From a virus (taxonomy: Duplodnaviria; Heunggongvirae; Uroviricota; Caudoviricetes): DNA of 64,000 nt. Below are positions 1 to 64,000 of this stretch, piece by piece. The DNA is taken from positions 60,977 to 124,976 of the IMG/VR virus record IMGVR_UViG_3300042922_000323; one strand, written 5' to 3'. Every line of letters begins with the position of its first letter. Within the stretch, counting starts at the first letter, position 1. The position numbers were made by a program, and so were the translations under genes. The notes beneath the pieces are model-generated. The model was not told the DNA's origin, did no database searches, and worked only from the letters and a program-made list of their open reading frames with translations.

Positions 1-3000
1 ACTTCGCATCTTCATATCTTGGAACATTTTAGTGGCTACAAGTTGCTTTAGCCCGTATGAGTTAGCCCAGTCTACTACTTGTCCACCTGTCTTACGTTCG
101 CCTTTAGCCGCCTTCCACAAATCCATGTCAAAGAAGTGTTCCTCTTTGTCTCCACCGCTAATAATTAAGTGGTTAATCGTCCTAGAGTTATCAATGGTTT
201 TACTGACACTAACTATATTCTCAGTATCCCTAAAGGTGTAAACTGGAATTGAGCTATACATTACAGGTGTTGCCCAGTAAGTACCATAGTAGTCGCATCT
301 CTGCCAATAACCAACATTCTGGCATAGCTCGTCCGCCGCATCACCTAAATTAGTACCAACTTTGAACGGGGTATTAATCCACACACAAGGGTTTCTATAT
401 CCACCATCTACAGGCAGACTATCTATTGACTTAACAACGGGTATGTTATCCTGTATTGCAACATATGTTCCGTTTGTAGGTGATAGGTCAGTGTAGTATG
501 ACTCTTCTACCACTATGTCAGGGTAAGCTAAGTCATCTGACTTAACTCTCCAAGAACTCATTCCCGCCTTACTAGCCATGTCACAAATAACCGATGAAAC
601 CAACCATGCAGTATTCTCGTCTTCTGGTGGGTACTTCAACTCGCTGTAAATATAGTAGTTGTTAAGTTTCTTCATCATATCGGTGCATCTAATGGTGAGT
701 GTTCTACTCTCGGAATCCATATCAACACTATCTATCAACCCTGTAAACTTCCTTGCGGGCTTATCACCGTAACCAATGTATATTCTTATAGGTGTATTTT
801 CATCCAACACTCCTATAATATCATCACCCTCGTACTCAACATACGGAGAAACTTGTGTAGCTTTACCACTATAGGAGTTGGGTTTGTAATCAGGAGAGTA
901 GAAGCCATCTTCGTTAGAAATAGTGATAATAGCTTCGGCACTTCTCATTTCATATTTGTTGTCAATCTCTACGGATATTACGTTTGGTAATGTGTATGTT
1001 CTATCGAATATGAAATTCCCAGTGTTAACTATCATAGAACTACTTTCCTTGGTCATTAACTGTCCAAGGTCTTCCCTAATATAGGAAATATTATCATTGT
1101 AATCTACTTCGTAGTAACCGTCCTGAGCTTTACCTCCATTAGCTATGGTCTCTCTAAGCTCTATTGTATCTCCTCTTTTCAATCTGCCTACAACATTGGC
1201 GAATGTAGACTTTCCATCCTGAATCTCTGCTTCATCTGCTGTTATAGTAATCCATTTTGAATCAACTGTGTTAGTGCTCACAACCTCTGCGGTTGACGAA
1301 TCATCTTTATTATTTTTATACAAGAACTGGTATAACGCTATCTCACCAATCCTAACATCGTCATTTCCTTCAATATTTCTTTCTCTCTCAATCTTAATGG
1401 TATGAGTACCACCAGACACAGGGGTTGAGAATGTCTGCCAGGTGTCAAACTTACCTGACCTAGACAGTACTACTTTACCGTCCACGTATATATTAAGTTT
1501 GTTACCCTGTGCACAGTCAAGTTTATATTTAACGTCTAATCTTCCTGCATTGAATACCGTTTTAGCAATTTGCACGTAATACTTCCCGTAAGTGTTCGTT
1601 AATGGGGTACAGTACAAATAGTTGGTTCTGTTTATCCAATCAGTAGAAACCAACCATACTGGCTTACCTTGGTAAGTAGTCTGCTGATATGTATTCTCAA
1701 CAGAAGACAGATAACCATACTGACTAAAATTGTCGTAGAACAACTTGTCGAGAGCATAGTCCGAAGTAATCGGTTTGCTGTTAGGTGTAAAGTACTTGGC
1801 GAGTACATAACCTACCTGTGTATTAGAGTACTTTACCTCATACCAAGCCCCCTCGTCATTTGTAACAGTCTGGTAATACTCAAATACATGTCCTGTATTG
1901 AAAGCTCCAAGAGTTGCGGCAGACACTGTAGGTTGCTTTCTGACATTTACTGCTGAACCCTTTATTGAACCAAAGGTTGAAGAAATAGACTCACCACCGA
2001 CATCGTCAGGAACGTCCCATGCTGTGGAATTAGTCATTATAGTCTGTAAGCAAGTCCATGTTTCATCAATCCACGATTGTCCGCTACCTGACCAAGTATA
2101 GGCTGTCCCCATATCTCCGCCATTGTGAAAATATTCCACATCGTCCTTGGTAGTGGTCTTAAAATTCTTGCTTTTCATTGAATCATATACACGCTTCGCT
2201 CCATAATACATCTGGTTATCAAAACCTTGATATTCGGGACGTGGGTGACCTTCTGCCCCTGTTACATCGTACCCAAGTATGGCATTTAAAGGCTCTTGAC
2301 CTGCTCCTGTAGTACCCATCTCAGTTTCATGCTGTGCAATTGCAAGTAGGAATCTATAATCTACGCCAGGGTACTTAGCCGCCTGAGTCTTTGCTGAAAG
2401 AATAATCTGCTGTCTTCTAGTAAGTGTTGAGCTTCCACCAGTACCACCGTCAAGGGTTACATACTTTCCATACACGTAGCCAGTGTCAGCCCCTGCTTTA
2501 ACTTTGTACCACTCACCAGTCTTACTAATAATTTCAAGTGAACTACCTTTAGCTAAAGTCTTTATAACCTTTGTAGTAATCTTCGGATATTGAAGTAAAT
2601 TAAGTACACTGGCATTAACTGTACCTGTCTGCCCCTCACCTGCCTGTATTGTAGCAACCTCACTAATATGGGAACTTCCCGTAAGATATGGAGTAGGGTC
2701 AACTGACTCACCAATATCTGCCTTTGTAGCATTTACACGTACATCAAAATGAAGGTGAGCACCTGTAGACCTGCCCGTGCTACCCATTTCTCCAATATGC
2801 TGTCCTTGTATAACTGTATCACCAGTTTTGACTAAAAGCTTAATCATATGTAGGTATCTGGTCATAATACCGTTGGCGTGTAATATCTGAATCATATTAC
2901 CACCAGTATCTGACCAACCCGCAAATGTCACAACTCCGTCAGCAACACAAAGAATGTCGTCACCTTCTCCACCGTCCATATCTAATCCGTGGTGCATTTC

Positions 3001-3294
3001 TGTCTTAGAATGGTCAAACGGGTTAGGTCTCATACCCCACTTACTTGTTATGACAACCTCTTTAAAATCCTTTCTTAAAGGGCATATCATATAAGAAGCA
3101 GAAGTTTCGTTTTCAGCCCCCTTTACAATTGCAGGGTCTGCTGAACTAGTCAAAAACTTAACTGTATCTATTTCAGTAGTTCCAGTAGGGTTGAAAACGA
3201 GCTTATCAACCTCCACTCGAATACTCACTCTTTTATTGCCAGTTTTAAGTTTACTTGCCAGTAAAGCTTTCTCTACTGGGTCAATATATTGCAT
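1..3294 (-). CDS. Tail-associated cell-wall hydrolase, multi-domain. It has an N-terminal tail domain, M23 peptidase motifs (HHGLDMDG and GSTGRSTGAHLHFDV), an SH3-like segment and a further muralytic-like region. The C-terminus is truncated by the window start.
   Basis: The reverse strand has an ATG at 3294 and I read the frame as open all the way to position 1. The M23 signatures sit at about 2760-3000, translated by eye. It is the last gene of the tail operon, after the tape measure and distal tail genes. An ORF with no stop inside the window would be absent from the ORF track by construction. Confidence 0.75.
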   Translation of the reverse strand, partial: MQYIDPVEKALLASKLKTGNKRVSIRVEVDKLVFNPTGTTEIDTVKFLTSSADPAIVKGAENETSASYMICPLRKDFKEVVITSKWGMRPNPFDHSKTEMHHGLDMDGGEGDDILCVADGVVTFAGWSDTGGNMIQILHANGIMTRYLHMIKLLVKTGDTVIQGQHIGEMGSTGRSTGAHLHFDVRVNATKADIGESVDPTPYLTGSSHISEVATIQAGEGQTGTVNASVLNLLQYPKITTKVIKTLAKGSSLEIISKTGEWYKVKAGADTGYVYGKYVTLDGGTGGSSTLTRRQQIILSAKTQAAKYPGVDYRFLLAIAQHETEMGTTGAGQEPLNAILGYDVTGAEGHPRPEYQGFDNQMYYGAKRVYDSMKSKNFKTTTKDDVEYFHNGGDMGTAYTWSGSGQSWIDETWTCLQTIMTNSTAWDVPDDVGGESISSTFGSIKGSAVNVRKQPTVSAATLGAFNTGHVFEYYQTVTNDEGAWYEVKYSNTQVGYVLAKYFTPNSKPITSDYALDKLFYDNFSQYGYLSSVENTYQQTTYQGKPVWLVSTDWINRTNYLYCTPLTNTYGKYYVQIAKTVFNAGRLDVKYKLDCAQGNKLNIYVDGKVVLSRSGKFDTWQTFSTPVSGGTHTIKIERERNIEGNDDVRIGEIALYQFLYKNNKDDSSTAEVVSTNTVDSKWITITADEAEIQDGKSTFANVVGRLKRGDTIELRETIANGGKAQDGYYEVDYNDNISYIREDLGQLMTKESSSMIVNTGNFIFDRTYTLPNVISVEIDNKYEMRSAEAIITISNEDGFYSPDYKPNSYSGKATQVSPYVEYEGDDIIGVLDENTPIRIYIGYGDKPARKFTGLIDSVDMDSESRTLTIRCTDMMKKLNNYYIYSELKYPPEDENTAWLVSSVICDMASKAGMSSWRVKSDDLAYPDIVVEESYYTDLSPTNGTYVAIQDNIPVVKSIDSLPVDGGYRNPCVWINTPFKVGTNLGDAADELCQNVGYWQRCDYYGTYWATPVMYSSIPVYTFRDTENIVSVSKTIDNSRTINHLIISGGDKEEHFFDMDLWKAAKGERKTGGQVVDWANSYGLKQLVATKMFQDMKMRS

Positions 3295-3306
3295 TGAGTT
3301 CACCCC

Positions 3307-4530
3307 TTATTTAAAGGCTTCCACCATTATTTTTCTGAACCTATTTAATAGTACCGCTGCTTCCGCTCTTGTTACAGGTGTGTCAATTCCAAACTTTCCA
3401 TGACCTTCACCATTGAATAAAAAGCTTCCATCAGCACATCTCATGTCTTCTAAGTCCCTAAAGTGTTCCCACCAATACGGCTTAGTAGCAGAACTTATAG
3501 CATTTTGAACATCTAAATACTTAGATGAAGTCTTGGTACTTCTCGGTGGTTCAGTATCTGAATACCTATAGTATAGGTTCATTCTCAATTTATTCAGCAG
3601 ACAAATGAAATCTATTCTAGGTAACTCTAGGTTAGGAAAGAATCTATCGTCATATTTAATGTTATCTGAGTGTGGTTGAACCTTAATGTATCGTGGCTTT
3701 GAAGTATACTCATATCTGGTGAGTACTGTACCTGTTATTATGCTGTTGTTAAGGCTATAGTGAACATACAGCCTACCATTCTCAATGGAATAATCACTGC
3801 TTTCCTTTATTAATGAAGAGTTCTCAACTCTCTTTAACTGAACTCCATTACATGACAAGGTCTCGGTATTTCTCAGATAAAATGGGTCATACACATACTG
3901 GTAATCACCTGTTATATTCAAACTTGCATAAGGCAACATCACAGGAGTACCATTATCAAGTTCTCTTATACCTGCTGTGGTTCTCACAACATTTTCATCG
4001 TTATAAATGTACTTTACATCTGTGGAACTCGGGTATTCCTTGACAGTAAACCATATCCCGTCGAAAGCTACAATGTCGAAAGTCGAGTTCTTGTATACCT
4101 TTTTATAGTAGCTGTCAATACTTGCACTATTTCGTAGCCAGGTATATTCGGTTATTATCTTAACAACCAACTGTGGTTCGCCACCATACACCAATCGCAC
4201 TACGGCATTTGCAGGTATCATCCTTCTGAATTTAATACGGGTTGTTCCCTTAGTTGTGTCAGGTGTTACTTCATCCAGTACTACAGATATTCCGTCAACA
4301 AACGCAATAAGAGGGTTGCTATCTGTAGCCTTAACCACAAAATTAACAACCTTCTCACTATGTGCTGACTTCTCTGAGTATGTGAAATCTATAGCTTCCT
4401 TACCTTCTTGAAAGGCATTGTATTCAATGCCCTCCAACAATTTTGAGCCATCAGCCATAGTCAAGTCTGCGGCTTCCTCTATGTGGTTGTAGTACCAACT
4501 GTAGGGTTGGACATCAATAAATCTGCTCAT
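3307..4530 (-). CDS. Distal tail or baseplate protein (407 aa). Its C-terminus is an SLH-like domain (…GKFGIDTPVTRAEAAVLLNRF…).
   Basis: ORF track. It sits between the Dit-like gene and the tail lysin. The C-terminus carries the TRAE motif typical of S-layer homology (SLH) domains. Confidence 0.5.
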   Translation of the reverse strand: MSRFIDVQPYSWYYNHIEEAADLTMADGSKLLEGIEYNAFQEGKEAIDFTYSEKSAHSEKVVNFVVKATDSNPLIAFVDGISVVLDEVTPDTTKGTTRIKFRRMIPANAVVRLVYGGEPQLVVKIITEYTWLRNSASIDSYYKKVYKNSTFDIVAFDGIWFTVKEYPSSTDVKYIYNDENVVRTTAGIRELDNGTPVMLPYASLNITGDYQYVYDPFYLRNTETLSCNGVQLKRVENSSLIKESSDYSIENGRLYVHYSLNNSIITGTVLTRYEYTSKPRYIKVQPHSDNIKYDDRFFPNLELPRIDFICLLNKLRMNLYYRYSDTEPPRSTKTSSKYLDVQNAISSATKPYWWEHFRDLEDMRCADGSFLFNGEGHGKFGIDTPVTRAEAAVLLNRFRKIMVEAFK

Positions 4531-4534
4531 TTTA

Positions 4535-5617
4535 CTACCCCCTCAACATTCTTTCTATCCATTTACGAGTGTTATTCAACATTGTTATAGCTTCTGCACG
4601 TGTAGCCCTGGCATTAGGTCTGTACGTGTAAACAGGGTTTCCTCTGCCATCTTGTGTAGATACGATACCCACATTAGCTATTTCCTGAATATCGTTATAT
4701 GCAAAGTGCTTACCGCCATTTGTGGTTACAGTGGCACTTACTGTAGTACTTAAACTATTAAAAGTGACCCCATTATAACTTGACAATTTAGGTGTAAGTT
4801 TCAATATGTTATATCCATAGTCTATACCAAAGTAGTCTTCATACCCCGCATCTTTTAATTGTTCTGCAAGTTTTGAAGGAATTACAAAACCTTCTATATT
4901 ACCTACAGCTACGGTGCTAGATGCTAAAGCGGCTATGTTACCTACAGCACTTGTCCCCGTAGACGTAGTAGCCTTGTATCCTCCATGAGCATTTGGTATT
5001 GTTAAATCAACATACTCACTCAACCCCCCGAATGTTAGGCGTATCTTCTGGTCTTGCCGCAGGTAGTATCCGTAATTAGTGAATTTAATGGTATGAACAG
5101 CCCCTGCTTCTAAGTCTGTATATTCAGCTAGTGAATCGGTAACTTCTCCCTCACTCTTTCGCACAGCCACAAGTTGAACCTTTACATCATATCTCTGACC
5201 TGCTTCTACCCTTGCAACTGTGGGTTGTTCAAGAATAGCTCCCATGTATATGCCGCCACGTTCATCATAGTACTTAAATGTATTGCCCATGTAGAACATA
5301 AAGTCCGAATAAGAAATACCGTCAGGGAATATCAATCTTAATTCAATTTTAAAAGAAGCTTTACCAGTGCCATGAATAATGGACTGACCACTGGCAAGTT
5401 TTATTTCCACATTTTTAGCAGTAGGAGAAGGAGGAGTATACTCCTCCACTATCCTTGCTATCTTTAAGTCTTCCCTTGTGACTCCATCAACAATAGGCTT
5501 AGCTATACTATTGGCAACCTCTGTCCAACCGTAACCAGTCTCCATAAACAATCTTCGTATAAAACTACTGTTGGTTTGGTATGCCATGTTGTTAACCATA
5601 GGTAGTTGCTGTGACAT
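4535..5617 (-). CDS. Distal tail protein (Dit-like, 360 aa) with a C-terminal SLH-like motif (…RPNARATRAEAITMLNN…).
   Basis: ORF track. It lies immediately downstream of the tape measure gene. It has a C-terminal TRAE motif. Confidence 0.45.
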   Translation of the reverse strand: MSQQLPMVNNMAYQTNSSFIRRLFMETGYGWTEVANSIAKPIVDGVTREDLKIARIVEEYTPPSPTAKNVEIKLASGQSIIHGTGKASFKIELRLIFPDGISYSDFMFYMGNTFKYYDERGGIYMGAILEQPTVARVEAGQRYDVKVQLVAVRKSEGEVTDSLAEYTDLEAGAVHTIKFTNYGYYLRQDQKIRLTFGGLSEYVDLTIPNAHGGYKATTSTGTSAVGNIAALASSTVAVGNIEGFVIPSKLAEQLKDAGYEDYFGIDYGYNILKLTPKLSSYNGVTFNSLSTTVSATVTTNGGKHFAYNDIQEIANVGIVSTQDGRGNPVYTYRPNARATRAEAITMLNNTRKWIERMLRG

Positions 5618-5633
5618 TCAAATCCCCTCCATC

Positions 5634-8600
5634 TTAAATCCTAAAGTTTCCGACCCTTCTACGGTACTGGTCAACAAGAGCATTTGTAATCTGAATGTTC
5701 TTGCTCTGTTGGTCTCTAATTGCATCAACTATAGGACGGGCAATATTCTTTTCAACTTCATCCTTTGTTGAACCGTATACATTGTCAATTCTAACGGTGA
5801 CGCTTGTTCCACCTTGGGTTATTGCAAGACTCTTCTCAGAGCTTCCGCCTAACAGGGACTCCTCATAAGTTAGAGGTTTTATACCCGAAGGAATGTTAAA
5901 TGTTGCCCCAGTCTGCATAGTCTTGTAAATCTTAACCAAGTTGTCACGGCTCTCCGCCTGTAACTGAGCAATTCTATTGAGAACATTTTCTCTATCATCC
6001 CCACTCAGAATATCAGCCTGTGCCTGTAACTTAGAAATAGAACTTGCTATCTCGCTGTTTCTATTCTGTAGAGCCTGTCTCTCAATACCTTGGTAGTAAG
6101 CTGAGTCTTCGCCGTAACCCTTCAATAAAGCATCATCTAATGCTATTTGAGACTTGGCATCAATATTGCTCAATTTAAGGCTTAGCCTACTATTTATATC
6201 ATCCACAGTACTCAGAATTGACTGGTACTTATTAACGCTAAGACCATCTATCTCTGCTTTCAACTGCTTAATTTGAGTCTCGTAATCCAGTTTTTCCTGA
6301 CCAACTACAGTTCCATTGTCTATCATGGACTGTAATCCGTTAATGGCTGTATGTTTAGCGGAGATTGCGGTAGTTATTCCGCTATTGGTAGCCGCCAGGT
6401 ATTCCTTAGAAGTCTGAGAATGTCCACCAAGTAAAGCCGCCGCCTGTGCTGACTGAGTTTCTGCATCAGCAGAAGCCACTGCACGCTCAGCATCATTGAG
6501 ATATTTTTCCCTTTGAGCGGTTGTTACTGCCTGTCTTCTCTGTTCCTCGTAAGCCGTCTGTTGCTGTTGCAACTCTTGGTAGTTCTTGTTAGCTTCTTTC
6601 CAAGCATCGTTAGTCTCGTATGTATCAGGCATAGCCTTCTCAATCATACTCATACGGTCTTTGACCTGTTCCGCCGCATCTTTAAATGCCGATATAACTG
6701 AGTCTAGCATAGAAACAGTTATCTTACGCACTTCATCAGAATCGCTTCTGTAACCCTGCATCATTAATGACTGGTTTTTCAATGCAAACTCAGTACTATA
6801 ATTGGAAGTATTGTAACCCAACTCAGTATTAATACGGGAAATCATCTGCTGTCCTTCTTCCACAGAAGTAACATCAGACCAACTAGTTTTTTGGCTATCG
6901 GCATGTGCCCCACCCGCCAAGTGTAGGTACGTAGCATCATACTTCTCTTGCTCTTTTTTCTGTTCCTCCGCCGCAAGTCTGTTAGCTTCCTTCTCTTTCT
7001 CGTCGAACTTCATCTCTTTAGCAATCTCTTCGGAAGACTTACCCTCAACAACTGCTTTCCACCACATTGCAAGGTAATCACCTGCTGACGTACCGTTTGG
7101 GCTAAGAGCACCAACGATAGCGTTATAGTTCATACCTATAGCTCCTATACCTGCTGAGAGCCTATCTTTGCTAGTTCTGTTCTTGTTGAAGTTCATTACA
7201 GAAGTTAAGGTGTTTTTGTCATTTGTAACATTCTGGTTAGCACTGGCGGCTTCTGTTAAAAGCTGTGCTTGTGCGGCATTGCCTACAACCTCCATACCTG
7301 CTGTTATTGCAAGCATAGTACCCGCACCCTTCAACGCTCCTAAACCCTTTGCCCCTAAACCCTTCAATCCTGCACTAGAGAACACACCGCCTAATGGAGT
7401 ACCTTTAGGTGTAACATTCAAACCGTTCAACTGGTTAAGGGTGGCTATATATTCTTGTGCTGAAATTCTACCTGCTTTAAACTCGGTAGAAAGTTTCACA
7501 ATAGCTTCATCTAATGAATAAGTTTTTCCTTGTGCTGTCATCTCAGCCTGTCCCAACGAATTAACGGTAACTTGGAACTGACTTCCTGAAATTCTAGCCG
7601 ATGCAAATGAAGTATTTAACTTCTTCATTCGTGCATCTAGTTTCTCAGTGTTAGCCCCTAACTGGGTATAAGCTGTCTGTAAACTACCTAACTGCTCGGT
7701 ATTCTGTGCTATCTTGGAATCAACGTCACCAGTCTGCTTCTGTACCTTGGTAGCTCTATTTGTACGCAGGTCTACAATGTTTGTAGCGTGCTGTACCTTC
7801 TGCTCTCCAAGAGTTATTTGGTTACCCAGGGCAGCTAATGAAGCTTCTTTTCTAGCTATGGCTCTTTGACGTTTAGCTATCTCTGTAGCATCAGCGTCAG
7901 GTCTTAATGAGTACTCGTTTAAGGCTGTCTTGTCCGCCGCAATTTCGTGAGTCATACGTTCCTGTCTGGCTATACGGTCAGCCTGGTCTTTTTCGAGTTC
8001 ATTTTTACGGGCTACTGCATTTGCTATGCCAGAAGAAAGTGCCGCCTGTTGTTCCACAAGGGAAGCTCTTCTTCTGCCAAGGTCAGCGTTGTTTCTAGCT
8101 ATAGGTGAAGCTTTAGCCATAAACTCTTCTTCCATTATAGTGCTCTTAATTCCACTCCATGCTTTCTGTCCTGCTTGCTTAGCTCCAAACGCTATAAGCA
8201 TGTTAGCGGCAAAGTGTAATGCGTTTGCAAAATCTTGTGCGTTATCACGAACAACCCTCATTATACCCATCAAGGTATCCATAGCTTCGCTTACATCTGG
8301 TTTGAAAGACTCAATTACAGAGAAAGAAGTAGTTTCCCACATAGTTCTAACTCTCTGACTCTTACCTTCCCATGTGTTAGCGAGAGCACCTATCATGGCA
8401 TCAACTTCTGCTTCCGCCGCACTCTGAATTTTCTTAATTAGTTCATCAGCAGACCTAGCACCATTTTTTGTTTCTTCCTCTGACAACTTATCCATATCCT
8501 GCATAAGTGAGGCTATATTTAATGCTCCACCAATTTGGAACTTCTTAAATACTTTAACCATCATATCCATTGCTTCTTGTTCCTGACCTCTTGCTCTCAT

Positions 8601-11600
8601 TTCAGAAGCAACATCAATAACATCTAAGAACATGTTATACCCGCTCTTAGCTCTTGTTTCTTCCCTACCATTGGCTTGTTTAGTGGTAACATAAGGGTCA
8701 AGTCTTTCATAACCAGGGGTCTGAGAGAAGTTATGGAGGTAGTTTGCAATCTCCTCCTGGTAAGGGGACATCAATATAGACTTCCAGAATGTACCTGCGT
8801 CTTTACCTGAAGCCGCAGTTGCTTGTACAAACAAGGACTGCATAGCCGCACCAGTAGCAAATGCTCTATTCTGCCAGTCAGCATACTTTTCACCCTCATT
8901 TTGTGGAAGTATGGCTCTCCATACACCACCAGACTTACCCATCGCTTCTAATATGTCATTAGAAGTCGCCTGTGACAGCATGGCAGTCTTAATAACCATG
9001 TTAGATACTTGGTCTAACTGGTAACCATTAAAGCCCCACTGGGACGCTATAGCTTCAAGACCTTTAGCCGCATCTTCGGGAGAAATTTCATCACGTTCGG
9101 TTGCGTATATTTTACCTGCCGCCCTAGAGAGTGCTAACGCTTCATATGGGTCGTCAAGTCTTCTACTTGCAATCTGCCAAATCTTACCCATATCAGCCTG
9201 TGGAATAGCGTATGCTATAGCTGTATCTTGTAAAGGTCTTATAGCACCTTCTCTTGACATGTACTGTAATCTGTTCTGTTCTTCCTGAACATACTTATCT
9301 CTATTAGTCGCCAACTCTGCATCAGAAATACCATATGAACCCAATCCAAGAGCTTGCTCATTACGCAGTTTTACTCTGCTCTGTGCGGCTTCACTCATAT
9401 TATCTTTTGCTATAAAGTTCTGTCTTGCTTTTTCTAAATCGTAGTCAAATGACTTAGCTGACTCCCATGCGTCCATCATCATAAACATAGGAGCACTCAT
9501 TAACTGGTTCGCTACAATATATCTCATGGTGTTTATAACAGCACCTTGGAAGGTTCTAGTGTCTCCACCTGAACTTAATCTAGTGCCTTTACCGCCTATT
9601 CCAGGTACAGCCGCCGCTACAGGCATAATTTCCTCACTTGCAGGAGTAGCACTAACAGACCTTTTAGCTCCCGTGTTTACAGCAGAAGTAAGCTTCTGTT
9701 GAGCCGAAGCAGAAGGAGTATAACCAACACTAACGGGCATAAGTTTCATAGCTCTTATTTCGTTAGTCATAAACTGGAACTGTTCATTAAGAATTTGTTT
9801 AATCTTCTTGACAATTTCCTCTTGGAGGTTAGTCATACGTCTAGTAAGGTCATGAACAGCTTCTATGTTAGGCTGAATATCAACCTTACCTATTGCTTCA
9901 TGGTAATCCTTAATAGCCTGTACAGTGTTCCTCTGTAATTGTTGGTGGAACTTCTGCATAACAGCCGCCATGTTCTCCCTCATTATTTTATTCATGAGGT
10001 CTTCCCCACCTGCTTCCTGTGAAAGTACAGGGTTTGCAGAGTTAAATTCATTAACAGTCATGTTAGCTTCTTTAGCTAAAGCCTTTCTAACTGCGGGGTG
10101 TAGTGAGGAATATTTAACTTGGTAAGGAGCAGTACTGTCGGCTGTCATCATAGATGCTGAAACCTTACCGATATAGTTTGTTAGGTAATTGTTCAGAGCA
10201 TTATCTAATCCACCTATTGCACTTCTTACATTAACACCTTCTGTAAGCTGTTCGCCACTAACGGTGTTAAGGTCAGTCTCAACCTGTACACCCGCCCTCA
10301 TAAGCATTGAAATAAACCCGTTCTTCACAGGGTCTATAACTGCAACCTTTAACTCAGCAGGACTAATGCTGAACTCACCAACATTAGCTGTAGTAGTTAC
10401 AGGGGTTTCGTTTGGCTTGATCTTAGGAGGTCTTCCTCTCTTCTTAGGCGCAGGAGTAACTTCTGCGGTGGTTGAAGGAAGTGTACCACCCACAAATCTC
10501 TCAACACTTGCTTGAATGGTTTGCTCAACTTTCTCTGTAGCTAATTTAACTAACCACTCTAAGTTGAGGTCAACAGGCTCTCCGACTATAACCTTAGTTT
10601 GCTCAACTACTTTTTCAAGTGAAGCCGCCGCTTCTAACTGAGCCTTAACAACACCTTCACTGCTTGCTATAGCAGTTTTCATTGGGTCTAGTATAGCCTT
10701 TTGAGCTTTATCAAGCATACCAAGTATATAATTATCTACGAATGTAGCAATATTGCTAATAACGGACTTATACTGACTTACATTTAATGTACCTTCTGGT
10801 ATAGTAGCTATGGCTGTTTCAGCTTCAACAATAAAATTATAGATTCTAGCCATAGTTGTAGCTTTTAAATCAGATATTGCACTGGCTATCCTCTTAATTT
10901 CAGTGGCAGAAGAACCCATTTGTAATCTTCCTAAGTCAGAAGTTATAGCAGTAATCTCCTGTGCTATAGTACGAAGGTTCTCTCTAAACCTGGTCATGTT
11001 TGTATCAAAGTTTGGTATAGCCGCCAAAACCTTATCATCACCAATGATAAAATTATCAATGTTTGAAATCTTCTCTCTAATGTTGTTCATTAGAGCAACA
11101 AGCTTTTTGGAGTCAACCTTAATAGGAGGTATCTCAGGAAATTCAAGTTTAACTACAGATGCTAAAGCATCATTCAACTTCTCTTCCACTGTACCCAGTA
11201 GTGCCTTCATGTGGTCACCAGTAACTCTCAGGTTTAATTTAGGTTTATTACCACCTTCCATCTCGTCCTTAAAGAAGTCCCACTCAAACTTCAAACTTTT
11301 TTGAAGTGAGGTGTTTATAAAAGACTCAAACTTCTCCTGAATGAGACTTCTGTGAGCCTTGGTTAATCTAACTTTAGACAGCACAAAATCATCAAAGCTT
11401 ATATTTCTAACAAGCCCATCCCTTATATTGTCAACTAATTTTTTCTGCTGTGCTTGGTTAAGAGATATATCAAACTTTTGGAAGTTACCCTTAAACACAA
11501 GCTCTTTATTAAGCAGAGCATAACCAATAGCGTCCTCAATTCTTTGTTTAAGCTTAGTGCTTAACTCAACAGTTTCGGGAGCAAGGTTCTTGCTACTAAC

Positions 11601-11786
11601 TTTCTTTAGCTCTCTATTTATAACACCTGATATGTCAAGGTTAGCTTTCTTTACAGCTTCGGATACAGAAGAAATTTTCGCCGCCTGTTCCGACATAACT
11701 TGACCAAAAAGTTCAGCATCATCCATAGCTGAACCAAAATCCATAAGTATTTGGGTACTTAACGAGTATTCAGCATTTTCTGCCAT
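5634..11786 (-). CDS. Tail tape measure protein (2050 aa).
   Basis: Very long ORF, coiled-coil and Ala/Gln-rich, placed right after the G/GT chaperone pair. An RBS (AGGGGTG) precedes the start. Confidence 0.85.
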   Translation of the reverse strand: MAENAEYSLSTQILMDFGSAMDDAELFGQVMSEQAAKISSVSEAVKKANLDISGVINRELKKVSSKNLAPETVELSTKLKQRIEDAIGYALLNKELVFKGNFQKFDISLNQAQQKKLVDNIRDGLVRNISFDDFVLSKVRLTKAHRSLIQEKFESFINTSLQKSLKFEWDFFKDEMEGGNKPKLNLRVTGDHMKALLGTVEEKLNDALASVVKLEFPEIPPIKVDSKKLVALMNNIREKISNIDNFIIGDDKVLAAIPNFDTNMTRFRENLRTIAQEITAITSDLGRLQMGSSATEIKRIASAISDLKATTMARIYNFIVEAETAIATIPEGTLNVSQYKSVISNIATFVDNYILGMLDKAQKAILDPMKTAIASSEGVVKAQLEAAASLEKVVEQTKVIVGEPVDLNLEWLVKLATEKVEQTIQASVERFVGGTLPSTTAEVTPAPKKRGRPPKIKPNETPVTTTANVGEFSISPAELKVAVIDPVKNGFISMLMRAGVQVETDLNTVSGEQLTEGVNVRSAIGGLDNALNNYLTNYIGKVSASMMTADSTAPYQVKYSSLHPAVRKALAKEANMTVNEFNSANPVLSQEAGGEDLMNKIMRENMAAVMQKFHQQLQRNTVQAIKDYHEAIGKVDIQPNIEAVHDLTRRMTNLQEEIVKKIKQILNEQFQFMTNEIRAMKLMPVSVGYTPSASAQQKLTSAVNTGAKRSVSATPASEEIMPVAAAVPGIGGKGTRLSSGGDTRTFQGAVINTMRYIVANQLMSAPMFMMMDAWESAKSFDYDLEKARQNFIAKDNMSEAAQSRVKLRNEQALGLGSYGISDAELATNRDKYVQEEQNRLQYMSREGAIRPLQDTAIAYAIPQADMGKIWQIASRRLDDPYEALALSRAAGKIYATERDEISPEDAAKGLEAIASQWGFNGYQLDQVSNMVIKTAMLSQATSNDILEAMGKSGGVWRAILPQNEGEKYADWQNRAFATGAAMQSLFVQATAASGKDAGTFWKSILMSPYQEEIANYLHNFSQTPGYERLDPYVTTKQANGREETRAKSGYNMFLDVIDVASEMRARGQEQEAMDMMVKVFKKFQIGGALNIASLMQDMDKLSEEETKNGARSADELIKKIQSAAEAEVDAMIGALANTWEGKSQRVRTMWETTSFSVIESFKPDVSEAMDTLMGIMRVVRDNAQDFANALHFAANMLIAFGAKQAGQKAWSGIKSTIMEEEFMAKASPIARNNADLGRRRASLVEQQAALSSGIANAVARKNELEKDQADRIARQERMTHEIAADKTALNEYSLRPDADATEIAKRQRAIARKEASLAALGNQITLGEQKVQHATNIVDLRTNRATKVQKQTGDVDSKIAQNTEQLGSLQTAYTQLGANTEKLDARMKKLNTSFASARISGSQFQVTVNSLGQAEMTAQGKTYSLDEAIVKLSTEFKAGRISAQEYIATLNQLNGLNVTPKGTPLGGVFSSAGLKGLGAKGLGALKGAGTMLAITAGMEVVGNAAQAQLLTEAASANQNVTNDKNTLTSVMNFNKNRTSKDRLSAGIGAIGMNYNAIVGALSPNGTSAGDYLAMWWKAVVEGKSSEEIAKEMKFDEKEKEANRLAAEEQKKEQEKYDATYLHLAGGAHADSQKTSWSDVTSVEEGQQMISRINTELGYNTSNYSTEFALKNQSLMMQGYRSDSDEVRKITVSMLDSVISAFKDAAEQVKDRMSMIEKAMPDTYETNDAWKEANKNYQELQQQQTAYEEQRRQAVTTAQREKYLNDAERAVASADAETQSAQAAALLGGHSQTSKEYLAATNSGITTAISAKHTAINGLQSMIDNGTVVGQEKLDYETQIKQLKAEIDGLSVNKYQSILSTVDDINSRLSLKLSNIDAKSQIALDDALLKGYGEDSAYYQGIERQALQNRNSEIASSISKLQAQADILSGDDRENVLNRIAQLQAESRDNLVKIYKTMQTGATFNIPSGIKPLTYEESLLGGSSEKSLAITQGGTSVTVRIDNVYGSTKDEVEKNIARPIVDAIRDQQSKNIQITNALVDQYRRRVGNFRI

Positions 11787-11850
11787 TCAAATCACCCCTA
11801 ATTAAAAAAAATACCGTCCCTACCAATATAGAATAGGCAGGAACGGAATA

Positions 11851-12581
11851 TTATCCACCACCGAGAGCCTGTGATAAAAGATTAAATCCTTCTTCATCAA
11901 GCACTACATAGTCATCATCGTTATCAGAATTTTCACTGTTTTCACCCGCTTGTGGGACACCTCCAAACATACCACCCAGTCCTGCTGTACCAAGAGTAAC
12001 CTCAAACTGGATATGCTTGTTAGTTTGTGTCATCAACTCTACTATCTGAGGTAACGTGTACTTTTTTATCGTCCACTTATCCAGATTACAGTAGTGGTGA
12101 AGACGGAAGAATATTTCTCCCCAGTTTATAGGCTTACCTGTATCAGTATCACGGATACCAGTATCAGGTGTGTCTTCTCCCCCTTTAGGGCGTACTACTT
12201 TTTTAAGCCATTTAAGCCTATCAAAATGTCACAAATCTTTCTTGCTGTTACAACATCAACATATTTATCCAAGTACTCTCTGGTTAAACTATATGGTTTA
12301 AATGCTATCTCCAACATTGTGAATAACCCTTCAACACGTTTAGTGTCAAGCTCAGCATTTCCAGAAGGTACAAAGTTAAGAGCGACATAGTCCACATTTA
12401 TAACTTTAAGCAAGTCCATTATCTTTCTAGCGTCCATAAGATTAGAAGGAGGAATCTTGTATGTCTTACCATCTCTAAGACGTATCTCTTCATCATCCTC
12501 AAACCAGATAGCCGCAACTTTATCTGCTTCTTCCTGTGTAATAACATCTACCTTGGTGTCTTCTTTTTCAAGTTCTGCCAT
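11851..12581 (-). CDS. Tail assembly chaperone GT fusion made by programmed -1 ribosomal frameshifting at A_AAA_AAG (plus coordinates 12198-12204).
   Basis: The 61-aa ORF 11851-12036 is in the -1 frame relative to G. Translating by hand from the slip site (…KKVVRPKGGEDTPDTGIRDTDTGKPINWGEIFFRLHHYCNLDKWTIKKYTLPQIVELMMTQTNK…) shows no stop until 11851. Confidence 0.6.
12195..12581 (-). CDS. Tail assembly chaperone (G-like, 128 aa).
   Basis: Position between the major tail protein and the tape measure. It ends at the slippery sequence A_AAA_AAG. Confidence 0.6.
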   Translation of the reverse strand: MAELEKEDTKVDVITQEEADKVAAIWFEDDEEIRLRDGKTYKIPPSNLMDARKIMDLLKVINVDYVALNFVPSGNAELDTKRVEGLFTMLEIAFKPYSLTREYLDKYVDVVTARKICDILIGLNGLKK

Positions 12582-12690
12582 TGATAAAACCCCCTTAATA
12601 ATTTATCCCCCGTTAAAATAAAAAGAAGGCAAGGCTAAAGGTTGAGAAGGGGGAAATCCCAACCCCGTTACTAGCCTTGCCAAACTTCCA

Positions 12691-13509
12691 TTATATTCTG
12701 CTATTAGCGGAATATCTCTTTATTGTACCCATTCTACCGTCTGCTCTTTCAGGGTCAATAACTTTCAATGACACGTTCATTGCAGAAGCAGTAGCTCTAG
12801 CTGCATCAATAGAGAATGAACCCTGGGCACGGCATGAGAACAACTCAGTTTCAATACCCTGGTAAGTTCCATCCTTCTGTTGGAATGAACCGTGGTGAAC
12901 TACAATTACAGGGAAAGGAACTTCGTCAACAAGAATAGGAGTCATGTCAACAGTTTCTTTTCTCTTATAGTTTATAGCAATATCTTTGTTAGCATCAGCC
13001 ACATTGAACTCCAATGAAGTTGAACCTACTACTGTAGTAGTATCCAAAGCATACTCTCCTGCCTGTGGGTTAGATGCAACCTTGGTAAGCAATTTGTTTC
13101 CATTAATGAATCTTACCTGGAAGTCACCATCAAATACTGTAGCGGCAAAATCAGGTGTATAATCACCAGTTCCATTAATAGTCCCCTGTTCATTAAGAAC
13201 ATACACGTAGGCATCGTTACCAGTAGTAACTCCCTCCTGAACGGTAGAACCTAACATCAGAGATACTGCGTCCAAATCAAACTTTGCGTCAGTAGCAGTA
13301 ATTTCTATAGCTTTTGACTTAATCAAAGTGTCTATAGCAAAAAGACCGTCACCGCCGAAAATGTCTTCAATGTCAACTGTGAAAGTAATTTTCAAGTCCT
13401 GTAAGTTACCAAGTGTAACTACTTCTGTTCCGCCCTGGGCAGTAGTTCTTTTAGCCATAAAAGTACCTACGCCTTTAATTATCATCTTCTTAGCCATCTC
13501 GACCTTCAC
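12691..13509 (-). CDS. Major tail protein (272 aa).
   Basis: Position immediately upstream of the chaperone genes. Size and composition fit siphovirus major tail proteins. Confidence 0.55.
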   Translation of the reverse strand: MKVEMAKKMIIKGVGTFMAKRTTAQGGTEVVTLGNLQDLKITFTVDIEDIFGGDGLFAIDTLIKSKAIEITATDAKFDLDAVSLMLGSTVQEGVTTGNDAYVYVLNEQGTINGTGDYTPDFAATVFDGDFQVRFINGNKLLTKVASNPQAGEYALDTTTVVGSTSLEFNVADANKDIAINYKRKETVDMTPILVDEVPFPVIVVHHGSFQQKDGTYQGIETELFSCRAQGSFSIDAARATASAMNVSLKVIDPERADGRMGTIKRYSANSRI

Positions 13510-13588
13510 TCCTTTATCTTTAATCGAAATAATATCCTCAATTGTACTCTACTAGCATAGATTAGACTAAGTTTGTTTAGTTCTAACG

Positions 13589-14023
13589 CTAATCAACTAT
13601 TGTAATAGAGAATGTTAAAATTGAGGTAAAGCAATACGTATTGTGGAGGTTAACCGAACTCTCATGCCCATCTTCAAAGCAAGCTTCGTAACTTTCTACG
13701 GTTTCAAATGGGTTAATTTCACCGTCAAAAAGTTCCTTAATTCTCTTACTAATAGAAAGAGCTAATTCCACGTCATCCTTAGTATAGACATCAAATACAA
13801 AAGTGGCATTATACACATTATCGTTGTTTCTATCTCTGCCATCCCCAGGTACTTTATAGTACGTAATCATGGGAATATTCTTATCCAAATCCTGTGGCTG
13901 AGACCTCTTTTGCACTCTTTTAGCTTTGGCTAATGCATCTCCACCTGGTATCTTTAATAGTGAGAGCATTGTTGTATCACTAACAATAACCTTAAATATC
14001 CCCGCATATAAGTCAGCTAACAT
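13589..14023 (-). CDS. Tail terminator or tail completion protein (144 aa), putative.
   Basis: Synteny only. Confidence 0.3.
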   Translation of the reverse strand: MLADLYAGIFKVIVSDTTMLSLLKIPGGDALAKAKRVQKRSQPQDLDKNIPMITYYKVPGDGRDRNNDNVYNATFVFDVYTKDDVELALSISKRIKELFDGEINPFETVESYEACFEDGHESSVNLHNTYCFTSILTFSITIVD

Positions 14024-14034
14024 ATCACTACCCC

Positions 14035-14763
14035 CTAATCCCTTCCTAATACTATCCTTGGCGTTACCTTCATGAACTTACCTGGGTGTACCTTTTTTAT
14101 TGCCTTTCCATAAATCTTAGCTATATCATCCTTGCAACTCATATAAGCTTTTCTATACCAATGGTAAGCTTGTACGTCATCACCAATATACTTTCTAAAT
14201 CCTGGGTCAGTCTCACCACCTCTTGGTGAATGGGTAGTCCTTAAATTACCTCCCATATCAACCCATGTGCCTCCATCTTCATGTACAGAACGAGTAACAA
14301 TCTCTCTACCGTACCTATGGGGGTTTTGTGCTCTTATACCTGCCGCCGCCACACGATAGGCAGAAACAGGTAAATTTTCAGCTTGCTTGCCTGTACCATA
14401 TTCATAATACCAACCAATATGGGAATCCTTAAAATTATTAGCCATAGCTCTTACGGCTGTTCTAAGAATGTTGTTACCTTCCCATTTTATCTGGTCTGAT
14501 ACTATGGACTTTAAAAGAGCACCTTTTCTCTGCGCATCACTGGTGGTGCTACCGTCTGCCAAATGCACTTCATGTTGTTTAATCTTTCTACCCTTGTAAT
14601 ACACAGTTCTTACAGCATTTAAATTTAGTGCTTTGGCTTCCATAGTTACTCGGTCTTGAAGTAAGTCTCTGACTTCCTTCATAGCCTTTTTCAATTCCTG
14701 CTGTAACGCATTTATATACGCCTTGGCATCAAAGTAAATGTACTTCCTACTCTTACCCGCCAT
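14035..14763 (-). CDS. Head-tail joining or minor structural protein (242 aa).
   Basis: Synteny only. Confidence 0.3.
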   Translation of the reverse strand: MAGKSRKYIYFDAKAYINALQQELKKAMKEVRDLLQDRVTMEAKALNLNAVRTVYYKGRKIKQHEVHLADGSTTSDAQRKGALLKSIVSDQIKWEGNNILRTAVRAMANNFKDSHIGWYYEYGTGKQAENLPVSAYRVAAAGIRAQNPHRYGREIVTRSVHEDGGTWVDMGGNLRTTHSPRGGETDPGFRKYIGDDVQAYHWYRKAYMSCKDDIAKIYGKAIKKVHPGKFMKVTPRIVLGRD

Positions 14764-14767
14764 GCAA

Positions 14768-15379
14768 TCACGCCCTTGTCTCAGACTTAACCTGTAGAAC
14801 TACAACGCCTGGGTAACTAATATAGTCTGGTTGAATTACTTTTAACGGTAGTGTTTGTATACCATTAGTAAGAATAATTCTGTCTAGCTCTGCAATCTGT
14901 ACTCCTGGGGCAAATATAACATACTCAGTGTCAGGGTGTAATCCTGTGTCATACAGTTTTAAGTCAGGTGAATTTACCTGTGTATGGCATTTAAGCTGAC
15001 TGTACTTGACCTGTGGCTCTTTTGTTATATTACCTCTGTCATCTGCTGTCTCTATATCATCGCCCATAATATCTAGTGTGGAATTACACACCATCATATG
15101 AGATGCGTTAGTTGCCACCTTCCCACGAATCATCTCAGGGTAAACAGCCACTAATATGTAGTCTTCATTGGCGGGTATATTATGACATACATACCCGTTA
15201 TCTACAGGCACTTCTGGAAGAAAATATCCACGCCTAAAATGTTCAAGAGATAGGGTTGAGTTGAACTGCTTTGAAGCCCTTCCTATTAAAGCACGTGTAG
15301 ATGCAACAACACCATCCGTGTCTACTATATCAACAGGGACTCCTTCTCTACGGACTATAGCCTGTTTTTCACGTACCAC
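14768..15379 (-). CDS. Head-tail connector protein (203 aa), putative.
   Basis: Synteny only. Confidence 0.3.
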   Translation of the reverse strand: MVREKQAIVRREGVPVDIVDTDGVVASTRALIGRASKQFNSTLSLEHFRRGYFLPEVPVDNGYVCHNIPANEDYILVAVYPEMIRGKVATNASHMMVCNSTLDIMGDDIETADDRGNITKEPQVKYSQLKCHTQVNSPDLKLYDTGLHPDTEYVIFAPGVQIAELDRIILTNGIQTLPLKVIQPDYISYPGVVVLQVKSETRA

Positions 15380-15391
15380 TCAAATCACCCC

Positions 15392-15823
15392 TTAAATAGT
15401 ATCTCGGTCATGTGTTATAATGTTAACTATAACGGTAGTTGAAGAACCGTCGTCTATGACTTCTACTGTTGTTATTTCCCCTAATGACTCTTCAAAATCA
15501 CCTAAGAACTTTTGAGCCATCATCTCCCAGTTAACACTTGCTTTCTTCCACTTGGTATCAAGTGTGGAAACTTCTGTATTTAAGCGTCTAGGCATGGACG
15601 GGGCTACAAGGTAGCAAATATATGACATGGTTGCGTTCTGTAGGTATATTAAATCTACAGCGTCTGTAATACTTGCATAATTAGGTACTCTTTTAGCAAC
15701 TACGGCTTCTGCCAAATCTTTAACCATTGGCAGGTTAAGGTCTTCATCAGGAAGTTCATCATCAAATACACCTAGCTTGGCTCTTACCTGTGCTTCAAAA
15801 GAACCTGTTGTTAAAATAGCCAT
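15392..15823 (-). CDS. Head-tail adaptor protein (143 aa), putative.
   Basis: Synteny only. Confidence 0.3.
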   Translation of the reverse strand: MAILTTGSFEAQVRAKLGVFDDELPDEDLNLPMVKDLAEAVVAKRVPNYASITDAVDLIYLQNATMSYICYLVAPSMPRRLNTEVSTLDTKWKKASVNWEMMAQKFLGDFEESLGEITTVEVIDDGSSTTVIVNIITHDRDTI

Positions 15824-15840
15824 GTAACCCCCCTCCTCCC

Positions 15841-16173
15841 TTATTTCAACTGTGTAACTTTAACTGTTGGTCTTGTTTCTGCAAAGAGCACAATACCTGT
15901 GTCAAAAGTCATACTCTGTCCTACAGCTATAACTTCTCTATTGTCGTAACCAATTACTTCATTAGTCACATACACTTCCCCGCCACCAAGATTTTCAACA
16001 GCTATCTTCGTTGCATCATCTACAAGCTCTACGGGAATATTGCTAAAGAGTTTAAGCTTATACTCCCTTTCAGAAATTACTTCGTTTGTAACGACTTCCT
16101 TAGTAGTCTCCACTACATCTGTAACTACTGCTTCCTCTATAACTTCTTCTGAGACTTTCTTTTTGGTTGCCAT
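15841..16173 (-). CDS. Acidic structural protein (110 aa) directly downstream of the major capsid gene.
   Basis: ORF track, with a tight operon arrangement. Confidence 0.3.
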   Translation of the reverse strand: MATKKKVSEEVIEEAVVTDVVETTKEVVTNEVISEREYKLKLFSNIPVELVDDATKIAVENLGGGEVYVTNEVIGYDNREVIAVGQSMTFDTGIVLFAETRPTVKVTQLK

Positions 16174-16253
16174 CGTAAATCCTCCTTATACTAAAATGGT
16201 CGCTACTGTCTGGTTTTAGCCAGTAGTAGCGACCTATTATTCAGTGACTAAGC

Positions 16254-17222
16254 TTACGCCATAATCGGGTCTACTGCGTTTGCAAACAAGAATCCTGCCA
16301 CATTAGAAATAATCTTATGTGCGTACCATCTTTCTGCTTCAACAACTGTAGCTCTTCTGCCCTGTTCGTACCACTTACGAACCTGAACAGCACCCGCTCC
16401 GTCTTTGTTCCACATAAATGAGTAACCAAGAGCAAGAGTCTTTTTACCTGGGTTTTTAGGAATGTACGCCAGTACTGCTGAGTTACCCCATATGTAACCA
16501 AGGGAATCTGCCTGTGCAGGGTTATGAGAACCTGAAACAAGAGCGTTACCTACAATTATGTTGTCCACATCAAATGCGGCTTTCATAAGTTCTACAGTAA
16601 CCATTCCTCTTTCCACGTACTTAATTATTTCTAGCAGTTTTGGGTGGAATTTGAGTACGTTGTAAACTGTTCTGGAAATAACTAAAGTATTAGGAACAAT
16701 ACCTGACTGTTTGTGCATTTTTGCTCTAGCACCTTCTATGTCTATAACTGGGTTAGAGTTAGCATAGTCAGACCACTTAGCAGGGTTTGCACCACCACCG
16801 CCCATGTCATAACTGAAACCTGTGGCATAGTTTGAAGCATCCAACAGCATTTCTGCGGCGGCAACTTCCTTATTTAACAGAATTGCTTCTGAAACAAGTT
16901 CTGTTCCGTCAGATTCCAACTGGAATACGTCATCAGCGTTCTGTAGCTCTTCATCAGCAATAGCATGTCTAATTGCGTGTCCTTCTACATAGTACTGGTC
17001 ATCTGACATTGTCCAGGTAATTTCATGTGCTTCTGTACCAGGTGCTCTCTTGTCATCATGTGTTCTAAACAGTTCTTTACCATATACATAATATTTGTCA
17101 GACTGTTTTTCCACTGTAACAGGGAGGAATATCTGGTCAGCAATATAAGCTTCATTCTTATACCCGATAGAGATGTTGGAAAGCATCTTATCAATATGCA
17201 ACTTCTGTAAAGGCATAGCCAT
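16254..17222 (-). CDS. Major capsid protein (322 aa).
   Basis: Size and position after the protease/scaffold and decoration-like genes. The composition is typical of an MCP. Confidence 0.7.
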   Translation of the reverse strand: MAMPLQKLHIDKMLSNISIGYKNEAYIADQIFLPVTVEKQSDKYYVYGKELFRTHDDKRAPGTEAHEITWTMSDDQYYVEGHAIRHAIADEELQNADDVFQLESDGTELVSEAILLNKEVAAAEMLLDASNYATGFSYDMGGGGANPAKWSDYANSNPVIDIEGARAKMHKQSGIVPNTLVISRTVYNVLKFHPKLLEIIKYVERGMVTVELMKAAFDVDNIIVGNALVSGSHNPAQADSLGYIWGNSAVLAYIPKNPGKKTLALGYSFMWNKDGAGAVQVRKWYEQGRRATVVEAERWYAHKIISNVAGFLFANAVDPIMA

Positions 17223-17249
17223 TATATATTCACCTCTCCTTTAATCAAA

Positions 17250-17660
17250 TTAAACAGTAAACTGGTGTTTCTCAAATCTTACAGGAATTATATCTCCGTC
17301 TACCCCTGCTTTTTCAGCAAAGCCAAGAACGTTGTATTTTCCTGCGGCGGTTGGGCATTTCATTACCGCTCCACCGGCTTTAACAATTACTCTGTCGCCA
17401 TAGGCTACAACACCAGACAACTTAACATCTGCAATGCACTCAACCTTAACAGCAATATCTCTTCCACCCTGGTTTCCACTTGCATGGAAAGGAATGTCAA
17501 GTCTCTCGTCGTTATCTACAACTCCAAGTACATACATGTTGTCAGCAGTTGGAATCTTGCAGAAACCTTCTGTATCACCGTAAGTAACAGCGGTGTATCT
17601 GGCAATACCTGCGTCCTGAATCTTGTAGGTCAACTGTAATCTAGTCAGCATACCTGCCAT
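17250..17660 (-). CDS. Small capsid-associated protein (136 aa), possibly a decoration or DUF2190-like head protein.
   Basis: Position immediately upstream of the MCP. Size fits. Confidence 0.35.
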   Translation of the reverse strand: MAGMLTRLQLTYKIQDAGIARYTAVTYGDTEGFCKIPTADNMYVLGVVDNDERLDIPFHASGNQGGRDIAVKVECIADVKLSGVVAYGDRVIVKAGGAVMKCPTAAGKYNVLGFAEKAGVDGDIIPVRFEKHQFTV

Positions 17661-19111
17661 TATTTATCACTCCCATCTTCGTTTTTAGCGTACTTCTCGT
17701 ACATTAACTTAGTTGCTTCTTTAATAGAAACACTGTTTGCTTTTGAATACTCAATAGCCTTATCAGCTACATAAGCTCTGAACTCGGCTTCATCTTCCTG
17801 TGAAGGAACATCACTGTCTTTCTTAAACTTAGCATCAGCTTCGGAAGTTCTAGCTCCCGCAAATCTGGTGTTAAACTCGTCTTCAAAGCCTTTCAGAGTA
17901 CCCTTAATCTCGTCAATGGAGAGTGTACCAAGGAACTTTTCAAACAGGTCTCTGTTGAAAGCGTTACCCTGTGCTCTAACTCCTGCGTCGAGAGTAGAAG
18001 TAATTAAGTCTGACCTGTAAGTGTCAGCCACACCTGCTTTTTCAGCAAGTTCTTTATTCTGCTTGTCAAGTTCAGCAATGGTTTTATCTCTCTGTGCTAA
18101 TTCACCATTAGCAGTATCAAGTTCACCCTGAACCTTTGCAAGTTCAGTATTTGCTGTATCTCTCTCACCAGTAACTGTAGTCAAGAGTTCAGTTTTATCT
18201 GAAACTTCTTTGGTCAGTTCAGTGAGTTTAGCAGAAAGAGCTTCCTCTGAGTCGAACTCAATTCCAAACTGCTTCATAACCTCAGTAATTTTAGCTAATT
18301 CCACGTTATCTTCACTCCTTTTTCGTAATATCTCAGCACCATTCGTCCGTTCGTCCGTATCAGTAAGTAATACAGAACCATCTTTCGTGTAGTACTGATA
18401 AATCTTCGCAGACAAAGGTATGTTTTTGAAATCATCAACTATAAGTAGATTAGAACCCTTATCGAAATCTCTAACGCTTTCTTGCGAAAATTCCTGCTTA
18501 ATCGTAGCTCTATTGCACGCACCCGCATAAACTAAGGAAAGTTCTAGTAATTCTCCCTCACCGTCTTCACCTACAACTACAAGGCATCTCTGCTGTCTAA
18601 AGACACCATCATCACCTTTTACTTCATAAGTGCGACCAGGTATGTGAGAACACTTGTCCCAATCTCTAATGTCGTTACCGCATACGGAACATTTCCACGA
18701 GTTAGCGTTAAATCCAATAGATACATCAAAAATAGTTCCTGCATCTATTCCTTTAGCAATGTCATCGGTAGACATTCCACCTTGCGTCATTCTTCCAAGG
18801 TCTATGTAATATTCACCGTATACCGAGTTCATTACTTGCCCACCCTCTACGTCCTGTTGCATCTTAGCATCAAATGAACGACCTACTGGTAGTTGCCTGT
18901 TGTTATGGTTCATAAGCAACGGAGCACCAACCTGTGCATCTTTCATTAACTTTCCTAAGAATGTAGGGTGTAGAGTAGAATGGTAGCATGTCTCCTGGTC
19001 ATCAATCATTAAAGGACTAAATACAAAAGTGTTTTCTTCTGTTCTAGGACTCTGAGCGAATTTATTAACCTTTGTTAATTGCTCAGTAGTAGGTTTAGCC
19101 ATTCTTATCAC
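17660..19111 (-). CDS. Prohead maturation protease and scaffold-like fusion (483 aa). The C-terminus is coiled-coil (…ELAKVQGELDTANGELAQRDKTIAELDKQNKELAEK…).
   Basis: Position between portal and capsid. The C-terminal heptad-rich region is typical of scaffolds. The protease assignment is inferred, not motif-proven. Confidence 0.4.
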   Translation of the reverse strand: MIRMAKPTTEQLTKVNKFAQSPRTEENTFVFSPLMIDDQETCYHSTLHPTFLGKLMKDAQVGAPLLMNHNNRQLPVGRSFDAKMQQDVEGGQVMNSVYGEYYIDLGRMTQGGMSTDDIAKGIDAGTIFDVSIGFNANSWKCSVCGNDIRDWDKCSHIPGRTYEVKGDDGVFRQQRCLVVVGEDGEGELLELSLVYAGACNRATIKQEFSQESVRDFDKGSNLLIVDDFKNIPLSAKIYQYYTKDGSVLLTDTDERTNGAEILRKRSEDNVELAKITEVMKQFGIEFDSEEALSAKLTELTKEVSDKTELLTTVTGERDTANTELAKVQGELDTANGELAQRDKTIAELDKQNKELAEKAGVADTYRSDLITSTLDAGVRAQGNAFNRDLFEKFLGTLSIDEIKGTLKGFEDEFNTRFAGARTSEADAKFKKDSDVPSQEDEAEFRAYVADKAIEYSKANSVSIKEATKLMYEKYAKNEDGSDK

Positions 19112-19155
19112 CTCTCACAAAATATAGAATAGACACTTTGATACAAAACCCCATC

Positions 19156-20613
19156 TTATTGAGATGGAGTTGTATCAGGTGTTCCTGACGGTGTAGCACC
19201 GTCTTTATTTTTAGTTGGTTGTAGGTGTGCCCAGTCTGGTTCAGGCATTACAGGAGCATGTCCAACTGCTTTCATAGCCGCTTCATCCTGGTCTATCCAA
19301 CCTTGGTCTCTCATAAATGCGTAGTTCAATAAAGCAACCTGTTCAAACTGTGCCTGTTCGAGTTCAGTTCTAATTTCAAGTGGCTTAAATTTAAAGTTAA
19401 CAATAGCTTGCTTTCCTCTAATATTAAGTGCCAGTGTAAGTGCTCTACTGAGAACTGTCTCTACCACCTGCTGAATAGCTTCTACGCCCTTCAAATACAG
19501 CTTAATCTCAATCTTTGCAAAGGACTCTGTATTACCAGTAGACCTTCTACCAAGAATAGTTGAGAGTGTCTTTAGACCACTCATGATAAGGTTATCTATA
19601 ACCTGCATCAGCTTCTGAGGGTCTATCATTGCTTTCGCTTCGCCCGCCATGCCAATTTCAACACTATCAAAGTGAACAAAAGCGTCGTCGGGTTCAAGCG
19701 CACTGTACATATCAATAATCTCTTGAAGTCTATCTTTGAGCCATTCTTGCTTTTTCTGCTCGTTGTTTCTAATTGAAATAGGCATACGGTTAAGAAGAAC
19801 TTCTTCTATGACTTTTAAATCAAGTCTTGGGTATCCTTGATTATGAACAACAGCCTTTAAATCGTTAAGAATCTGTAACTGAAAAATAACCATATGAATA
19901 GCACTCATTATAGGAGACCTACCATATGGGTCATCTATTCTTTCATCAAGACCTTCATAGAAGAATGTAGGAATATCAAGGTCTACAGACCTCATGTTTT
20001 GAGAAGGTTTGTATCTCTGACCGTCATATACAAAGTCTACAGTGGCAGGGTCTACTGGTGCTATGAAAGCCACATCATCTCTCTTAGGTGTTAGGACTAA
20101 TTCGCAAGCCGTAGCTCCTCTGGTTACAACAGACTGAATCATCTGGTTAATAACTCTATCAATGGAACGTGACTTTTCAAATTGAAGTACATTTGGAGCT
20201 TCAAATCTAGTAAGTAGCTCCTTTAGGTTCTTCTCACCTGTAGGGTCAGGATTACCATTAAGCTTTTTACAGGTAATTGAATAACCACTATTGCTCATTC
20301 TAATAAAGTTCCATAATGCAAATGACAAATCAGGGTGAGCATCTGCAAATATATCTATTAACTGGTCAATAGTGTACTGACTAAATCTTCTCTCGTCCAA
20401 ACCAAGGTCAGTCTGAACACGTTTACTAAGAACCATTCCGACACCACCGCCACCTTGGGCGAACTTAGGAATAGTTGTCCTAGCTCCCCCAAAGTCTGGT
20501 GCGGGGTCGATGTCAGAAATAGGCTTTAATTTCTTTGCGTAGTTAGAAGATACGTTCTTCCCACTACGGGAGAACCTACCAAACAAACCGCTAATGCTAT
20601 CTCTTAAACCCAT
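19156..20613 (-). CDS. Portal protein (485 aa).
   Basis: Size and its place in the morphogenetic operon downstream of the terminase genes. Confidence 0.6.
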   Translation of the reverse strand: MGLRDSISGLFGRFSRSGKNVSSNYAKKLKPISDIDPAPDFGGARTTIPKFAQGGGGVGMVLSKRVQTDLGLDERRFSQYTIDQLIDIFADAHPDLSFALWNFIRMSNSGYSITCKKLNGNPDPTGEKNLKELLTRFEAPNVLQFEKSRSIDRVINQMIQSVVTRGATACELVLTPKRDDVAFIAPVDPATVDFVYDGQRYKPSQNMRSVDLDIPTFFYEGLDERIDDPYGRSPIMSAIHMVIFQLQILNDLKAVVHNQGYPRLDLKVIEEVLLNRMPISIRNNEQKKQEWLKDRLQEIIDMYSALEPDDAFVHFDSVEIGMAGEAKAMIDPQKLMQVIDNLIMSGLKTLSTILGRRSTGNTESFAKIEIKLYLKGVEAIQQVVETVLSRALTLALNIRGKQAIVNFKFKPLEIRTELEQAQFEQVALLNYAFMRDQGWIDQDEAAMKAVGHAPVMPEPDWAHLQPTKNKDGATPSGTPDTTPSQ

Positions 20614-20625
20614 TTATGACCCTCC

Positions 20626-21402
20626 TTATGCTACTAAATCATCTATTGCATGGAAAACTGCTTTCCTTTTATCAGCAAACAACTGTACTGCTCCAAACCC
20701 AGTCCTGTTCATTGCATAACCTTTCTGTTCTCCGTAACCGCCATTACCTACGGCAGTACCTGTATTAACGAACAGTTGGTCTAACTCAGCACATTGGTCA
20801 CTACCAGGCTGTGGAAGAGTAATTTTCTTGTTGAAGGCAAACAATTTATGGGTGTGTCCCATCATATATACATGAGACATTGAAACCTCACGCATACTGA
20901 GAAGACCGTTTATAACACTGGTTTCTTTTGTGCCACCTGTAGCTCCGTGCCATGCGTGTATGGAATATGTAAGACCATCACCTGTATTAACGTTCACCAT
21001 TCCTTGGAACTTACAATAGGCATCATGTCTATTGAGTCTATGAGACAGTTCTTCGGTTATCTCGAAGGAAGTATCTCTTATAATTCTTTCTTCGTGGTTA
21101 CCTTCAACAATGCAATCTATAAGGTCTGCGTATGGTTTAAATGTCTCTACAGCAATCTCAAACTGTTTTTGTGTTGGGTAATTTTCATCATATACAGAAC
21201 GCCCAACAGAAGTCTTAGTGGCAAGTTCCAACAGGTCTCCCATCAGAACTATGCGACATCTATTTCTGTTTTTGTCTACAAAATTCAAGGCATCTTTAAG
21301 TTTTGCTTCATCAAAATACTTGTTACCGAAGTGAATGTCCCCTATAGGCACTATGAACATTGACTTGTGTGTGCCTTTGTATCCGCTTAATACTTGTTTC
21401 AT
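20626..21402 (-). CDS. Calcineurin-like metallophosphoesterase, with motifs GDIHFG, GDLLE, GNHE and GHTHK.
   Basis: Phosphoesterase motifs read in the translation. I placed the start at the internal Met (MKQVLSG…), which is preceded by GGGGG about 7 nt upstream. The ORF track start is 21471. Confidence 0.7.
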   Translation of the reverse strand: MKQVLSGYKGTHKSMFIVPIGDIHFGNKYFDEAKLKDALNFVDKNRNRCRIVLMGDLLELATKTSVGRSVYDENYPTQKQFEIAVETFKPYADLIDCIVEGNHEERIIRDTSFEITEELSHRLNRHDAYCKFQGMVNVNTGDGLTYSIHAWHGATGGTKETSVINGLLSMREVSMSHVYMMGHTHKLFAFNKKITLPQPGSDQCAELDQLFVNTGTAVGNGGYGEQKGYAMNRTGFGAVQLFADKRKAVFHAIDDLVA

Positions 21403-21626
21403 GTCTTGTCCCCCTTCTATAATGAAACGATTACTTCCATAGATTAGACCGATACAAAGAAAAAACCACACCTAAACGAGCGGGTGCGGCGGAAAATATT
21501 GTAGTTTTCTATAGAAATTAACTTCCCCTTAGAACCAAGGATATAGGGTGGATATATAAATGATAAGCGAGCATAGCGAGCTTGCATATCATTTACTTGT
21601 ATGAATATATTATTGTATATACTTCC

Positions 21627-21693
21627 GTTCTAAATTTTAGAACACGTGTGTTCTAGTTTTTAGAACATGCGTGTTCTATTTTTTAGAACACAG
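21627..21693. promoter_or_regulatory. Three tandem ~23-bp palindromic repeats of the form GTTCTAnnTTTTAGAACAnnnG.
   Basis: Read directly: gttctaaattttagaacacgtgt, gttctagtttttagaacatgcgt, gttctattttttagaacacag. They lie in the terL-phosphoesterase intergenic region. Confidence 0.6.
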
Positions 21694-21701
21694 AAATTTA
21701 A

Positions 21702-23414
21702 CTATTTTCTCCTAGCTCCTGCTATTACTGGCATAGCGAAGTGTTCAGTAGCTTCCACTTCATCATTGGAACAAATGTAAATTGCTCCCACACGAGAGTC
21801 ACTAAAGTCCTTACATTTATCAGAATCATGGTCAATCTTATTTCCATTTATTATCTTTAGTGCCTTTAATTCGGAATTTGGTGACATAACACTCTCATAG
21901 CGTGACTGGTAATCCAACAGAGAACACTGCCCAGTGTATATTAAAGCTTTTGCGTTCTGGTACAGTTGTAGCTGAAAAGGGTTAGACCAGTTCTTATCTT
22001 CGGCTTCAACTCCGTAAGACATCAATCTCTGAACAACTTCTGCGGAGTTAAACTTATCGAACAGAGCCTTTTTGACATGAACCTGCTTACATATCTGTTC
22101 TATAATATCTGCTACGTTTAAAAGGTCTACGGGAAGTCTATCCTTCTTACTAGGTCTCCATTCTAATACTAGGTCTTCAACAGGTTTGTTAAACCACTTC
22201 TGTATAGTTTCACCCTCCTCAACCACCTCAGTAATAGTTGGCTCAGCATGTACCAGTGTTAGAATGTAACTATCGGTATTAATACCTGCGTCACCTCCGA
22301 GGTAGTAAATATAGGAGGGGTCAAGTTGGAGGTTATGTAATACAAGCCCTACAAAGTGCCTTTCTTCCCCATTATTTAATGTTCTTGTTGTAATTTTCTC
22401 TTCTATTAAAAGAGCAGGGCACTGTGACGTTTTTCCTATCATAGTACATTCATCTATTCTTTCAGGGAACTGGAACAGACCATCACGGTAGGCAGGTGGA
22501 ATACACTCGTATTTCATTTTTGAACCTTCGGGGTCACGCTCATAGTCCTTGTTTAGAGACTCACGTTTAATCTTAGGGTTAACTTCCCATGACTTACCTA
22601 TCATGGCATGAACCTGCGGGTCACCGTTCTTAACAGCTTCATTGTATTTTTTCATCATATAGTCGTCCTGAGAACGAGGGAATGATATAAATAATAGAAG
22701 CATCTTATTATTATAACGAGATACAGCAGATGAACGCAGGGTAGAATAGCAACTATCAGCCTGGTCTAATTCAAAACCACCTATTTCATCAAATATAATG
22801 ATTAAAGGGTTAAATCCCTCAAATGAGTCGGCTTCTGAATGGGCACTATGGGCTGTAATATTCTTGTAAAACCTTATCTGGTTTTTGGTTAACTGAAATT
22901 CATTATACATTGTAGGGAACACACCAGTTCTCTTAAACCATTTACAGTTCATAAGACGTGCTTTGAACTTCTTAAAGAACACGTTATTAGCCTGGTAAGC
23001 ATTAATGGCTACATTAATTAAGTCTATAGGCTCGTCCTGACCAAATCCAAAGTACTGGTGGGGGTTATTCATACAGCAAAGCAAGTAACATACGTATGTA
23101 AGGATACCAGATATAAGGAAGTCCTTACCTGAACCCTTACCAAACATAACTACCATCTCAGTTACTTCTCTTAGTGCGGCTCTACATTTCTTTTCTTCCC
23201 CTGTAAATTTAAACCAAACTACCTCGTTAACTTTTTCTAGTAGCTCAGTCTGCATACCTGGGTAAGGGTTCTCACCCAAAAATTTTTTATCCTTAAAGAA
23301 GGTAACAAGGTCAACAGGTTCTTCACGCCACGTACCTTTATGTTCCTTCTTATCCTCGGCAAGGTTTACAAGGTCGTCAAGAAGTTTGCCTAATATGGCA
23401 TTGTCTTTAGCCAC
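21702..23414 (-). CDS. terL: Terminase large subunit (570 aa), with a Walker A motif MFGKGSGKD.
   Basis: P-loop, size, and position upstream of the portal. Confidence 0.85.
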   Translation of the reverse strand: MAKDNAILGKLLDDLVNLAEDKKEHKGTWREEPVDLVTFFKDKKFLGENPYPGMQTELLEKVNEVVWFKFTGEEKKCRAALREVTEMVVMFGKGSGKDFLISGILTYVCYLLCCMNNPHQYFGFGQDEPIDLINVAINAYQANNVFFKKFKARLMNCKWFKRTGVFPTMYNEFQLTKNQIRFYKNITAHSAHSEADSFEGFNPLIIIFDEIGGFELDQADSCYSTLRSSAVSRYNNKMLLLFISFPRSQDDYMMKKYNEAVKNGDPQVHAMIGKSWEVNPKIKRESLNKDYERDPEGSKMKYECIPPAYRDGLFQFPERIDECTMIGKTSQCPALLIEEKITTRTLNNGEERHFVGLVLHNLQLDPSYIYYLGGDAGINTDSYILTLVHAEPTITEVVEEGETIQKWFNKPVEDLVLEWRPSKKDRLPVDLLNVADIIEQICKQVHVKKALFDKFNSAEVVQRLMSYGVEAEDKNWSNPFQLQLYQNAKALIYTGQCSLLDYQSRYESVMSPNSELKALKIINGNKIDHDSDKCKDFSDSRVGAIYICSNDEVEATEHFAMPVIAGARRK

Positions 23415-23416
23415 GT

Positions 23417-24022
23417 TTATACCCCCTTGCCGCCACGGTTAATAATCTCAGCAAACCACTGAGTACCCTTAACCATCTTTAATTTGTCTACTATAGAAGG
23501 TATAGCTTGTGGAGCTTCATCCTGTAATACATTTAATACAATCTCCATGAATTTACGTATATTATTGTAGTCATTAACTTCCTTCTGAATGTTGGTCATC
23601 TGCAACAGTAACTCACGCATCTCAGAAACAACCGCCTTAAAACGATACGGGTCAATATATCTTCCTTTGGAGATAGCATCGTCTTCCATAAGTTCAAGCA
23701 GAGTTTTAGTCTTGTGGAACAGCGAAGTTACCTCAAATATAATATCGAAGGTATCGGAAACAGACTCAGCTAATTTCTTTTTCTGAGCAACTGTAATTTG
23801 TGTATCTAAGTGGGGTACTTTCTCCAAGAACCTCATTACACAGTATTTATCAATAGGGTCTTCTTGCGGTACTTTACCACTTGAATTACAGGCATCTGCT
23901 ATGGTCTGGTATGAATCACCTTCCACACGCATACGTACAACATCTTTTTCAAGGTCATACTTAACTATTTTGGACTGCTTAGTAGAACTTACAACTACCT
24001 CATTTTTACTTTTATCTGCCAT
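23417..24022 (-). CDS. terS: Terminase small subunit (201 aa), putative.
   Basis: It is immediately upstream of terL and adjoins it. It has an HTH-like segment. Confidence 0.45.
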   Translation of the reverse strand: MADKSKNEVVVSSTKQSKIVKYDLEKDVVRMRVEGDSYQTIADACNSSGKVPQEDPIDKYCVMRFLEKVPHLDTQITVAQKKKLAESVSDTFDIIFEVTSLFHKTKTLLELMEDDAISKGRYIDPYRFKAVVSEMRELLLQMTNIQKEVNDYNNIRKFMEIVLNVLQDEAPQAIPSIVDKLKMVKGTQWFAEIINRGGKGV

Positions 24023-24206
24023 TTATGTCACCTCTCATGTTAATTAACGCACTGATGCGTACTATAAAATCGGGGATATAGTTGGACATATCTACGCTCC
24101 CTTACGTTCTTAGAGTAGACCGTTGTGCAATAAATCACACTTTTTAATAATCCACTTAACTTTGAGATATGACGTGCGTATAAGTATCCTGTAAGAAGTA
24201 AACTAA

Positions 24207-24563
24207 ATGGAGGATTTCATAATGGACAATGTTCTTGAAACGCTAATTGGGATGGTGGCTACAAAGCCGATTAATATTACAGTCAACGTATATAATAGAC
24301 CTGATGCTACACCAGTAGCGTCGTTATTAACTACGCTTGACGGTGATGATTGTGACGGTGAATGTGACCTATGTGGTTGTTGCTGTGATGACGTTGCAGA
24401 GGATTTTGATGAAGTCATTGATTGCGATGACTGTGAAGAAGCTAAATACGCACAGATTTGGGAAACTTTTAAGGGCATTATTGTTCAACAGATGCCAGGT
24501 GGCGAACAGAAATTGGAGCTACTTAAACTCATGAGTTATTTAGAGAATACCATTCTCGGTTAG
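24207..24563 (+). CDS. Acidic, Cys-rich hypothetical protein (118 aa; …CDGECDLCGCCCDD…).
   Basis: ORF track. It is transcribed divergently from terS. Confidence 0.4.
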   Translation: MEDFIMDNVLETLIGMVATKPINITVNVYNRPDATPVASLLTTLDGDDCDGECDLCGCCCDDVAEDFDEVIDCDDCEEAKYAQIWETFKGIIVQQMPGGEQKLELLKLMSYLENTILG

Positions 24564-24705
24564 CATAACCTCCATAAGAAAAGTAAGATATATCCTCTAA
24601 GGATATATCTTACTTTTCTTATATTTTCACATCGCTAACTACATCCTTTTATCAACCTTAACTTCATTGGTTGGGCGTTTGCTCAAATTTTATAGGGGGT
24701 ATTAT

Positions 24706-24972
24706 ATGTTAAATGAAGTATGCTATAATGAAATTGGTAAAGTGAACCTTGAAAACAGAATAACTAATATTTGTGAATTGCCATTAACTCTTAGCGTAGC
24801 CGATATTTCAAAGGTTTTAGGAATTTCTAAACATAATGCCTACTGCCTATGTCATAACAAAGGATTTCCTTGTATACAGGTTGGTAAAAGGCTAGTGATT
24901 CCTAGACCTGCATTTGAAAGATGGATGGAAAACCCATTTATATTTGAAAGTGAGGAAAAACTAGATGGCTAA
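24706..24972 (+). CDS. xis: Excisionase or DNA-binding protein (HTH …LSVADISKVLGISKHNAY…).
   Basis: HTH motif. It overlaps the integrase start. An RBS (AGGGGG) lies before the ATG at 24706. Confidence 0.55.
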   Translation: MLNEVCYNEIGKVNLENRITNICELPLTLSVADISKVLGISKHNAYCLCHNKGFPCIQVGKRLVIPRPAFERWMENPFIFESEEKLDG

Positions 24973-26122
24973 GAAAAGAGAAAATGGCGAAGGAACTATT
25001 ACAAAATTAGCGAATGGAAGTTACATGGGTAGAATACTTCTAGGTTACAAAAGTGATGGCAAACAAAATAGAAAAAGTGTTTATGGTAAAACCAAAAGTG
25101 ATGTAATTCAGAAACTTCAGGAACTGTCCCTATCTAAAGTTCATGGTCTAAAAGAACCAAGTAACATGCCATTAGGAACGTGGCTTTTATATTGGTTGGA
25201 GAATTTCAAAAAACTAAGGTTAAAACCAAAGACCTATGAAGTTTACGAAACGCAAGTGGTATATAACATTATACCCTTACTTGGAGATATACCATTAAAA
25301 GACTTAAATACCCTACAAATACAGAAATATGTTAATGATAAGTCTCAAACACTAGCTCCCGCTACTGTCCGAAAGCAGTTTAGTATACTAAACTCAGCAT
25401 TGGATAAAGCAGAAGCAAACGAATTGATAACTAAAAACCCATGTAACCACGTAGAATTACCTGTTTTGGAGCAAAAAGAGATTAGAGCCTTAACACTTGA
25501 TGAAGAGAGTAAGTTCATTGAAGTTTCTAAGAATGATAAACTCTATTCACTATTTGTCGTGGCTCTTGATAGCGGTTTAAGACTTGGTGAAATACTTGCC
25601 CTAACCTGGAATGATATTGATGTAGATAAAGCTGAAATAAACGTCAATAAAAATGTTATATATGTCAAGGATTATGAAAATAAGTCCAAGACCAATAACA
25701 TTATTGCAGTTCAGGATAATCCTAAAACAAAGTCCTCTATAAGAAAAGTACCGCTCACTCAAAGGTCTCTGAATTTGTTAAAGGAACTTAAATCAAAAAC
25801 AAATTCCATTATAGTATTTGCTACAAAAACAGGGAACTATTTAAACCCTAGAAACGTGGAACGGTCATTTGTAAGAAATGCTACCAAAGCAGGAATTGAA
25901 GGTTGTAACTTTCATACTTTAAGACATACATTTGCTACAAGACTTTTTGAACGAGGTATATTTGTAAATGTTGTGTCAAAATTATTAGGTCATGCTAAAA
26001 CTTCAATAACAACCGACATTTACATTAGTGTAATACCATCACTAAAAAGTAATGCAATAAAAGCATTGGATTTACTGCACTCTGAGCAAATGCAAAGTAA
26101 ACCACTCGCAAACCAATTATAA
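24965..26122 (+). CDS. int: Tyrosine recombinase (phage integrase, 385 aa).
   Basis: C-terminal catalytic motifs HTLRHTFATRL and …TDIY are conserved in phage integrases. Confidence 0.9.
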   Translation: MAKKRENGEGTITKLANGSYMGRILLGYKSDGKQNRKSVYGKTKSDVIQKLQELSLSKVHGLKEPSNMPLGTWLLYWLENFKKLRLKPKTYEVYETQVVYNIIPLLGDIPLKDLNTLQIQKYVNDKSQTLAPATVRKQFSILNSALDKAEANELITKNPCNHVELPVLEQKEIRALTLDEESKFIEVSKNDKLYSLFVVALDSGLRLGEILALTWNDIDVDKAEINVNKNVIYVKDYENKSKTNNIIAVQDNPKTKSSIRKVPLTQRSLNLLKELKSKTNSIIVFATKTGNYLNPRNVERSFVRNATKAGIEGCNFHTLRHTFATRLFERGIFVNVVSKLLGHAKTSITTDIYISVIPSLKSNAIKALDLLHSEQMQSKPLANQL

Positions 26123-26415
26123 ACCAATTAGCATGATTTTTGATGATTTTAGAGGGTTTTAAATACCAGTATATGGTAAATAAGGAGGTGAATACGCTGA
26201 ATAAATCAACAATAAAAAAATCCCGAACCCGCCCATTCACAAGGGATTCAGAGATTTTTTGTTGGAGCTCCCATCCAGATTCGAACTGGAGACCTCATCC
26301 TTACCATGGTAGGTATCAGTTTTGATACATCCGATTGAAGTCAGTAATATCAAGTGTTTCAAGGTTTCACTTTTTATAAAATTAATGATTTAAACCAATC
26401 ACAAACCAATTGGCT
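26101..26415. mobile_element. attP-like region. Its core holds the 3' end of a tRNA (T-arm plus acceptor) on the minus strand at about 26263-26294. Direct repeats AAACCAAT(T/C)A(T/C)AAACCAATT(A/G)GC flank it at 26108-26132 and 26388-26412.
   Basis: The reverse complement reads GGTCTCCAGTTCGAATCTGGATGGGAGCTCCA, with no matching 5' acceptor strand nearby. The repeats flanking the core look like arm-type integrase binding sites. Confidence 0.5.
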
Positions 26416-26502
26416 ACTGGTAAGAACATGGCAATTCACTAAATTATTTCTTGTGTATTTGTACTATTTTGGAATATAATAGTAACAAAGGAGGAATTTT
26501 AT

Positions 26503-27054
26503 ATGAAGAGAGTTATTGGTGTATTACTAAGTATTGCGCTAATTTTTTCCAGTTACACTTCTTTTGCAGCCGATGAATTAAAAGATTCTAAGGTAATTGA
26601 ACGGCAGATTTATAGACAGGACATTTCAGTGGACAAGATGAAGCTGTTCCAATACAACGGAGAGTATTACATAAGTCTGGATAATTTTAAGCGTATTAAT
26701 GGGTTCAACGTGACATGTGATACTTATGGTAATATGTTGTATGTATTCATTAGCAGAGCGAAGATTAAGTACTTTGATTATTACTTCGATTATGATGCGA
26801 TGCAGTATGAGGAAAAGGTTAAAGTAGACAGGAGTACTTATACCTCAGGGGTAGCATTGCCAATTAGTTTAAAGAAGGAAGATTACCCAAATCTTTCGTC
26901 AATGTTTGAGAAGGTACACTCTACCTATTGGTTCATTCCTATAAGCTACATAGTAACCATGACAGGTGGAACATTTGATGTAAGTGAAGATAAAGCGGTC
27001 ATTGACTACGGGTACACACCGTCAGTAGACCCAAGAGAAAAAGGAAGGCAATAA
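26503..27054 (+). CDS. Secreted protein (183 aa) with an N-terminal signal peptide. Moron-like cargo.
   Basis: Hydrophobic N-terminus MKRVIGVLLSIALIFSSYTSFAAD. A strong RBS (AAGGAGG). It is followed by a hairpin terminator (aaagccttcctttttctctttt). Confidence 0.5.
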   Translation: MKRVIGVLLSIALIFSSYTSFAADELKDSKVIERQIYRQDISVDKMKLFQYNGEYYISLDNFKRINGFNVTCDTYGNMLYVFISRAKIKYFDYYFDYDAMQYEEKVKVDRSTYTSGVALPISLKKEDYPNLSSMFEKVHSTYWFIPISYIVTMTGGTFDVSEDKAVIDYGYTPSVDPREKGRQ

Positions 27055-27136
27055 AAGCCTTCCTTTTTCTCTTTTGTATTGAACATAGGACAAACTTCGC
27101 TAATTATGTTAACATTTATTATGTAAATATAAATAT

Positions 27137-27865
27137 CTATTTTCCTAAGTATTTAAGCACTGCGTTCATTACTACTGCCATTTCCTGTCTGCTCATTTTC
27201 TGCTTTGGGTTAAAGTTACCATCACTGCCATTCATTATACCAAGTGCTTTAACCTTTTTAACAGCGTCCTTTGCGTAAGCTGAAACTTGGTCAAAGTCCT
27301 TGAACGGTAAAGTAGGTTGAGTAGCGTTCGGTACTTCAATAACCTGTTCGTCCTGAATAAACACTTTAAGCCTACCGAACTTTTTAAACGAGGTTAATAG
27401 TCCAGTTTTTACAACTCCGTTCTTGGTGTTTTGTGCGTGAGTTACACCACTCCCGTTATAAGTACCAACGTGTACCATATACCCACTTGTATTAGGAACG
27501 AAGCAAAGGTCACCTTCCCTTAAATCTTCTTTCTTAATCTCAACGCACATGTCATGGAACAGCATGTCAGCATTGTAGTCTCTGCTGATTAAACCCAGTT
27601 TAGTTAGAGTATAAACAACGAGACCACTGCAATCAAAGTACTCTTTGCCAATCCATTTTTCTGCGGTCACCCCGCCACTCAGGTAGTAGTGTTGTCTTCC
27701 AAATGTGGCAATAAGCTTATTCAGTTTTTCCATTGTGAGCTTGTCATCATTCTGACCTCCCCACACATATCCCTGACCGACCTTTGAATTTACAATTTTT
27801 AAGAACTCAGCCCTTAAACTCATACGTGCAACTCCTTTCTTAATAAGTGTGTCTGTCATATTCAA
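27137..27865 (-). CDS. NlpC/P60-family cell-wall peptidase with a C-terminal SLH-like domain (242 aa).
   Basis: A Cys-containing NlpC/P60-like core (…YFDCSGLVVY… ; …MVHVGTY…). The C-terminus …FNPKQKMSRQEMAVVMNAVLKYL is SLH-like. Confidence 0.6.
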   Translation of the reverse strand: MNMTDTLIKKGVARMSLRAEFLKIVNSKVGQGYVWGGQNDDKLTMEKLNKLIATFGRQHYYLSGGVTAEKWIGKEYFDCSGLVVYTLTKLGLISRDYNADMLFHDMCVEIKKEDLREGDLCFVPNTSGYMVHVGTYNGSGVTHAQNTKNGVVKTGLLTSFKKFGRLKVFIQDEQVIEVPNATQPTLPFKDFDQVSAYAKDAVKKVKALGIMNGSDGNFNPKQKMSRQEMAVVMNAVLKYLGK

Positions 27866-28034
27866 TCCCTGAAAAACTACGGTACTGTTTCAGCTTGTAC
27901 ATCACGAACTCAAAAACGTCTTGATTTAAGATGTACTTCGGAACTGCCATTTCTAAATTTATAATGATAGTCAGTACCTTGTCGTCATTGACGCTTTCGA
28001 TTAGGTCTTTCAATGTAGCGTACTCCATGTTCAT
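27840..28034 (-). CDS. Small hypothetical protein (64 aa).
   Basis: ORF track. Confidence 0.25.
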   Translation of the reverse strand: MNMEYATLKDLIESVNDDKVLTIIINLEMAVPKYILNQDVFEFVMYKLKQYRSFSGIEYDRHTY

Positions 28035-28056
28035 AGCCCTCCTGTTAGGAGTATTA

Positions 28057-28131
28057 TGGCATACCCCGCAAGATTTGAACTCGCATCTAACAGTTTTGGA
28101 GACTGCTGTTCTACCGTTGAACTAGAGGTAT
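28057..28131 (-). tRNA. tRNA-Trp (anticodon CCA).
   Basis: The reverse complement ATACCTCTAGTTCAACGGTAGAACAGCAGTCTCCAAAACTGTTAGATGCGAGTTCAAATCTTGCGGGGTATGCCA folds as a cloverleaf with anticodon loop CTCCAAA. It closely resembles Bacillus tRNA-Trp. Confidence 0.85.
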
Positions 28132-28256
28132 ACGTAACATATATAGGATATGTCAGTAAGCTATAAGCCTAACAAAAAAGCGGTCAGTGACCATGAGTAA
28201 ACTCACAATATGACCGCCGACTATGTTTTTACGAGTTTACCATAGACTATCCTCGA

Positions 28257-28472
28257 TTAGTAAATTACATATGGTTCTTGTACGCCATGACCACAACAAG
28301 CGTGCTTAGCACCCTCTACGTATCCAGTACACGCATCATATCCTTCTTTTGTAGGCATACAGTTACATCTTTTGCAAGGTCTTTCTAATTCAGCACTTTC
28401 TAAAGTGTCTTCATACACCCACTGGTTTTCAATAAAGACTATAGCATGTCCTCTCTGGTTACTTTTAATCAA
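28257..28472 (-). CDS. Cys-rich small protein (71 aa).
   Basis: ORF track. It has multiple CxxC or CxC motifs. Confidence 0.4.
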   Translation of the reverse strand: MIKSNQRGHAIVFIENQWVYEDTLESAELERPCKRCNCMPTKEGYDACTGYVEGAKHACCGHGVQEPYVIY

Positions 28473-28478
28473 AGCTTA

Positions 28479-28700
28479 TCACTTCCTATCCTTAAACAAT
28501 TCACAATGACAGTGTCCTACTTCTCTCATTACCTTGCATGGACACAGCGTGTCTTTACAGTGTGCATACTTTGGTACACAGGGACAGTACCCGCCTGTCT
28601 TATCAAGTCCTTCTAAAACACTGAAAGCATATGGCTGTTCATCCACTACTTTAGTTCCAAGTCTCTTGGCTATTACATTAGCCCATTTTATAGTAAACAT
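28479..28700 (-). CDS. Cys-rich small protein (73 aa; CPCVPKYAHCKDTLCPCK…HCHC).
   Basis: ORF track. Confidence 0.4.
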   Translation of the reverse strand: MFTIKWANVIAKRLGTKVVDEQPYAFSVLEGLDKTGGYCPCVPKYAHCKDTLCPCKVMREVGHCHCELFKDRK

Positions 28701-28744
28701 TTAACATCACCTCATAAAACTTATACGAAAGGAAAAGCCGAGAG

Positions 28745-29902
28745 TTAAATCTCGGCAAATACCTTACTCGCTTCACTTCGCACGTCCTCTGGTAGAACGA
28801 TAATGCCAACCAGTGGGTTACCTTTACACTTATCAATGAACTGTAATAATCCGTTATTACTGACGTACTTCGCTTCTGCTTGCTTGTAATCCCCTGTGAA
28901 TACAACGCAAGAGTTCTTTCCAAGTCTTGAACCCACAAGCTTAAATATCTTCAACGTCAAGTCCTCTGCTTCATCCACAAGCATGTATGTATTGTCATAG
29001 GTCTTGCCCTTCATATGGAACGGAATCGCTTTGTCCAGTATACCTTGGTTCATCATTCTCTCAGCGTCCTGCTCGCCACCGTCCAAGCAGTCAATTATAG
29101 GTTCAAAAAACGCCCCTGTCTTTTCCTCCAAGCCGCCAGGTAGGAAGCCTATATCCTCGCCAGAGCCGATTGGGTTTCTTACCATTAAAAGTTTACCATA
29201 ACCATCCTTGCACCAGGTTAGATAAACGCCCATAGTCGCCGCCAACTTCGTTTTACCACTACCGAAGTTACCTGCTATAACTTTAATCGGAATGTCTTTA
29301 TTCATGAGCATATCTAAAGCACATCTCTGCTCAAAGTTCCATCCTTCAATAACGCTCTCAGGAGGAAGTTCTAAATCCACGAGCTTGCCGCCGCTCATTC
29401 TACATTCCAACTCGTCCCCTGTCTCAGTGTTCTTAAACAGGAAGTACTTATTTTCAAAGGACTCAATTTGCCCGTTCTCTAACATCTCGAACTCACTTTT
29501 AATATCCTCTGTATTACCCTGTATTACTTCGTACCCTGTGTAAGCAGGTATGTAATACTCTTTCCAACTTACTCCGACAGAATCCGCCTTTATCTGCATG
29601 TTTATGTCATTTGTCAATAATACGGCTTTGTTATCCTTGGCACACATTATAATCTTATTGTCACGCTTGGAAGCGTCCCAGTCCTTGGGTACTTTGTAAT
29701 TGTCCTTTGCTTCAAATGTCAAAGTTCCATTTACTTGTGCTTCCTTTATCAGCTTGTGAGCCAGTCTTGCATTGTGTCCGACTTCCCTGTCCTTCTTCAA
29801 CCCGTCAATCTCTTCCAACATAATAGAAGGAAGTATAACAGGTTTAAATTTTAACACTGCCTTTGGGTAAGAAATTAATACGTTTGTGTCAATAACGTAC
29901 AT
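28745..29902 (-). CDS. PIN-domain and PhoH-like ATPase fusion (385 aa), of the YlaK/PhoH2 type.
   Basis: N-terminal PIN signature (MYVIDTNVLIS…). A Walker A motif GNFGSGKT. PhoH-like proteins are common in phage genomes. Confidence 0.8.
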   Translation of the reverse strand: MYVIDTNVLISYPKAVLKFKPVILPSIMLEEIDGLKKDREVGHNARLAHKLIKEAQVNGTLTFEAKDNYKVPKDWDASKRDNKIIMCAKDNKAVLLTNDINMQIKADSVGVSWKEYYIPAYTGYEVIQGNTEDIKSEFEMLENGQIESFENKYFLFKNTETGDELECRMSGGKLVDLELPPESVIEGWNFEQRCALDMLMNKDIPIKVIAGNFGSGKTKLAATMGVYLTWCKDGYGKLLMVRNPIGSGEDIGFLPGGLEEKTGAFFEPIIDCLDGGEQDAERMMNQGILDKAIPFHMKGKTYDNTYMLVDEAEDLTLKIFKLVGSRLGKNSCVVFTGDYKQAEAKYVSNNGLLQFIDKCKGNPLVGIIVLPEDVRSEASKVFAEI

Positions 29903-30090
29903 TAGTCATCGTCCTCCTCGTCACCTGGTTCATATTTAAAGCCAATTACGTTTTCATTGCCTTCTTCCGTTCCAGGTGCTTCGTCAGTTCCGTCGTCAAT
30001 TGCTTCATGTACTTGTCTTATTTGTTTAACAACTCTTCCCTTGTAGTCATACTTAAATGCCTTTATCTCGACGAACTCTCTTCTTAGCAC
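29902..30090 (-). CDS. Small acidic protein (62 aa).
   Basis: ORF track. It is operonic with the PhoH-like gene. Confidence 0.3.
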   Translation of the reverse strand: MLRREFVEIKAFKYDYKGRVVKQIRQVHEAIDDGTDEAPGTEEGNENVIGFKYEPGDEEDDD

Positions 30091-30328
30091 GGGACATCAC
30101 CCTCTCCTTGGATATTTCCCCCTCACATAAATAGAGTAGTCCTTTTAGCAAATACTCAATCACTGGCATAGTTTACGTAAAAAGTTGATATTTTGAGTAT
30201 CTGCCCGTATTATCCAGCTAAAATAGCTTCTTCCTTAGATTTTAGAATTATCATAAATATCCATATTTATGGGTTTTTAGTAGTTTTCTGTTATAATATA
30301 ACAAAATTCTACATGGAGGTGTTTCCCA

Positions 30329-30913
30329 TTGCTTCAAATATTCTTAACAGAGTCACAACCAGAAGACTTTAAACAGGTGAATCAGAATTTGTTCCCAGAT
30401 GCACCTACTAAATGCATGTTCAAAGATTGTAATATGCCAGTGAAGATGCATAAGCATGGGTATTATAAAAGGTATGTTATAACTCAAGGATTTTGTGATT
30501 ATGTATATATAAGAAGATATATATGTCCGAGTTGTAAGCATACAGTTTCTTTTATGCCAAGTTTCCTAACCCCTCAGTTTCAGTATGTAACGCCTTACGT
30601 TATAAAGTTTCTTCAAGATTATTTCTACAGCAACCAGTCAATAAGGAAGTATACTGACCAATTTTATAAAGAAAATGGTCATTTCAGTCGCAGACATCTA
30701 AAATATTACTCAAACCGTTTATTTTCTAATCATAAATCTATTCAACAGTACTTTATCTCAACTAAGCAAAACTGGGTTAATGTAGATGATATGAAAGATA
30801 GCAGAACATTCGTAAAAGTATTTTTAGAAGAAGTTAATTCAGCATCTATAAACCACTTGCTATGGGACTTTTTTTCTAAGACTGGTAGCAGTATCTTATC
30901 CCCAAATAATTAA
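30329..30913 (+). CDS. ISL3-type transposase N-terminal zinc-finger-like protein (194 aa). There is no DDE domain, so it is probably a transposase remnant or a domesticated zinc-finger protein.
   Basis: The motif …CNMPVKMHKHGYYKRYV…YIRRYICPSCKHTVSF… matches the zf-ISL3 pattern. TTG start with RBS GGAGGT. An extended -10 (TGTTATAAT) lies upstream. Confidence 0.4.
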   Translation: MLQIFLTESQPEDFKQVNQNLFPDAPTKCMFKDCNMPVKMHKHGYYKRYVITQGFCDYVYIRRYICPSCKHTVSFMPSFLTPQFQYVTPYVIKFLQDYFYSNQSIRKYTDQFYKENGHFSRRHLKYYSNRLFSNHKSIQQYFISTKQNWVNVDDMKDSRTFVKVFLEEVNSASINHLLWDFFSKTGSSILSPNN

Positions 30914-31195
30914 TATACATAACAACATAACTTACCCAGTTCCGAGACCGCTCATTATGTATTATTCTATTTTCAGCACCAAAGAATATTTGAAAATTGA
31001 CAATTTAATCAAAAACTGTTGGAAGTATCTATTGATTTGAAAATTGACATTTTCAAAAAATTTTCCCAGGGGTGTTACGAAGCCACACCCCCGCCGAAGG
31101 CTGTAATCCAAAAGCCAAGGCACTGGGGGGGTCTCACGCTTACGCTTATGTCGGCTGTTAATTCTCTTCCAGTGCCCATACTTCCGAAAATAGTT

Positions 31196-31230
31196 TGTTG
31201 ACGGTTTGTGTGAACGGCGGTATGGTATCG
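31196..31230 (+). promoter_or_regulatory. Sigma-A-like promoter: TTGACG, 17 bp, TATGGT.
   Basis: Read directly: ttgacggtttgtgtgaacggcggtatggtat. It sits at the start of a ~330-nt GC-richer untranslated segment before the 31561 gene. Confidence 0.45.
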
Positions 31231-31560
31231 GTGTCAGCTTGGTCACCACGACAAGCAGACAAAGCAAGACAGCAAGACAGTACAAGTTCTTTGAAAAGTT
31301 TATATACTGTGCTTTAAGCACAGCCGTTGCGGGTTCGGTGAGTAATCCGCCACGAAGTCCCCAAGGCAAGTATCGCATTAGCGTACCTAGTACGGGACTG
31401 GGAACACTTAGCAAGCACTTAGTGCTAAGCAAGTACCGACTGGTTGAACCAGTTAGTGCAGAGCATTGTCTGACAACACACAGTCACACAGGCAAGGTAC
31501 TCAACAGGGCTACTAGACAGTATCTAGTATGCTACTTTTAAGTGTTGAGGTGTTATATTA

Positions 31561-31958
31561 TGCCAAAAGTAGAAAGAAAAATCAGTGTACAGAACGTGAC
31601 TATCGAGAACAAGAAGTATATCCAGGTGTTAATCCCTGACTATGAGCAGAACAAGGAGCTTTTGGAGCTTGAACTCTCTAACTCTGGTAATAGCTTTAAT
31701 TACGCTAATACTAGGGAACAGGCAGGTTACTTGACAGTACAGGTTAATACCTACGTCAAGAAGGACACTATGGAGTTATTAAAGGCTCACGAAGCATCAG
31801 AGGACGCTAAAAAGCGTATGCGTGAAGAGTCTGAGAAGACCGCTCAACTAGCTCAAACCGTTGAGAAGTTAAGCCCATTGCTTAATAACCCGAATCTTGA
31901 CAAGCTGTTATCCCTTGACCAGGATAAGCTTACAGCGTTACTGGCAAAAGTTAAATAA
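31561..31958 (+). CDS. Hypothetical protein (132 aa).
   Basis: ORF track. I trimmed the start to an ATG with RBS GAGGTG. Confidence 0.5.
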
Positions 31959-32063
31959 ACCCCATGTGGGACACGGCACTAGTAGCCGTGTTGAGTACCT
32001 TGATGTGTGACCGCCCATAATGTGTCTTATGGGCGGTGAATATATTACTCTAGGAGGATGACC

Positions 32064-32453
32064 ATGTATAAGCCATCAGTAGGTGCTAGACAACAGAGTA
32101 AAGGACACACAGCCCCACTTAGGGACAGTGTTAATATACTCTTTGATATAGCTATAGATTCAGTCAATAAGTCTGAGAAAGAACAAGGACGTAAACTAGC
32201 GTTCATCATGCGACAGCAGGACGCAGAACTAACGTACAAGCAACTTTGGAACAAGTATAACTCATGCCCACATTGTCGCCTAACACTCACTTCTAGTGGG
32301 TTTTGTGACGAATGTGGTTATCAAAAACCACGTGGCACATGTAAGACCTGTGCCTTTAACCAAGAAGGTAAGTGCCTTAATAGACAAGGCGTTGAAGGAC
32401 AGAAGATAGATGTTATCGAGCTTGATAGGTGCGATAACTGGGCAAGGGCTTAA
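32064..32453 (+). CDS. Zinc-ribbon protein (…CPHCRLTL…CDECGY…CKTCAF…).
   Basis: ORF track. RBS AGGAGG. Confidence 0.5.
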   Translation: MYKPSVGARQQSKGHTAPLRDSVNILFDIAIDSVNKSEKEQGRKLAFIMRQQDAELTYKQLWNKYNSCPHCRLTLTSSGFCDECGYQKPRGTCKTCAFNQEGKCLNRQGVEGQKIDVIELDRCDNWARA

Positions 32454-32831
32454 AACCCTTCCCACTTCTTCTTTTAAAGCCTTTGGACTAGAGGGGAACG
32501 TCTGCCCTTTTATCTAAAAGGTGTAGTATGTACTTGTCCTAGCGGCTTTGATTTAAACTGGGACTATCCTAGTGGATTTGGTTCAAACATGGAAACTTTT
32601 AGCAATATTTCACTGCTCATAGGCATACGTTGAGAGAGCGAAGCCTAGTAGTTTTGGTCTACGGTGGTGTAGTTATGAGATACACTACCATAGGTCAGGA
32701 CTACGTAAAACGATATAGCTGTGACACTCTAGGAGACATTCTGACACTAGTAATGGTGTGGGTGTACTCCAGTTGTGTTGCACAATATGACGTGTTGTAA
32801 TGACAATGTAGGTGTTTAAGGAGTGATACAA

Positions 32832-33080
32832 ATGAGTGTTGAGCTTAAAAAGATAGTGGACAGTATAGAGTACTATCATATTAACAAGGATGAAACTCTT
32901 ATAGGGGAGTATAGTATATACAAAGACAAAGTGTGTATAGAGTTCTTCTCTGATACTGTTGATGTAGATACTCTATGTTATATAGTTAACCATGTAAAGC
33001 AAGTTGCCCCGCCCGCCATTCAAACAAAGATAATATGCAGGAAACCGAGAGGTGTTGGTAAGGTAGGCATACGTGTATAG
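32832..33080 (+). CDS. Hypothetical protein (82 aa).
   Basis: RBS AAGGAG. It is preceded by a repeated inverted motif. Confidence 0.45.
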   Translation: MSVELKKIVDSIEYYHINKDETLIGEYSIYKDKVCIEFFSDTVDVDTLCYIVNHVKQVAPPAIQTKIICRKPRGVGKVGIRV

Positions 33081-33099
33081 AGTTTAAGGAGGGCTATAT

Positions 33100-33366
33100 A
33101 TGTTTCATACTGAACAAACAGATGTAAGTGAAGTTCTTATATACAGAGAACCAAGAGACATGACTGATGAAAAGAGTGATTGTCTTATAGGCAGTCTTAT
33201 AGATAATGGTTATGTAGTTGGAGTTAGAGCTTCATACACAATTAAGTTAAAGAAAGTAATACATCTACAAGATATGTCTCTACTCTTAGTATATCTCTTA
33301 TCTTATATAGGTGGTGGATTACATATAGAGTGTGATGACTGTTACATTAAAGTAGAGTATGAATAA
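33100..33366 (+). CDS. Hypothetical protein (88 aa).
   Basis: ORF track. RBS AAGGAGGG. Confidence 0.45.
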   Translation: MFHTEQTDVSEVLIYREPRDMTDEKSDCLIGSLIDNGYVVGVRASYTIKLKKVIHLQDMSLLLVYLLSYIGGGLHIECDDCYIKVEYE

Positions 33367-33402
33367 GCCGCCCGCCAACATTAAAAATGGAGGTGATATA
33401 CA

Positions 33403-33636
33403 ATGAGCAAAGGCGACAAAAAGTTAGTCGAAGTTCAAGTGCCAACCAAACGCATATTTGATGAAGTATTTGACTGGATTACAAGTGCTCTTGAAGAAAA
33501 ATTAAGGAAAGATGGTGTTCCCGAAGAGCAAATAGAACAAATATTTGAGGAACAAGTAGAGCCAAAGATACTGAAAGAGTTAACTTTCACACGAAAAGAA
33601 GGTTTTAAAGCAGTTTTTCAGATAAAGGAAGTATAG
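33403..33636 (+). CDS. Hypothetical acidic protein (77 aa).
   Basis: ORF track. RBS GGAGGTG. Confidence 0.45.
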   Translation: MSKGDKKLVEVQVPTKRIFDEVFDWITSALEEKLRKDGVPEEQIEQIFEEQVEPKILKELTFTRKEGFKAVFQIKEV

Positions 33637-33775
33637 TAAAATACTTACCACCAAGTAATAAAAACCCCCAAAACAATAGATATAACCTACATTGTGATTA
33701 CAGCACGTCATGTTGTAAAGGCTAAAGTAATGGCGTGTTGTAATGACTATCTAGGACTCTACAGGAGGTCACAGT

Positions 33776-34111
33776 ATGTTTATAAGTGTTAAGAGGTTAG
33801 TCACAGTTAAGGTGACAAAGTGTGTAGTAATGGTTGGTGGAATGATAGTTGATGTTGTTCCTATGATTGAACTTACTGCCGAGATAGATGAAGTGACTAT
33901 AATATGTGAAGTAGAGAAGAGAGTTAGTAATCCTATTAGAAGTATTAATGATATGTTAGCTAGTATGTCTACTAGTGATATGTCTCCTACTCCTCTATAT
34001 AGTTCTGCTAATAGTAGATGTGATTTATGTGGTAGAGAGATAGAAGATTATATGGATGGAGAGATGTTCACGCCCGCCATGTTCAAAAATAGGATGGGGG
34101 CACTGATATAA
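33776..34111 (+). CDS. Hypothetical protein (111 aa).
   Basis: ORF track. RBS AGGAGG. Preceded by the inverted motif pair. Confidence 0.45.
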   Translation: MFISVKRLVTVKVTKCVVMVGGMIVDVVPMIELTAEIDEVTIICEVEKRVSNPIRSINDMLASMSTSDMSPTPLYSSANSRCDLCGREIEDYMDGEMFTPAMFKNRMGALI

Positions 34112-34295
34112 GTTAGGAGTTGATACAAAGGTGGAATACATTATAAAAAAGCTTGCGGAGGTTCTTCTTCGCCCCTTGAACCCCAAAAAGAAAAAGTAAA
34201 TCCAAATAAACCGAGCCTAGATAGCGATTACAGCACGCCATGATAATGATTGGTGGGTGTGTTGTGATGACAGTGTAGGACTAAGGAGGAACTGT

Positions 34296-34463
34296 ATGGA
34301 TGATAAGAAATTCAAAGCATTACTAAGAATAATTTCATGCCTGTTCTCAGCAATGTTAGCTCATATGTTAGATTGTGATGCACAGGCTAGAACATATATA
34401 GAGCACGGTCAAAATGAGCTAGAATCTCTGATAAATGATGTTAGCCCTAATAAGGGCAATTGA
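34296..34463 (+). CDS. Hypothetical small protein (55 aa; MDDKKFKALL…).
   Basis: An internal Met with a strong RBS (AAGGAGGAA). Preceded by the inverted motif pair. Confidence 0.4.
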   Translation: MDDKKFKALLRIISCLFSAMLAHMLDCDAQARTYIEHGQNELESLINDVSPNKGN

Positions 34464-34472
34464 GGTGACTTT

Positions 34473-34931
34473 ATGGATAAACTTAATATACAAACTAAGC
34501 AAGTAGAAGGTCAACATGGTACATATACAGAGTTCATAGTAGCTGATGAATGTGCTAAGTGTGGTGGAGGTTGTTGTAAACAAGGATATGAACCTGATAG
34601 GGTTTATCAACAGAGATACACTGAGATAGGGATAGCACCCGCCAACCCCAAGCAAGCAGAATTGAAAGATAAGATAAGGGAAGCTCACGGTATAGAATAC
34701 AGGAACTTACTTGATGAAGCACGTACACTTGGATTTAACTTACATCAGTGTAGGTTTCTAAGTGATACTGGTTGTGTAATACCAAGAGAAGAGCGTACCG
34801 AGATATGTCGTACTTATCTGTGTCATCCGTTGTGGACTAAACGAGCCGAAGAAATGAGAAGGCAGGAACGTAATGAGTATCAACGAGAGTACAGAAAGAG
34901 AAAGAAACAATTAGTAGGGGTGAGTGCATGA
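34473..34931 (+). CDS. YkgJ-family-like putative Fe/Zn-chelating Cys-cluster protein (152 aa; CAKCGGGCC).
   Basis: The CxxCGxCC motif is characteristic of the YkgJ (UPF0153) family. Confidence 0.45.
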   Translation: MDKLNIQTKQVEGQHGTYTEFIVADECAKCGGGCCKQGYEPDRVYQQRYTEIGIAPANPKQAELKDKIREAHGIEYRNLLDEARTLGFNLHQCRFLSDTGCVIPREERTEICRTYLCHPLWTKRAEEMRRQERNEYQREYRKRKKQLVGVSA

Positions 34932-34997
34932 GTGGTTGCCCTTTTGAACACGGAATACCGTGTAGTAAATGCCCTGACAAATGTATAGCTAAAGAAG

Positions 34998-35231
34998 GTG
35001 AATGACTTTATACACGTAGAGCTTAAAGAAATAGAAAGTGCAGAGCACGCCACCAAATATTCAATATTAGTTGGTGGTTGTCCTATAGGTGAGTGCTTAC
35101 ATACTAGAGAGATTTATTTGTGTATTACATTGTATAACTCTCATATTGGTATAAGTATACTCACTGCTGTATTGCAAGAAGTAAAAGAGAAAATCCCCGC
35201 CGCCAAGAGCGTAAAATTTGAACACGATTAA
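34998..35231 (+). CDS. Hypothetical protein (77 aa).
   Basis: ORF track. Confidence 0.35.
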   Translation: MNDFIHVELKEIESAEHATKYSILVGGCPIGECLHTREIYLCITLYNSHIGISILTAVLQEVKEKIPAAKSVKFEHD

Positions 35232-35307
35232 TATGTTTAGTCCTACACTGTGATTACAGCACACCCATTATCAGGTGTTCTATAATGCTTGTTGAGGAGG
35301 GTTTGTT

Positions 35308-35469
35308 ATGATAAAGATATTTAATATAGTCGCCATATTACTTGTGGCGGCTTTGTTTTTAGCTATCTTTAAACTTACGGGAGCAGTGTGCATATTTGTA
35401 AGTTTGATTATAGTAATTGGTATATGTGTGGTTCTGTTCTATGAAGCAGAGTCCAATACTACAGAATAA
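35308..35469 (+). CDS. Small membrane protein (53 aa, two predicted TM helices). It is not in the ORF track because it is under 60 aa.
   Basis: Translated by hand: MIKIFNIVAILLVAALFLAIFKLTGAVCIFVSLIIVIGICVVLFYEAESNTTE. RBS GAGGAGGG. Confidence 0.4.
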   Translation: MIKIFNIVAILLVAALFLAIFKLTGAVCIFVSLIIVIGICVVLFYEAESNTTE

Positions 35470-35484
35470 GTGAGGTGATTGGGT

Positions 35485-35889
35485 ATGGAAGACAGGTTTT
35501 TAATAGATAATCAAGTGGTGTTACGTTTGGTTAAAGAGTGGTCTGAATATGGCAGGCTTATTATAGCGTTTGACGTTGATAGTACTGTTAAAGACTATCA
35601 TAACCTTGGTGATACATACCCAAGAGTAATACAGTTGCTAAGGGATTGCAAAGAGTTTGGTGCTCACTTAGTAGCATTTACTGCCTGTGAGGAATCTCAG
35701 TTCCCTGATATAGAGAAGTATTTACACGACAATAACATACCTTATGATGGTATCAACAAGTCCCCCGACTTTGTACCATTCAAGGGTAGGAAAATATATT
35801 ACAACATACTGTTAGATGATAGAGCGGGACTACGTTCTGCGTATCTATGCCTTAAAGAAGCACTACGAGTAATGAAGGATGGTGATTAG
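35485..35889 (+). CDS. HAD-superfamily phosphatase (5'(3')-nucleotidase or PNK-phosphatase-like), with motif I FDVDST and a DD motif (NILLDD).
   Basis: The DxDxT nucleophile motif read in the translation. Confidence 0.55.
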   Translation: MEDRFLIDNQVVLRLVKEWSEYGRLIIAFDVDSTVKDYHNLGDTYPRVIQLLRDCKEFGAHLVAFTACEESQFPDIEKYLHDNNIPYDGINKSPDFVPFKGRKIYYNILLDDRAGLRSAYLCLKEALRVMKDGD

Positions 35890-36118
35890 GTTGGGTAAGG
35901 TTTTAAGTCAGCTACAAATAGATAGGCTTGTAACAACAATGACTAATGGTAAGTGTAGGTATTGTCAGTATAAACACTTTTGTATACCTGATGAATGTTT
36001 AACACGTAGCCAAGATGATGGCGTATGAAAGCCCCTTAATGGGCATTATAGAATACCTGATGAATCGTAGGCACAGTACAATGCTCACTACAAAGAAATA
36101 ATGTGTTGAGGTGATTAT

Positions 36119-36457
36119 ATGTATAACTTGGGTCAAATTGTTTATCACGTTCCTACAGAGCGTGTTATTTTATATGCAGGTACAAATATTCAAGATGGTA
36201 TAGCCGCCACCGTTTGCTATGATGAAATACTACAGCCGTTGGTAGGCATTGATTTAAAAGATGCGGTAGCTCTTAGAAATGGTAGAACAGGTAATGTAGC
36301 ACTAGGAGCACTGCACATGGCTGAGCATCTAGGTGTTATGCAAATCAAAGAAGATGCTAAAGCATTTGCAATTCAGAAGCTAAGAGAGTCCGCCCTTAAA
36401 GTTAAGGTCGGTTTATTAATTCCACAGATAGAGAAGGTTGAAGAAGCCGCAGTTTAA
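36119..36457 (+). CDS. Hypothetical protein (112 aa).
   Basis: ORF track. RBS GAGGTG. Confidence 0.45.
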   Translation: MYNLGQIVYHVPTERVILYAGTNIQDGIAATVCYDEILQPLVGIDLKDAVALRNGRTGNVALGALHMAEHLGVMQIKEDAKAFAIQKLRESALKVKVGLLIPQIEKVEEAAV

Positions 36458-36525
36458 TACCTTTGTAGTGAGTGTTGTGATGTGCCTAATTAGACGCACT
36501 ATAATACCTATTAGGAGGTACACAA

Positions 36526-36672
36526 ATGAAAACTGCCGAAGAAATCAAGTTTGACCTGTTTTGTGACAGGTTGTTTAAATATGGTACATACGCTATGACA
36601 AGCCTTATATGGTTAGGCATAGCAAGTTTAGTAATTCATAATACGATGATTGGTTTGGGGGTGATTCGATGA
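36526..36672 (+). CDS. Small membrane protein (48 aa).
   Basis: Hand-translated MKTAEEIKFDLFCDRLFKYGTYAMTSLIWLGIASLVIHNTMIGLGVIR. RBS AGGAGG. Not in the track because it is short. Confidence 0.35.
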   Translation: MKTAEEIKFDLFCDRLFKYGTYAMTSLIWLGIASLVIHNTMIGLGVIR

Positions 36673-36926
36673 ATCCTGGTCAGTACATAACATTACAAAT
36701 AGCTAATGTTATATGGTTCTTGATTATGTTGATTACTATGCCACTATGGATAATACCAGTGATATTGATAGCCGCCGCCGTTGGTGGTTTCAAGTACTTC
36801 TGGTGGTTCTTCAAGATATGTTATGTATCATTCAGAAGTGTATTTAAGTTACCACAATGTGTTGAACAAACAACACTTTGCATATCCGCTATTAAGAAGA
36901 GTGAGAGGTGGTCAAATATGAGATAA
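36669..36926 (+). CDS. Membrane protein (85 aa).
   Basis: ORF track. Hydrophobic helices. Confidence 0.45.
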   Translation: MNPGQYITLQIANVIWFLIMLITMPLWIIPVILIAAAVGGFKYFWWFFKICYVSFRSVFKLPQCVEQTTLCISAIKKSERWSNMR

Positions 36927-37160
36927 CACCGGCAATACAATCTTTGACCTTAAAAACTGAATATTAAATTTAGAAGAAAGGGTAAACAAGATAGTTTATC
37001 TATTTCCTGAGAATTATTTGTGTAAAATGACTATTTCAAACATCAAGCCCTGTGAGTGCGGGGCTTGATATACCCCTTTAATAAGTACTATAGTGTGCCT
37101 AATAACTATATCGTGTAGGCTTTTGTATAATGTCTTCAATAATTACAGGAGGAATCCCAA

Positions 37161-37382
37161 ATGACCAAGGATACAAGGAAATCACACGTTGAGAATGTAA
37201 TGGAAGCACTTTCATTAGTAGGTGATTATGTTACAGCTAACCACATTAAGACATGTAATTGTAATGTGTGCAAAGCTTTAAAGAAAGGCACTGTATCAGC
37301 ACGTGCCTTATATAAAGAAGTATCCCCCGAAGGTGGCAAGATAGATGACGTAAAGCCACCGAGGGTTCACATATCTCACTAA
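37161..37382 (+). CDS. Hypothetical protein (73 aa).
   Basis: ORF track. RBS AGGAGG. Confidence 0.45.
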   Translation: MTKDTRKSHVENVMEALSLVGDYVTANHIKTCNCNVCKALKKGTVSARALYKEVSPEGGKIDDVKPPRVHISH

Positions 37383-37394
37383 GGAGGAATAGTA

Positions 37395-37586
37395 ATGCCA
37401 ATTCAGTACTACGTATTAAAAATCAAAGGTTACCACGAAGTGACCACAAATCTACCAGGTAGCTTCATGCATGGAAGAGATGAAGTGATAACATCTAAGC
37501 CAGTAGATTCACAGACTGCATATGCTATGTGCAGACGATTAAATAATCCAACACAGACAGTAAGAAGGCAGTTACAAACTGCTTAA
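37395..37586 (+). CDS. Hypothetical protein (63 aa).
   Basis: ORF track. RBS AAGGAGG. Confidence 0.45.
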   Translation: MPIQYYVLKIKGYHEVTTNLPGSFMHGRDEVITSKPVDSQTAYAMCRRLNNPTQTVRRQLQTA

Positions 37587-37695
37587 TTAACCATATATTG
37601 AAGACATTATAGAAAACCCTACGGCTTCGCAATCTCAGTCATATTCTGCATAATGCCCTCATACGGGGGTAACTTTTGAAAATGAGGTGATAGTC

Positions 37696-37911
37696 ATGAG
37701 CTACGATGTAAGAGTGGCAAAAGGGACAAAGATAACTCCAACCAGAAGTGGTATGAGAGTTACCAGTGAAAAGGATGGGGTGCGTACAAGCGTTAGCCCT
37801 AATGGAGTCGGTATGAGTATCGACGTAGGCAATGGTATGAGAGTTACCAAGCCGATTAAAGGAAAATCCCGAGTGACGATGCGGGTTGGAAACATGAAGA
37901 TTTCCATGTAA
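37696..37911 (+). CDS. Small protein with internal GMRVT or GMSI repeats (71 aa).
   Basis: ORF track, trimmed to an ATG with RBS GAGGTG. Confidence 0.4.
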   Translation: MSYDVRVAKGTKITPTRSGMRVTSEKDGVRTSVSPNGVGMSIDVGNGMRVTKPIKGKSRVTMRVGNMKISM

Positions 37912-38040
37912 AGTCAACAGGTTGTAGGTAAGCCGTGTGTAAAACCTACCCCCGAAAGGGTGAGTAACACCAGATGTTATGGGTACTATGAGAACCCTTA
38001 AAATAAAATAAATTGGCTATGAGCCAGGAGGATATGAATT

Positions 38041-38802
38041 ATGAATACTAAAAAATTGTTTGGCATTGACACCATCGGAGCTATCGGAGGAGATAGATTC
38101 AAAGCAAGCTTTAATGGCTTGGCTATCAAGAACGATAGGGGCGAGTATGTTACATACGACGCTAAGACAAACACTATCACCAATGTTGGTGACCTTGTGT
38201 TTGATGGCTTCGATACCGTGTTTGCCATCCCAACCCCAGTAGTTACTGTTGGTGACCTCATTCTCAGAGGTGACGAGCCAATGTATGTCAAAGCTAAAAA
38301 CGATGACGGTTCATTGGTTATAGTTAATCCTATCAATGACAGGGAAGAGACTTACTTGCCACAGAAGATGCTGTTCGGTTTCAGAATCTATGTGAAAGTG
38401 TTCTCACTGTTCAGTTCATTCGTTCCAAAGGACGGAGATGTTAAGGATGGTAATCAGTTACAGAACCTTATGTTACCGCTTGCAATGATGGGTGGTTTCA
38501 GTAAGGACGGCAAGGCTGATGGTGGACTGGCTGACATTATCCCATTCATGATGATGTCAAATATGGCAGGTGGAAATGCTGATGCTAACCCACTCGCTTC
38601 ACTGTTTGGTGGTGCTGATGCTTCCAATCCTATGACTGCAATGCTCCCACTGATGTTACTTGGCGGCAAAGGTGACAAAGGCGGACTTGGTGACATGTTA
38701 CCACTTATGTTATTAGGTGGTGGCAATCTGTTCGGAGGAGCTGCTCCTGCCGCTTCCGCAGGAAAGAAGAAATCAGCGAAGGATAAGGTTGATGGGGATT
38801 AA
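38041..38802 (+). CDS. Paralog A of a two-gene family (253 aa). It has a conserved N-terminal domain and a Met/Leu/Gly-rich repetitive C-terminus (MLPLMLLGG repeats).
   Basis: About 60 percent identity by eye with the next gene across the first ~150 aa. The tail is low-complexity. Confidence 0.55.
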   Translation: MNTKKLFGIDTIGAIGGDRFKASFNGLAIKNDRGEYVTYDAKTNTITNVGDLVFDGFDTVFAIPTPVVTVGDLILRGDEPMYVKAKNDDGSLVIVNPINDREETYLPQKMLFGFRIYVKVFSLFSSFVPKDGDVKDGNQLQNLMLPLAMMGGFSKDGKADGGLADIIPFMMMSNMAGGNADANPLASLFGGADASNPMTAMLPLMLLGGKGDKGGLGDMLPLMLLGGGNLFGGAAPAASAGKKKSAKDKVDGD

Positions 38803-38973
38803 TGCTAATCCTTAATAAGTTACCATAATATTTTTGATCGACGCATAAAGCCTTGCGACTGTGAGGCTTTATGCAATTAATAATGTTTATAAAGGACTAA
38901 TTTATTGGGGATTAGTCCTTTTTTCCTGATACCCAAGACAAATACATGTATTTATTCGGAAGGAGAATGTTCC

Positions 38974-39825
38974 ATGAACGTAAGAAATTTATTCGGAGTT
39001 GACACTATTGGTGCAATCAAAGGCAATCAGTTCAAGCCATCCATGATGGGTTTGGCAATCAAAAACGATGCAGGTGATTACGTAGTATTCGACCCTAAAA
39101 CCAACACAATAACCAATGTTGCTGACATGGTGTTTGATGGTTTTGATACCGTTTTTGCAATCCCAACACCTGTTGTTGCTGTAGGAGATTTGATTCTCCG
39201 TGGTAGCGAACCACTGTACATCAAGGCGATTAATGATGATGAATCAATCACCGTTATTAATCCTGTGAATGACAGACAGGAGAACTACTTACCACAGAAA
39301 ACCTTATTTGGTTTCCGTGTGTATGTAAAAGTGTTCTCATTGTTCGGTAGCATTATACCTACTGCTAACGGTGATGGAAACGTCAACGGTCTCAGTGGTA
39401 TGTTACCATTCCTGCTCATGAGCGGTGGACTTGGTGAAGGTGGAGATATGAAGGATATACTTCCACTGATGCTGTTCGGTAACCTTGGTGGTGGAAACAT
39501 ATTCGGTGGCACAACTGGGGATGAAAACAAAGACCAGGCAAACCTGATGAACACTCTGATGTTCATGACTCTCTTCAGTGAGAAGAAAGATAAGGGGGCT
39601 AAGTCTTTCACTAAGGCTGTTGATGTTAAAGCGGCTTCTGCCACTACTAAATCGGTAGTTGACAGAGAAACTTACGTGTCCAAGGTGAAGGCAAGGCTAC
39701 ACAGTCTTCCATCATCCAAGGAAGCCATTGTAAGAAAGGAAATTGATCGCAGAAAGAAAGCCAAAGGTCTTTCCGTTCTGAAATGGGAAGAAGTTGAAGA
39801 TGTAATGAATCTGCTCGGGGTCTAA
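38974..39825 (+). CDS. Paralog B (284 aa from MNVRNLFG…) of the same family, with a Lys-rich C-terminal extension.
   Basis: Alignment by eye with 38041-38802. I trimmed the start to an ATG with RBS AAGGAG. Confidence 0.55.
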   Translation: MNVRNLFGVDTIGAIKGNQFKPSMMGLAIKNDAGDYVVFDPKTNTITNVADMVFDGFDTVFAIPTPVVAVGDLILRGSEPLYIKAINDDESITVINPVNDRQENYLPQKTLFGFRVYVKVFSLFGSIIPTANGDGNVNGLSGMLPFLLMSGGLGEGGDMKDILPLMLFGNLGGGNIFGGTTGDENKDQANLMNTLMFMTLFSEKKDKGAKSFTKAVDVKAASATTKSVVDRETYVSKVKARLHSLPSSKEAIVRKEIDRRKKAKGLSVLKWEEVEDVMNLLGV

Positions 39826-39991
39826 TAAACCCTGGGCTATTCGCCCTTACCCAAATGAGGGTATTATGAAGAATATGGCTGTGATTGTGAATCTCTCAAC
39901 TGTTAGACGTTGTATAATCTCCATCGAGAGAGGAGGGTGTATATGAGAGTGACACCTGTAATAAGTGTTAATAGTGGGAGGTTGACTAATT

Positions 39992-40507
39992 ATGACCAGA
40001 AAAGGAAAGATACCACGGGCAGTCAAAAGGATTCAAAGAAGAAGGGTAAAGATAAAACAATCAATCCAAGCTTCCGAGCCTGTACCGATTCAACCCGTAA
40101 TGAAGGGTACAGAGTTTGAGTGGTTCAAACGTGATTCCTACGCCATTCGTGGTGAAGAAAAACTACTGAAATTCTTGAATCCATCAAAGAATGAAGAAAA
40201 TGCATGTAAGTTCATCAATTTGAAGTTTCATGATGGTGATGAATATACCATCAACCTGAGTAAAAGTAAAAAGAGCCTAGACTTCATATATTTTGAAAAT
40301 AAGCAAGATATGTCGGTTAGACTTTATTCCCCTTCAGGACACAGGATAATAGTAAATCTTGATTATGCAATAAATATAGACAGAGTATTCACTGTCTTAC
40401 AGCTTGAAGGGTTGTACGATAGAAAAGAATACGATACATTGTACGAAAAGTACATTGAACCACAAGGTAAAACAAGCGGTGTGGTTGCAAGTGCTTATAG
40501 TAGATAA
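39992..40507 (+). CDS. Hypothetical protein (171 aa) with a basic N-terminus.
   Basis: ORF track. RBS GGGAGG. Confidence 0.45.
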   Translation: MTRKGKIPRAVKRIQRRRVKIKQSIQASEPVPIQPVMKGTEFEWFKRDSYAIRGEEKLLKFLNPSKNEENACKFINLKFHDGDEYTINLSKSKKSLDFIYFENKQDMSVRLYSPSGHRIIVNLDYAINIDRVFTVLQLEGLYDRKEYDTLYEKYIEPQGKTSGVVASAYSR

Positions 40508-40598
40508 TTTAATGGAGGAACTTATATGTGTAAAGATTGTGTTGAAAGAGATAATTGTATCTCTTCCGAGTGTCCATTACATGTGATTGGAGGTGTTA

Positions 40599-41282
40599 AG
40601 AGTGTCAGAAGAGAAAAAAGAAACCACCGCCCCGTCAGGGTTTCTCGACATGAAGAAGATTCAAGAGATAGTCGAGGAAATAATAACAAAAGGGAGGTCG
40701 CTGTATAACAACGACCCAAAATGCTATACAAAAGGTCGTGGCGTTGATGATAACGCTTTTATGCATGAGCATTGCACAAGAAAAGCTATTGAGGAAATGA
40801 TAACTGAGAAGCTTGAAGGTGTGAGTGTGAATGATATTTTAGCGATACTGAGTTTCAGTATGCTCCACTACTACATCATAAAGGTTGAGCGTTGGGAACA
40901 CTTTCTGTACCCTGACAAAGACCGAGATAAAATTACCCTTCAACAAGCATTTAAGGGTAAGGTTACCGAAGAAGGTATACATGAGTTTGCTGAGCATGTA
41001 CTTTACTTCTGCTGTAGAATTTATTACTACGCTCTTGTAGAAAAGAAACGTATTGATAAAGAAAACAGGAAGAAAGAGGAGGAAAAGTTAAATAATACAG
41101 GTAGCAAATCTGCTACTACTGGTGTGCAATCAAGCACAGTGACATATACTTCTCGAAATTCAGGAAATTGGGTAAATGGAGCATGGCATCATCAAAGTTG
41201 CCAATGTGAAGCTTGTAAAGCTAAGAATAAGCCCGCCAGTGTCGGTTTCGGAAGTGGTGGACGTATGGTATACCCTCTTTAG
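40599..41282 (+). CDS. Hypothetical protein (about 228 aa).
   Basis: ORF track. I prefer a GTG start with RBS GGAGGTG. Confidence 0.4.
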   Translation, partial: RVSEEKKETTAPSGFLDMKKIQEIVEEIITKGRSLYNNDPKCYTKGRGVDDNAFMHEHCTRKAIEEMITEKLEGVSVNDILAILSFSMLHYYIIKVERWEHFLYPDKDRDKITLQQAFKGKVTEEGIHEFAEHVLYFCCRIYYYALVEKKRIDKENRKKEEEKLNNTGSKSATTGVQSSTVTYTSRNSGNWVNGAWHHQSCQCEACKAKNKPASVGFGSGGRMVYPL

Positions 41283-41348
41283 TTAATGCCCTTGATGGGC
41301 ATTATAGAACGTCTAACAGTTGATAGGGTAATGAAAGGGTGATACATA

Positions 41349-41723
41349 ATGCTGATTATCAAGTACAGTGAACGGGGAGACCCAGTACCTGACCATGAAT
41401 GTGAAGAACTTATAATGGATTCAACATTGAGTCCAATTGACTTCACTAGCCACCTCAACGTGTCTACAGAAAATGTAATTGAAGCCGCCAGAGCGTTGAT
41501 AGCGGAGGGTAAAATTACCCCAAGTAATGTAAAAATATTTATATTCGATACAGAGCTTGAAGTTAATGAGTATGGGGAAATGAAAAATCCTAAAATACTC
41601 CCTGACCATAGCCTACAGTGGATAAGACGAGTTGTTATGACAGGTATTGAGAGAAGGAAGAAACTAAGAGAGAAATCAAACGCTAGTGATAGCGATGATA
41701 ATAAAATAAGTGTTGAGGAGTGA
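41349..41723 (+). CDS. Hypothetical protein (124 aa).
   Basis: ORF track. RBS AGGGTG. Confidence 0.45.
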   Translation: MLIIKYSERGDPVPDHECEELIMDSTLSPIDFTSHLNVSTENVIEAARALIAEGKITPSNVKIFIFDTELEVNEYGEMKNPKILPDHSLQWIRRVVMTGIERRKKLREKSNASDSDDNKISVEE

Positions 41724-42352
41724 TGAACATGCCATTTACAGGTAACGTAAGACCAATAACAATTAAGAAAGGCATGACCTACATTAAGACTGCTACAAAG
41801 AGATTGGAAAGAATCATCAAGCAGTTGGAAGAGTATGGTGCGTGGGACAGTAAGAATAAGATACCATTGGTTAGTACTGACTATACTCTGGAAACAAACC
41901 ACAGTAAAGCAAAAGCAGAAGTAAAAGCTCTATTACAGAGTTTCTTCGACTTGACCGCTGAGATTGAACTTACCAGGGAAGCGATGGATAGAACAAACTT
42001 AACAGCTACAATCACTGTAGCAGGTAAGACAATGACCATCCAGAGAGCCTTAATCCTCAGAAGGATGACCGCTCCATTTTACAAATCATTAAGAACGGCT
42101 TACAACAAGACAGTTAAGGTGGCTACTTCAAAAGTAGAACAGTACAATGTTGGTGTTGTCGCCATGAATAAAGATGCAACACCCGAAGCTGTTGAAGCAC
42201 TTAAAGCACAGCTTGAAGTATTCATACCCCGTGACACTGTTGATAATGTTGAAAATTTCCTCGCAGAGTTCCTCCAAGAAGTTGATGGTGCTCTCGATGA
42301 TGTAAACGGTACACAATCACTCATTTGGGGTGATGATACCGCCATAGTATAA
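41723..42352 (+). CDS. Hypothetical protein (about 209 aa).
   Basis: ORF track. An ATG overlaps the upstream stop codon. Confidence 0.45.
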   Translation: MNMPFTGNVRPITIKKGMTYIKTATKRLERIIKQLEEYGAWDSKNKIPLVSTDYTLETNHSKAKAEVKALLQSFFDLTAEIELTREAMDRTNLTATITVAGKTMTIQRALILRRMTAPFYKSLRTAYNKTVKVATSKVEQYNVGVVAMNKDATPEAVEALKAQLEVFIPRDTVDNVENFLAEFLQEVDGALDDVNGTQSLIWGDDTAIV

Positions 42353-42488
42353 GAAATTAATCTTGCTTGCATATCGTAGTAAAGCTACGAGAAAGACCAA
42401 ACAGTGCCGTCAAAAGCACTCCAATGCTAATGGAGAAAACGAAGGCAGGTAAGCCGTACATCTGCGGGTGTATCGGGTGCTTGACGAT

Positions 42489-42569
42489 TCTGAGTGCTTA
42501 GTCCTCATGTGTTTATGTACTAGATGTGTTTAGTCCATAAGTGCTAGATGTGCTAAGTCCTCATGTGCT
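42489..42569. repeat. Three direct ~24-bp iteron-like repeats (AGATGTGYTWAGTCCWYAWGTGCT) with a 24-bp period.
   Basis: Read directly: …gagtgcttagtcctcatgtg… / agatgtgtttagtccataagtgct / agatgtgctaagtcctcatgtgct. They lie in a 350-bp intergenic region. Confidence 0.6.
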
Positions 42570-42699
42570 CCTTCAAATCCCTACTTTGACTTACTTTGTG
42601 GTTGGGTATTTACTCGCCATAATGACAGCATGGTTGCTGTGTAGTTTTGAGGGTAGGGCTGATATGCAAGCAAGTTTAATATATAACAGGAGGTTTGTT

Positions 42700-43140
42700 A
42701 TGTTATTAAACTTACATGTAACAAGATTTGACCGAAGCGTAATGTGTAAAATTGTGAAGCAAGATAAGAGTATCACCAGAACTTATGGTGAGGATATTAG
42801 AGTGCTTGCAGAACTGAGTGTAAATAGGTTCATAAAAGATATTAAATCCTGTGATGCTCCTGAAATCAAGAGTACTGCTAGAACATTATTTATTCGGGGT
42901 GAGGAAAAAGGTAAAGACAAACAACCTATGACTTACACAGCTTCCAGTATACCTGTAGCTGATGCGATATGTGAAGATATAGTCCGACTATGTGCTATGG
43001 TTAACGGCATGAGTCCAGAGAATATAAATGTAATCAGAACTGATACACTTGGTTCAACTTATGAAAGACAATTGAACGGTACAGGTGACCCCGATGTTGA
43101 AGGGGTTATAATATACACCTACGAGGAGGTGTTGAAATGA
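42700..43140 (+). CDS. Hypothetical protein (146 aa from MLLNLHV…).
   Basis: An internal Met with RBS AGGAGG. The ORF track start at 42541 would run through the iterons. Confidence 0.45.
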   Translation: MLLNLHVTRFDRSVMCKIVKQDKSITRTYGEDIRVLAELSVNRFIKDIKSCDAPEIKSTARTLFIRGEEKGKDKQPMTYTASSIPVADAICEDIVRLCAMVNGMSPENINVIRTDTLGSTYERQLNGTGDPDVEGVIIYTYEEVLK

Positions 43141-43541
43141 GATTGAAATTACTTGTTTTGAGACAGGATACGAAGGTGCTTATGAAGGTAGTACATCAGG
43201 AAGGTTATAATTATAACTTTCATCTTCCTTTGCAGAAATTTTTTACTCAATTAGAGTCATGCTCGTGTCCTGAATTAAATCGCCCTAAAGTGTTTGTACG
43301 GGGTGATGAAGGTGGTGAAGACAATAACATAGTGCCATCAGTATTTTATCGTCAGGAAGAAGCTGACCAAGCCGCTAAAGAAATTATAAATCTGTGTGCT
43401 AAAGCTAATGACATTACTGATTTTACTATTGATGTACGTCCTATATTTGCGAATCCTTATGAAGTTGCAATAAATGGAACATCTGAGAGTGATGGTGAAG
43501 TATTCGCTTACATTCTTGTTCCAACTGTAACTAGTATTTAA
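43137..43541 (+). CDS. Hypothetical protein (134 aa).
   Basis: ORF track. RBS GAGGAGGTG. Confidence 0.45.
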   Translation: MRLKLLVLRQDTKVLMKVVHQEGYNYNFHLPLQKFFTQLESCSCPELNRPKVFVRGDEGGEDNNIVPSVFYRQEEADQAAKEIINLCAKANDITDFTIDVRPIFANPYEVAINGTSESDGEVFAYILVPTVTSI

Positions 43542-43547
43542 TATATC

Positions 43548-43645
43548 GGAGGGGTAGCACAGTGGTTGTGCGTGGGCATGGAGGGTAAGAAACATTCGTT
43601 ACTAAGTGTCCCCCAAGATGTCAGTTCGAGTCTGACCTCGCTCCT
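43548..43645 (+). ncRNA. Aberrant tRNA-like sequence (~98 nt). The D-arm (TAGCACAGTGGTTGTGC) and T-arm (GTCAGTTCGAGTCTGAC) look canonical. The acceptor pairs only if one nucleotide bulges, and no clean anticodon arm is present.
   Basis: Folded by hand. It may be a degenerate or insert-containing tRNA. Confidence 0.3.
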
Positions 43646-43952
43646 AAATATAAATGTGGTGTGCCTAGCTTCTGAAAGCAGTCACATCACGTCACCCATC
43701 TTATCGTGGGCTACAGCGTCCAAACCTGTAGCCCACGTTGCTTCAAATCAATGCCAAGGTACATACCCAGTGCAATAATCAGTGGGTATCCCTCGTACCA
43801 TTGATGGAATAATTAGGTGTACCGAGGAACAGGCAAGGAGTTTAAGCCTGTAGTATAAACAAGATACACTGGATAAACGGTTGCAAACGTACAGCCTTGT
43901 GAAGGTATGTACCTTGTTCGGCGGGGATATACAACCAACCCCGCCATAGCAT

Positions 43953-44029
43953 GGGGGAATAGCCAAGTTAGGTAAGGCAATAGATTGCAAATCTATGATT
44001 CGGCAGTTCAAATCTGCCTTCTCCCTCCA
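43953..44029 (+). tRNA. tRNA-Cys (anticodon GCA).
   Basis: GGGGGAATAGCCAAGTTAGGTAAGGCAATAGATTGCAAATCTATGATTCGGCAGTTCAAATCTGCCTTCTCCCTCCA folds as a cloverleaf with anticodon loop TTGCAAA and an encoded CCA. It resembles Bacillus tRNA-Cys. Confidence 0.85.
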
Positions 44030-44159
44030 AATAGTATCACAGAACAAGAGCAGGTCGGCTAGTCACCGAATAGTACTAGACCTTAACGCTAGACGTGACA
44101 ATCTGGTGGACAATAGGACAAACCCTATAACTCTGTGATACTACACCTAAATTTTATAT

Positions 44160-44352
44160 GTGCCTGTAGCTCAGCGGATAGAGCACAGTTAAACAGGAGA
44201 CTGGTTGCAATACCTGAATTTTGCAGATGCACCGAAAGGCATGTAAAGCCGACGTTGGTGAAATTCCAACTGACTGAAACGTGTAGGGAAGCCTGTTTGT
44301 AGGGTATACGCTTACGAAAGGAGCGTCAGTTCAAATCTGACCAGGCACGCCA
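44160..44352 (+). ncRNA. tRNA-like gene with a ~115-nt intervening segment. It has a perfect 7-bp acceptor (GTGCCTG/CAGGCAC), a canonical D-arm at the 5' end, and a canonical T-arm plus GCCA at the 3' end.
   Basis: Read directly. The anticodon arm could not be placed by eye. It may be an intron-bearing or insertion-disrupted tRNA. Confidence 0.45.
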
Positions 44353-44567
44353 CCCCGTAAGGGGCATAAAAGTTACCTCCGTACATATACAGACAGGACT
44401 AAGAAATTAGTCCTGTGTTGACCTTATATACATGAACTTGTAGACGCTTGTGCACAGCTACGGAACAAGGCTATATGGATGACACCACAGGAGTCATGAC
44501 CTGGGTCATGTATCATGATAGTGTATATAAGGCGAACATAGGATTAATTTAGAAAGGTGGTGATATT

Positions 44568-44831
44568 GTGGATAATCAGGTTAAAGCCGGTGATTTTGTA
44601 AGTAGAAAACGCACGTCCGTCAGCCGTGAGGAATTTAGTAGGATACTGGAAAATTTCAAAAAAGAAGATGTTGATACCATGAAAGACATAAATAACCCTA
44701 TTTATGAATGGAAATGTATATACGCACAGGATAGTGATGAAAAGTATGGAAGAATCATGGTTAGTTACAATATGAAAGTATGGCGTAGGCAGACTATGGG
44801 TGAATTCTACGGTAGCAGTACTGTTGACTAG
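44568..44831 (+). CDS. Hypothetical protein (87 aa).
   Basis: ORF track. GTG start with RBS GGTGGTG. Confidence 0.4.
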   Translation: MDNQVKAGDFVSRKRTSVSREEFSRILENFKKEDVDTMKDINNPIYEWKCIYAQDSDEKYGRIMVSYNMKVWRRQTMGEFYGSSTVD

Positions 44832-44847
44832 AGGGGAGGTGAACTCA

Positions 44848-45057
44848 ATGCCTGAGAATACAGACTGCATTAAAGGCAGACCTTGTTTAATTGAAGATGT
44901 TCATTCAGGGCAGTCAGTAACTCGCACCTGTTGTTTCTTTTGTAATAAAAAGCAAACAGCGGCGGGGTTATGTCCATTTCATTGTCATGTTAGTGGCAAA
45001 GCAAGGAATAGTCTATGCAAAGAGAAGTTGGAAGAAAGGTATGGTGATATTGAATGA
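44848..45057 (+). CDS. Cys-rich small protein (69 aa from MPENTDC…).
   Basis: ORF track, trimmed. RBS GGGGAGGTG. Confidence 0.4.
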   Translation: MPENTDCIKGRPCLIEDVHSGQSVTRTCCFFCNKKQTAAGLCPFHCHVSGKARNSLCKEKLEERYGDIE

Positions 45058-45227
45058 GTGATGATAAGAAATTGTTCGAAGAAATCAAGAGACAGAATGA
45101 TGAAATCATTCGTAACCAAAATAAGATTTTGGAAAATCAGAAAAAGAATGAAAAAGACCCATTCGTTGAGATGCAGGAAGTATATTACAAGACACCGAGA
45201 AGTGGTTTAACATGAGGAGGTAATAGT

Positions 45228-45506
45228 ATGGACAAATTATTTATGGTTGTGGCGGTAGAGCCTAACAATATTGAAGTACCTTGTAGATTTTCTACAGAAG
45301 AAGAATCTTTGGAAACATTCCTAAAAGAACTATTTCCCGAATGTACTCTCATAGACAATAAGATGGCGTTATACGATTTACAAGATGATGACCCAAGATT
45401 CCATGAAGTATTTACAGGGTTCTACGGTGGTTGCGGTGCTCCTGGGAAGTTTATAATCAAACCTGTTGAGCTAGATACTAAGGTAGTACATTGGGATTTG
45501 GATTGA
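45228..45506 (+). CDS. Hypothetical protein (92 aa).
   Basis: ORF track. RBS GAGGAGG. Confidence 0.45.
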   Translation: MDKLFMVVAVEPNNIEVPCRFSTEEESLETFLKELFPECTLIDNKMALYDLQDDDPRFHEVFTGFYGGCGAPGKFIIKPVELDTKVVHWDLD

Positions 45507-45518
45507 GGAGGTAGAATT

Positions 45519-45977
45519 ATGTTAGCGTTTTGGATAGTATCGGGTGTTTTATACTACCTAATAGGTTGGATAGCATTTGTAGGAATGTATAAAAAACTAT
45601 ACCGTGAGGATTGGGAAACTGGTGCAGGGATAGCAACATTTTTTGCTTTATGGATTGTATGGTTTATAGCTTTATACGTAAGGCAGTATCTGGAAAATGA
45701 ACGCGAGAAAGCGGATACTTATGAAATAAAAGTGGATACAGCTAAAATATCTGATATGGAAGGTATAGTATTCAAGTACTCGCACTATATGGGTGGACAG
45801 TTTGCTTATTATAACTTCGCTACAGAGGGCTATGCAGGGTACATAAAAATAGATGTAAGAAAAGTGGACACTACAACCATAAAGAAGATAGTCAAACTAT
45901 TGACTGACTGGGGCGAAAAAGAAAAGGAAAAGAACGCATACATCAAGGCTTACTCAGATGTAAATAACAGGCTATAG
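45519..45977 (+). CDS. Membrane protein (152 aa, N-terminal TM helices).
   Basis: ORF track. RBS GAGGAGG. Confidence 0.45.
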   Translation: MLAFWIVSGVLYYLIGWIAFVGMYKKLYREDWETGAGIATFFALWIVWFIALYVRQYLENEREKADTYEIKVDTAKISDMEGIVFKYSHYMGGQFAYYNFATEGYAGYIKIDVRKVDTTTIKKIVKLLTDWGEKEKEKNAYIKAYSDVNNRL

Positions 45978-45996
45978 GAGGTATGTGCGATGTCAA

Positions 45997-46235
45997 ATGG
46001 AGATGTATACATATGCGGAAACACTGAAACACATGATTACATTGGGTATAAATCAGGATATGCAATGTTACCCGCAAATGTAATAGCGGGAACACAAGAA
46101 GTTATGCAAGGGATAAAAGAAAAGTTTTTTCAAAATAGCAATATGAAAGTGATGTTATACCCGCCAAACGATGAACATTTAAAACAGTATCCTTTATACA
46201 CGGTTAATAGTGTAGAGCATTATGAAAGGTTGTGA
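45997..46235 (+). CDS. Hypothetical protein (MSNGDVYICG…).
   Basis: ORF track, trimmed. RBS AGGAGG. Confidence 0.4.
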
Positions 46236-46611
46236 ATTGGTGAAAGCATCATATGATTTGTTGATAAAGTTTAAAGAGTTTGAAACTAAGCGTCAAGCCG
46301 CCAGTAAAGAGGTTGAAGAGTTTTGTACTGAGAAAATGATTGAGGTATCTAAGGGTTACACTCGTGGGGAGATTGAGAAATTTCGTATGTTATGTGATGT
46401 TATACTGTTACATAATGGTATTACTCCTAACGCAGTATTCTCAACAATAATCGGCAGTACTCTTACACCAGGATTTCTATTTATCTTCTTACAAACTCAC
46501 CTTATAAGGTTTATAGTAATCGCTGTTTTGAGTTTATTATTTCTGATTTTTGGTTTATCCTCAATGGTAACTGGCAAAATAGTCACAAAGAAGTATAATA
46601 AATTGATTTAA
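46222..46611 (+). CDS. Protein with a C-terminal TM segment (129 aa).
   Basis: ORF track. Confidence 0.4.
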   Translation: MKGCELVKASYDLLIKFKEFETKRQAASKEVEEFCTEKMIEVSKGYTRGEIEKFRMLCDVILLHNGITPNAVFSTIIGSTLTPGFLFIFLQTHLIRFIVIAVLSLLFLIFGLSSMVTGKIVTKKYNKLI

Positions 46612-46670
46612 CTACTGCAGTACCCCCACGTATAAGTACTATGTAAGATTATTTATACGAGGTGTTTATA

Positions 46671-47054
46671 GTGAAAGAAAGTACTATGACGAGGGGAAGG
46701 GTTGCTGTATATGTACCCGACCACCCGAAAGCTAACAACAGGGGTTACGTTTTGAGAGCCAGGTATGTTATGGAACAATACCTGGGAAGGTATTTAACTT
46801 CTGATGAAGAAGTCCACCATATTAATGGCAACAAGACCGATGACAGAATAGAGAACCTAGTAGTGCTATCTAAGTCTGACCACGCTAAACTTCATATAGA
46901 ACAGGGCGATTTTGGTACTGGTAAAAGGCTAGATATTACTAAGGTCATGGAACTAAGGCAGTTAGGATTTGGCTATAAGAAAATAGCTAAAGAGTTAGGT
47001 TACCCTGTGGCTTCTGTAAAATCAGCCGTAAGGAAGATAGAAAGAGCCGCATGA
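46671..47054 (+). CDS. HNH endonuclease with a C-terminal HTH (…EVHHINGNKTDDRIENLVVLSKSDHAKLH…).
   Basis: HNH motif read in the translation. GTG start with RBS GAGGTG. The ORF track starts at 46662. Confidence 0.7.
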   Translation: MKESTMTRGRVAVYVPDHPKANNRGYVLRARYVMEQYLGRYLTSDEEVHHINGNKTDDRIENLVVLSKSDHAKLHIEQGDFGTGKRLDITKVMELRQLGFGYKKIAKELGYPVASVKSAVRKIERAA

Positions 47055-47293
47055 TAATAAATTTCCAATATTTGGGGATGATTTTGGTATCGACGGGCTT
47101 ATGAAGTGTTGTTCTCGCCCGAAGTCGCCCGTGGCTTCGATAAAACGGGCACTAAATTAAACGCTAAAAACGTATTAAATGCAGTAAAAGGTTTCTTTGC
47201 TTCCCTCGTACCAACTCCCGCTTTTGCAGGAGCTTGTGCGTAAGCTAGAGCCTTTCAAAACACCACACCTGCTACGGGTAAGTGGTTGAGGTC

Positions 47294-47477
47294 GGAGATA
47301 CATAGTGATAGTTTCCTGCATCGTTAATGCAGGTGGTGGATGGCTACGTAAACCAATACGTGCCCCAGTTTCAGCAGGTTTGTCAAACCGCCCCGCCAGG
47401 GTTAAAAGGCTACGGCGTGAATAAAGAACAACAGGGATTAGGTTCGGACACGGGTTCAACTCCCGTCATCTCCACCA
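47294..47477 (+). ncRNA. Candidate structured ncRNA (~184 nt) with a tRNA-like 3' end (T-arm ACGGGTTCAACTCCCGT, acceptor CATCTCC, A, CCA) pairing with a 5' GGAGATA. A rho-independent terminator (47479-47511) follows.
   Basis: Read and folded by hand. The internal hairpins (CCTGCATCGTTAATGCAGG, GGTTTGTCAAACC) lie in a region with no convincing ORF. Confidence 0.4.
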
Positions 47478-47478
47478 T

Positions 47479-47511
47479 AAAAGGCAGGATTAAACTCCTG
47501 CCTTTTAATTT
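47479..47511 (+). terminator. Rho-independent terminator (ggcagg…cctgcc followed by a T-run).
   Basis: aaaaggcaggattaaactcctgccttttaattt. Confidence 0.6.
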
Positions 47512-47623
47512 GTGCCTATTTACCCTTGCAACGGACACCTTCCAGTGGGAGGTAAGAAGAGTAATAGGCATAAATTAAAGGGCAGAATGTCCTAAAAACA
47601 AAATGTATAAGGAGGTCACGCAT

Positions 47624-48022
47624 ATGTGTCAACATTGCAGTGGAGTAAGAAGGTATGCACCAGAGTATAAGGCTTTAAAAGAAGACCAGAATGGTTCTGG
47701 GGTAGTAAAGATTCAGGGTCGTCCAGTACAGTTTATCAAGCAGGGTAACAGAATTATCGTCAAACAGCATTTGGTAACTGATATAGGCGAAGTTGTGGGT
47801 ATCTGCGAGAAGCACGATGGTGATGCTTACAGATGCAAACTGGGTGTAAAAATCTCATTGGCTAAAGCATTGAAAAAGCTCCTTGTCAAAGAAAGAGAAT
47901 TACACGAGCAACACTTACAGCCAATAATCACTCAGTATGATTCATTGGTTGAGGAAATTACCCAGGCTATGCCTGATACTACCCTAAAAAGAATCAGACC
48001 AAAGAGGTCAATAAGTGAATAA
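47624..48022 (+). CDS. Hypothetical protein with an N-terminal CxxC (MCQHCSG…).
   Basis: ORF track, trimmed to an ATG after AAGGAGG. Confidence 0.45.
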   Translation: MCQHCSGVRRYAPEYKALKEDQNGSGVVKIQGRPVQFIKQGNRIIVKQHLVTDIGEVVGICEKHDGDAYRCKLGVKISLAKALKKLLVKERELHEQHLQPIITQYDSLVEEITQAMPDTTLKRIRPKRSISE

Positions 48023-48182
48023 GTAAGGGAGGGAAACCTTATGTTTCCTATGATGGTTGTTATAATTTTAGTAGGAGCACTGCTCCTATGGTTTGCACTT
48101 GCCCGCCTGTTCAAATGGATTGGTGGCGGAGCACAAAAACTAATTGAGCCGCTAAAAGAAGCGAGCAAGGAGGATATGGACA

Positions 48183-49100
48183 ATGGAAACAAAATATAAC
48201 GTAAAAAAGGGTTTCAAAATAAAACTCGGAGGTATCATAGTAGCCGTAGTATTGGTACTGGCTCTGATAGGACTGCTTATCTGCTCAACAACGATTAAGG
48301 CAGGTTACGTTGGCGTTGTTTACAATGCTAATGGCGGTATTGAAAATACTGTTTTAAACCAGGGATGGTATACAGTAGCTCCTTGGAAGCACGTTACCAG
48401 TTACCCAGTAAGTACTGAAACAGTGTATCTCAGTAAAGGTGTTAAAGAAAGTGGCAAGGACGATGATTCTGTGATGGCGGGTACTGCTGATGGAAAGCCT
48501 ATCAATATGGACGTATCATATACATACCATTTTGATTCGTTGAAGGTGAAAGATATATTTACAAAATTTCGTGGTCAATCTGCGTCCGCCATAGCTGATA
48601 GCTACATAAGACGTTTCATTAAGGATGACTTAAATGAAATCTCTACCCAGTATGGCACGTTTGATGTGTATGGTACAAAGAGAACCGAGGTAGCACAGAA
48701 GACTTACCAGAAGTTAACTGAGGACTTAAAGAAGGACGGCATTATCATCGAGTCATTCAGTATCACTGATGTAAGACCTGACGCTGAAACTACCAAAGCA
48801 ATACAGGCTAAAGTCAATGCTATTCAGGCATTGGAACAAGCCAAGGTTGAAAAGGATAAGGCAGTGGTTGAAGCTGATAAGAAAGTAGCTGTTGCCAAAG
48901 GTGACGCTGATTCAGCTAAGATAAAGGCTGATGGTGAAGCGTATGCCAACAAGGTAAAACAGGCTTCGATAACACCTGAACTCATTCAGTACACACTGGC
49001 TACGAAATGGGATGGAAAACAGCCTATAGTGGTCGGTGGTAACGGTGCAATACTTGATTTGAGTAAGTTGATGACTGATAATACTGCCGCCACTAAGTAA
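48183..49100 (+). CDS. SPFH (band-7, prohibitin or HflK/C-like) membrane protein (305 aa).
   Basis: An N-terminal TM helix followed by an SPFH-like domain and a coiled-coil Ala/Lys-rich C-terminus. Confidence 0.6.
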   Translation: METKYNVKKGFKIKLGGIIVAVVLVLALIGLLICSTTIKAGYVGVVYNANGGIENTVLNQGWYTVAPWKHVTSYPVSTETVYLSKGVKESGKDDDSVMAGTADGKPINMDVSYTYHFDSLKVKDIFTKFRGQSASAIADSYIRRFIKDDLNEISTQYGTFDVYGTKRTEVAQKTYQKLTEDLKKDGIIIESFSITDVRPDAETTKAIQAKVNAIQALEQAKVEKDKAVVEADKKVAVAKGDADSAKIKADGEAYANKVKQASITPELIQYTLATKWDGKQPIVVGGNGAILDLSKLMTDNTAATK

Positions 49101-49371
49101 TAGGCGGTCTGTTGGTGGGGCGGAAACCCGCCCCGTCACTATTTAGGAGGGGTTGGTATGTGCGTTAGAATTTGTAAGTGTAATTCATGCTATAAGAAAC
49201 AGACGTGTACGGACTGCCCACACATAAGTCGGCATAAAGATGTTAACTGTGCCACTAGCGGTGTAACAGAATGTGACCACTTTGTGCAGTATAAATAATT
49301 ATGGAATTATACAATCCTATGAGCCGCCCTGCATTGCGACGACTTGATAGTGTAGAGAACCCAAAATGTTG

Positions 49372-49440
49372 TTCCGTGTAGCTTAATGGTAGAGCAGCCC
49401 CCGAGGGGGGCGGATATTGGTTCGAACCCAATTACGGTAA
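49372..49440 (+). ncRNA. tRNA-like sequence with a non-canonical anticodon arm. The stem is GCCCC/GGGGC with a 5-nt loop, which alternatively folds as a 6-bp GC hairpin with loop GAG. It may be a pseudo-tRNA.
   Basis: D-arm TAGCTTAATGGTAGAGC and T-arm ATTGGTTCGAACCCAAT are canonical. The acceptor has one mismatch. No CCA is encoded. Confidence 0.3.
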
Positions 49441-49487
49441 TGGTTGGTTCGTAGGATTATATAATCCCATAATAGGAGGTATTTTAT

Positions 49488-49799
49488 ATGGAAAAGCCAA
49501 CAGTTGAAGAAGTAGAGAAGGTAATCAATTGGTTAAATACTACATCACTTACTGTACTAAATTTATATAGCGCAGAAATACAGATTACTTCTCATTTACT
49601 AAAGAAGGCAAAGCTGTCTCTTGAAGAGAAACAACACATGTTTGTATGTACATGCTGTAATAACATGTTTGAAGTTAACAATGTTGACATTGACAAGCAC
49701 AGCATATCAAATTGTCCTTACTGTGGGGTTATCGCAAAAGAAACATTCTTGGGCAATACTACTGAAATTATTGAAAGATGTACGGTAAGTAAGGGGTGA
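49488..49799 (+). CDS. Zinc-ribbon protein (103 aa; CTCCNN…CPYCG).
   Basis: ORF track. RBS AGGAGG. Confidence 0.45.
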   Translation: MEKPTVEEVEKVINWLNTTSLTVLNLYSAEIQITSHLLKKAKLSLEEKQHMFVCTCCNNMFEVNNVDIDKHSISNCPYCGVIAKETFLGNTTEIIERCTVSKG

Positions 49800-49803
49800 A
49801 AAA

Positions 49804-50121
49804 TTGAGAAAATATATTGAGGTTTATAGGGATTTTAAGGGCTTAACTGAGATTCAAAAGAATCGTAAATCTCGTGAAGAGCCTTGTGAGGTACAAGGTA
49901 CTGTGGTTGATGTAAGTGAACCAAGCATAGGTATATGTGTGTCCGTCAAGGTCATCGGTGCTGATATGTTTGATAGTGTAGTATTTTGTTACTTCTCCAA
50001 AGAGTTTAGATTTGCTTTTGCAGAACTTAATAAGGGTGACAAAGTAGTTATACAAGGCACATTCGTTCTAAATTCCAAGTTTTGGGAATTGCACAGGTGC
50101 TATAGTATAACAAAAGCTTAG
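49804..50121 (+). CDS. Hypothetical protein (105 aa).
   Basis: ORF track. TTG start. Confidence 0.4.
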   Translation: MRKYIEVYRDFKGLTEIQKNRKSREEPCEVQGTVVDVSEPSIGICVSVKVIGADMFDSVVFCYFSKEFRFAFAELNKGDKVVIQGTFVLNSKFWELHRCYSITKA

Positions 50122-50136
50122 TAGTTTTGTGGGTAC

Positions 50137-50238
50137 TTATACGTATTCCCACGCTTCACAATCTCCACACAGGAGTTGACAGTGTAGACCCACTGTGAGT
50201 CCAGTTGGTTGTGACTTGTGGGAATAAGTATAAGTACC
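50137..50238. repeat. Large inverted repeat. The 24-bp arms GTGGGTACTTATACGTATTCCCAC and GTGGGAATAAGTATAAGTACCCAC flank a ~54-bp core that holds nested inverted repeats.
   Basis: Read directly. It sits at the start of a 500-bp non-coding region. Confidence 0.6.
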
Positions 50239-50638
50239 CACTTTTATACATGACGGTTTAGCCTGTTAGAGTGCGTGAGGGCTTTACCCTCAGACCGTCT
50301 ATATGATTTAACGTAAGGGGTTCGTACAATTAGTATACTAGCAATATGCAGAAGTCGGTAACAAGTACGGTAAGTCTCCGTTGCGGTTTGCGAAGGTTAG
50401 TAATGTGACCAATGTTACACGAGGACTCAGGGACAACCTATAGGACGGAGTAATTCCCAAAAGTGAGAGCAATATGTGAGCTAGGGATTTCGGTAAAAGC
50501 AGTTGATTGTGGCAATAATGCGGAGATAGATTGGCACTCCGACTTTAACTGTAATAAATCCGTCACCCGCCTGTAAGAACTGATAGTGTAGGTTCTTACA
50601 GGTTTAAAAGCTAAAATCACCTTGGAGGTGTTGAATAT

Positions 50639-50971
50639 ATGTACATAGTAAAATCAAAAGATGCTGTTCTCGACCACAGCGTGTATCTCAGGATAAGGGA
50701 ACACGATGGGCGACATTACACAATGAGATACTACCTACTAGGCGATTTGCAACAAGTAAACGTATCTAGTAGGGAGTGTCAGGTAATAGCCAGTGATCTG
50801 GATTTAGACCAGGGTATTCAAAATATGATAGACATATTTGATAGTAATGTAGCTTCTGACCGAAAAGATTACACGGTATCTGACCTTTTCTACCGCAGAT
50901 ATCCGAGTAGCTATAAAGAAGTATGTGACAAGTTTAATAAGCTTTATGATAAAACCAAAAGAATAGATTAG
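50639..50971 (+). CDS. Hypothetical protein (110 aa).
   Basis: ORF track. RBS GGAGGTG. Confidence 0.45.
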   Translation: MYIVKSKDAVLDHSVYLRIREHDGRHYTMRYYLLGDLQQVNVSSRECQVIASDLDLDQGIQNMIDIFDSNVASDRKDYTVSDLFYRRYPSSYKEVCDKFNKLYDKTKRID

Positions 50972-50986
50972 TGTGGAGGTGAACAT

Positions 50987-51376
50987 GTGAGTAAGAAAGG
51001 TAAAAAGACCAAAGAACAAAAGGCAAAGCAAGAGCGAAAGCCCTACATGACGGATAGCCGTCGCTGTGAGATTGTAAACAAGGCAGTCAGAGTACACAAG
51101 TCCCCAGGTTTGAAGTTTATGAATCTTCTTCCTGAGTCTTATAATAAACTCACTAAGATAGGTATTAAGTTGGGCACAGACCAACAACTAAGACACCTAT
51201 ATTCATCCTATGCTAACGGTAATAAGATAAATTACGTTGTTTTATTGTTGGAGGGTTTAGGAAAGGACAAATATTGGGCTATATGGGAACTTGAATTTTC
51301 AAAGATGGGGGAGGATTCTGTTGCAACACCTATTTGGAAAGGCTTTATCAAAGATACTCCGTTCGTTTGGATTTGA
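50987..51376 (+). CDS. Hypothetical basic protein (129 aa).
   Basis: ORF track. GTG start with RBS GGAGGTG. Confidence 0.45.
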   Translation: MSKKGKKTKEQKAKQERKPYMTDSRRCEIVNKAVRVHKSPGLKFMNLLPESYNKLTKIGIKLGTDQQLRHLYSSYANGNKINYVVLLLEGLGKDKYWAIWELEFSKMGEDSVATPIWKGFIKDTPFVWI

Positions 51377-51398
51377 GGTGAAAGACGTGTTGTTAATG

Positions 51399-51716
51399 TG
51401 GGATATTGAGAGTATCACAAATGACAGGTACATACTAGCCGATTCACGGGTATATACTGCCGAAGGGTGCGACCAAATGTTAGTGGTAATAGATGGAAGG
51501 GATATTGTAGCTAAAAGTAAAGAAGTCTCACTTAGGGAAGGTTTACAGACTTTAGTAGACCACTATGACACTAATACCAACATAGACCAGAGAGACTGCC
51601 ATCTTTACTATCTTTTAAAAAACTATGATGGAAGGCTGTTCGATGAATTTCACAAAAAAGTTCGTAATATTCAGGATAGGGATTGTAAGCTCAATTTTTA
51701 CAGTGAGGAGGGCTAA
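51399..51716 (+). CDS. Hypothetical protein (about 105 aa).
   Basis: ORF track, trimmed. RBS GAGGTG. Confidence 0.4.
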   Translation, partial: WDIESITNDRYILADSRVYTAEGCDQMLVVIDGRDIVAKSKEVSLREGLQTLVDHYDTNTNIDQRDCHLYYLLKNYDGRLFDEFHKKVRNIQDRDCKLNFYSEEG

Positions 51717-51719
51717 GCT

Positions 51720-52112
51720 ATGAGTTATATGATTGTTACAAAAGTAAAAAGCATAGTGCATAGTAAATACGTCCTTGCTGAATGTAAGGTTAAAAATGAC
51801 AATAATAGGTGGGATAGAACACTGCTTGTCGATTGGGGTGAGGATGGCTATAATTCTGATGGTGACAGCCGCCGCAGATTCAAGCGAGATGATGTAGTGG
51901 TATACGACAACAGTATGATAATACCACAACCTGACATAACTCACGGATTAACATATCTTCTTGATTTGTTTGATAATAATGTACCACCTAACTTAAAAGA
52001 AATGAAGATATTTCACTATTTTCAAGCTACAAAAATGCACAGGGCTATTGATTTTATGAATAGGGCCGAAGTGACAAAGGAAAAGAATAATTGTTTGAGG
52101 GGGTGGTGTTAG
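51720..52112 (+). CDS. Hypothetical protein (130 aa).
   Basis: ORF track. RBS GAGGAGGG. Confidence 0.45.
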   Translation: MSYMIVTKVKSIVHSKYVLAECKVKNDNNRWDRTLLVDWGEDGYNSDGDSRRRFKRDDVVVYDNSMIIPQPDITHGLTYLLDLFDNNVPPNLKEMKIFHYFQATKMHRAIDFMNRAEVTKEKNNCLRGWC

Positions 52113-52459
52113 TGCCTTACATAGTCAATAATGTCAGAATCTTTGGTAATTATGTAACTAACACACATTACATGGAATTATACTTGTGGCAATCAACAAA
52201 TTTATGGAAACATATAATGTTTACAAAAAACTTGGAAGGTATAGAGCCAGAGGGTGACACTATTGTGTCAGAACATTGTGACACAATAGAGAAGGGCGTT
52301 GAGGAAATGCTTAAAAGGTTTGATTGCAATATGCCCAATAAATATAAAATAATGTACATTAACTCTCCACTGGCGGAATATAACAAAATGCTATACAACA
52401 AGGCTGCCGAAGAGATTAATAAGGTTATCGAAGCTGAGAAGGGGGTGATGTTGATGTGA
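52111..52459 (+). CDS. Hypothetical protein (about 115 aa).
   Basis: ORF track, trimmed to a GTG after GAGGGGGTGGTG. Confidence 0.4.
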
Positions 52460-52713
52460 AGCAGGTAAAAGATATTTCTTATTTGAACCTCATGGTTGAT
52501 GTCAGCAATGTTATTGCAAAAAAACCTACGTGTTTTATAGGCACTAACTTCGGAGGTGTAATACTCGTAAAGCTTTATGACGAGGGAAATGTCAGGTACA
52601 GGCTGTATCCAGTGCACAAGTTCAGATTGAATAACTTTTTTCCTATAGCGTCGCTATTGGAATTGGCTCAATTTTTTGAACAACTCAAATGGAAAGCGAC
52701 AGGGGTTAGATAA
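52456..52713 (+). CDS. Hypothetical protein (85 aa).
   Basis: ORF track. GTG start after AAGGGGGTG. Confidence 0.4.
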   Translation: MKQVKDISYLNLMVDVSNVIAKKPTCFIGTNFGGVILVKLYDEGNVRYRLYPVHKFRLNNFFPIASLLELAQFFEQLKWKATGVR

Positions 52714-52726
52714 GGGAGGAATGAGT

Positions 52727-52975
52727 ATGTTGGGGAAGAAATTTCCTGTAGTTTTACTACTGTCTATACTAGTTATTGTGCTATCTTCCTGTGGTATAGA
52801 GCTGCCTAAAACTGATACGCAGGAACTAGCCGAAAAGCTAAAAGGTAATGACAGAGTAGAAATTGTATACTTCGGAAGGTTTGACGGGTACAACGGTTGG
52901 GTGACGATATTTAAGGATAAGGAAACTGGTACTGAGATATTTGTCACTGATTCAGGAATTACAAAACTAAATTAA
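52727..52975 (+). CDS. Putative lipoprotein (signal peptide with lipobox LSSC).
   Basis: MLGKKFPVVLLLSILVIVLSSCGIE… RBS GGGAGGA. Confidence 0.5.
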   Translation: MLGKKFPVVLLLSILVIVLSSCGIELPKTDTQELAEKLKGNDRVEIVYFGRFDGYNGWVTIFKDKETGTEIFVTDSGITKLN

Positions 52976-52989
52976 AAGAGGGTGATAAG

Positions 52990-53694
52990 ATGCAGTCTAC
53001 CAAGGTGAAAATGGCTGTGGCATTAGTTGCAGTCATGGTAGCATTAGCTGTTCCAAACTACACCATTAATGGTGATAGTGAGACAGTGACTACTACCGCA
53101 GTTACGGTGGCAAAACCAACGCCACAACCACAAGTAACTGAGATAGCCAAAGTCGAAGAACCTCCAAAACCAAAGGTTGAGGTCAAGACAGCAGAACAGA
53201 AGAAGCTTGAAGAAAAGCAGGACAACATTAAGGCGGTTGCAGTGATGATGCAAGGCTATCGTGAAGAGCCAGGGTCAAGCGGTGTTAAACTTAATGATGC
53301 TACGGCTCAGAAATATGCTAAAGCGTTCATAGATGCTTGTGAGGAGTATAAAGTTCCTCTTTACACAGCACTAGGAATGGGTTGGTATGAAAGTGGATTT
53401 GATAAAAAAGAAGTTTCAAGCTGTGGGGCTGTAGGTATTATGCAAGTAATGCCAGGTACAGCTAAGAAGTATGGAGTAAGTCGTGAAGAACTATTTAACC
53501 CGCTAGTAAACATTAAAACAGGTGTACATTATCTGGCTGATTTGAAGTATTCTTCGGGTTGTAGTTGGGACACCGCCATTCGTGGTTATAACCAAGGATT
53601 ACCTAGAGCTATAGCAAAGCCAAGCAGGGGCGGTAGTTATCTTAAAATTGTGCGAAAGCATAGTACAAACATGAAAAATGCAGTAGGAAATTAA
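52990..53694 (+). CDS. Membrane-anchored lytic transglycosylase (SLT or GH23-like; …YESGF…GIMQVMPGT…).
   Basis: SLT catalytic-region motifs (E-S-G-F and G-I-M-Q-V) read in the translation. An N-terminal TM helix. Confidence 0.6.
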   Translation: MQSTKVKMAVALVAVMVALAVPNYTINGDSETVTTTAVTVAKPTPQPQVTEIAKVEEPPKPKVEVKTAEQKKLEEKQDNIKAVAVMMQGYREEPGSSGVKLNDATAQKYAKAFIDACEEYKVPLYTALGMGWYESGFDKKEVSSCGAVGIMQVMPGTAKKYGVSREELFNPLVNIKTGVHYLADLKYSSGCSWDTAIRGYNQGLPRAIAKPSRGGSYLKIVRKHSTNMKNAVGN

Positions 53695-53709
53695 TGGAGG
53701 TGACCTAAT

Positions 53710-54255
53710 GTGTTGAGAGAAGTCATTTACTGGGTGTTGCTTATAGGTTGGGCGATAACAATTGTTGTTACCACCATAAGAGACGTTAAGAGGAAGGATG
53801 ACGAAAAAAGTAGACTGGAATTAAATGTGGAAAGTTTGACCTTGGAGTTAAGTCTCCAAGGTCTTTTAATGCACAGAAAAAATCAGTACTACTGGGATGA
53901 AGTGATAGAAATATCACGTTGTGGTAAGTACAATAGCCACTATAAAGTCCGTGTACCTTCGCTAAATATTGAGGTAGAAGGAGAGTGGTTTGAGGAAGCT
54001 ATTGAAAAAGTCAATCAAGCCATAAAAGAGTACCATGAAAATATGGAAAGCAAAGCATACGAAAGGTGTCAGTGCTGTAGCAGTGCTCGGTACGGTAGTT
54101 GGCTTAGGATTAAGTGCTCTAAAAACCGTTTTGAGCATGGACGAATCCCTTATGAGTGTGAGTTATTCCAAGGAGGACTACCACAGGAGGAGGAATATGC
54201 CAATGGAGCAGACAAAGACAAATGTAATAGCACTACCCCCGCCGAAGGTCAGTGA
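53710..54255 (+). CDS. Membrane-anchored Cys-rich protein (181 aa).
   Basis: ORF track. Confidence 0.4.
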   Translation: MLREVIYWVLLIGWAITIVVTTIRDVKRKDDEKSRLELNVESLTLELSLQGLLMHRKNQYYWDEVIEISRCGKYNSHYKVRVPSLNIEVEGEWFEEAIEKVNQAIKEYHENMESKAYERCQCCSSARYGSWLRIKCSKNRFEHGRIPYECELFQGGLPQEEEYANGADKDKCNSTTPAEGQ

Positions 54256-54601
54256 AATATTGAAAAAAATAACTGAAAATAAACCAATAAACGCTACAGG
54301 GCTTGTAACTCCTCAATTAATTGAGTTACAAGCCCTTAATGTTGTGGAGATTTCACTCGGCAGAGTTTATTCTTTGCCTTATGTCATTATTCGTAATGAT
54401 GGTGACAACCAGTTGGGGCTATATAATCCTACATCTAACGTAGTGTTAAAGTATTTTCCAGTTGGTTCAACTATCCGTGAATTGAACGACTCATTACGAC
54501 ATGGGCGTATAGTTTGTTGGTACAGTACTTTAGGTGATTTCGTAAATAAGAGAAATAGAGTTCCTTTGGAGTTGGGGGGTGTTAAGGATGTCAGCCATTG
54601 A
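54202..54601 (+). CDS. Hypothetical protein (about 133 aa from MPMEQTK…).
   Basis: ORF track ORF 54035-54601, trimmed to an ATG after GGAGGAGGAA. This avoids a long overlap with the upstream gene. Confidence 0.4.
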
Positions 54602-54884
54602 TAAGATTGCGAAAGAACGCACACGAATTGAAGGCTGTGAGTATTCCTCCATTGACGAAGCCATGAGAGACTTGTTGGCGATGCTAAAAGATTGTGGGTA
54701 TATAACCCGCAATTGTTACAAGTCTATGACAGGTATGTTAAAGTCTAAGCGTTCAAGCCGCTTTGCGGTATTAAAATACATCAGACGACATGTACCAAGG
54801 GTTGTAGTTGTTCCTCGCATAGATAACGTAAAAGTTGTTTTTGTAAGGGGTGGAGGTTTTAGTGAATTATCGAGATGGAGATGA
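54588..54884 (+). CDS. Hypothetical protein (about 98 aa).
   Basis: ORF track, trimmed. RBS GGGGTG. Confidence 0.4.
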   Translation: MSAIDKIAKERTRIEGCEYSSIDEAMRDLLAMLKDCGYITRNCYKSMTGMLKSKRSSRFAVLKYIRRHVPRVVVVPRIDNVKVVFVRGGGFSELSRWR

Positions 54885-54955
54885 AATAGGAGGTGGGCAA
54901 ATTGCCAAGAAAAGTAGTAAAGAAAGAAACAGAATTATCAGGAGGTAATGACGTT

Positions 54956-56506
54956 ATGAGTAATCCAGTACAGGCAGAAGATGTTATTAAGCCAGAGCAG
55001 TTGAACCTTATTATTTTGGCTTGCACTGACTGCGGTCAGGATTGCAGTAAATCTTATGGTGAGGTTGATGGCAAGCCTTTCTGTGACAAATGTTTTGATA
55101 AGAATTTCCGAGAGTGCACTGATTGTGGTAAACTCAAACCAAAAGCTGATGGAAAATTCTTCAAAAGAAAATTCTTTTGTATTGACTGCTATGACAGGAA
55201 GTACACCCTATGCGGACACTGCCACGAAAAGCTTGCAAAAGAAGATGCTAAAGAGCATGACGGAGTTCTGTACTGCCCGAAGTGCTTTGAAGAGCTGTTT
55301 GTAACATGTACTGACTGCGGTGCTGTTATGTTAAAAGATAGCACCGTAGTTCATGAGGGCAAGCATTACTGTCAGACTTGCTATGATGCAATGTTTGTAG
55401 AGTGTGTTGAATGTCACGCAAGAGTTCACAGAAGTAGTATTGTCCTGGTGGACGGTGAACCTTATTGTGGTCATTGCTTTGAGACTCAAACAGTTGAGTG
55501 CGACCATTGCCACAGAAGAGTAAACATTAACAATGCTCACGAAGATGAATATATTCACCTATGTAGTGATTGTTATGACAGTAACTATTACACTTGTGAT
55601 AGTTGTGGTAACTTTGTGCACGGCAATGATTTGGTGAGCAGAGGAAGTCAAACATTCTGCCCCGATTGTGCCCCTACGAGAGACATTCATGACTACTCGT
55701 TTAAACCTACCCCAAGATTCTACGGCGGATTTGACGAATTTGCCACATTCATGGGTGTTGAACTTGAATGTGACAGTGCAGGTGAGGACAGTGACAATGC
55801 AAGAAGAGTACTGAATATTACTAATGCAGAATACCGACTGCTCTATTGTAAGCATGATGGTTCACTAAATCGTGGATTTGAAATGGTTACCTATCCATGT
55901 ACCCTTGATTGGCACATGAATAAGTTCCCGTGGAAAGACGCACTGAAAAAATGTAGGTCAATGGGCTACAAGAGCCATGACAGTGGTAATTGTGGTCTAC
56001 ACGTACATATCAGCAGAAAAGCTTTTGGTACATCATTGGAAGACCAGGACGTTAACATCATGAAGTTATTGTTCTTCTTCGAGAAGTTCTGGACTAAGAT
56101 GGTTAGATTCTCACGAAGAACTGACTCTCAGCTTTCAAGATGGGCTAAAAGATATGGAATGAAGAGAACGCCGCAGGAGCTTCTGAATACTGCTAAAGGT
56201 TCAGAAAGATACTACGCCGTTAACCTTTGTAATCAAAAAACTATTGAGTTGAGATTGTTCAGGGGTACTCTTAAATATTCCACATTCATTGCCACTCTAC
56301 AGTTTGTACATGAACTTGTACGTATACTGAAAGAGTCATCAGTTGATGAAGTTACAAATACAAACTGGCTTGACTTTGTTAGGAAGATGAATCCTGAGTA
56401 CAGAGAACTCGGGGAATATCTTGAAAGAAGGGGCTTATCTTCTGAACCCATGACTACTGGCGTAGCTCGTGAGGATACAGATAACGACGAAGATACCGCC
56501 GCATAA
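54956..56506 (+). CDS. Fusion of an N-terminal seven-repeat LIM-like zinc-finger array (C-x2-C-x8-14-C-x2-C-F/Y) to a C-terminal amidoligase domain (Amidoligase_2-like, of the glutamine-synthetase or GCS-like fold; …GVELECDS…HDGSLNRGFEMVTYP…NCGLHVHIS…).
   Basis: Motifs read directly. The start is an ATG after GGAGGT, in frame with the ORF track ORF 54893-56506. I recognise the amidoligase fold by motif only. Confidence 0.55.
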   Translation: MSNPVQAEDVIKPEQLNLIILACTDCGQDCSKSYGEVDGKPFCDKCFDKNFRECTDCGKLKPKADGKFFKRKFFCIDCYDRKYTLCGHCHEKLAKEDAKEHDGVLYCPKCFEELFVTCTDCGAVMLKDSTVVHEGKHYCQTCYDAMFVECVECHARVHRSSIVLVDGEPYCGHCFETQTVECDHCHRRVNINNAHEDEYIHLCSDCYDSNYYTCDSCGNFVHGNDLVSRGSQTFCPDCAPTRDIHDYSFKPTPRFYGGFDEFATFMGVELECDSAGEDSDNARRVLNITNAEYRLLYCKHDGSLNRGFEMVTYPCTLDWHMNKFPWKDALKKCRSMGYKSHDSGNCGLHVHISRKAFGTSLEDQDVNIMKLLFFFEKFWTKMVRFSRRTDSQLSRWAKRYGMKRTPQELLNTAKGSERYYAVNLCNQKTIELRLFRGTLKYSTFIATLQFVHELVRILKESSVDEVTNTNWLDFVRKMNPEYRELGEYLERRGLSSEPMTTGVAREDTDNDEDTAA

Positions 56507-56586
56507 TTACTGTTAGCTGAGAGTCACCTGCATAAGTGGGTGGCTCTTTTAATTTACTTATTAAAAACTTAGGAGGTTTGATAATC

Positions 56587-57918
56587 ATGTGTGGATTATA
56601 CGGTTTCATTAACTATTCAGATAAGGAATTTAAGGGTCTTGATGCAGTTGTAGAACTGCTTGGTAAATCCTCCGCCGTAAGGGGTACAGACGCTACAGGT
56701 ATAGCGTACAATATGGACGGTAAGTTGCATATAGACAAAGATGCAAAGTCAGCTTATCAGTTCAAGTTTGATGTTCCTGACAGTTCAAAGGTTGTTATTG
56801 GGCACACTCGTAAGACAACCCAGGGAAATCAAAAGAAGAATTACAATAACCATCCGTTCCGTGGCAAAATTGGAGAGACTAACTTTGCTTTGGCGCATAA
56901 CGGGGTTATTCACAATGACCTGAGACTGAGAAATCAGTTGAAGCTTGAAAAACCAAAGATTGAGACTGACAGTTACGTAGCTGTTCAGTTGATTGAAAAA
57001 CACGGAACTTGGGGTATTGATGCCCTTAAATATGCAGGTGAAATGGTCGAGGGTATGTTCTCATTCACCTTAATGGATGACCAGGATAATTGGTATCTTG
57101 TTAAGAATGACTCCCCGCTCGTAATGCTCCATTTCCCTGAACTCGGGGTGTATGTATATGCTTCAACACAAACAATATTGTTTGAAGCCATACTATATAG
57201 CTCCGCTCTATCTTCTGAAATAATCAGCCCATTCAAGACAGGAGTTGTGAGTGCTGTTCTTCTTGAACCAAAAGCGGGGGATATATGGAAAATAAACAGC
57301 AAAACTGGTGAACTTGAAAAGTCCACATTTAAGCCATCAGATGATAGAAGATACTATGGAAATGGTTATGGCTATAACTCCTGCTACTGGGATGACTATG
57401 ACTGTGGATATGGAAGGGTGTGGGACGCTAAGGCAAACACCTGGAAAGAGAGTTCCACTAGCAGAAAGTCTACAACTACTATTTCCACAACTTCTACTAC
57501 AAGCACTGCCGCAAGCACCACTAAGAAAGAGAAGTCAAAGTATGACCCTGCAAAGGAAGCCAACAGGCTCACAGATAAGGAATACTATGACATGCTGTTA
57601 CAGGTTGCCGAAGGTATGGGGCATGATAGAAAGGATATTCGTATCTTAAAGAACTACGGATATGGGTTGGATGAAATTGAACAGGCTCTGTTTGATAGAA
57701 CACTTGATCTGTTGCTTGAAGAAGCCAAGCAAGTCGTAGGGGACAAGATAGATAATCTTGCAGGAGATACAGAACTTGATAAGGGCGACATTATAACTGA
57801 GGATGGTGCTTCTGTTAATCAGATTCTGAACGAAGTAGATGAAACCAACAAGAGAGCCGAAGCCGCCATAGCGTCGGCAACAGGAATATCATCGTCAGTC
57901 GTTATTGAAGAAGACTAG
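56587..57918 (+). CDS. Class-II (Ntn) glutamine amidotransferase-like protein with an N-terminal Met-Cys nucleophile (MCGLYGF…) and a Ser/Thr-rich, coiled C-terminal extension.
   Basis: MCG at the N-terminus after RBS GGAGG. A GATase-II-like core follows (…GHTRKTTQG…). It is adjacent to the amidoligase gene, as expected for amidoligase-GATase systems. Confidence 0.55.
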   Translation: MCGLYGFINYSDKEFKGLDAVVELLGKSSAVRGTDATGIAYNMDGKLHIDKDAKSAYQFKFDVPDSSKVVIGHTRKTTQGNQKKNYNNHPFRGKIGETNFALAHNGVIHNDLRLRNQLKLEKPKIETDSYVAVQLIEKHGTWGIDALKYAGEMVEGMFSFTLMDDQDNWYLVKNDSPLVMLHFPELGVYVYASTQTILFEAILYSSALSSEIISPFKTGVVSAVLLEPKAGDIWKINSKTGELEKSTFKPSDDRRYYGNGYGYNSCYWDDYDCGYGRVWDAKANTWKESSTSRKSTTTISTTSTTSTAASTTKKEKSKYDPAKEANRLTDKEYYDMLLQVAEGMGHDRKDIRILKNYGYGLDEIEQALFDRTLDLLLEEAKQVVGDKIDNLAGDTELDKGDIITEDGASVNQILNEVDETNKRAEAAIASATGISSSVVIEED

Positions 57919-58019
57919 ACATTCTAAGGGCTACCAACCAACTGGGCAGGTTGGTGGTCTCTGTGAGTGCCTAGTCACTCCAATGTAAATTTTAATGTAT
58001 ATAACAGGAGGTGTTATGT

Positions 58020-58271
58020 ATGGCAAGGGTTAGAGAAAAAAAGACCAAAGTAAAAATCAAATGTCAAAGCTGTAGTAAAAGTTTTCCTATCAGCGAATGG
58101 CATAAAGCTACGGAAAGTGCGAGTGGCGGAAGATTGAACCACAGGCTTCCGTATGTCCGTGGAATCAGCGTCAGGTGTCCTGGGTGTGGTTACAATCAAA
58201 ATGTAAACCGTTGCTCTCGTACAATGACAAAAGAAGGCAAGGAGCTTGATGGCTATTATGTAACTACATAG
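58020..58271 (+). CDS. Zinc-ribbon paralog 1 (KCQSCSKSF…EWH…RCPGCGY).
   Basis: Start trimmed to an ATG after GGAGGTG. It shares an N-terminal pattern with the next two genes. Confidence 0.5.
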   Translation: MARVREKKTKVKIKCQSCSKSFPISEWHKATESASGGRLNHRLPYVRGISVRCPGCGYNQNVNRCSRTMTKEGKELDGYYVTT

Positions 58272-58282
58272 GAGGTAAGTTT

Positions 58283-58618
58283 ATGTCAAAAGCACATCAG
58301 AAGGGGACTAAGTCCCAAAGGACAGTAATGCTCAAATGTCCACTGTGTGGTAAAATCCACTCAGCCACCGAATGGCACAACACAGCCCAAAAGAGGTGGA
58401 AAACAATCAGAAAACTCCCTTCCAACAAGCAAAATTGTTGGTTTGAGTGTCCTAGTTGCGGTGAAACTTCTAAAGGCATAGAATTAGTACCCGTTGTTAG
58501 TGTGGGAGGGCAAGTTACAGGCGAAGGTTGGTTCGCCTATTATCACACACCATCAGAAAAGGAGGAAGTAACAGATGTCGCAACTCAAAGTGAAGTGCCC
58601 GCAATGTCAGAAACTTAA
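58283..58618 (+). CDS. Zinc-ribbon paralog 2 (KCPLCGKIHSATEWH…ECPSCGE).
   Basis: ORF track. RBS AGGAGGT. Confidence 0.5.
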   Translation: MSKAHQKGTKSQRTVMLKCPLCGKIHSATEWHNTAQKRWKTIRKLPSNKQNCWFECPSCGETSKGIELVPVVSVGGQVTGEGWFAYYHTPSEKEEVTDVATQSEVPAMSET

Positions 58619-59480
58619 TACTGAGTTATTGTGGAATGAAACTACAGCAGAAAAAACACACACAAACCTGAAAAAGTTAAACTTAATCAGGAGTTGTGAT
58701 AACCACAGCCGTAAGTATTACTGTCCTGAGTGTGAACAGCCGAGTAAGTACAGTGAACTTGAAATAATATCTAATGAAAAGGATATAGGTAGGAGATTAT
58801 TCCTTTCGGCATATGCACAGGTGGCTCTCCAAATTAAAACATTGAGAGCGGCAGGTGTGATTACAGATACGAAGGAGAACATTTTGAAACTACTGCCAGA
58901 GGTAGACCAAGTGTATTCTCTTGTACTCCGTTCATTTGAAAATGCTGAAATCTATAATGATGTTCGTGGAGGTAATTTGAAAAGTGTATCAGGTACACTT
59001 TGCCACCTCGCAAGTTACACGTTAGATGGGGACAGGTTAAAAGAAGAACCACTCGGTGTTCTTACTTTCCAGTATGAAATTAAGAGCAACAGAATATCAG
59101 TAAAATGGAAGACACTTAATCGTGACTCATGGAGCGACCCTGTCAGTTATATAGCTATACACAGGGATAGGGCAAAGAAACGTAGTATTCTTGCTAAGAA
59201 CTATGTGCCGCCTAAGACGAGGATTGGGAGTGATGGTAAGCTGTATGTTTCTTATCCCACAGTGGACGGTAAAAAAATGCAAACCATTAAGCTTGACGAA
59301 TTCATGTCAAGACCTATGGATTTTAAGCCTAACTTGACATTTGACGAGTTCTTACAAATGCTTTGTGATACTGAAACGGTGACTCTTGCTCCACAAGTAT
59401 CATCGGTATCTCTTGAAGAAGAACCACTTACCGACGGGGCAAGTAGCATTAATGCCAGTATCGAGGTAGAAGATTTTTAA
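58575..59480 (+). CDS. Zinc-ribbon paralog 3 with a ~200-aa C-terminal extension (KCPQCQKLNTELLWNE…YCPECEQ).
   Basis: ORF track. RBS AAGGAGGAAG. It overlaps the upstream stop. Confidence 0.5.
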   Translation: MSQLKVKCPQCQKLNTELLWNETTAEKTHTNLKKLNLIRSCDNHSRKYYCPECEQPSKYSELEIISNEKDIGRRLFLSAYAQVALQIKTLRAAGVITDTKENILKLLPEVDQVYSLVLRSFENAEIYNDVRGGNLKSVSGTLCHLASYTLDGDRLKEEPLGVLTFQYEIKSNRISVKWKTLNRDSWSDPVSYIAIHRDRAKKRSILAKNYVPPKTRIGSDGKLYVSYPTVDGKKMQTIKLDEFMSRPMDFKPNLTFDEFLQMLCDTETVTLAPQVSSVSLEEEPLTDGASSINASIEVEDF

Positions 59481-59492
59481 GGCGGTGATAAA

Positions 59493-60173
59493 ATGATTTA
59501 TCTCGACAACAGATACAATTTCCGTCAGATAATAGACCCGAATAATCTAAGAAAGTTATATGTTACAGCAAACGTCACCAGACTTTTAAAAAGTATTCTT
59601 GGTGACGTTGTTGTATCTGCTCAACAGATACTATACTACGGAGAAAATCGTGAACACGATAGCTTTTTAGAACAGACCATAGCTGAAAAACTGGTATACG
59701 TCGAGGATTATAATGAACTTTCACTTGACCAAGGTGACATTTTAATTAAATTCATAAACAACAAAGTAGTCAAGATAAGTTCACCAAACTCTGCGGGGTC
59801 ACTGGACGAGAGTTTAGGGTTTGCATCACTCCCAGGAACTGAGCTTCGGGCTAGTGGCTACAGTGTTATGAAATACATAAAGGGTGATTATAATTCAAAC
59901 CCCCATGTCTACTACACTATAGACGTAACAAATAAACTTATTGAATATTTCGGTAATATTTTGGAAAAAGCCGAACAACTAATCTGGAATACTTATAAAT
60001 CTGATGATAGTTACGCTATTAAAACAGCGAGACATGCGTTAGAATTACCTACTGTGGGTTTTGAGTGTGGTATGGTAGTATTTAGATTTACTGACGGGCA
60101 CATAATGGAGATAAACACTTACGGAGACCTGTGTAAAATAACTGAATCTGAAATGATTGGAGGTGGGAATTAA
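59493..60173 (+). CDS. Hypothetical protein (226 aa).
   Basis: ORF track. RBS GGCGGTG. Confidence 0.45.
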   Translation: MIYLDNRYNFRQIIDPNNLRKLYVTANVTRLLKSILGDVVVSAQQILYYGENREHDSFLEQTIAEKLVYVEDYNELSLDQGDILIKFINNKVVKISSPNSAGSLDESLGFASLPGTELRASGYSVMKYIKGDYNSNPHVYYTIDVTNKLIEYFGNILEKAEQLIWNTYKSDDSYAIKTARHALELPTVGFECGMVVFRFTDGHIMEINTYGDLCKITESEMIGGGN

Positions 60174-61000
60174 TGGTTAACAAATATAACCTTACAAAAA
60201 CTCAGATAGCTGATATGGTTCAAAAATTTGCGAGTATACTTCCAGAGGATTTAATGAATAAAACTATCATTGAAGCATTGGAAAACCAAGCACCTGAGAT
60301 TATGAAGTCTATTGAGAGACATAAGAATGTTCCACAGGCTATAGATGCCTACATGATACGTAATCAGTATAAGTATTTGCAAATAGGTGAAGGCGAGGAT
60401 ATAAGTGATATTGTCAATTTTGATGCCAACACATTTAACTTTGAAACTTGGTCGTACAATCGTCTTGTGCTATTAGCAGAACTTGGGAAATTAAAACCTG
60501 TAAGGACTCTGAAAGGTGAGGGAAACGATTTATTTACTGTCTTCGCCTATAATAGTCACCATATGTTTGGACAACAACTTTATTATGACGGTAGTAATAC
60601 AGCATATAAGTTATACCACAAAGGGTCAATTGAAACCAGGGATAGTTGGGGAGAGAAGAGATTCTATTTCCAATACGGTTCTAGGACTTTGAACCTTACA
60701 GGGGTTTTTCCTGAATTTACAGTTGAGCCACGCAAGGCTGAAGAAGAAGACGTTGTTGTGATACCTTTATCATGGATTGCCTATGAATATGGTGACGGTG
60801 GATATAGAGTCAAGTTCCCTGATGGTTATGGGTATAAAATGTCCTCTGATATGTTTAATAAAATGTCTTTAGGCATAGATAATAATAAAGTTAAGTTGAG
60901 ACTGCCTAAGTCGGTTGCGGCTCATGCAAAAGAAAGACCGAGAACGTACCCACGCTCACTGTGGTCAAGCGAAACAAATAGTTGGGAAGATAGTAGATAA
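60173..61000 (+). CDS. Hypothetical protein (275 aa).
   Basis: ORF track. The start overlaps the upstream stop. RBS GGAGGTG. Confidence 0.45.
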   Translation: MVNKYNLTKTQIADMVQKFASILPEDLMNKTIIEALENQAPEIMKSIERHKNVPQAIDAYMIRNQYKYLQIGEGEDISDIVNFDANTFNFETWSYNRLVLLAELGKLKPVRTLKGEGNDLFTVFAYNSHHMFGQQLYYDGSNTAYKLYHKGSIETRDSWGEKRFYFQYGSRTLNLTGVFPEFTVEPRKAEEEDVVVIPLSWIAYEYGDGGYRVKFPDGYGYKMSSDMFNKMSLGIDNNKVKLRLPKSVAAHAKERPRTYPRSLWSSETNSWEDSR

Positions 61001-61051
61001 CTAAAGCACAGGGCTGTTGCTCTGTGCTTTAATTTATGTGGAGGTGAGAGT

Positions 61052-61297
61052 GTGGTAACAGTAAAGAATAATATAGGCAAAGCGGCTAATTTAAGTATTG
61101 AATTAAAACCAGGCATGACAATGTTACTGGATTGCACGTGTGTAAAACATGCTGGGAATATGGTAGGGCTTAAAGCTAATGCTACGGGCAAGGTATACCA
61201 TGTGTACCAATATGACCACACACAAGGTGTAAATTGTTATCAAGGAACATTAATGGCAGGTAAAAGGCGTATGCCTATGAAAGCTAGGATACTGTAA
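61052..61297 (+). CDS. Hypothetical protein (81 aa).
   Basis: ORF track. GTG start after GGAGGTGAG. Confidence 0.4.
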   Translation: MVTVKNNIGKAANLSIELKPGMTMLLDCTCVKHAGNMVGLKANATGKVYHVYQYDHTQGVNCYQGTLMAGKRRMPMKARIL

Positions 61298-61317
61298 TAC
61301 TTTAGGAGGTAATGTAT

Positions 61318-61776
61318 ATGGCTAACAAATCGGTTAGGATGGTGAGTCAAAAGGTTCATCACATAGTAGATAAAGACCCCATAAATGAGGGGTGCTATGC
61401 AATAATCTTGGAGATTGTAGATGTAATCTATGAAGCCAAGAAACCACTTCGATACCCGCTAATGATTGGTATTGGAGACAAGCTTAAAGCTCAGCGAATT
61501 GCAAGAAAAATGAGTACAACATACGTTGACTGTATTAATGTACTCAGAGACACCACAGACTTGGTAGTTTGTGCTACATGTGACGAGTTGTTCTTGCCCA
61601 ACTCGATGACATTTTTAAATGGCAAGAGTTATTGCCCCATATGCAGTAAAGATGCTATTTTAAAAGCTAATCTTAAAAAGATAAAAGAGAATCTCCTTAA
61701 TCAAGGGGTTGACCCCGCCGAGGTTGAACGAAGACTGGCTTTAGTATCAGGGTCTATACCTTCGGGGGTGTTATAA
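61318..61776 (+). CDS. Hypothetical protein with a C-terminal CxxC pair (about 152 aa).
   Basis: ORF track, trimmed. RBS AGGAGGT. Confidence 0.45.
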   Translation: MANKSVRMVSQKVHHIVDKDPINEGCYAIILEIVDVIYEAKKPLRYPLMIGIGDKLKAQRIARKMSTTYVDCINVLRDTTDLVVCATCDELFLPNSMTFLNGKSYCPICSKDAILKANLKKIKENLLNQGVDPAEVERRLALVSGSIPSGVL

Positions 61777-62085
61777 TTGAAAGTTAAATCTAATAACCTT
61801 TTAATGAATACGTATAATCAATGCGAAAATTGTTTATACGAACTCGTAGGTATAGTAGTGTCTAGCGGGGCTACCGATGAATTTTACGAGAAGGAGATAC
61901 AATCCTACTTTAGGGACACAGAGGAACTTATGGGTATTTTGAAGACGACAGCATTTCACTACAGAGAAACAGGCGACATAAACGATAAAGTATTTGAGTC
62001 CGTTGTGAATAAGGTGAAGAATCTCGACGAAGAAGTAAGGAGATTTAAAAAACAATATTATGCTTACAAGGAAACACGTATATAG
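61777..62085 (+). CDS. Hypothetical protein (102 aa).
   Basis: ORF track. TTG start after GGGGGTG. Confidence 0.4.
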   Translation: MKVKSNNLLMNTYNQCENCLYELVGIVVSSGATDEFYEKEIQSYFRDTEELMGILKTTAFHYRETGDINDKVFESVVNKVKNLDEEVRRFKKQYYAYKETRI

Positions 62086-62156
62086 ACCTCCAACACACAG
62101 CGAAGTTCAGCCCTGGTGAAAGGCGGGGCAATTTTTTTTCTAAGGAGGGATAGAGA

Positions 62157-62537
62157 TTGGCTATTTTTCGTAACAGAACAACTCATAACACGAGTAGGTC
62201 ATACTACCTTGTTAATCAAATAGTTACAGCAGTAGTAAATAGGAAATTTAAAGAATGTACATGTAAAGATTATCCAAACAATCAATGTATTTGTGCTCAC
62301 TGCCTGTTTAAGAAAAACAGACTGGATAAAATAAGTGTTGATACAAAACTAAGGTTCATATATGACCGAGGGAATTACAGTGTTGTAAGCAGTAGCAGTA
62401 ATCCTATCCGAAGTAATGGAGAACCTTACAAGGGAGATTTTTGTGATGTTTGTGGCAGGTCAGACATGGAATTATCTGTGTTACGCAATAGTTTAAAAGT
62501 ATGCCCTATATGCAAACATGCAACCATAAGGTGGTGA
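62157..62537 (+). CDS. Zinc-finger protein (126 aa; CxxC…CPICKH).
   Basis: ORF track. TTG start after AAGGAGGG. Confidence 0.4.
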   Translation: MAIFRNRTTHNTSRSYYLVNQIVTAVVNRKFKECTCKDYPNNQCICAHCLFKKNRLDKISVDTKLRFIYDRGNYSVVSSSSNPIRSNGEPYKGDFCDVCGRSDMELSVLRNSLKVCPICKHATIRW

Positions 62538-62541
62538 CACT

Positions 62542-62841
62542 ATGGCTAAATTTTTGTTCAGTGCTTCTCTCAGTTGTTGTGGCGGAGAAGATGTTGTTTT
62601 ATATATTCCAGATGACATTTTGGAGGAAATGATTACAAAAGATTGTGTTGACGATTTCATGTATGAAGCCGCCAATGACCTATTTAGTATTTGCTCAGAC
62701 TGCGTAGAATGGAAACAAGTTGAGGACAACTATGGATATAATGGCTTGGTTAGCAGGGAAGGAATTATTAATGGGAAGTATAATTACTCGTATTATCGAG
62801 GTAAAAACAAATATTATTACGTGGAAGGGGAAGGTGTCTAA
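62542..62841 (+). CDS. Cys-rich acidic protein (99 aa).
   Basis: ORF track. RBS GGTGGTG. Confidence 0.45.
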   Translation: MAKFLFSASLSCCGGEDVVLYIPDDILEEMITKDCVDDFMYEAANDLFSICSDCVEWKQVEDNYGYNGLVSREGIINGKYNYSYYRGKNKYYYVEGEGV

Positions 62842-63177
62842 ATGTTAGTAAGAACAATTACAAAATGGAATGAAAATATGCAAAAACAGTCAGAAGTTGA
62901 TGAAGCCCTCACAGAGAAGCTGTTGGGGGTGCTGTACAAAGTTAGAGGCATGGTAGCTGATGGTCACATAGGAATTGTACTTCCTTTTGTGGAACTTGGC
63001 ACAATGGATGATGACTCTATGAACAAATTTTGTGCTAAGATTTGCGGTTCACCTATATTTGTGAGTGCCGCCGAGACATTGTATAAACATGGGTTTATGC
63101 TTTCGTTCGAAATAGAAGTAGAGAAGAGTAGAATAGCTCTCGTAGTGCAGGTAGATAGTTCAAAGGCGGTTAGCTGA
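62842..63177 (+). CDS. Hypothetical protein (111 aa).
   Basis: ORF track. RBS GAAGGTG. Confidence 0.45.
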   Translation: MLVRTITKWNENMQKQSEVDEALTEKLLGVLYKVRGMVADGHIGIVLPFVELGTMDDDSMNKFCAKICGSPIFVSAAETLYKHGFMLSFEIEVEKSRIALVVQVDSSKAVS

Positions 63178-63190
63178 GGGAGGTAGCGTT

Positions 63191-63652
63191 ATGATTGAGA
63201 TTAAGGATGGCAACCTTTTAGCAAAAAACAATGATGGGATTATATGCAATCTCGTTAATTGTGTTGCTTCAATGAACGGCGGCTTAGCATTACAGATAAA
63301 GCTTGCATATCCAAAAGTATACGATACATACAGAACTTACTGCGAAGTCAATAAGTTTGATTTCGTTAAAATGTTAGGCACAATGATGCCTATTTGGGTT
63401 GATGGAAAATGTATTGTAAACCTATTTGGGCAGACCACCTACGGTATAGGTGCTTGCTTTATTAATTATAAAGCTCTAAATACGGGATTGACAAAACTGG
63501 CAAGGTACGCAAAGTCCATCAAATTAGACGTAGCAATGCCGTGGGGCATGGGTGCAAGAGATGGTGGCGGAGACTGGCAGGTAATTTACAATATAATTGA
63601 ATCTGCTTTCAAAGATTACAAAGTAACTCTCTACAAGGGTGGAGATTGGTAA
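63191..63652 (+). CDS. Macro-domain (ADP-ribose binding or processing) protein (153 aa; …ICNLVNCVASMNGGLALQI…).
   Basis: An N-x-V-N…GG-L-A motif resembling the macro-domain phosphate-binding loop. The size is typical of a stand-alone macro domain. Confidence 0.5.
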   Translation: MIEIKDGNLLAKNNDGIICNLVNCVASMNGGLALQIKLAYPKVYDTYRTYCEVNKFDFVKMLGTMMPIWVDGKCIVNLFGQTTYGIGACFINYKALNTGLTKLARYAKSIKLDVAMPWGMGARDGGGDWQVIYNIIESAFKDYKVTLYKGGDW

Positions 63653-63675
63653 AATAACTGGTCGGAGGTGATGAT

Positions 63676-64000
63676 ATGAGACACGAGAAGTTCGGTAGAC
63701 TTACAACCATTAGAAAGGACATAAAAAACGGTTCAAAGTTACTAGATATAAAGAATCTTGAAAATCTACAGTATATGAACCTAGAAATCGTAAAGGTTAA
63801 ACCTGATTTTGGTAGTTGGGTTTCTCACCTTTGCTACCACACAGAACTTATAAGAGATGCGTCAGCAGTGGAAGCGCAAAAAATAAAAGTTAAAAAAGTC
63901 GGAAGGTTGGCAGATTGTACATTATGGCTTGGGGTATGCCCTGTATGTTCTAAGTACGTAATCGGTGTACAAAAGGCTGAACCTTATGTATCTAAGAAAT
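63676..64000 (+). CDS. Hypothetical protein truncated at the window end (MRHEKFGRLTT…). C-terminus not seen.
   Basis: ATG after GGAGGTG. The frame stays open to the end of the window. Confidence 0.4.
   Translation, partial: MRHEKFGRLTTIRKDIKNGSKLLDIKNLENLQYMNLEIVKVKPDFGSWVSHLCYHTELIRDASAVEAQKIKVKKVGRLADCTLWLGVCPVCSKYVIGVQKAEPYVSKK

Follow-up and report, generated by a model that had tools for sequence, protein, structure and literature searches.

Layout of the bracketed cassettes

The array described here lies in a rightward (+ strand) gene block of a siphovirus-like phage of ~125 kb, probably with a Gram-positive host. Complementary segments on the + strand were sought in the window, the whole 64,000-nucleotide stretch that was analysed, by an ungapped diagonal scan with a score threshold of at least 15. 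Eleven pairs reached this score, against none in five dinucleotide shuffles, and a twelfth was recovered at higher sensitivity. A comparison of all intergenic gaps by RNAduplex was dropped in favour of the diagonal scan, since longer segments gave larger energies and shuffled sequence produced values as extreme. At least 12 cassette-specific inverted-repeat pairs are thus present, with arms of 20–42 nt and loops of 112–2192 nt, each bracketing one to four small genes, a tRNA or a putative non-coding RNA. The array is continuous from 32782 to 41326, with additional pairs at 31483, 42356, and 49298.

Cassette 1 (5' arm 31483–31516, 3' arm 31979–32011) encloses the gene at 31560–31958. Approximately 260 nt upstream of this first 5' arm, a consensus scan identified a candidate promoter for the array (TTGACG-17-TATGGT, 31198–31226, + strand), which is partly conserved among cassette-1 orthologues. 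Three nt upstream of the arm is the 20-mer AGAGCATTGTCTGACAACAC (31460–31479, + strand), which contains the palindrome TTGTC-T-GACAA and is identical in all eight orthologues of cassette 1, while its flanks vary. Scans of metagenome, genome, and viral collections for this 20-mer returned two loci, both unrelated and without brackets.

The following three cassettes carry the motif for which the region was originally singled out. They comprise cassette 2 (32782–32813, 32 nt, forming 29 Watson–Crick and two G.U pairs with 33685–33716; genes at 32832–33636), cassette 3 (33730–33755, 26 nt, pairing with 34216–34241; gene at 33776–34111), and cassette 4 (34254–34284, 31 nt, pairing with 35237–35267; genes at 34296–35231). 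The motif core GTGYTGTRATSRC occurs in six exact copies, at 32792 (+), 33694 (-), 33735 (+), 34224 (-), 34259 (+), and 35250 (-), and a seventh match at 24380, with one mismatch, is probably due to chance. The copies stand at the coordinates first given, and the motif is over-represented: shuffled sequence gave a mean of 0.85 matches and none of 100 shuffles reached seven. The start codons given for the downstream genes (32832, 33776, 34296, and 35308) and their Shine–Dalgarno (SD) sequences were also confirmed. However, these are not four consecutive small genes: the stretch from 32832 to 35308 holds ~10 genes, grouped approximately as 3, 1, and 3–4.

Nor are adjacent reverse and forward copies partners of each other, as had been proposed. 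Numbering the forward (F) and reverse (R) copies in order, flank identity is 26/32 for F1–R1, 23/32 for F2–R2, and 28/32 for F3–R3, compared with 21/32 for R1–F2 and 16/32 for R2–F3. The true partner of each forward copy is the reverse copy 460–950 nt downstream, and the matched flanks are specific to each of these paralogous cassettes. The six copies are therefore the paired arms, 5' and 3', of three cassettes that lie side by side and share a related arm family, the forward and reverse occurrences first placed at 32792 and 33686, 33735 and 34215, and 34257 and 35239 being the arms of cassettes 2, 3, and 4, respectively. Only 6 of the 24 arms contain the motif; the rest share no more than a short AT-rich box. 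The same architecture, built from unrelated arm sequences, extends from 31483 to 42680 and recurs at 49298–49473, well beyond the interval 32770–35265 to which it had been assigned.

Downstream of the motif-bearing cassettes are cassette 5 (35270–35297 with 36034–36061; genes at 35308–36028), cassette 6 (36068–36095 with 36461–36488; gene at 36119–36457), cassette 6b (36489–36513 with 37079–37103; genes at 36526–36926), which has the weakest stem at -22 kcal/mol, cassette 7 (37115–37141 with 37596–37622; genes at 37161–37586), cassette 8 (37626–37667, 42 nt, with 39850–39891, about 2182 nt away; genes at 37696–39825), and cassette 9 (39893–39928 with 41291–41326; genes at 39943–41282). At eight consecutive cassette junctions the spacers measure only -7 to 13 nt. 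The 5' arms stop 10–28 nt short of the start codon, so that the SD is mostly unpaired and just inside the loop, with arms touching or overlapping it in cassettes 4, 5, 6b, and 9, and the 3' arms start 3–152 nt past the stop codon.

Two further brackets enclose no protein-coding gene. Cassette 10 (42356–42375 with 42661–42680) surrounds 285 nt without an ORF, with stops in all three frames and a fold z-score of -4.19; this putative structured non-coding RNA matches no Rfam family. Cassette 11 (49298–49325 with 49446–49473) surrounds a tRNA-Leu (49372–49440), and no comparable ungapped stem was found around tRNA-Cys, tRNA-Trp or the tmRNA. The bracketing of a tRNA and of a structured ORF-less RNA in the same manner as genes fits RNA processing better than a translational or promoter logic.

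Predicted pairing of the arms as RNA

Duplex energies range from -22 to -59 kcal/mol across the brackets. In the minimum free energy (MFE) fold of a 4.9-kb transcript, all seven of seven brackets formed, with 22–31 bp each, so that the continuous same-strand helices of about two turns (at least 20 bp) that characterize RNase III-type processing stems are predicted. Adjacent arms shared no base pair in the MFE fold of either this transcript or one of 2.5 kb. This bears on the geometry originally proposed, in which adjacent copies form local hairpins of ~70 nt acting as terminators or local processing sites. Such pairing can be drawn at the two junctions of the motif-bearing family, by way of the common 13-nt core (-29.4 and -28.2 kcal/mol), but it is weaker than that of the brackets (-41 to -59 kcal/mol) and is missing from the MFE folds. 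The variable flanks are also poorly matched in this arrangement (16–21 of 32 positions, against 23–28 for the brackets), no T-tract follows, and at other junctions adjacent arms pair at merely -7 to -17 kcal/mol. We consider local hairpins highly improbable. The suggestion that the elements are processing hairpins punctuating an early operon thus survives with regard to processing, which comes close to the explanation favoured below, and fails with regard to the local palindromes, as the stems enclose whole cassettes. A terminator role finds no support either, a T-run following none of the 3' arms.

The stems are more stable in + strand RNA in 10 of the 12 cassettes (-528.8 vs. -466.6 kcal/mol; Wilcoxon p = 0.017), and among stems delimited by Watson–Crick pairs only, G.U outnumber A.C mismatches by ~17:6. 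The asymmetry is modest (p about 0.02–0.03), with the stems of cassettes 1 and 6b slightly better on the - strand, and strand-biased mutation could contribute to it.

Covariation was analysed in eight distinct orthologues of cassette 1, at roughly 70% nucleotide identity where measured. Across these, 97.1% of cells were paired, against 22–43% when the partner was slid. Compensatory double changes occur at 7 of 30 pairs, and the covariation score was reached by none of 500 shuffles. A closing stem of 29–33 bp is present in the full-length MFE fold of all eight. The compensatory substitutions argue that pairing of the cassette-1 stem has been maintained by selection. A single G.G mismatch in this stem is retained in 8/8 orthologues; across cassettes, such a mismatch holds no consistent position with respect to the stem ends or the AT-rich box.

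These results also weigh on the possibility that the arms work as promoters or as operators bound by a regulator or sigma factor of the phage, with the 5' arm driving its cassette and the mirrored 3' copy serving as decoy, roadblock or antisense promoter. A T(A/G)TAAT-like box in sense orientation was seen in all 5' arms inspected by eye except that of cassette 1, 20–41 nt before the start codon, the cassette 8 arms show TTCGCA-17-CATAAT, mirrored on the other strand, and phages of the Jenst type, which are relatives, encode several sigma factors. Against this, sites of the sigma-70 type show no enrichment (48, with 42.7 expected), -35 elements and true TGn extended -10 elements are missing, and the hexamer of the original motif, TGTAAT, has a G in place of the critical A at its second position. 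Binding of a protein would moreover predict no cassette-specific compensatory covariation outside the box, and the arms of cassette 1 have no box at all. Repeated operators for one regulator, as first suggested, are unlikely because the arms are cassette-specific and covary with a distant partner, and nine further brackets lack the motif. Promoter or operator function as the explanation of the array is accordingly judged improbable, although the -10-like box of most 5' arms leaves room for what may be a minor promoter role. Also rejected was a reading in which an antisense extended -10 element is disarmed by G-to-C differences between arms. The TG directly adjoins the hexamer, out of TGn register, and the differences follow no consistent pattern from one cassette to the next.

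Gain and loss of cassettes among related phages

Whole cassettes, including their arms, are present or absent between related phages. The junction after cassette 1 has at least five states among eight phages. In one phage (L012) it holds a newly acquired cassette with perfect 27/27 arms, in another (L013) a small empty bracket occupies the same junction, and in a further state homologous arms surround an unrelated ORF. L021 has a short hairpin that seems to be built from the outermost parts of both arms of the L012 cassette. Selection on RNA alone does not create perfect 27/27 arms, implying that some DNA-level process has been at work.

It is conceivable that the arms are primarily DNA boundaries of mobile or exchangeable cassettes, as terminal inverted repeats or recombination signals, their complementarity being kept up by gene conversion between arms or by repeated re-creation and the RNA pairing being a by-product. 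The presence or absence of cassettes together with their arms and the many states of the junction are in keeping with this, as are the resemblance of the arms, compared by eye, to one loose superfamily with a common TATA(G)AAT-like core and a cargo consisting nearly entirely of ORFans. However, no transposase and no recombinase beyond the phage integrase is encoded in the window, the outer termini differ from cassette to cassette, and a clear target-site duplication is lacking; the flanks of the L012 insertion show an A/T-rich, AATA-like resemblance, and comparison with the empty sites requires no duplication. None of the eight cassette-1 orthologues is inverted, and the G.G mismatch fixed in all of them would be erased by frequent conversion. 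The bias toward stability in the mRNA sense is unexpected from a constraint on DNA only, and the bracketing of a tRNA and a non-coding RNA also speaks against it. On balance, we regard a role mainly at the DNA level as quite unlikely.

Two known types of mobile or switchable element fit the cassettes poorly. An invertible segment of the Hin/Gin type is at odds with the single orientation of cassette 1 in 8/8 orthologues, and no serine invertase was found in Pfam and PHROG scans. A transposon or MITE with terminal inverted repeats is at odds with the differing outer ends and with a window lacking a transposase.

Relatives of the array were also sought more widely. No bracket pairs were found in the related phages Jenst (126 kb) and EZ-2018a (118 kb) or in two distant PhoH-linked contigs. 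A degenerate-motif scan of IMG/VR gave seven single matches, dismissed as chance and without tblastx similarity to the window. Searches of viral, metagenome, and genome collections with a 306-aa cassette protein and with a cassette-1 profile found no relatives, and megablast of the 31–37 kb region found no match among deposited phages.

Proposed processing stems and comparison with known systems

The explanation that we favour, at roughly even confidence, is that the arms are RNase III-type processing stems acting on phage mRNAs in the style of rRNA operons, with cleavage proposed by analogy. The block would be transcribed as one long read-through RNA, as suggested by the candidate promoter upstream of cassette 1 and by junctions that lack terminators (no + strand terminator-like sites occur there). 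As each 3' arm emerged it would pair with its own 5' arm, looping out the cassette by a helix of 20–42 bp; closure of the loop has been demonstrated in silico and by covariation. The double-strand-specific RNase III of the host would then cut the helix and free each cassette RNA, whose ends would stay paired and whose strong SD would lie near the new 5' end, an arrangement that would favour stability and independent translation. The cassette with its arms is, in addition, what related phages gain, lose or replace.

There is precedent for such substrates. RNase III of Bacillus subtilis cleaves long-range intramolecular mRNA duplexes of 10–36 bp formed over distances of up to 505 nt (PMC11780869). 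The early mRNA of phage SP82 is among the known substrates of Bs-RNase III (Panganiban & Whiteley 1983, cited in PMC4838370), and rRNA processing stems offer a further precedent (PMC6582327). Set against processing, cassette loops of 736–2192 nt are longer than the maximum of 505 nt recorded in B. subtilis mRNAs, and a bracket might close late because of ribosomes translating its genes. Were the TAtAAT-like boxes in most 5' arms genuine promoters, an RNA begun at such a box would be without most of that arm.

The duplexes might instead form and not be processed, serving to clamp the ends against exonucleases, to insulate the folding of neighbouring cistrons or to adjust how strongly the first cistron is translated. 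Folds, covariation, and strand sense, which all speak for RNA pairing, apply equally here. Some arms touch or overlap the SD (cassettes 4, 5, 6b, and 9), as in icaR of Staphylococcus aureus, where pairing of the 5'- and 3'-UTRs creates an RNase III site and sequesters the SD (PMC3868564), and in hbs of B. subtilis such UTR pairing affects stability (PMC5737220). However, near-perfect helices of 20–42 bp have the length of B. subtilis RNase III substrates (PMC11780869), such that escape from the enzyme would need special protection, most SDs are free just inside the loop, and in an uncut read-through RNA the arms would be internal rather than at the ends. We regard unprocessed duplexes as unlikely.

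Compared with other systems, the processing stems proposed here are like those around 16S and 23S rRNA in bacterial rRNA operons, in which long-range complementary flanks also form a helix of at least 20 bp around a functional unit and successive units of one transcript, which can include a tRNA, own separate stems. The phage array differs in that its cargo is mostly small protein-coding genes, at least 12 units follow in a row, the arms abut, and cleavage is proposed by analogy. The RNase III duplexes of B. subtilis mRNAs similarly span 10–36 bp over hundreds of nt (20–42 bp in the phage), but they are scattered single host sites up to 505 nt apart (PMC11780869), whereas the phage has an ordered array around blocks of cistrons with loops of up to 2.2 kb. 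In the icaR and hbs messages of Firmicutes, too, a 5' leader pairs with a 3' trailer. Each of these is an individual host gene, and the interactions are shorter, while the phage array is genome-scale and leaves the SD mostly free.

The RNase III sites of phage T7 and of SP82 early mRNA are local hairpins of related sequence at each site, and processing of the SP82 message leaves a 5' end close to a strong SD. In these phages, polycistronic early transcripts are punctuated between cistrons by double-stranded processing signals, much as proposed here, but in the present array the two strands of each helix flank the cassette, one on either side, and differ from cassette to cassette. In cluster K mycobacteriophages, many genes have a conserved motif immediately before the RBS, the start-associated sequence (SAS) or its extended form (ESAS), which in some cases includes imperfect inverted repeats. 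The original prediction resembles a description of these elements, which are local, conserved in sequence across genes, and without downstream partners; the phage arms differ in each of these points. The PeSL (promoter-early stem-loop) elements of T4-type phages are direct repeats that combine a conserved sigma-70 promoter with a local terminator hairpin and act via homologous recombination (PMC2839356, PMC4122927). Like the arms, they are small intergenic elements flanking ORFan genes in plastic regions, where indels between relatives coincide with them. The arms are inverted, cassette-specific, and long-range, without terminator or promoter consensus, and the defining features of PeSL were not found: promoter-like sites are at background (48 vs. 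42.7, with a -10-like box only), and there is neither a local terminator nor a conserved direct repeat. The literature yielded no report of such a cassette-bracketing arrangement in phages.

Should cleavage of the stems take place in this way, the phage lineage would order its long early transcript by a form of stem punctuation, in which address-specific arms release and stabilise messages, a tRNA, and a small RNA without separate promoters and terminators. The processing principle of rRNA operons would then extend to protein-coding genes on a genome scale, as a natural counterpart of the RNA-cleavage insulators used in synthetic operons. RNA processing signals would also be linked to the modular turnover of ORFans in phage genomes, giving a concrete handle on how phages acquire genes and express them immediately. 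For annotation, an apparently upstream motif can be one half of a long-range structure, and distant complementary partners are worth searching for.

More tentatively, and with rather low confidence, the brackets could be viewed as portable expression modules whose arms both excise an RNA unit and mark the DNA boundaries of gene gain, loss, and swap. The L021 hairpin and the empty L013 bracket suggest a route, in which an intergenic processing hairpin takes up new genes at its loop. By this route, a captured ORF, tRNA or non-coding RNA would arrive ready for release from the read-through transcript.

In a more radical version, excised units with paired ends might be ligated into circular RNAs, as happens in archaeal rRNA processing. 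No RNase III, RNA ligase, sigma factor or transposase gene was found among ~60 ORFs of the window; the circular-RNA version is tied to the Jenst-type relatives, which encode RtcB and an RNA ligase along with their several sigma factors.

Repeated motif and the array of gene-bracketing arms

The core of the repeated motif, GTGYTGTRATSRC, occurs in six exact copies at the positions and in the orientations of the original prediction (forward copies F1, F2 and F3 at 32792, 33735 and 34259; reverse copies R1, R2 and R3 at 33694, 34224 and 35250). With up to one mismatch there were seven matches against 0.85 expected, a number reached by 0/100 shuffles. The start codons and Shine-Dalgarno (SD) sequences also match their earlier description, but the interval holds approximately 10 genes arranged in blocks and not the four consecutive small genes that had been reported. 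The copies had moreover been described as inverted pairs of adjacent copies. When they were aligned on the core and the variable flanks on either side were scored over 32 positions, the flanks of each forward copy were found to match those of the next downstream reverse copy (F1–R1 26/32, F2–R2 23/32, F3–R3 28/32), with lower values for the adjacent copies (R1–F2 21/32, R2–F3 16/32). A repeat search returned the three corresponding brackets as inverted repeats of 32, 26 and 31 nt enclosing 871, 460 and 952 nt, with duplex energies of -41 to -59 kcal/mol as opposed to -29.4 and -28.2 kcal/mol for the adjacent pairs. When the 2.5-kb interval and a 4.9-kb stretch were folded at minimum free energy (MFE), each cassette (a block of genes enclosed by its own complementary 5' and 3' arms) was closed by its own bracket through 22–31 pairs, with zero base pairs between adjacent arms. 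The observation is real, but it had been mis-assembled.

The motif family (cassettes 2–4) is a minor part of a larger bracket array. An unbiased all-diagonal scan, using Watson-Crick matches only and a separation of 120–4000 nt, identified 11 pairs at a score of ≥15 (five dinucleotide shuffles yielded none), and a scan of higher sensitivity added one more (36489–36513/37079–37103). The region 32782–41326 is tiled by pairs without a break, the spacer from the 3' arm of one cassette to the 5' arm of the next being -7 to 13 nt, and further pairs occur at 31483/31979, 42356/42661 and 49298/49446, the last enclosing a tRNA-Leu. Arm sequences are cassette-specific except for a short T(A/G)TAAT-like core. 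Between the 5' arm and the first start codon there are 10–28 nt, which places the SD sequence just inside the loop, and the 3' arm starts 3–152 nt after the last stop codon.

No comparable array was found in Brevibacillus phage Jenst, Bacillus phage EZ-2018a or two more distant PhoH-linked contigs. In Jenst, a palindromic motif (TTAGGGGTATTGTCAATACCCCTAA) recurs in multiple copies over ~7 kb near the right end (~15615–22760); it looks like a repeated operator/promoter, in contrast to the arms of the window phage, which are specific to each cassette.

Cassette 10 (42356–42680) encloses 285 nt without an ORF, having stop codons in all frames and a strong fold (z = -4.19). Its RNA is matched by no Rfam family and is a candidate for a novel non-coding RNA of phages; within the bracket there is a direct repeat (AGTGCTTAGTCCTCATGTG/TGTGCTAAGTCCTCATGTG). 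A phage tmRNA at 47074–47477 (+ strand; Rfam 108 bits; tag peptide AKNVLNAVKGFFASLVPTPAFAGACA) is without a bracket, in contrast to the tRNA-Leu; an HNH endonuclease ORF (46662–47054) directly precedes it, and it is followed by a conventional terminator hairpin.

Several small proteins of cassettes 2–4 (g32832, g34473 and g34998; region 32832–35231) show weak mutual similarity and have in common, at the C-terminus, a P-[PA]-A-x-[FIV]-K-like motif for which the CCCGCC sites code. These features suggest a family of paralogues that arose by tandem duplication, and this would account for the common arm family of these cassettes.

Covariation and turnover of cassettes in related phages

The same architecture is found on contigs with PhoH proteins 74–80% identical to that of the window, and eight distinct orthologous cassettes were gathered through the conserved 132-aa protein of cassette 1. 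The sequence data of the relatives stem from SRR35179700, SRR23892727, SRR23892597, SRR9964840/41, SRR11670876, SRR14194053, ERZ27236847/66 and JGI 3300040999/3300038986. All eight form a closing stem of 29–33 bp in the MFE structure of the full ~520-nt RNA. Across the aligned arms, standard pairs occupy 97.1% of cells, compared to 22–43% when the partner is slid by 1–3 columns, while compensatory double changes affect 7 of the 30 pairs (14 cells) and the covariation score was reached by 0/500 shuffles. One G.G mismatch is invariant in 8/8 orthologues, and mismatches of this type are also seen among the motif-family cassettes and in one unrelated cassette of contig L019. The arms of the array are cassette-specific, complementary over long range and under selection for pairing.

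Directly 3' of the cassette-1 3' arm there is a GC-rich hairpin, CCGCCCATAA-tgtgtc-TTATGGGCGG (32011–32037), without a T-tract; every relative retains it, L017 with a compensatory substitution (CTGC/GCAG). Downstream of the stop codon of cassette 1 lies a smaller hairpin that covaries (window, CCCC-ATG-TGGG; L017, CCC-GCAA-GGG).

Across the eight relatives, at least five versions of the junction downstream of cassette 1 were found. Nothing occupies this junction in the window, L015 or L022; in L012 it holds a complete cassette with a 66-aa ORF and perfect arms (27/27); in L019 a cassette surrounds an unrelated ORF, its arms being homologous in the inner half and different but compensated in the outer half; in L013 there is a small non-coding bracket; and in L021 there is a short hairpin that looks as if the outer ends of the two L012 arms had been joined. 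Some mechanism acting on DNA must create or exchange the bracketed units, one possibility being that genes enter the loops of hairpins in intergenic regions. Classical transposition and invertase models are not supported, since no clear target-site duplication or conserved termini were found, no transposase was found in the window, and no inverted cassettes were seen among the eight orthologues.

Level of action and proposed processing

Stems of + strand RNA are more stable than those of the - strand in 10 of 12 cassettes, with summed energies of -528.8 and -466.6 kcal/mol, respectively (one-sided Wilcoxon p = 0.017). G.U outnumber A.C mismatches by approximately 17 to 6 in stems delimited by Watson-Crick pairs only, where base composition predicts 54% G.U, and brackets of the same kind surround a tRNA and a putative non-coding RNA as well as protein genes. 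Together these features favor pairing in mRNA-sense RNA. As the strand bias is modest and strand-asymmetric mutation could contribute to it, function of the brackets at the RNA level is considered likely but not proven.

Sigma-70-type promoters show no enrichment across 29.8–43.5 kb, where 48 were found and 42.7 expected, and none of the junctions has a + strand terminator. A partly conserved candidate promoter lies at 31198–31226, preceding the first 5' arm by ~260 nt. This layout would fit read-through transcription across the array. Between the DUF6431 gene and cassette 1, ~650 nt without a called gene (30914–31559) are conserved and may represent a leader RNA or regulatory region. The leader following the 31198–31226 site has apparent covarying hairpins and then a 20-mer, AGAGCATTGTCTGACAACAC (31460–31479), which is invariant in all eight relatives and contains the palindrome TTGTC-T-GACAA.

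The helices of the array are 20–42 bp in length, near-perfect and within the substrate class of bacterial RNase III, and for this reason the brackets are proposed to be processing stems. There are precedents for such a role: RNase III of B. subtilis cuts long-range intramolecular mRNA duplexes of 10–36 bp with arms up to 505 nt apart (PMC11780869), the early mRNA of phage SP82 is cited as a classical substrate (in PMC4838370), and the flanking stems of rRNA operons are used in the same way (PMC6582327). Each bracket would free its cassette as an RNA with paired ends and a strong SD sequence close to the new 5' end. We infer cleavage from these features, and RNase III-type processing is the most likely role of the array. 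The main rival explanation is that bracket pairing has another outcome, such as stabilization or translational control, and the single-gene 5'/3'-UTR pairings of S. aureus icaR (PMC3868564) and B. subtilis hbs (PMC5737220) show that such outcomes are possible.

The array shares with the promoter-early stem-loops (PeSLs) of T4-type phages an association with ORFan turnover; however, PeSLs are direct repeats of a promoter and a local terminator (PMC2839356, PMC4122927), and three PeSL-defining features are absent from the array. In the part of the literature covered, no account was found of a gene-bracketing long-range stem array in a phage.

Genome context and a strand-polar motif

The window is a section of a tailed-phage genome (source contig ~125 kb). 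Its leftward block at 3–24 kb carries genes for the terminase, portal, major head and tape-measure proteins; an integrase (24965–26122) and a PIN-PhoH protein (28745–29902, - strand) are encoded next. A long rightward block, with three tRNAs and the tmRNA, extends from ~30 kb to the window end. Jenst and EZ-2018a are the closest deposited relatives (portal identity ~48%); a search for isolate-genome relatives found none. A Gram-positive host is indicated by strong AGGAGG ribosome-binding sites and by an encoded NlpC/P60 protein that has an S-layer-homology domain.

The PIN-PhoH protein resembles the NCBIfam 'RNA 5'-3' helicase PhoH2', at 143 bits far below the cutoff of 680. A gene for an RNA helicase/RNase-type enzyme thus adjoins an array of RNA duplexes, but the link is weak because the gene is also present in the bracket-less relatives L023 and L024. 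The latter contig (JGI 3300042959) encodes, beside SPbeta-like Yon genes, a protein of 853 aa (2153–4714) that gives a match to the Pfam RdRP family (PF05183) and is unrelated to the bracket array. Neighboring genes at 54893–57918 (+ strand) are similar to amidoligase and glutamine amidotransferase (PHROG matches); such gene pairs occur in phage DNA hypermodification clusters.

The hexamer CCCGCC (e.g., at 563, 6913, 33012, 34073, 35196 and 61714) occurs 25 times on the + strand of the window and five times on the - strand, a total of 30 against 5.6 expected that was reached by 0/100 shuffles. It is regarded as strand-polar because the + strand bias persists where genes run on the - strand, and it is possibly Chi-like or tied to the direction of replication or packaging. 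In the cassette region, and likewise in L012, many copies take the form CCCGCCA and lie close to the 3' ends of small ORFs.

What the first reader, a model, noticed from the sequence alone, without database searches (positions are those of the whole stretch)
44160..44352. tRNA gene with perfect acceptor, D-arm and T-arm but a ~115-nt intervening segment
The 5' end reads GTGCCTG-TA-GCTCAGCGGATAGAGC-A, a canonical acceptor plus D-arm. The 3' end reads GTCAGTTCAAATCTGAC-CAGGCAC-G-CCA, a T-arm plus a perfectly complementary acceptor. About 115 nt lie between them. That segment contains its own long-range pairing (AAACAGG…CCTGTTT) and several hairpins, and no ORF. It is too short for a typical group I intron, yet it is cleanly bounded by tRNA halves. 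It could be a compact intron, a small insertion element in a phage tRNA gene, or a tRNA-derived structured RNA. It sits in a tRNA cluster and an HNH endonuclease gene lies 2.3 kb downstream.
Basis: seen in the sequence. Interest (0 to 1): 0.65.

Follow-up and report, generated by a model that had tools for sequence, protein, structure and literature searches.

The report
New tRNA-shaped RNA with built-in domain
The "split tRNA gene" is most likely not a tRNA with an intron: it belongs to a conserved, apparently undescribed family of tRNA-shaped RNAs, found in phages, plasmids and Firmicute chromosomes, that carry a ~115-nt folded domain in the variable loop and probably do not decode.

Summary
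Window 44160-44352 (+) has a perfect 7-bp acceptor stem, D-arm, T-arm, G73 and CCA around ~140 nt of other sequence. Default ARAGORN and Rfam do not call it.

The intron reading is not supported. An invariant 22-mer from the insert led to homologues in six metagenome loci (Clostridia-type chromosomes). BLAST then found 18 Bacillales plasmids, eight from Listeria monocytogenes, and 13 Streptomyces phages. All are unannotated and none reaches an Rfam gathering score.

- **Shared architecture:** tRNA core, an anticodon-position hairpin whose loop starts AAAAC (no U33), then G-U, then a long arm. The arm ends in a conserved core with a T-loop-like hairpin and an invariant GUAGGGAAG. A46-N-Y48 and the T-arm follow.
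- **Covariation:** 28 of 41 pairs show compensatory changes and 98.7% of cells pair, against 31-44% when the partners are slid. The Levitt pair also covaries.
- **Intron test:** no single deletion restores a canonical tRNA in any of four members tested.

A group-I-like P1/P10/omega-G reading giving tRNA-Arg(CCU) fits this sequence alone and fails in the relatives.

Best reading: a stable, tRNA-Arg-derived, non-decoding RNA with a functional domain in the variable loop. Its function is unknown.

The parts
44160..44166 (+). Acceptor stem, 5' strand GUGCCUG (idx 1-7)
   Evidence: 7/7 pairs with 44342-44348. All 7 acceptor pairs show compensatory changes across 10 homologues (helix 1).
44167..44185 (+). 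U8-A9, D-arm GCUC-AGCGGAUA-GAGC with G18 G19 A20, and A26
   Evidence: Read. The 5' half is 96% identical to Bacillus phage G tRNA-Arg. The same 23-mer occurs in IMG/VR only in ordinary tRNA-Arg genes.
44186..44203 (+). Hairpin at the anticodon-arm position: CAGU / loop UAAACAGGAG / ACUG. The loop begins (A)AAAC and has no U33.
   Evidence: The stem covaries: CAGU/ACUG, CGGU/ACCG, GGGU/ACCC, CCGG/CCGG, CCCGU/ACGGG (helix 3, 4/4 pairs with double changes). Pair probability is 0.89.
44204..44228 (+). G44-U45 equivalents, then S1, the 5' strand of the long arm (UUGCAAUACCUGAAUUUUGCAGAU)
   Evidence: G-U after the hairpin is invariant. S1 pairs with S2: GC/GC (44207-8 with 44310-1) and AUACCU/GGGUAU (44210-15 with 44302-07). 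Across the family, helices 4 and 5 have 7/9 pairs with double changes.
44229..44291 (+). Conserved core: GCACC-GAAA-h1 (GGC..GCC, 44238-44250)-GAC-h2 (GUUGG-UGAAAUU-CCAAC, 44254-44270)-UGACUGAAACGUGUAGGGAAG
   Evidence: Mean column identity is 90% over 5 sequences. The 22-mer 44270-44291 is identical in 6 metagenome loci. The h1 and h2 stems covary. The h2 loop and closing pairs equal the FMN-riboswitch P5 T-loop hairpin. Covariance model R1 scores 83-93 bits on full members.
44292..44321 (+). S2, the 3' strand of the long arm, plus a tail (CCUGUUUGUAGGGUAUACGCUUACGAAAGG)
   Evidence: It pairs with S1. The tail GCUUACGAAAGG is shared with L045, L042 and all plasmid members.
44322..44324 (+). 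Variable-loop remainder A46-G47-C48
   Evidence: A46 is invariant in the six members compared by eye (alignment A2). N48 covaries with N15: G15-C48 here and in phage GiJojo, A15-U48 in L041, L045 and L046.
44325..44341 (+). T-arm GUCAG-UUCAAAU-CUGAC
   Evidence: Read. Pair probability is 0.98-1.0. It covaries (helix 9).
44342..44352 (+). Acceptor 3' strand CAGGCAC, discriminator G73, encoded CCA
   Evidence: Read. CCA is also encoded in L041, L044 and L046, but not in the plasmid or Streptomyces-phage members.

Best explanation
The element is one gene for a stable RNA of about 190 nt. It is a member of a conserved family of tRNA-shaped RNAs that none of the databases searched here describes.

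**Architecture.** The RNA has a complete tRNA core derived from tRNA-Arg: acceptor stem, D-arm with A20, T-arm, nt 26 and the 15-48 pair. Its anticodon-position hairpin has an enlarged loop that starts AAAAC and lacks U33. Between variable-loop positions 45 and 46 it carries a domain of about 115 nt. That domain is a long irregular helix, with S1 paired to S2. The helix ends in a conserved multi-helix core with a T-loop-type hairpin, a second UGAAA segment and the invariant GUAGGGAAG. The topology is that of a class II tRNA whose long variable arm has grown into a functional domain, much as helix 2 of tmRNA leads to its functional part.

**What is shown.** Family membership, the secondary structure and the absence of a canonical anticodon loop.

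**What is inferred.**
- The RNA is made and trimmed like a tRNA, by RNase P, 3' processing and the CCA enzyme. This fits three facts: it lies beside or inside tRNA arrays in three contexts, the plasmid copies have a TATAAT box 5-10 nt upstream of nt 1, and several copies are followed by terminators.
- It is not spliced and does not decode.
- The appended domain is the working part and binds a partner. T-loop modules of this kind usually dock on another RNA surface, such as a tRNA elbow, or help form a ligand pocket.
- A20 and C35 are conserved in most members, so recognition or charging by arginyl-tRNA synthetase is possible. This was not tested.
For: **Homologues**
- The 22-mer CTGACTGAAACGTGTAGGGAAG has six exact hits in metagenome contigs, each inside a tRNA-like gene with different arm sequences.
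- BLAST with one of them finds 18 Bacillales plasmids and 13 Streptomyces phages.

**Structure**
- RNAalifold on 10 full-length members predicts 41 pairs, 28 with compensatory changes.
- In pair counts, 98.7% of cells are paired against 31-44% when partners are slid by 1-3 columns, and 0/500 shuffles reach any measure. The long-range S1-S2 helices have 7/9 pairs with double changes.
- Helix X is flipped in this window: AUACCU/GGGUAU, against AAGG/CCUU, ACGG/CCGU, AGGG/CCCU and GAGG/CCUC elsewhere.
- The Levitt pair covaries: G15-C48 or A15-U48.

**Position of the domain**
- Deleting only the domain between G44-U45 and A46 gives clean cloverleaves. L045 is then called tRNA-Arg(ACG), 75 nt, but with A33.
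- No single deletion gives a canonical tRNA in four members.

**Not a known family**
- No member reaches any Rfam gathering score.
- No paper in the library contains the core sequences.

**Context and origin**
- Chromosomal copies stand alone between unrelated genes: after rplU-prp-rpmA, before spoIIIAA, before an SPFH gene.
- Some copies lie in tRNA arrays.
- The 5' half matches only tRNA-Arg genes.
Against: - No expression or size data exist for any member, so a processing or splicing step cannot be excluded.
- The independent sample is small. The five plasmid sequences are 93-96% identical to each other, so there are only about six lineages. The structure tested was predicted from the same alignment.
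- Helix 6, which closes the core, never varies and is therefore untested.
- The Streptomyces-phage members are shorter (153 nt) and lack h1 and h2, so the 'core' is not universal.
- Conserved introns with a conserved ribozyme core in a conserved host gene would also show covariation.
- U45 before the domain is invariant, like a group I U-1.
- The function is inferred only from architecture.
Confidence: 0.62

Rival explanations
1. It is a tRNA-like gene with a conserved intron in the variable loop, between U45 and A46. The intron is removed by self-splicing or by proteins and leaves a ~75-nt tRNA-like product.
For: Removing exactly this segment gives a perfect cloverleaf in L045 (tRNA-Arg(ACG), 75 nt) and a near-cloverleaf here. 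U45 is invariant. A conserved structured core is what a ribozyme intron would show. Relatives of this phage lineage encode RtcB and RNA ligases.
Against: The product would still lack U33 and would have 7-16-nt loops starting AAAAC, so it would not decode. The last nucleotide before A46 is G, C or A, so there is no omega-G. There is no Rfam group I or II match. No bacterial splicing endonuclease is known for this position (established knowledge). No RtcB gene was found in the window or in the 10 kb downstream of it.
Confidence: 0.12
2. It is a tRNA-Arg(CCU) gene split at 33/34 by a miniature 101-nt group-I-like intron (44191-44291). P1 is CAGUU/GACUG with a U.G wobble at the 5' splice site. P10 is AAACAGG/CCUGUUU. 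G132 is omega-G.
For: This geometry exists in the window sequence. The ligated exons are called tRNA-Arg(CCT) by ARAGORN. Only 8 of 20,000 interior shuffles combine such a guide pairing with an Arg call. AGG makes up 23% of Arg codons in the phage. 33/34 is a known group I insertion site (PMC13011429).
Against: In homologues the U pairs with A, not G. G132-C133 pair with G70-C71 inside the core. The 'P10' partner is not conserved, and the 3' 'exon' is the S2 strand of a covarying helix. The guide pairing alone occurs in 4.8% of shuffles, and ARAGORN of 2640 arbitrary deletions a tRNA. The product has a 4-bp anticodon stem, no nt 26 and a 24-nt variable region, and it prefers a 14-bp arm. There is no catalytic core, and the size is below the 184-nt minimum.
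Confidence: 0.03
3. It has the architecture described above, but the appended domain is a small-molecule aptamer. The RNA is then a ligand-sensing tRNA mimic, a riboswitch-like sensor carried on a tRNA body, rather than a binder of a macromolecule.
For: The core has features typical of aptamers: invariant joining strands around short covarying helices. Its T-loop hairpin GGUGAAAUUCC is identical to one in FMN riboswitches. The plasmid members carry two such hairpins.
Against: The FMN model matches only 17 nt at 8.9 bits. No downstream gene is shared, so there is no expression platform. The Streptomyces-phage members lack h1 and h2.
Confidence: 0.15
4. It is a decayed tRNA-Arg pseudogene disrupted by foreign DNA, with no function.
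For: There is no canonical anticodon loop. No close relative of this phage is available.
Against: All tRNA core helices and tertiary pairs are intact, and the same composite is conserved with compensatory changes across Clostridia, Bacillales plasmids and Streptomyces phages.
Confidence: 0.02

Closest known systems
Class II tRNAs (Leu, Ser, bacterial Tyr), which have a long variable arm
   Same: The junction has the same five arms: acceptor, D, anticodon-position hairpin, an extra arm leaving after nt 44-45, and T-arm. The 15-48 pair and the elbow are intact.
   Different: The extra arm is about 115 nt with its own conserved multi-helix core, not 13-21 nt. It is followed by 8-12 further nt. 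The body is tRNA-Arg-like, which is class I. The anticodon loop is non-canonical: AAAAC..., no U33, 7-16 nt.
tmRNA (Rfam RF00023)
   Same: It has a tRNA-like domain with acceptor, T-arm and CCA, from which a long helix leads to a functional domain. It is encoded by bacteria and by phages; this phage has one at 47074-47477.
   Different: There is no G3.U70 alanine identity; here the pair is G3-C70. A full D-arm and an anticodon-position hairpin are present. There is no conserved reading frame, because h1 loop lengths are 3, 6 or 7 nt. The RNA is ~190 nt rather than ~360 nt. There is no Rfam match.
YrlA / bacterial Y RNAs (Rfam RF02553; Chen et al. 2014, PMC4201824)
   Same: They are non-decoding tRNA mimics on chromosomes and phages. 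A related phage contig (L007) carries YrlA-like RNAs next to a Ro60 gene.
   Different: In YrlA the ends lie at the anticodon side and the acceptor is closed by a loop, so the topology is permuted (my recollection of the paper, not checked here). There is no RF02553 match at E<=10. No Ro60 gene lies in the window or in the 10 kb downstream.
Phage T4 species 1 RNA (rnaC), a stable RNA beside tRNA-Arg
   Same: It is a phage stable RNA of similar size (139 nt) in a tRNA cluster, with a canonical T-arm CCGGG-UUCGAAU-CCCGG, a terminal stem and unknown function.
   Different: There is no sequence similarity. rnaC shows no D-arm in the predicted fold and none of the conserved core.
Bacterial tRNA genes with group I introns (subgroup IC3)
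   Same: A tRNA gene is interrupted by structured RNA that standard tRNA finders miss. The window sequence mimics P1, P10 and omega-G.
   Different: Those introns are 184-894 nt, sit in the anticodon loop, match RF00028 and leave a canonical tRNA. None of this holds here.
FMN riboswitch P5 hairpin and other T-loop modules
   Same: The hairpin NNNGGUGAAAUUCCNNN is identical in its loop and closing pairs.
   Different: Only this 17-nt module matches, at 8.9 bits against a gathering score of 66. The rest of the aptamer is absent.

Membership tests
Canonical decoding tRNA (RF00005) | 7-bp acceptor, D-arm, T-arm with TPsiC-type loop, 15-48 and elbow nucleotides | tested here: met
Canonical decoding tRNA (RF00005) | 5-bp anticodon stem with a 7-nt loop carrying U33 and R37, and a total score at or above the gathering score of 29 bits | tested here: not met
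   Not called by default ARAGORN or by Rfam. The best partial score is 18.3 bits. The loop is UAAACAGGAG.
Group I intron in a tRNA gene (RF00028) | Catalytic core P3-P9 detectable by the covariance model | tested here: not met
   No hit at E<=10 on 501 nt or on 121 nt.
Group I intron in a tRNA gene (RF00028) | U-1 in a G.U wobble in P1, and omega-G before the 3' exon, conserved among homologues | tested here: not met
   Present only in the window sequence. In homologues the U pairs with A, and G132 pairs with C71.
Group I intron in a tRNA gene (RF00028) | Removal restores a canonical tRNA | tested here: not met
   No solution in four members.
Group I intron in a tRNA gene (RF00028) | Self-splicing activity | not testable with these tools
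   Needs in-vitro transcription with GTP and Mg2+.
Archaeal-type (bulge-helix-bulge) tRNA intron | Two 3-nt bulges separated by a 4-bp helix at the exon-intron borders | tested here: not met
   By reading: the S1-S2 arm has 1x1 and 1x2 internal loops, not opposed 3-nt bulges. The AAACAGG/CCUGUUU helix joins intron-5' to exon-3', the opposite arrangement.
tmRNA (RF00023) | G3.U70 pair, resume codon and tag reading frame, pseudoknots, covariance-model match | tested here: not met
   The pair is G3-C70. No frame is conserved. No Rfam match.
YrlA Y RNA (RF02553) | Covariance-model match, Ro-binding terminal stem, linkage to an rsr (Ro60) gene | tested here: not met
   No hit at E<=10. No TROVE protein in the window or the 10 kb downstream of it.
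New family proposed here (tRNA-shaped RNA with a variable-loop domain) | tRNA core, hairpin with AAAAC loop, G-U, S1/S2 arm, core ending in GUAGGGAAG, A46-N-Y48 | tested here: met
   Window member: 92.9 bits with core model R1. All helices are present.
New family proposed here (tRNA-shaped RNA with a variable-loop domain) | Accumulates as a full-length ~190-nt RNA; aminoacylation status | not testable with these tools
   Needs Northern blot, RNA-seq and acid-gel charging assays.

The most novel reading that the evidence does not exclude
This is a new functional class of RNA in Gram-positive bacteria and their mobile elements. It would be a tRNA-Arg mimic that tRNA enzymes process, and arginyl-tRNA synthetase perhaps charges. 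Its giant variable-loop domain, built from T-loop modules, would capture a specific partner: another tRNA's elbow, a tRNA-binding protein or a metabolite. The RNA would then couple the tRNA or aminoacylation machinery to a non-translational task. Phages and plasmids would carry it to manipulate that task.
Probability: 0.3. Interest if true: 0.9.

Novelty: new variant of a known kind. Interest (0 to 1): 0.78.

Why it matters
tRNA-shaped RNAs that do not decode, such as tmRNA and Y RNAs, have each revealed a pathway. This family has gone unannotated, yet it sits in well-studied material: Listeria monocytogenes plasmids next to the bcrABC disinfectant-resistance cassette, the tRNA arrays of Streptomyces phages, and Clostridia-type chromosomes.

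It shows that a tRNA variable loop can host a large conserved domain. It also explains 'gaps' in phage tRNA arrays and some 'split tRNA' calls. Cultured hosts exist, so the family is a directly testable target. If the RNA is charged or binds tRNAs, it would be a new way for mobile elements to interact with the translation apparatus.

Tried and rejected
**Standard finders.** Default ARAGORN and Rfam do not call the element. ARAGORN in intron mode gives tRNA-Val(AAC) with a 99-nt intron, but with a mismatched stem and no U33. I rejected this because ARAGORN accepts 29% of arbitrary deletions.

**Group-I-like reading giving tRNA-Arg(CCU)**. It was attractive on this sequence alone. Homologues rejected it.

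**The 8-bp hairpin 44296-44318 as an anticodon arm.** It is not conserved. Its 5' strand belongs to helix X.

**Other readings I checked by eye against the sequence and rejected:** a mini-ORF or tmRNA-like reading, a hammerhead, CsrA sites, a Ro-binding helix, and a target-site duplication from a mobile insertion.

**Searches for relatives that found nothing**
- Neighbouring proteins: the 134-aa neighbour has no homologue. A concatenated query failed, probably because candidates were capped.
- SPFH-gene relatives lack the element.
- Jenst and EZ-2018a share only the structural module.
- DNA patterns gave no hits, and one gave a false positive from two adjacent tRNA-Arg genes.
- BLAST of this window's element against phages gave only tRNA-half matches.

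**Loop-to-S2 pseudoknot.** Significant only in this member, so left as inconclusive.

Full report
**1. The observation**

Window 44160-44352 (+) reads GUGCCUG-UA-GCUC-AGCGGAUA-GAGC-A ... GUCAG-UUCAAAU-CUGAC-CAGGCAC-G-CCA. The acceptor stem (7/7), D-stem (4/4) and T-stem (5/5) are perfect. U8, A14, G18, G19 and the G15/C48 pair are in place.

Default ARAGORN and Rfam at gathering scores call tRNA-Cys (43953-44029), a tmRNA (47074-47477), tRNA-Trp and a 69-nt tRNA-like gene, but not this element. A purpose-written scan for acceptor, D-arm and T-arm separated by 95-400 nt found no comparable case in about 300 kb. ARAGORN in intron mode calls only this one in the window.

**2. Source**

The window is part of a ~125-kb phage contig: Logan SRR35179700, plus an identical protein from JGI. 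Its terminase is 52% identical to Brevibacillus phage Jenst and Bacillus phage EZ-2018a. Only the structural module is shared with them.

**3. First attempts on the single sequence**

- Rfam at E<=10 shows no group I or II intron or ribozyme, only an 18-bit partial tRNA match. The interior folds no better than shuffles, z=-0.95.
- The 5' half is a tRNA-Arg 5' half: 96% identical to phage G tRNA-Arg, and the same 23-mer occurs in IMG/VR only in tRNA-Arg(UCU/CCU) genes.
- I then noticed a group-I-like geometry: CAGUU/GACUG with a terminal U.G, AAACAGG/CCUGUUU, and a G before the latter. Joining idx 31 to 133 gives an anticodon loop UUCCUGU, that is tRNA-Arg(CCU).
- Shuffling the interior gave such a guide pairing in 4.8% of cases, and together with an Arg call in 0.04%. 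AGG is a frequent codon in the phage.
- Three things spoke against it. The product has a 4-bp anticodon stem, no nt 26 and a 24-nt variable region. ARAGORN accepts 761 of 2640 arbitrary deletions. Known bacterial tRNA group I introns are 184-894 nt (PMC13011429; Williams 2020).

**4. Finding relatives**

Searches through neighbouring proteins and several DNA patterns failed. The 22-mer CTGACTGAAACGTGTAGGGAAG (44270-44291) then hit six metagenome loci exactly.

In every case it lies inside a tRNA-like gene with different acceptor, D and T sequences. Their contexts are Firmicute chromosomes:
- after rplU-prp-rpmA;
- between an S1-domain gene and spoIIIAA/AE;
- just upstream of an SPFH gene;
- at the head of a 10-tRNA array.

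BLAST with one of these found full-length relatives (~72% identity) on Bacillales plasmids. A plasmid query then found 18 plasmids: 8 Listeria monocytogenes, next to Tn3 transposase and bcrABC, plus Cytobacillus, Peribacillus, Bacillus and Priestia. A shorter form (153 nt) sits in the tRNA arrays of 13 Streptomyces phages.

None of these loci has a feature under the match, apart from one 'hypothetical protein'. The plasmid gene table lists no RNA genes, so RNA annotation in the original plasmid records cannot be excluded. None reaches any Rfam gathering score. The library of papers does not contain the core sequences.

**5. Structure from comparison**

All members share this order:
- acceptor, U8 A9, D-arm and N26;
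- a 4-5-bp hairpin whose loop begins AAAAC (UAAAC here) and is 7-16 nt long;
- an invariant G-U;
- strand S1;
- the core GCACC-GAAA-h1-GAC-h2-...GUAGGGAAG;
- strand S2 and a tail;
- A46-N47-Y48, T-arm, acceptor.

S1 pairs with S2 in three blocks:
- V: GC/GC, or GU/AC in L041.
- W: AGUC/GACU, AGGC/GCCU, AGGU/GCCU, ACGUC/GCCGU, AGCGA/UCGCU, ACAGA/UCUGU.
- X: AAGG/CCUU, ACGG/CCGU, AGGG/CCCU, GAGG/CCUC, CAAGG/CCUUG. In this window the strands are swapped, AUACCU/GGGUAU.

The h2 hairpin has a 5-bp stem with five different versions of its two variable pairs and a 7-nt loop UGAAAUU, GGAAGUU or GGGAGUU. This equals the T-loop hairpin of FMN riboswitches. The plasmid members have a second such hairpin where this window has CUGACUGAAACGUG.

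On ten full-length sequences RNAalifold predicts 41 pairs, 28 with compensatory changes. In the pair counts:
- 98.7% of cells are paired, against 31-44% when partners are slid by 1-3 columns.
- 0/500 shuffles reach the observed value on any measure.
- The S1-S2 helices have 7 of 9 pairs with changes on both sides.

Three caveats apply. The structure was predicted from the same alignment. The five plasmid sequences are close relatives. Helix 6 never varies.

The tertiary 15-48 pair covaries as well: G-C in this window and in GiJojo, A-U in L041, L045 and L046.

**6. Intron or domain?**

- No single deletion yields a tRNA with a 5-bp anticodon stem (at most one mismatch), U33, R37 and a 4-6-nt variable loop in any of four members.
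- The 5' strand of the hairpin has no partner other than its own 3' strand.
- Deleting only the part between G44-U45 and A46 gives clean cloverleaves. L045 becomes 'tRNA-Arg(ACG)', 75 nt. This places the domain in the variable loop.
- Those cloverleaves still have A33 and odd loops, so they would not decode.
- The nucleotide before A46 is not conserved, and G132-C133 of the window pair with G70-C71.
It is only 4-5 bp in relatives, no better than chance.

I therefore read the interior as an integral domain, not an intron. An intron at 45/46 remains a minority possibility.

**7. Mechanism (inferred)**

The RNA should be transcribed alone or with tRNAs. The plasmid copies have TATAAT 5-10 nt upstream of nt 1 (sequences). 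Terminators follow L041, L045, L046 and L047. It should be matured by tRNA-processing enzymes and fold into an L-shape, with a long arm projecting from the variable-loop side.

By established knowledge, T-loop modules dock onto tRNA elbows in T-box Stem I, RNase P and the L1 stalk, or build ligand pockets in FMN and cobalamin aptamers. A20 is conserved in the non-plasmid members, and C at position 35 in 8 of 10. These are the main ArgRS determinants in E. coli (my knowledge, not tested). Partner binding by a possibly arginine-accepting tRNA mimic is my best guess. The function is not shown.

**8. Comparison and novelty**

The topology is that of a class II tRNA with an overgrown variable arm, and it recalls tmRNA. 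It fails the defining tests of tRNA, tmRNA, YrlA, group I introns and the FMN riboswitch (see the membership table). T4 species 1 RNA is a functional analogue at best.

I rate it a new variant of the known kind 'tRNA-like non-coding RNA'. It is widespread and experimentally accessible.

Noticed in passing
window 47074-47477 (+) and 46662-47054 (+): The phage encodes a tmRNA (Rfam 108 bits, full length). An HNH endonuclease ORF ends 20 nt upstream of it.
   Followed up: partly
window 49372-49440 (+); L012:1308-1379; L013: A 69-nt tRNA-like gene, called tRNA-Leu(GAG) at 43 bits, has a non-canonical anticodon loop CCGAGGG with no U33 and a mismatched acceptor. It is conserved just downstream of the SPFH gene in the closest relatives, where the loop is CGAUAAG. 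It is probably another non-decoding tRNA mimic.
   Followed up: partly
window 44027-44159 and 44353-44567 (+): The spacers on both sides of the element are themselves unusually structured. The upstream one is a 110-nt unit closed by a 12-bp stem (z=-3.86). The downstream one is a long imperfect inverted repeat (z=-4.55). No Rfam match.
   Followed up: no
L007:11412-15895; L009:11006-12232: A related phage contig (SPFH protein 58% identical) has a Ro60/TROVE gene. A 3-kb gene-free stretch precedes it, with two full-length sub-threshold YrlA matches and tRNA-core-only matches. Another relative has RtcB next to the SPFH gene.
   Followed up: partly
L047:3995-4190 (Listeria plasmid pCFSAN021143, record 20959-21154): The Listeria plasmid member of the family lies between a Tn3-family transposase and the bcrABC benzalkonium-resistance cassette. 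It is 100% identical in eight plasmids.
   Followed up: partly
L052:1495-1648 (Streptomyces phage GiJojo 7205-7358): A 153-nt short form of the family fills an unannotated gap between tRNA-Asp and tRNA-Glu. In phage LuckySocke the homologous stretch is annotated as a hypothetical protein.
   Followed up: partly
L044:1-1273: In one chromosomal context the family member is immediately followed by an SPFH/Band 7 gene. This phage has one 3.8 kb downstream of its copy. This may be coincidence.
   Followed up: no
window 54893-57918 (+): Adjacent genes encode an Amidoligase_2 protein with zinc-ribbon/LIM-like repeats and a class II glutamine amidotransferase.
   Followed up: no
L038:2909-3047 (-) (phage T4 rnaC): T4 species 1 RNA has a canonical T-arm and folds with z=-4.57. 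Species 2 RNA does not (z=-0.83).
   Followed up: no

What the first reader, a model, noticed from the sequence alone, without database searches (positions are those of the whole stretch)
47170..47520. ORF-free ~350-bp region that may encode a ~184-nt structured RNA with a tRNA-like 3' end and an intrinsic terminator
Positions 47447-47477 read ACGGGTTCAACTCCCGT-CATCTCC-A-CCA, a T-arm plus acceptor plus encoded CCA. The acceptor 3' strand can pair with GGAGATA at 47294-47300. A strong rho-independent terminator follows at 47479-47511. The body is rich in hairpins and has no credible ORF. The two ORF-track ORFs here overlap each other on opposite strands and look spurious. It is too short for a canonical tmRNA (usually over 300 nt). 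It could be a minimal tmRNA-like or tRNA-like ncRNA, or a second att-type tRNA 3' fragment. It lies immediately downstream of an HNH endonuclease gene.
Basis: seen in the sequence. Interest (0 to 1): 0.6.

Follow-up and report, generated by a model that had tools for sequence, protein, structure and literature searches.

The report
Full-length tmRNA gene in a phage
The flagged stretch is the 3' half of an ordinary-sized (404-nt) transfer-messenger RNA gene carried by a ~125-kb phage; this kind of phage cargo is already known, and the only unusual point is a long, non-standard tag peptide that is conserved in one related phage.

Summary
The RNA was mis-delimited. ARAGORN and Rfam both call a complete one-piece tmRNA at 47074-47477 (+), 404 nt (RF00023, 108 bits against a cut-off of 47, full model). 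The acceptor 3' strand pairs with GGGGAUG at 47074-47080, giving the G3:U70 alanine identity pair. It does not pair with GGAGAUA at 47294.

The gene has PK1, a GCU resume codon at 47163 and a 26-codon tag ORF (AKNVLNAVKGFFASLVPTPAFAGACA*). It lies inside a circularly assembled ~124.8-kb phage genome, 21 kb from the integrase, so it is not an att remnant.

One related contig (L073) carries the same tmRNA, terminator and downstream gene. Homology starts 4 nt before the tmRNA 5' end. Stems show compensatory changes, and all six differences in tag codons 8-24 are synonymous. Other relatives lack the gene. No SmpB was found in the 84 kb examined.

Phage-encoded tmRNAs are documented (about 2% of phage genomes). 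This is a new member of a known kind. The atypical conserved tag is the only mildly interesting feature.

The parts
47074..47477 (+). Complete one-piece tmRNA (ssrA) gene, 404 nt
   Evidence: ARAGORN tmRNA call. Rfam RF00023, 108 bits against gathering score 47, E 3e-41, model positions 1-374 of 374, not truncated. The minimum-free-energy fold closes 1-7 with 394-400 and forms the long P2 helix and the T-arm. A 78% identical homologue is present in L073 659-1081.
47074..47080 (+). Acceptor stem 5' strand, GGGGAUG, with G3 of the G3:U70 alanine identity pair
   Evidence: It pairs 7 of 7 with CAUCUCC at 47467-47473; G at 47076 pairs with U at 47471 (sequence; Rfam alignment). The stem is identical in L073.
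47120..47150 (+). Pseudoknot PK1. Stem 1 is CGAAG 47120-47124 with CUUCG 47135-47139. Stem 2 is GCCCGU 47127-47132 with ACGGGC 47145-47150.
   Evidence: Found by inspection of the sequence. Stem 2 is the hairpin marked in the Rfam consensus and is the MFE hairpin of that segment. In L073, stem 1 reads CCGAG/CUCGG, which is two pairs changed on both sides (alignment).
47163..47243 (+). mRNA-like domain: GCU resume codon (47163-47165), 26-codon tag ORF AKNVLNAVKGFFASLVPTPAFAGACA, and UAA stop (47241-47243)
   Evidence: ARAGORN coding part 90-170. The resume codon lies 12 nt after PK1. L073 has the same length and frame, with tag AKNMISKVKGFFASLVPTPAFAGAVA. In codons 8-24 there are 6 differences, all synonymous third-position changes. 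P(6 of 6 synonymous) is about 5e-4, for a block chosen post hoc.
47334..47418 (+). Most conserved block of the 3' pseudoknot domain (tmRNA positions 261-345)
   Evidence: 92% identical to L073, against 59% for tmRNA positions 171-260. The Rfam alignment here has low posterior probability, so PK2-PK4 are not resolved.
47450..47477 (+). T-arm (47450-47466), acceptor 3' strand (47467-47473), discriminator A (47474) and encoded CCA (47475-47477)
   Evidence: Read from the sequence and the Rfam alignment. The T-stem differs from L073 at two pairs, both changed on both sides: C-G to G-C and G-C to A-U. The 28-mer occurs once in the window, against 0 expected by chance.
47478..47511 (+). Intrinsic terminator directly after the CCA
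   Evidence: 12-bp stem with GGCAGGA/UCCUGCC core, loop UUAAAC, then UUUUAAUUU. Energy -17.9 kcal/mol, z = -5.75. Nearly identical in L073, where the terminator scan calls it. The same scan missed it in the window, probably because it extends the stem through the A/U tracts.
46662..47054 (+). HNH endonuclease gene ending 19 nt before the tmRNA (neighbour, not part of the RNA)
   Evidence: Pfam HNH_3 and PHROG HNH families. Absent from L073, where unrelated genes precede the tmRNA. No sigma-70-like promoter lies between it and the tmRNA.
47624..48022 (+). 132-aa ORF of unknown function, co-conserved with the tmRNA in L073
   Evidence: Only two homologues were found among 5.8 billion proteins. 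L073 (68% identity) has the tmRNA upstream of it. L072 (72% identity) has a 258-nt non-coding gap there instead.

Best explanation
Window 47074-47477 (+) is a functional, phage-encoded, one-piece transfer-messenger RNA gene. It lies in a ~124.8-kb circularly assembled tailed-phage genome that probably infects a member of the Bacillota.

Shown:
- All the sequence-level hallmarks of tmRNA are present: a 7-bp acceptor stem with G3:U70, a T-arm, encoded CCA, the long P2 helix, PK1, a GCU resume codon, a 26-codon tag ORF with a UAA stop, and a terminator directly after the CCA.
- A related phage contig conserves the whole unit, with compensatory stem changes and synonymous-only changes in most of the tag.

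Inferred:
- The gene is transcribed with the rightward early/middle gene block, because no promoter of its own is visible and the HNH stop codon is only 19 nt upstream.
- The 5' end is matured by host RNase P. The 3' end is formed by termination and trimming back to the CCA.
- The RNA is charged with alanine by host AlaRS and is loaded by host SmpB and EF-Tu onto ribosomes stalled on broken or stop-less mRNAs during infection.
- The nascent chain receives Ala plus KNVLNAVKGFFASLVPTPAFAGACA, and the ribosome is released.
- The benefit to the phage would be a free ribosome pool while mRNAs are being degraded by host shut-off or by host RNase-based defences.
- The conserved hydrophobic tag does not end in the usual LAA or YAA. 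This suggests that tagged proteins are handled somewhat differently from the host's own tagged proteins.
For: - Two independent detectors agree on the same coordinates: ARAGORN and Rfam RF00023, 108 bits against a cut-off of 47, full length.
- The G3:U70 pair, PK1 and the resume-codon geometry can be read directly from the sequence.
- The MFE fold closes the two ends and forms P2 and the T-arm. The terminator is strong.
- Phage context: major head protein (phrog_1005), a 2050-aa ORF presumed to be the tape-measure protein (no family match), an integrase and an HNH endonuclease. The capsid protein is about 36% identical to those of Bacillus and Brevibacillus phages of ~120-130 kb. Coordinate arithmetic on the source contig gives a circular period of 124,784 bp with no host flanks.
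- Conservation in L073: Rfam 85.5 bits, full length, 78% identity, with homology starting 4 nt before the 5' end.
- The two-sequence consensus fold has 93 pairs: 85 invariant, 3 changed on one side, 5 changed on both sides and 0 broken. PK1 stem 1 adds two more pairs changed on both sides.
- Tag length and frame are identical in the two phages. All six differences in codons 8-24 are synonymous, P about 5e-4.
- Full ssrA genes in phages are documented: PMC4131195 (Bacillus phage G, the Bxz1 group), PMC9004378 (402 of 18,146 phage genomes) and PMC7162821 (huge phages).
Against: - There is no expression or aminoacylation data.
- Only one homologous tmRNA was found, so covariation rests on two sequences. 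The consensus fold was also derived from those same two sequences, which biases it towards 'no broken pairs'.
- The block of tag codons used for the synonymous-change test was chosen after looking at the data. Across the whole tag, 5 of the 11 differing codons are non-synonymous.
- PK2-PK4 could not be resolved (low posterior probabilities).
- No SmpB gene was found in the 84 kb examined, and about 44 kb of the genome was not seen.
- No promoter of its own was detected.
- The gene is absent from other relatives (L072, L064, L066, L074), so it is dispensable for this phage group.
- The tag's C-terminus (A-C-A or A-V-A) is not a known degron, so the fate of tagged proteins is unknown.
Confidence: 0.85

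Rival explanations
1. One reading: a ~184-nt minimal tmRNA-like or tRNA-like RNA, starting near 47294 and closed by GGAGAUA pairing with the acceptor 3' strand.
For: GGAGATA is at 47294-47300 and can form 6 of 7 pairs with CAUCUCC. TLD-only phage molecules do exist, for example in mycobacteriophage DS6A (PMC4131195).
Against: - The true partner, GGGGAUG at 47074-47080, pairs 7 of 7 and gives G3:U70. The alternative gives A3-U70 and a terminal A·C mismatch.
- Rfam and ARAGORN align the full 404 nt.
- PK1, the resume codon and the conserved tag ORF all lie upstream of 47294.
- Homology with L073 starts at 47070.
Confidence: 0.02
2. An attachment-site element. The tmRNA 3' end would serve as attP for integration into a host ssrA gene, or the sequence would be host DNA picked up by imprecise excision, with no role as an RNA.
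For: - The last 35-36 nt are identical to the ssrA genes of many gut Clostridia MAGs.
- The phage encodes a tyrosine integrase.
- Many temperate phages carry ssrA 3' fragments at their att sites (PMC9004378 discusses this).
Against: - The whole gene is present, not a 3' fragment.
- It lies 21 kb from the integrase (24965-26122).
- There is no second copy or direct repeat of the 3' end in the window.
- Identity to bacterial genes stops at the universally conserved tRNA-like domain. The rest is only 58-65% identical to any of the 53 bacterial tmRNAs recovered.
- The related phage has a different T-stem with compensatory changes and a tag with synonymous-only changes. That is the signature of selection on the RNA and the peptide.
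Confidence: 0.04
3. A decoy. The RNA would bind and titrate host SmpB, AlaRS or EF-Tu to inhibit host trans-translation rather than perform it.
For: - No phage SmpB was found.
- TLD-only RNAs inhibit tmRNA, as cited in PMC4131195.
- The tag is atypical.
Against: A decoy needs no reading frame. Here the frame, the length and 17 of the 26 codons' amino acids are preserved through synonymous changes, and PK1 and the resume context are conserved.
Confidence: 0.05
4. A decaying passenger gene with no current function.
For: The gene is present or absent among close relatives. The central region, tmRNA positions 171-260, is only 59% identical and rich in indels.
Against: The full-length Rfam score is far above threshold in both copies. 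No predicted pair is broken, pairs have changed on both sides, and the tag is conserved through synonymous changes. The terminator is conserved.
Confidence: 0.04

Closest known systems
Bacterial one-piece tmRNA (ssrA, Rfam RF00023) of Bacillota, especially gut Clostridia
   Same: The overall architecture is the same: tRNA-like domain with G3:U70, P2, PK1, an Ala resume codon, a short tag ORF and encoded CCA. The last 35-36 nt are identical to those of 58 genome contigs, mostly Clostridia MAGs.
   Different: - Overall identity to those genes is only 58-65%.
- It is 404 nt long, against about 345-350 nt.
- The tag has 26 residues ending in ACA. The Clostridia-type genes in that set mostly have 9-11 residues ending in YAA, LAA or VAA; the Mycoplasma-type genes in it have tags of 23-29 residues.
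- It is located in a phage genome with no smpB nearby.
Phage-encoded full-length tmRNAs: Bacillus phage G, mycobacteriophages Bxz1/Catera/Rizal and relatives (PMC4131195), huge phages (PMC7162821), and about 2.3% of sequenced phages (PMC9004378)
   Same: A complete ssrA gene is carried as accessory cargo in a large tailed-phage genome that also carries tRNA genes. The proposed role is to maintain translation during infection.
   Different: - No sequence similarity beyond the last ~35-50 nt to any of 50,697 phage records.
- No match in IMG/VR to four exact or degenerate patterns taken from it.
- A different, lineage-specific tag.
- Unlike some huge phages, no SmpB has been seen so far.
ssrA 3' fragments at the att sites of temperate phages (for example Enterobacteria phage CP-1639 and Salmonella phage RE2010)
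   Same: They share the T-arm, acceptor and CCA segment.
   Different: Those elements carry only about 35 nt, at or near the genome ends or the integrase. Here the complete 404-nt gene lies 21 kb from the integrase.
TLD-only tmRNA-like molecule of mycobacteriophage DS6A (PMC4131195)
   Different: This locus has the full mRNA-like domain, PK1 and the pseudoknot region.
Long Mycoplasma-type ssrA tags, reported to be recognised by Lon rather than ClpXP
   Same: The tag is long (23-29 aa in the Mycoplasma loci), with hydrophobic or aromatic determinants and a non-LAA end.
   Different: There is no sequence similarity in the tag, and the protease specificity of this tag is untested.

Membership tests
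tmRNA (RF00023, one-piece) | Score at or above Rfam's curated gathering threshold over the full model | tested here: met
   108 bits against 47, model positions 1-374 of 374, E 3e-41. ARAGORN agrees on the coordinates.
tmRNA (RF00023, one-piece) | tRNA-like domain: 7-bp acceptor stem formed by the 5' and 3' ends, G3:U70, T-arm, discriminator A and 3' CCA | tested here: met
   GGGGAUG (47074-47080) pairs with CAUCUCC (47467-47473), with G47076 opposite U47471. The T-arm is 47450-47466, followed by ACCA at 47474-47477. The T-stem covaries with L073.
tmRNA (RF00023, one-piece) | Pseudoknot PK1 just upstream of the resume codon | tested here: met
   Two interleaved stems, 47120-47124 with 47135-47139 and 47127-47132 with 47145-47150. 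In L073, stem 1 keeps 5 bp through two pairs changed on both sides. The resume codon is 12 nt downstream.
tmRNA (RF00023, one-piece) | mRNA-like domain: alanine resume codon, short ORF and in-frame stop | tested here: met
   GCU at 47163, 26 codons, UAA at 47241. Length and frame are identical in L073, and codons 8-24 differ only by synonymous changes.
tmRNA (RF00023, one-piece) | 3' pseudoknots PK2-PK4 | tested here: inconclusive
   The Rfam alignment has low posterior probability across 47240-47410. Hairpins are predicted and conserved, but two sequences cannot establish pseudoknots.
tmRNA (RF00023, one-piece) | Alanylation, SmpB binding and trans-translation activity | not testable with these tools
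   These need biochemistry. No SmpB gene was found in the window or in 10 kb on either side, so a host SmpB would be required.
Phage-encoded tmRNA (accessory ssrA in a virus genome) | The gene lies inside a phage genome, not in flanking host DNA | tested here: met
   Phage structural and accessory genes lie on both sides. The source contig is circular by coordinate arithmetic, with a period of 124,784 bp.
ssrA-derived att fragment | Only a 3' fragment is present, adjacent to the integrase or genome ends, or duplicated as a direct repeat | tested here: not met
   The full gene is present. The integrase is 21 kb away. The 3' end occurs once in the window even with 3 mismatches allowed.
   That pairing is 6 of 7 and lacks G3:U70. 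The full model aligns from 47074. The tag ORF and PK1 lie upstream of 47294 and are conserved.

The most novel reading that the evidence does not exclude
The phage tmRNA may not be just a spare copy of the host function. It may carry a phage-tailored tag. The conserved hydrophobic core VKGFFASLVPTPAFAGA and the non-canonical end A-(C/V)-A could send tagged nascent chains to a fate other than the host's standard ClpXP route. Possible fates are a different protease such as Lon or FtsH, or no degradation at all. The phage would then rescue ribosomes while controlling what happens to the truncated proteins.
Probability: 0.2. Interest if true: 0.55.

Novelty: new member of a known kind. Interest (0 to 1): 0.3.

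Why it matters
For annotation, it replaces a speculative 'minimal tRNA-like RNA' with a firm call: a canonical tmRNA gene in an uncultivated ~125-kb phage of the Bacillota.

Biologically, it adds one more lineage to the roughly 2% of phages that carry ssrA. It also gives a small, clean comparative case: two phages, with tag and stems under visible purifying selection, and close relatives that lack the gene. That case argues such phage tmRNAs are used rather than being debris.

The long tag without an LAA or YAA end is a cheap experimental handle on a question nobody has answered: why phages carry their own tmRNA.

Tried and rejected
- blastn of the tmRNA against 50,697 phage records gave nothing at E 1e-5. 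At E 10 it gave only ~35-50-nt 3'-end matches, mostly to ssrA att fragments of enterobacterial temperate phages.
- Four exact or degenerate pattern scans of IMG/VR all gave 0 hits: the 37-nt 3' end, the 24-nt 5' end, a tag back-translation and an invariant 27-mer.
- A metagenome scan with a 5'-end pattern gave 3 hits. Two were chance matches and one was an unrelated truncated bacterial tmRNA.
- A genome scan with the 28-nt 3' end gave 58 contigs, but none has a close full-length relative (58-65% identity). No donor or host could be named beyond 'Clostridia/Bacillota-type tRNA-like domain'.
- Synteny via the downstream Band_7/SPFH gene: relatives at 54-61% protein identity (L064, L066, L074, L075), and IMG/VR relatives at 33% (L001, L002), have no tmRNA nearby. 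The 72% relative (L062) ends 289 nt upstream of the gene and is uninformative.
- I considered a functional link between the tmRNA and the neighbouring HflC-like SPFH protein, a family that regulates FtsH. I rejected it as unsupported, because L073 has the tmRNA without the SPFH gene and the SPFH-bearing relatives lack the tmRNA.
- A search for a promoter of the gene's own found none between the HNH stop codon and the 5' end.
- The simple terminator scan missed the terminator in the window, although folding shows it clearly.

Full report
**Observation.**
I read 46800-47800. GGAGATA is at 47294-47300. A hairpin plus U-tract follows the CCA immediately. Folded alone, 47474-47520 gives a 12-bp stem (47478-47489 / 47496-47507) at -17.9 kcal/mol, with z = -5.75 and 0 of 200 shuffles as stable. 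The upstream ORF 46662-47054 is an HNH endonuclease (Pfam HNH_3; many PHROG HNH families). The 28-nt 3' motif occurs once in the window, with none expected by chance. So the features are real.

**What it is.**
- ARAGORN calls a tmRNA at 47074-47477 (+), with tag peptide AKNVLNAVKGFFASLVPTPAFAGACA*.
- Rfam RF00023 matches the same coordinates at 108 bits (gathering score 47, E 3e-41), covering model positions 1-374 of 374.
- The RNA is therefore 404 nt, a normal size, not ~184 nt.
- The acceptor 3' strand CAUCUCC pairs 7 of 7 with GGGGAUG at 47074-47080. This gives the G3:U70 wobble pair that is the alanine identity element of tmRNA (established knowledge).
- Reading on from the 5' end, PK1 has two interleaved stems: 47120-47124 with 47135-47139, and 47127-47132 with 47145-47150.
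- A GCU resume codon lies 12 nt later, at 47163. It opens a 26-codon ORF that ends with UAA at 47241-47243.
- The unconstrained MFE fold of the 404 nt closes positions 1-7 with 394-400 and forms the long P2 helix and the T-arm.
- The 3' pseudoknot region aligns poorly to the Rfam consensus (low posterior probabilities). I leave PK2-PK4 unresolved.

**Context.**
- The window is phage DNA. It has a major head protein (phrog_1005), a 2050-aa ORF presumed to be the tape-measure protein (no family match), a tyrosine integrase at 24965-26122, a PIN-PhoH protein, an SPFH/Band_7 protein, and an amidoligase/GATase pair.
- It also has three tRNA genes.
- The capsid protein is about 36% identical to those of Bacillus phage EZ-2018a and Brevibacillus phage Jenst, whose genomes are ~120-130 kb.
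- Exact-protein look-ups place the window on Logan contig SRR35179700_35432, 124,814 bp.
- The two coordinate mappings (record = 151076 - x and record = 26292 - x) differ by 124,784. The contig is therefore circular with a 30-nt end overlap, which means a complete phage genome without host flanks.
- The tmRNA sits in the rightward gene block, 21 kb from the integrase.
- An HMM built from bacterial SmpB proteins finds no SmpB in the window or in 10 kb on either side. About 44 kb of the genome was not examined.

**Relatives.**
- The tmRNA has no match in 50,697 phage records at E 1e-5. At E 10, only the last ~35-50 nt match, mostly to the ssrA att fragments of enterobacterial temperate phages. 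That is a useful contrast with the complete gene here.
- Four IMG/VR pattern scans found nothing. A metagenome 5'-end scan found only chance or unrelated hits.
- The 28-nt 3' end is exact in 58 GTDB contigs, mostly gut Clostridia MAGs and Mycoplasmas.
- The tmRNAs recovered from those contigs are only 58-65% identical overall. The Clostridia-type genes are about 345-350 nt long and mostly carry 9-11-residue tags such as ANKNLAYAA; the Mycoplasma-type genes are longer, with 23-29-residue tags.
- Identity to them extends only 35-36 nt from the 3' end, which is the universally conserved part of the tRNA-like domain.
- The decisive relative came from the 132-aa ORF just downstream (47624-48022). 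It has only two homologues among 5.8 billion proteins.
  - One of them, L073 (Logan SRR23892727, 2.5 kb), has a 423-nt tmRNA immediately upstream. Rfam gives it 85.5 bits, full length, and ARAGORN reads the tag AKNMISKVKGFFASLVPTPAFAGAVA*. It also has a nearly identical terminator.
  - The other, L072, has a 258-nt non-coding gap there instead.
- Homology between L073 and the window starts at window 47070, 4 nt before the tmRNA 5' end. The upstream genes are unrelated, and L073 has no HNH gene.
- Relatives found through the SPFH gene (L064, L066, L074, L075) have no tmRNA nearby.
- The tmRNA is thus an accessory cassette that is variably present in this phage group.

**Evidence of selection.**
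- The two tmRNAs are 78% identical. By region: 92% in positions 261-345, 59% in 171-260 (with indels), and about 80-83% elsewhere.
- A consensus fold of the pair has 93 base pairs: 85 invariant, 3 changed on one side, 5 changed on both sides and none broken. Two of the double changes are in the T-stem and two are in the 47315-47333 hairpin. The fold was derived from the same two sequences, so 'none broken' is partly built in.
- PK1 stem 1 also changes CGAAG/CUUCG to CCGAG/CUCGG, which is two further double changes.
- The tag ORF keeps its length and frame although indels are common elsewhere in the RNA.
- Codons 4-7 and codon 25 differ in amino acid. Codons 8-24 (VKGFFASLVPTPAFAGA) carry six differences, all synonymous and all at third positions.
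- With 28% of possible single changes in that block being synonymous, P(6 of 6) is about 5e-4. The block was chosen after seeing the data, so this figure is indicative only.
- Third-position periodicity cannot be explained by RNA structure. It implies that the tag is translated.

**Mechanism.**
- Shown: a complete tmRNA with conserved structure and a conserved tag, in a phage genome.
- Inferred from the established trans-translation pathway:
  - The gene is co-transcribed with the rightward genes. No sigma-70-like promoter lies in the 19 nt after the HNH stop codon.
  - Host RNase P matures the 5' end. The terminator and trimming define the 3' CCA.
  - Host AlaRS charges the RNA, and host SmpB and EF-Tu deliver it to stalled ribosomes.
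  - The nascent chain is extended by Ala plus the 25 further encoded residues, and the ribosome is released.
- The likely benefit is to keep ribosomes free while mRNAs are being destroyed during infection. This is the role proposed in the literature for other phage tmRNAs (PMC9004378, PMC7162821).
- The tag is long, hydrophobic and ends in A-C-A or A-V-A rather than LAA or YAA. What degrades the tagged proteins, if anything does, is unknown.

**Rivals.**
- The 184-nt minimal RNA is contradicted by every line of evidence above.
- An att-site remnant fails its defining features: this is the full gene, it is far from the integrase, there is no repeat, and identity to bacterial genes is limited to the conserved tRNA-like domain.
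- An SmpB-titrating decoy or a decaying passenger gene is hard to reconcile with the conserved reading frame and the compensatory stem changes.

**Novelty.**
Full ssrA genes in phages have been known since the Bxz1-type mycobacteriophages and Bacillus phage G (PMC4131195). They occur in about 2.3% of sequenced phages (PMC9004378) and in huge phages (PMC7162821). This is a new, sequence-divergent member of that kind. The only mildly unusual feature is the conserved non-canonical tag. Interest is low to moderate, at 0.3.

Noticed in passing
window 43548-43644 (+): A 97-nt match to the tRNA model (RF00005, 30.6 bits, just above the gathering score of 29) appears only with the permissive filters. 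ARAGORN does not call it. It overlaps ORF 43566-43778 and may be a tRNA with an intron or a long extra arm, or a tRNA-like element.
   Followed up: no
window 49372-49440 (+); L073 1670-1851: The tRNA-Leu(gag) is short (69 nt, 43 bits). Its region is 71% conserved in L073, yet ARAGORN calls no tRNA there.
   Followed up: no
L072 266-522: In the relative that lacks the tmRNA, a 258-nt non-coding stretch occupies the same position upstream of the homologous 135-aa gene. It has no Rfam match at E <= 0.01 and could be another RNA or just a promoter region.
   Followed up: partly
L064 11412-15895; L066 11006-12232: Larger related phages (182 kb) carry a Ro60/TROVE protein next to a 3-kb gene-free stretch, just downstream of their SPFH gene. 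That stretch holds odd tRNA-like calls (ARAGORN 'tRNA-???' with 2-nt anticodons). They also carry RtcB RNA ligase. This looks like a Y-RNA/RNA-repair module in the region where the window phage has its tmRNA.
   Followed up: no
L009 309-728 (-): A 'Bacilli' MAG contig (tmRNA GC 60%) has a 420-nt tmRNA with another long, odd tag, AKKNVIACRMQPSFRMAACAC*. It shares the AK(K)NV start and a Cys-containing end with the phage tag. Overall RNA identity is only 60%.
   Followed up: no
window 26262-26291 (equivalent to the ends of Logan contig SRR35179700_35432): Coordinate arithmetic across three look-ups shows that the source contig is circular, with a period of 124,784 bp and a 30-nt end overlap. The window therefore comes from a complete, circularly assembled phage genome. 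A JGI contig of 124,976 bp carries identical proteins.
   Followed up: partly
window 48183-49100 (+): An SPFH/Band_7 protein, which JGI names 'regulator of protease activity HflC', lies 700 nt downstream of the tmRNA. The pairing is tempting because HflKC regulates FtsH. However, the two genes are not linked in relatives.
   Followed up: partly
window 54893-57918 (+): Adjacent genes encode an Amidoligase_2 protein with zinc-ribbon/LIM-like motifs and a class-II glutamine amidotransferase. This is a recurrent phage gene pair of unclear function.
   Followed up: no
window 24534-24651: A strong palindromic or hairpin region lies between the end of the leftward structural genes and the integrase start. 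It gives several meaningless sub-threshold Rfam hairpin matches. It could be a bidirectional terminator or the attP region.
   Followed up: no
L024 3387-3414 (-); L048 7610-7637 (+): In two Clostridia-type contigs the exact 28-nt tmRNA 3' end lies next to smpB, but ARAGORN calls no tmRNA. These may be unusual tmRNAs that the program misses.
   Followed up: no
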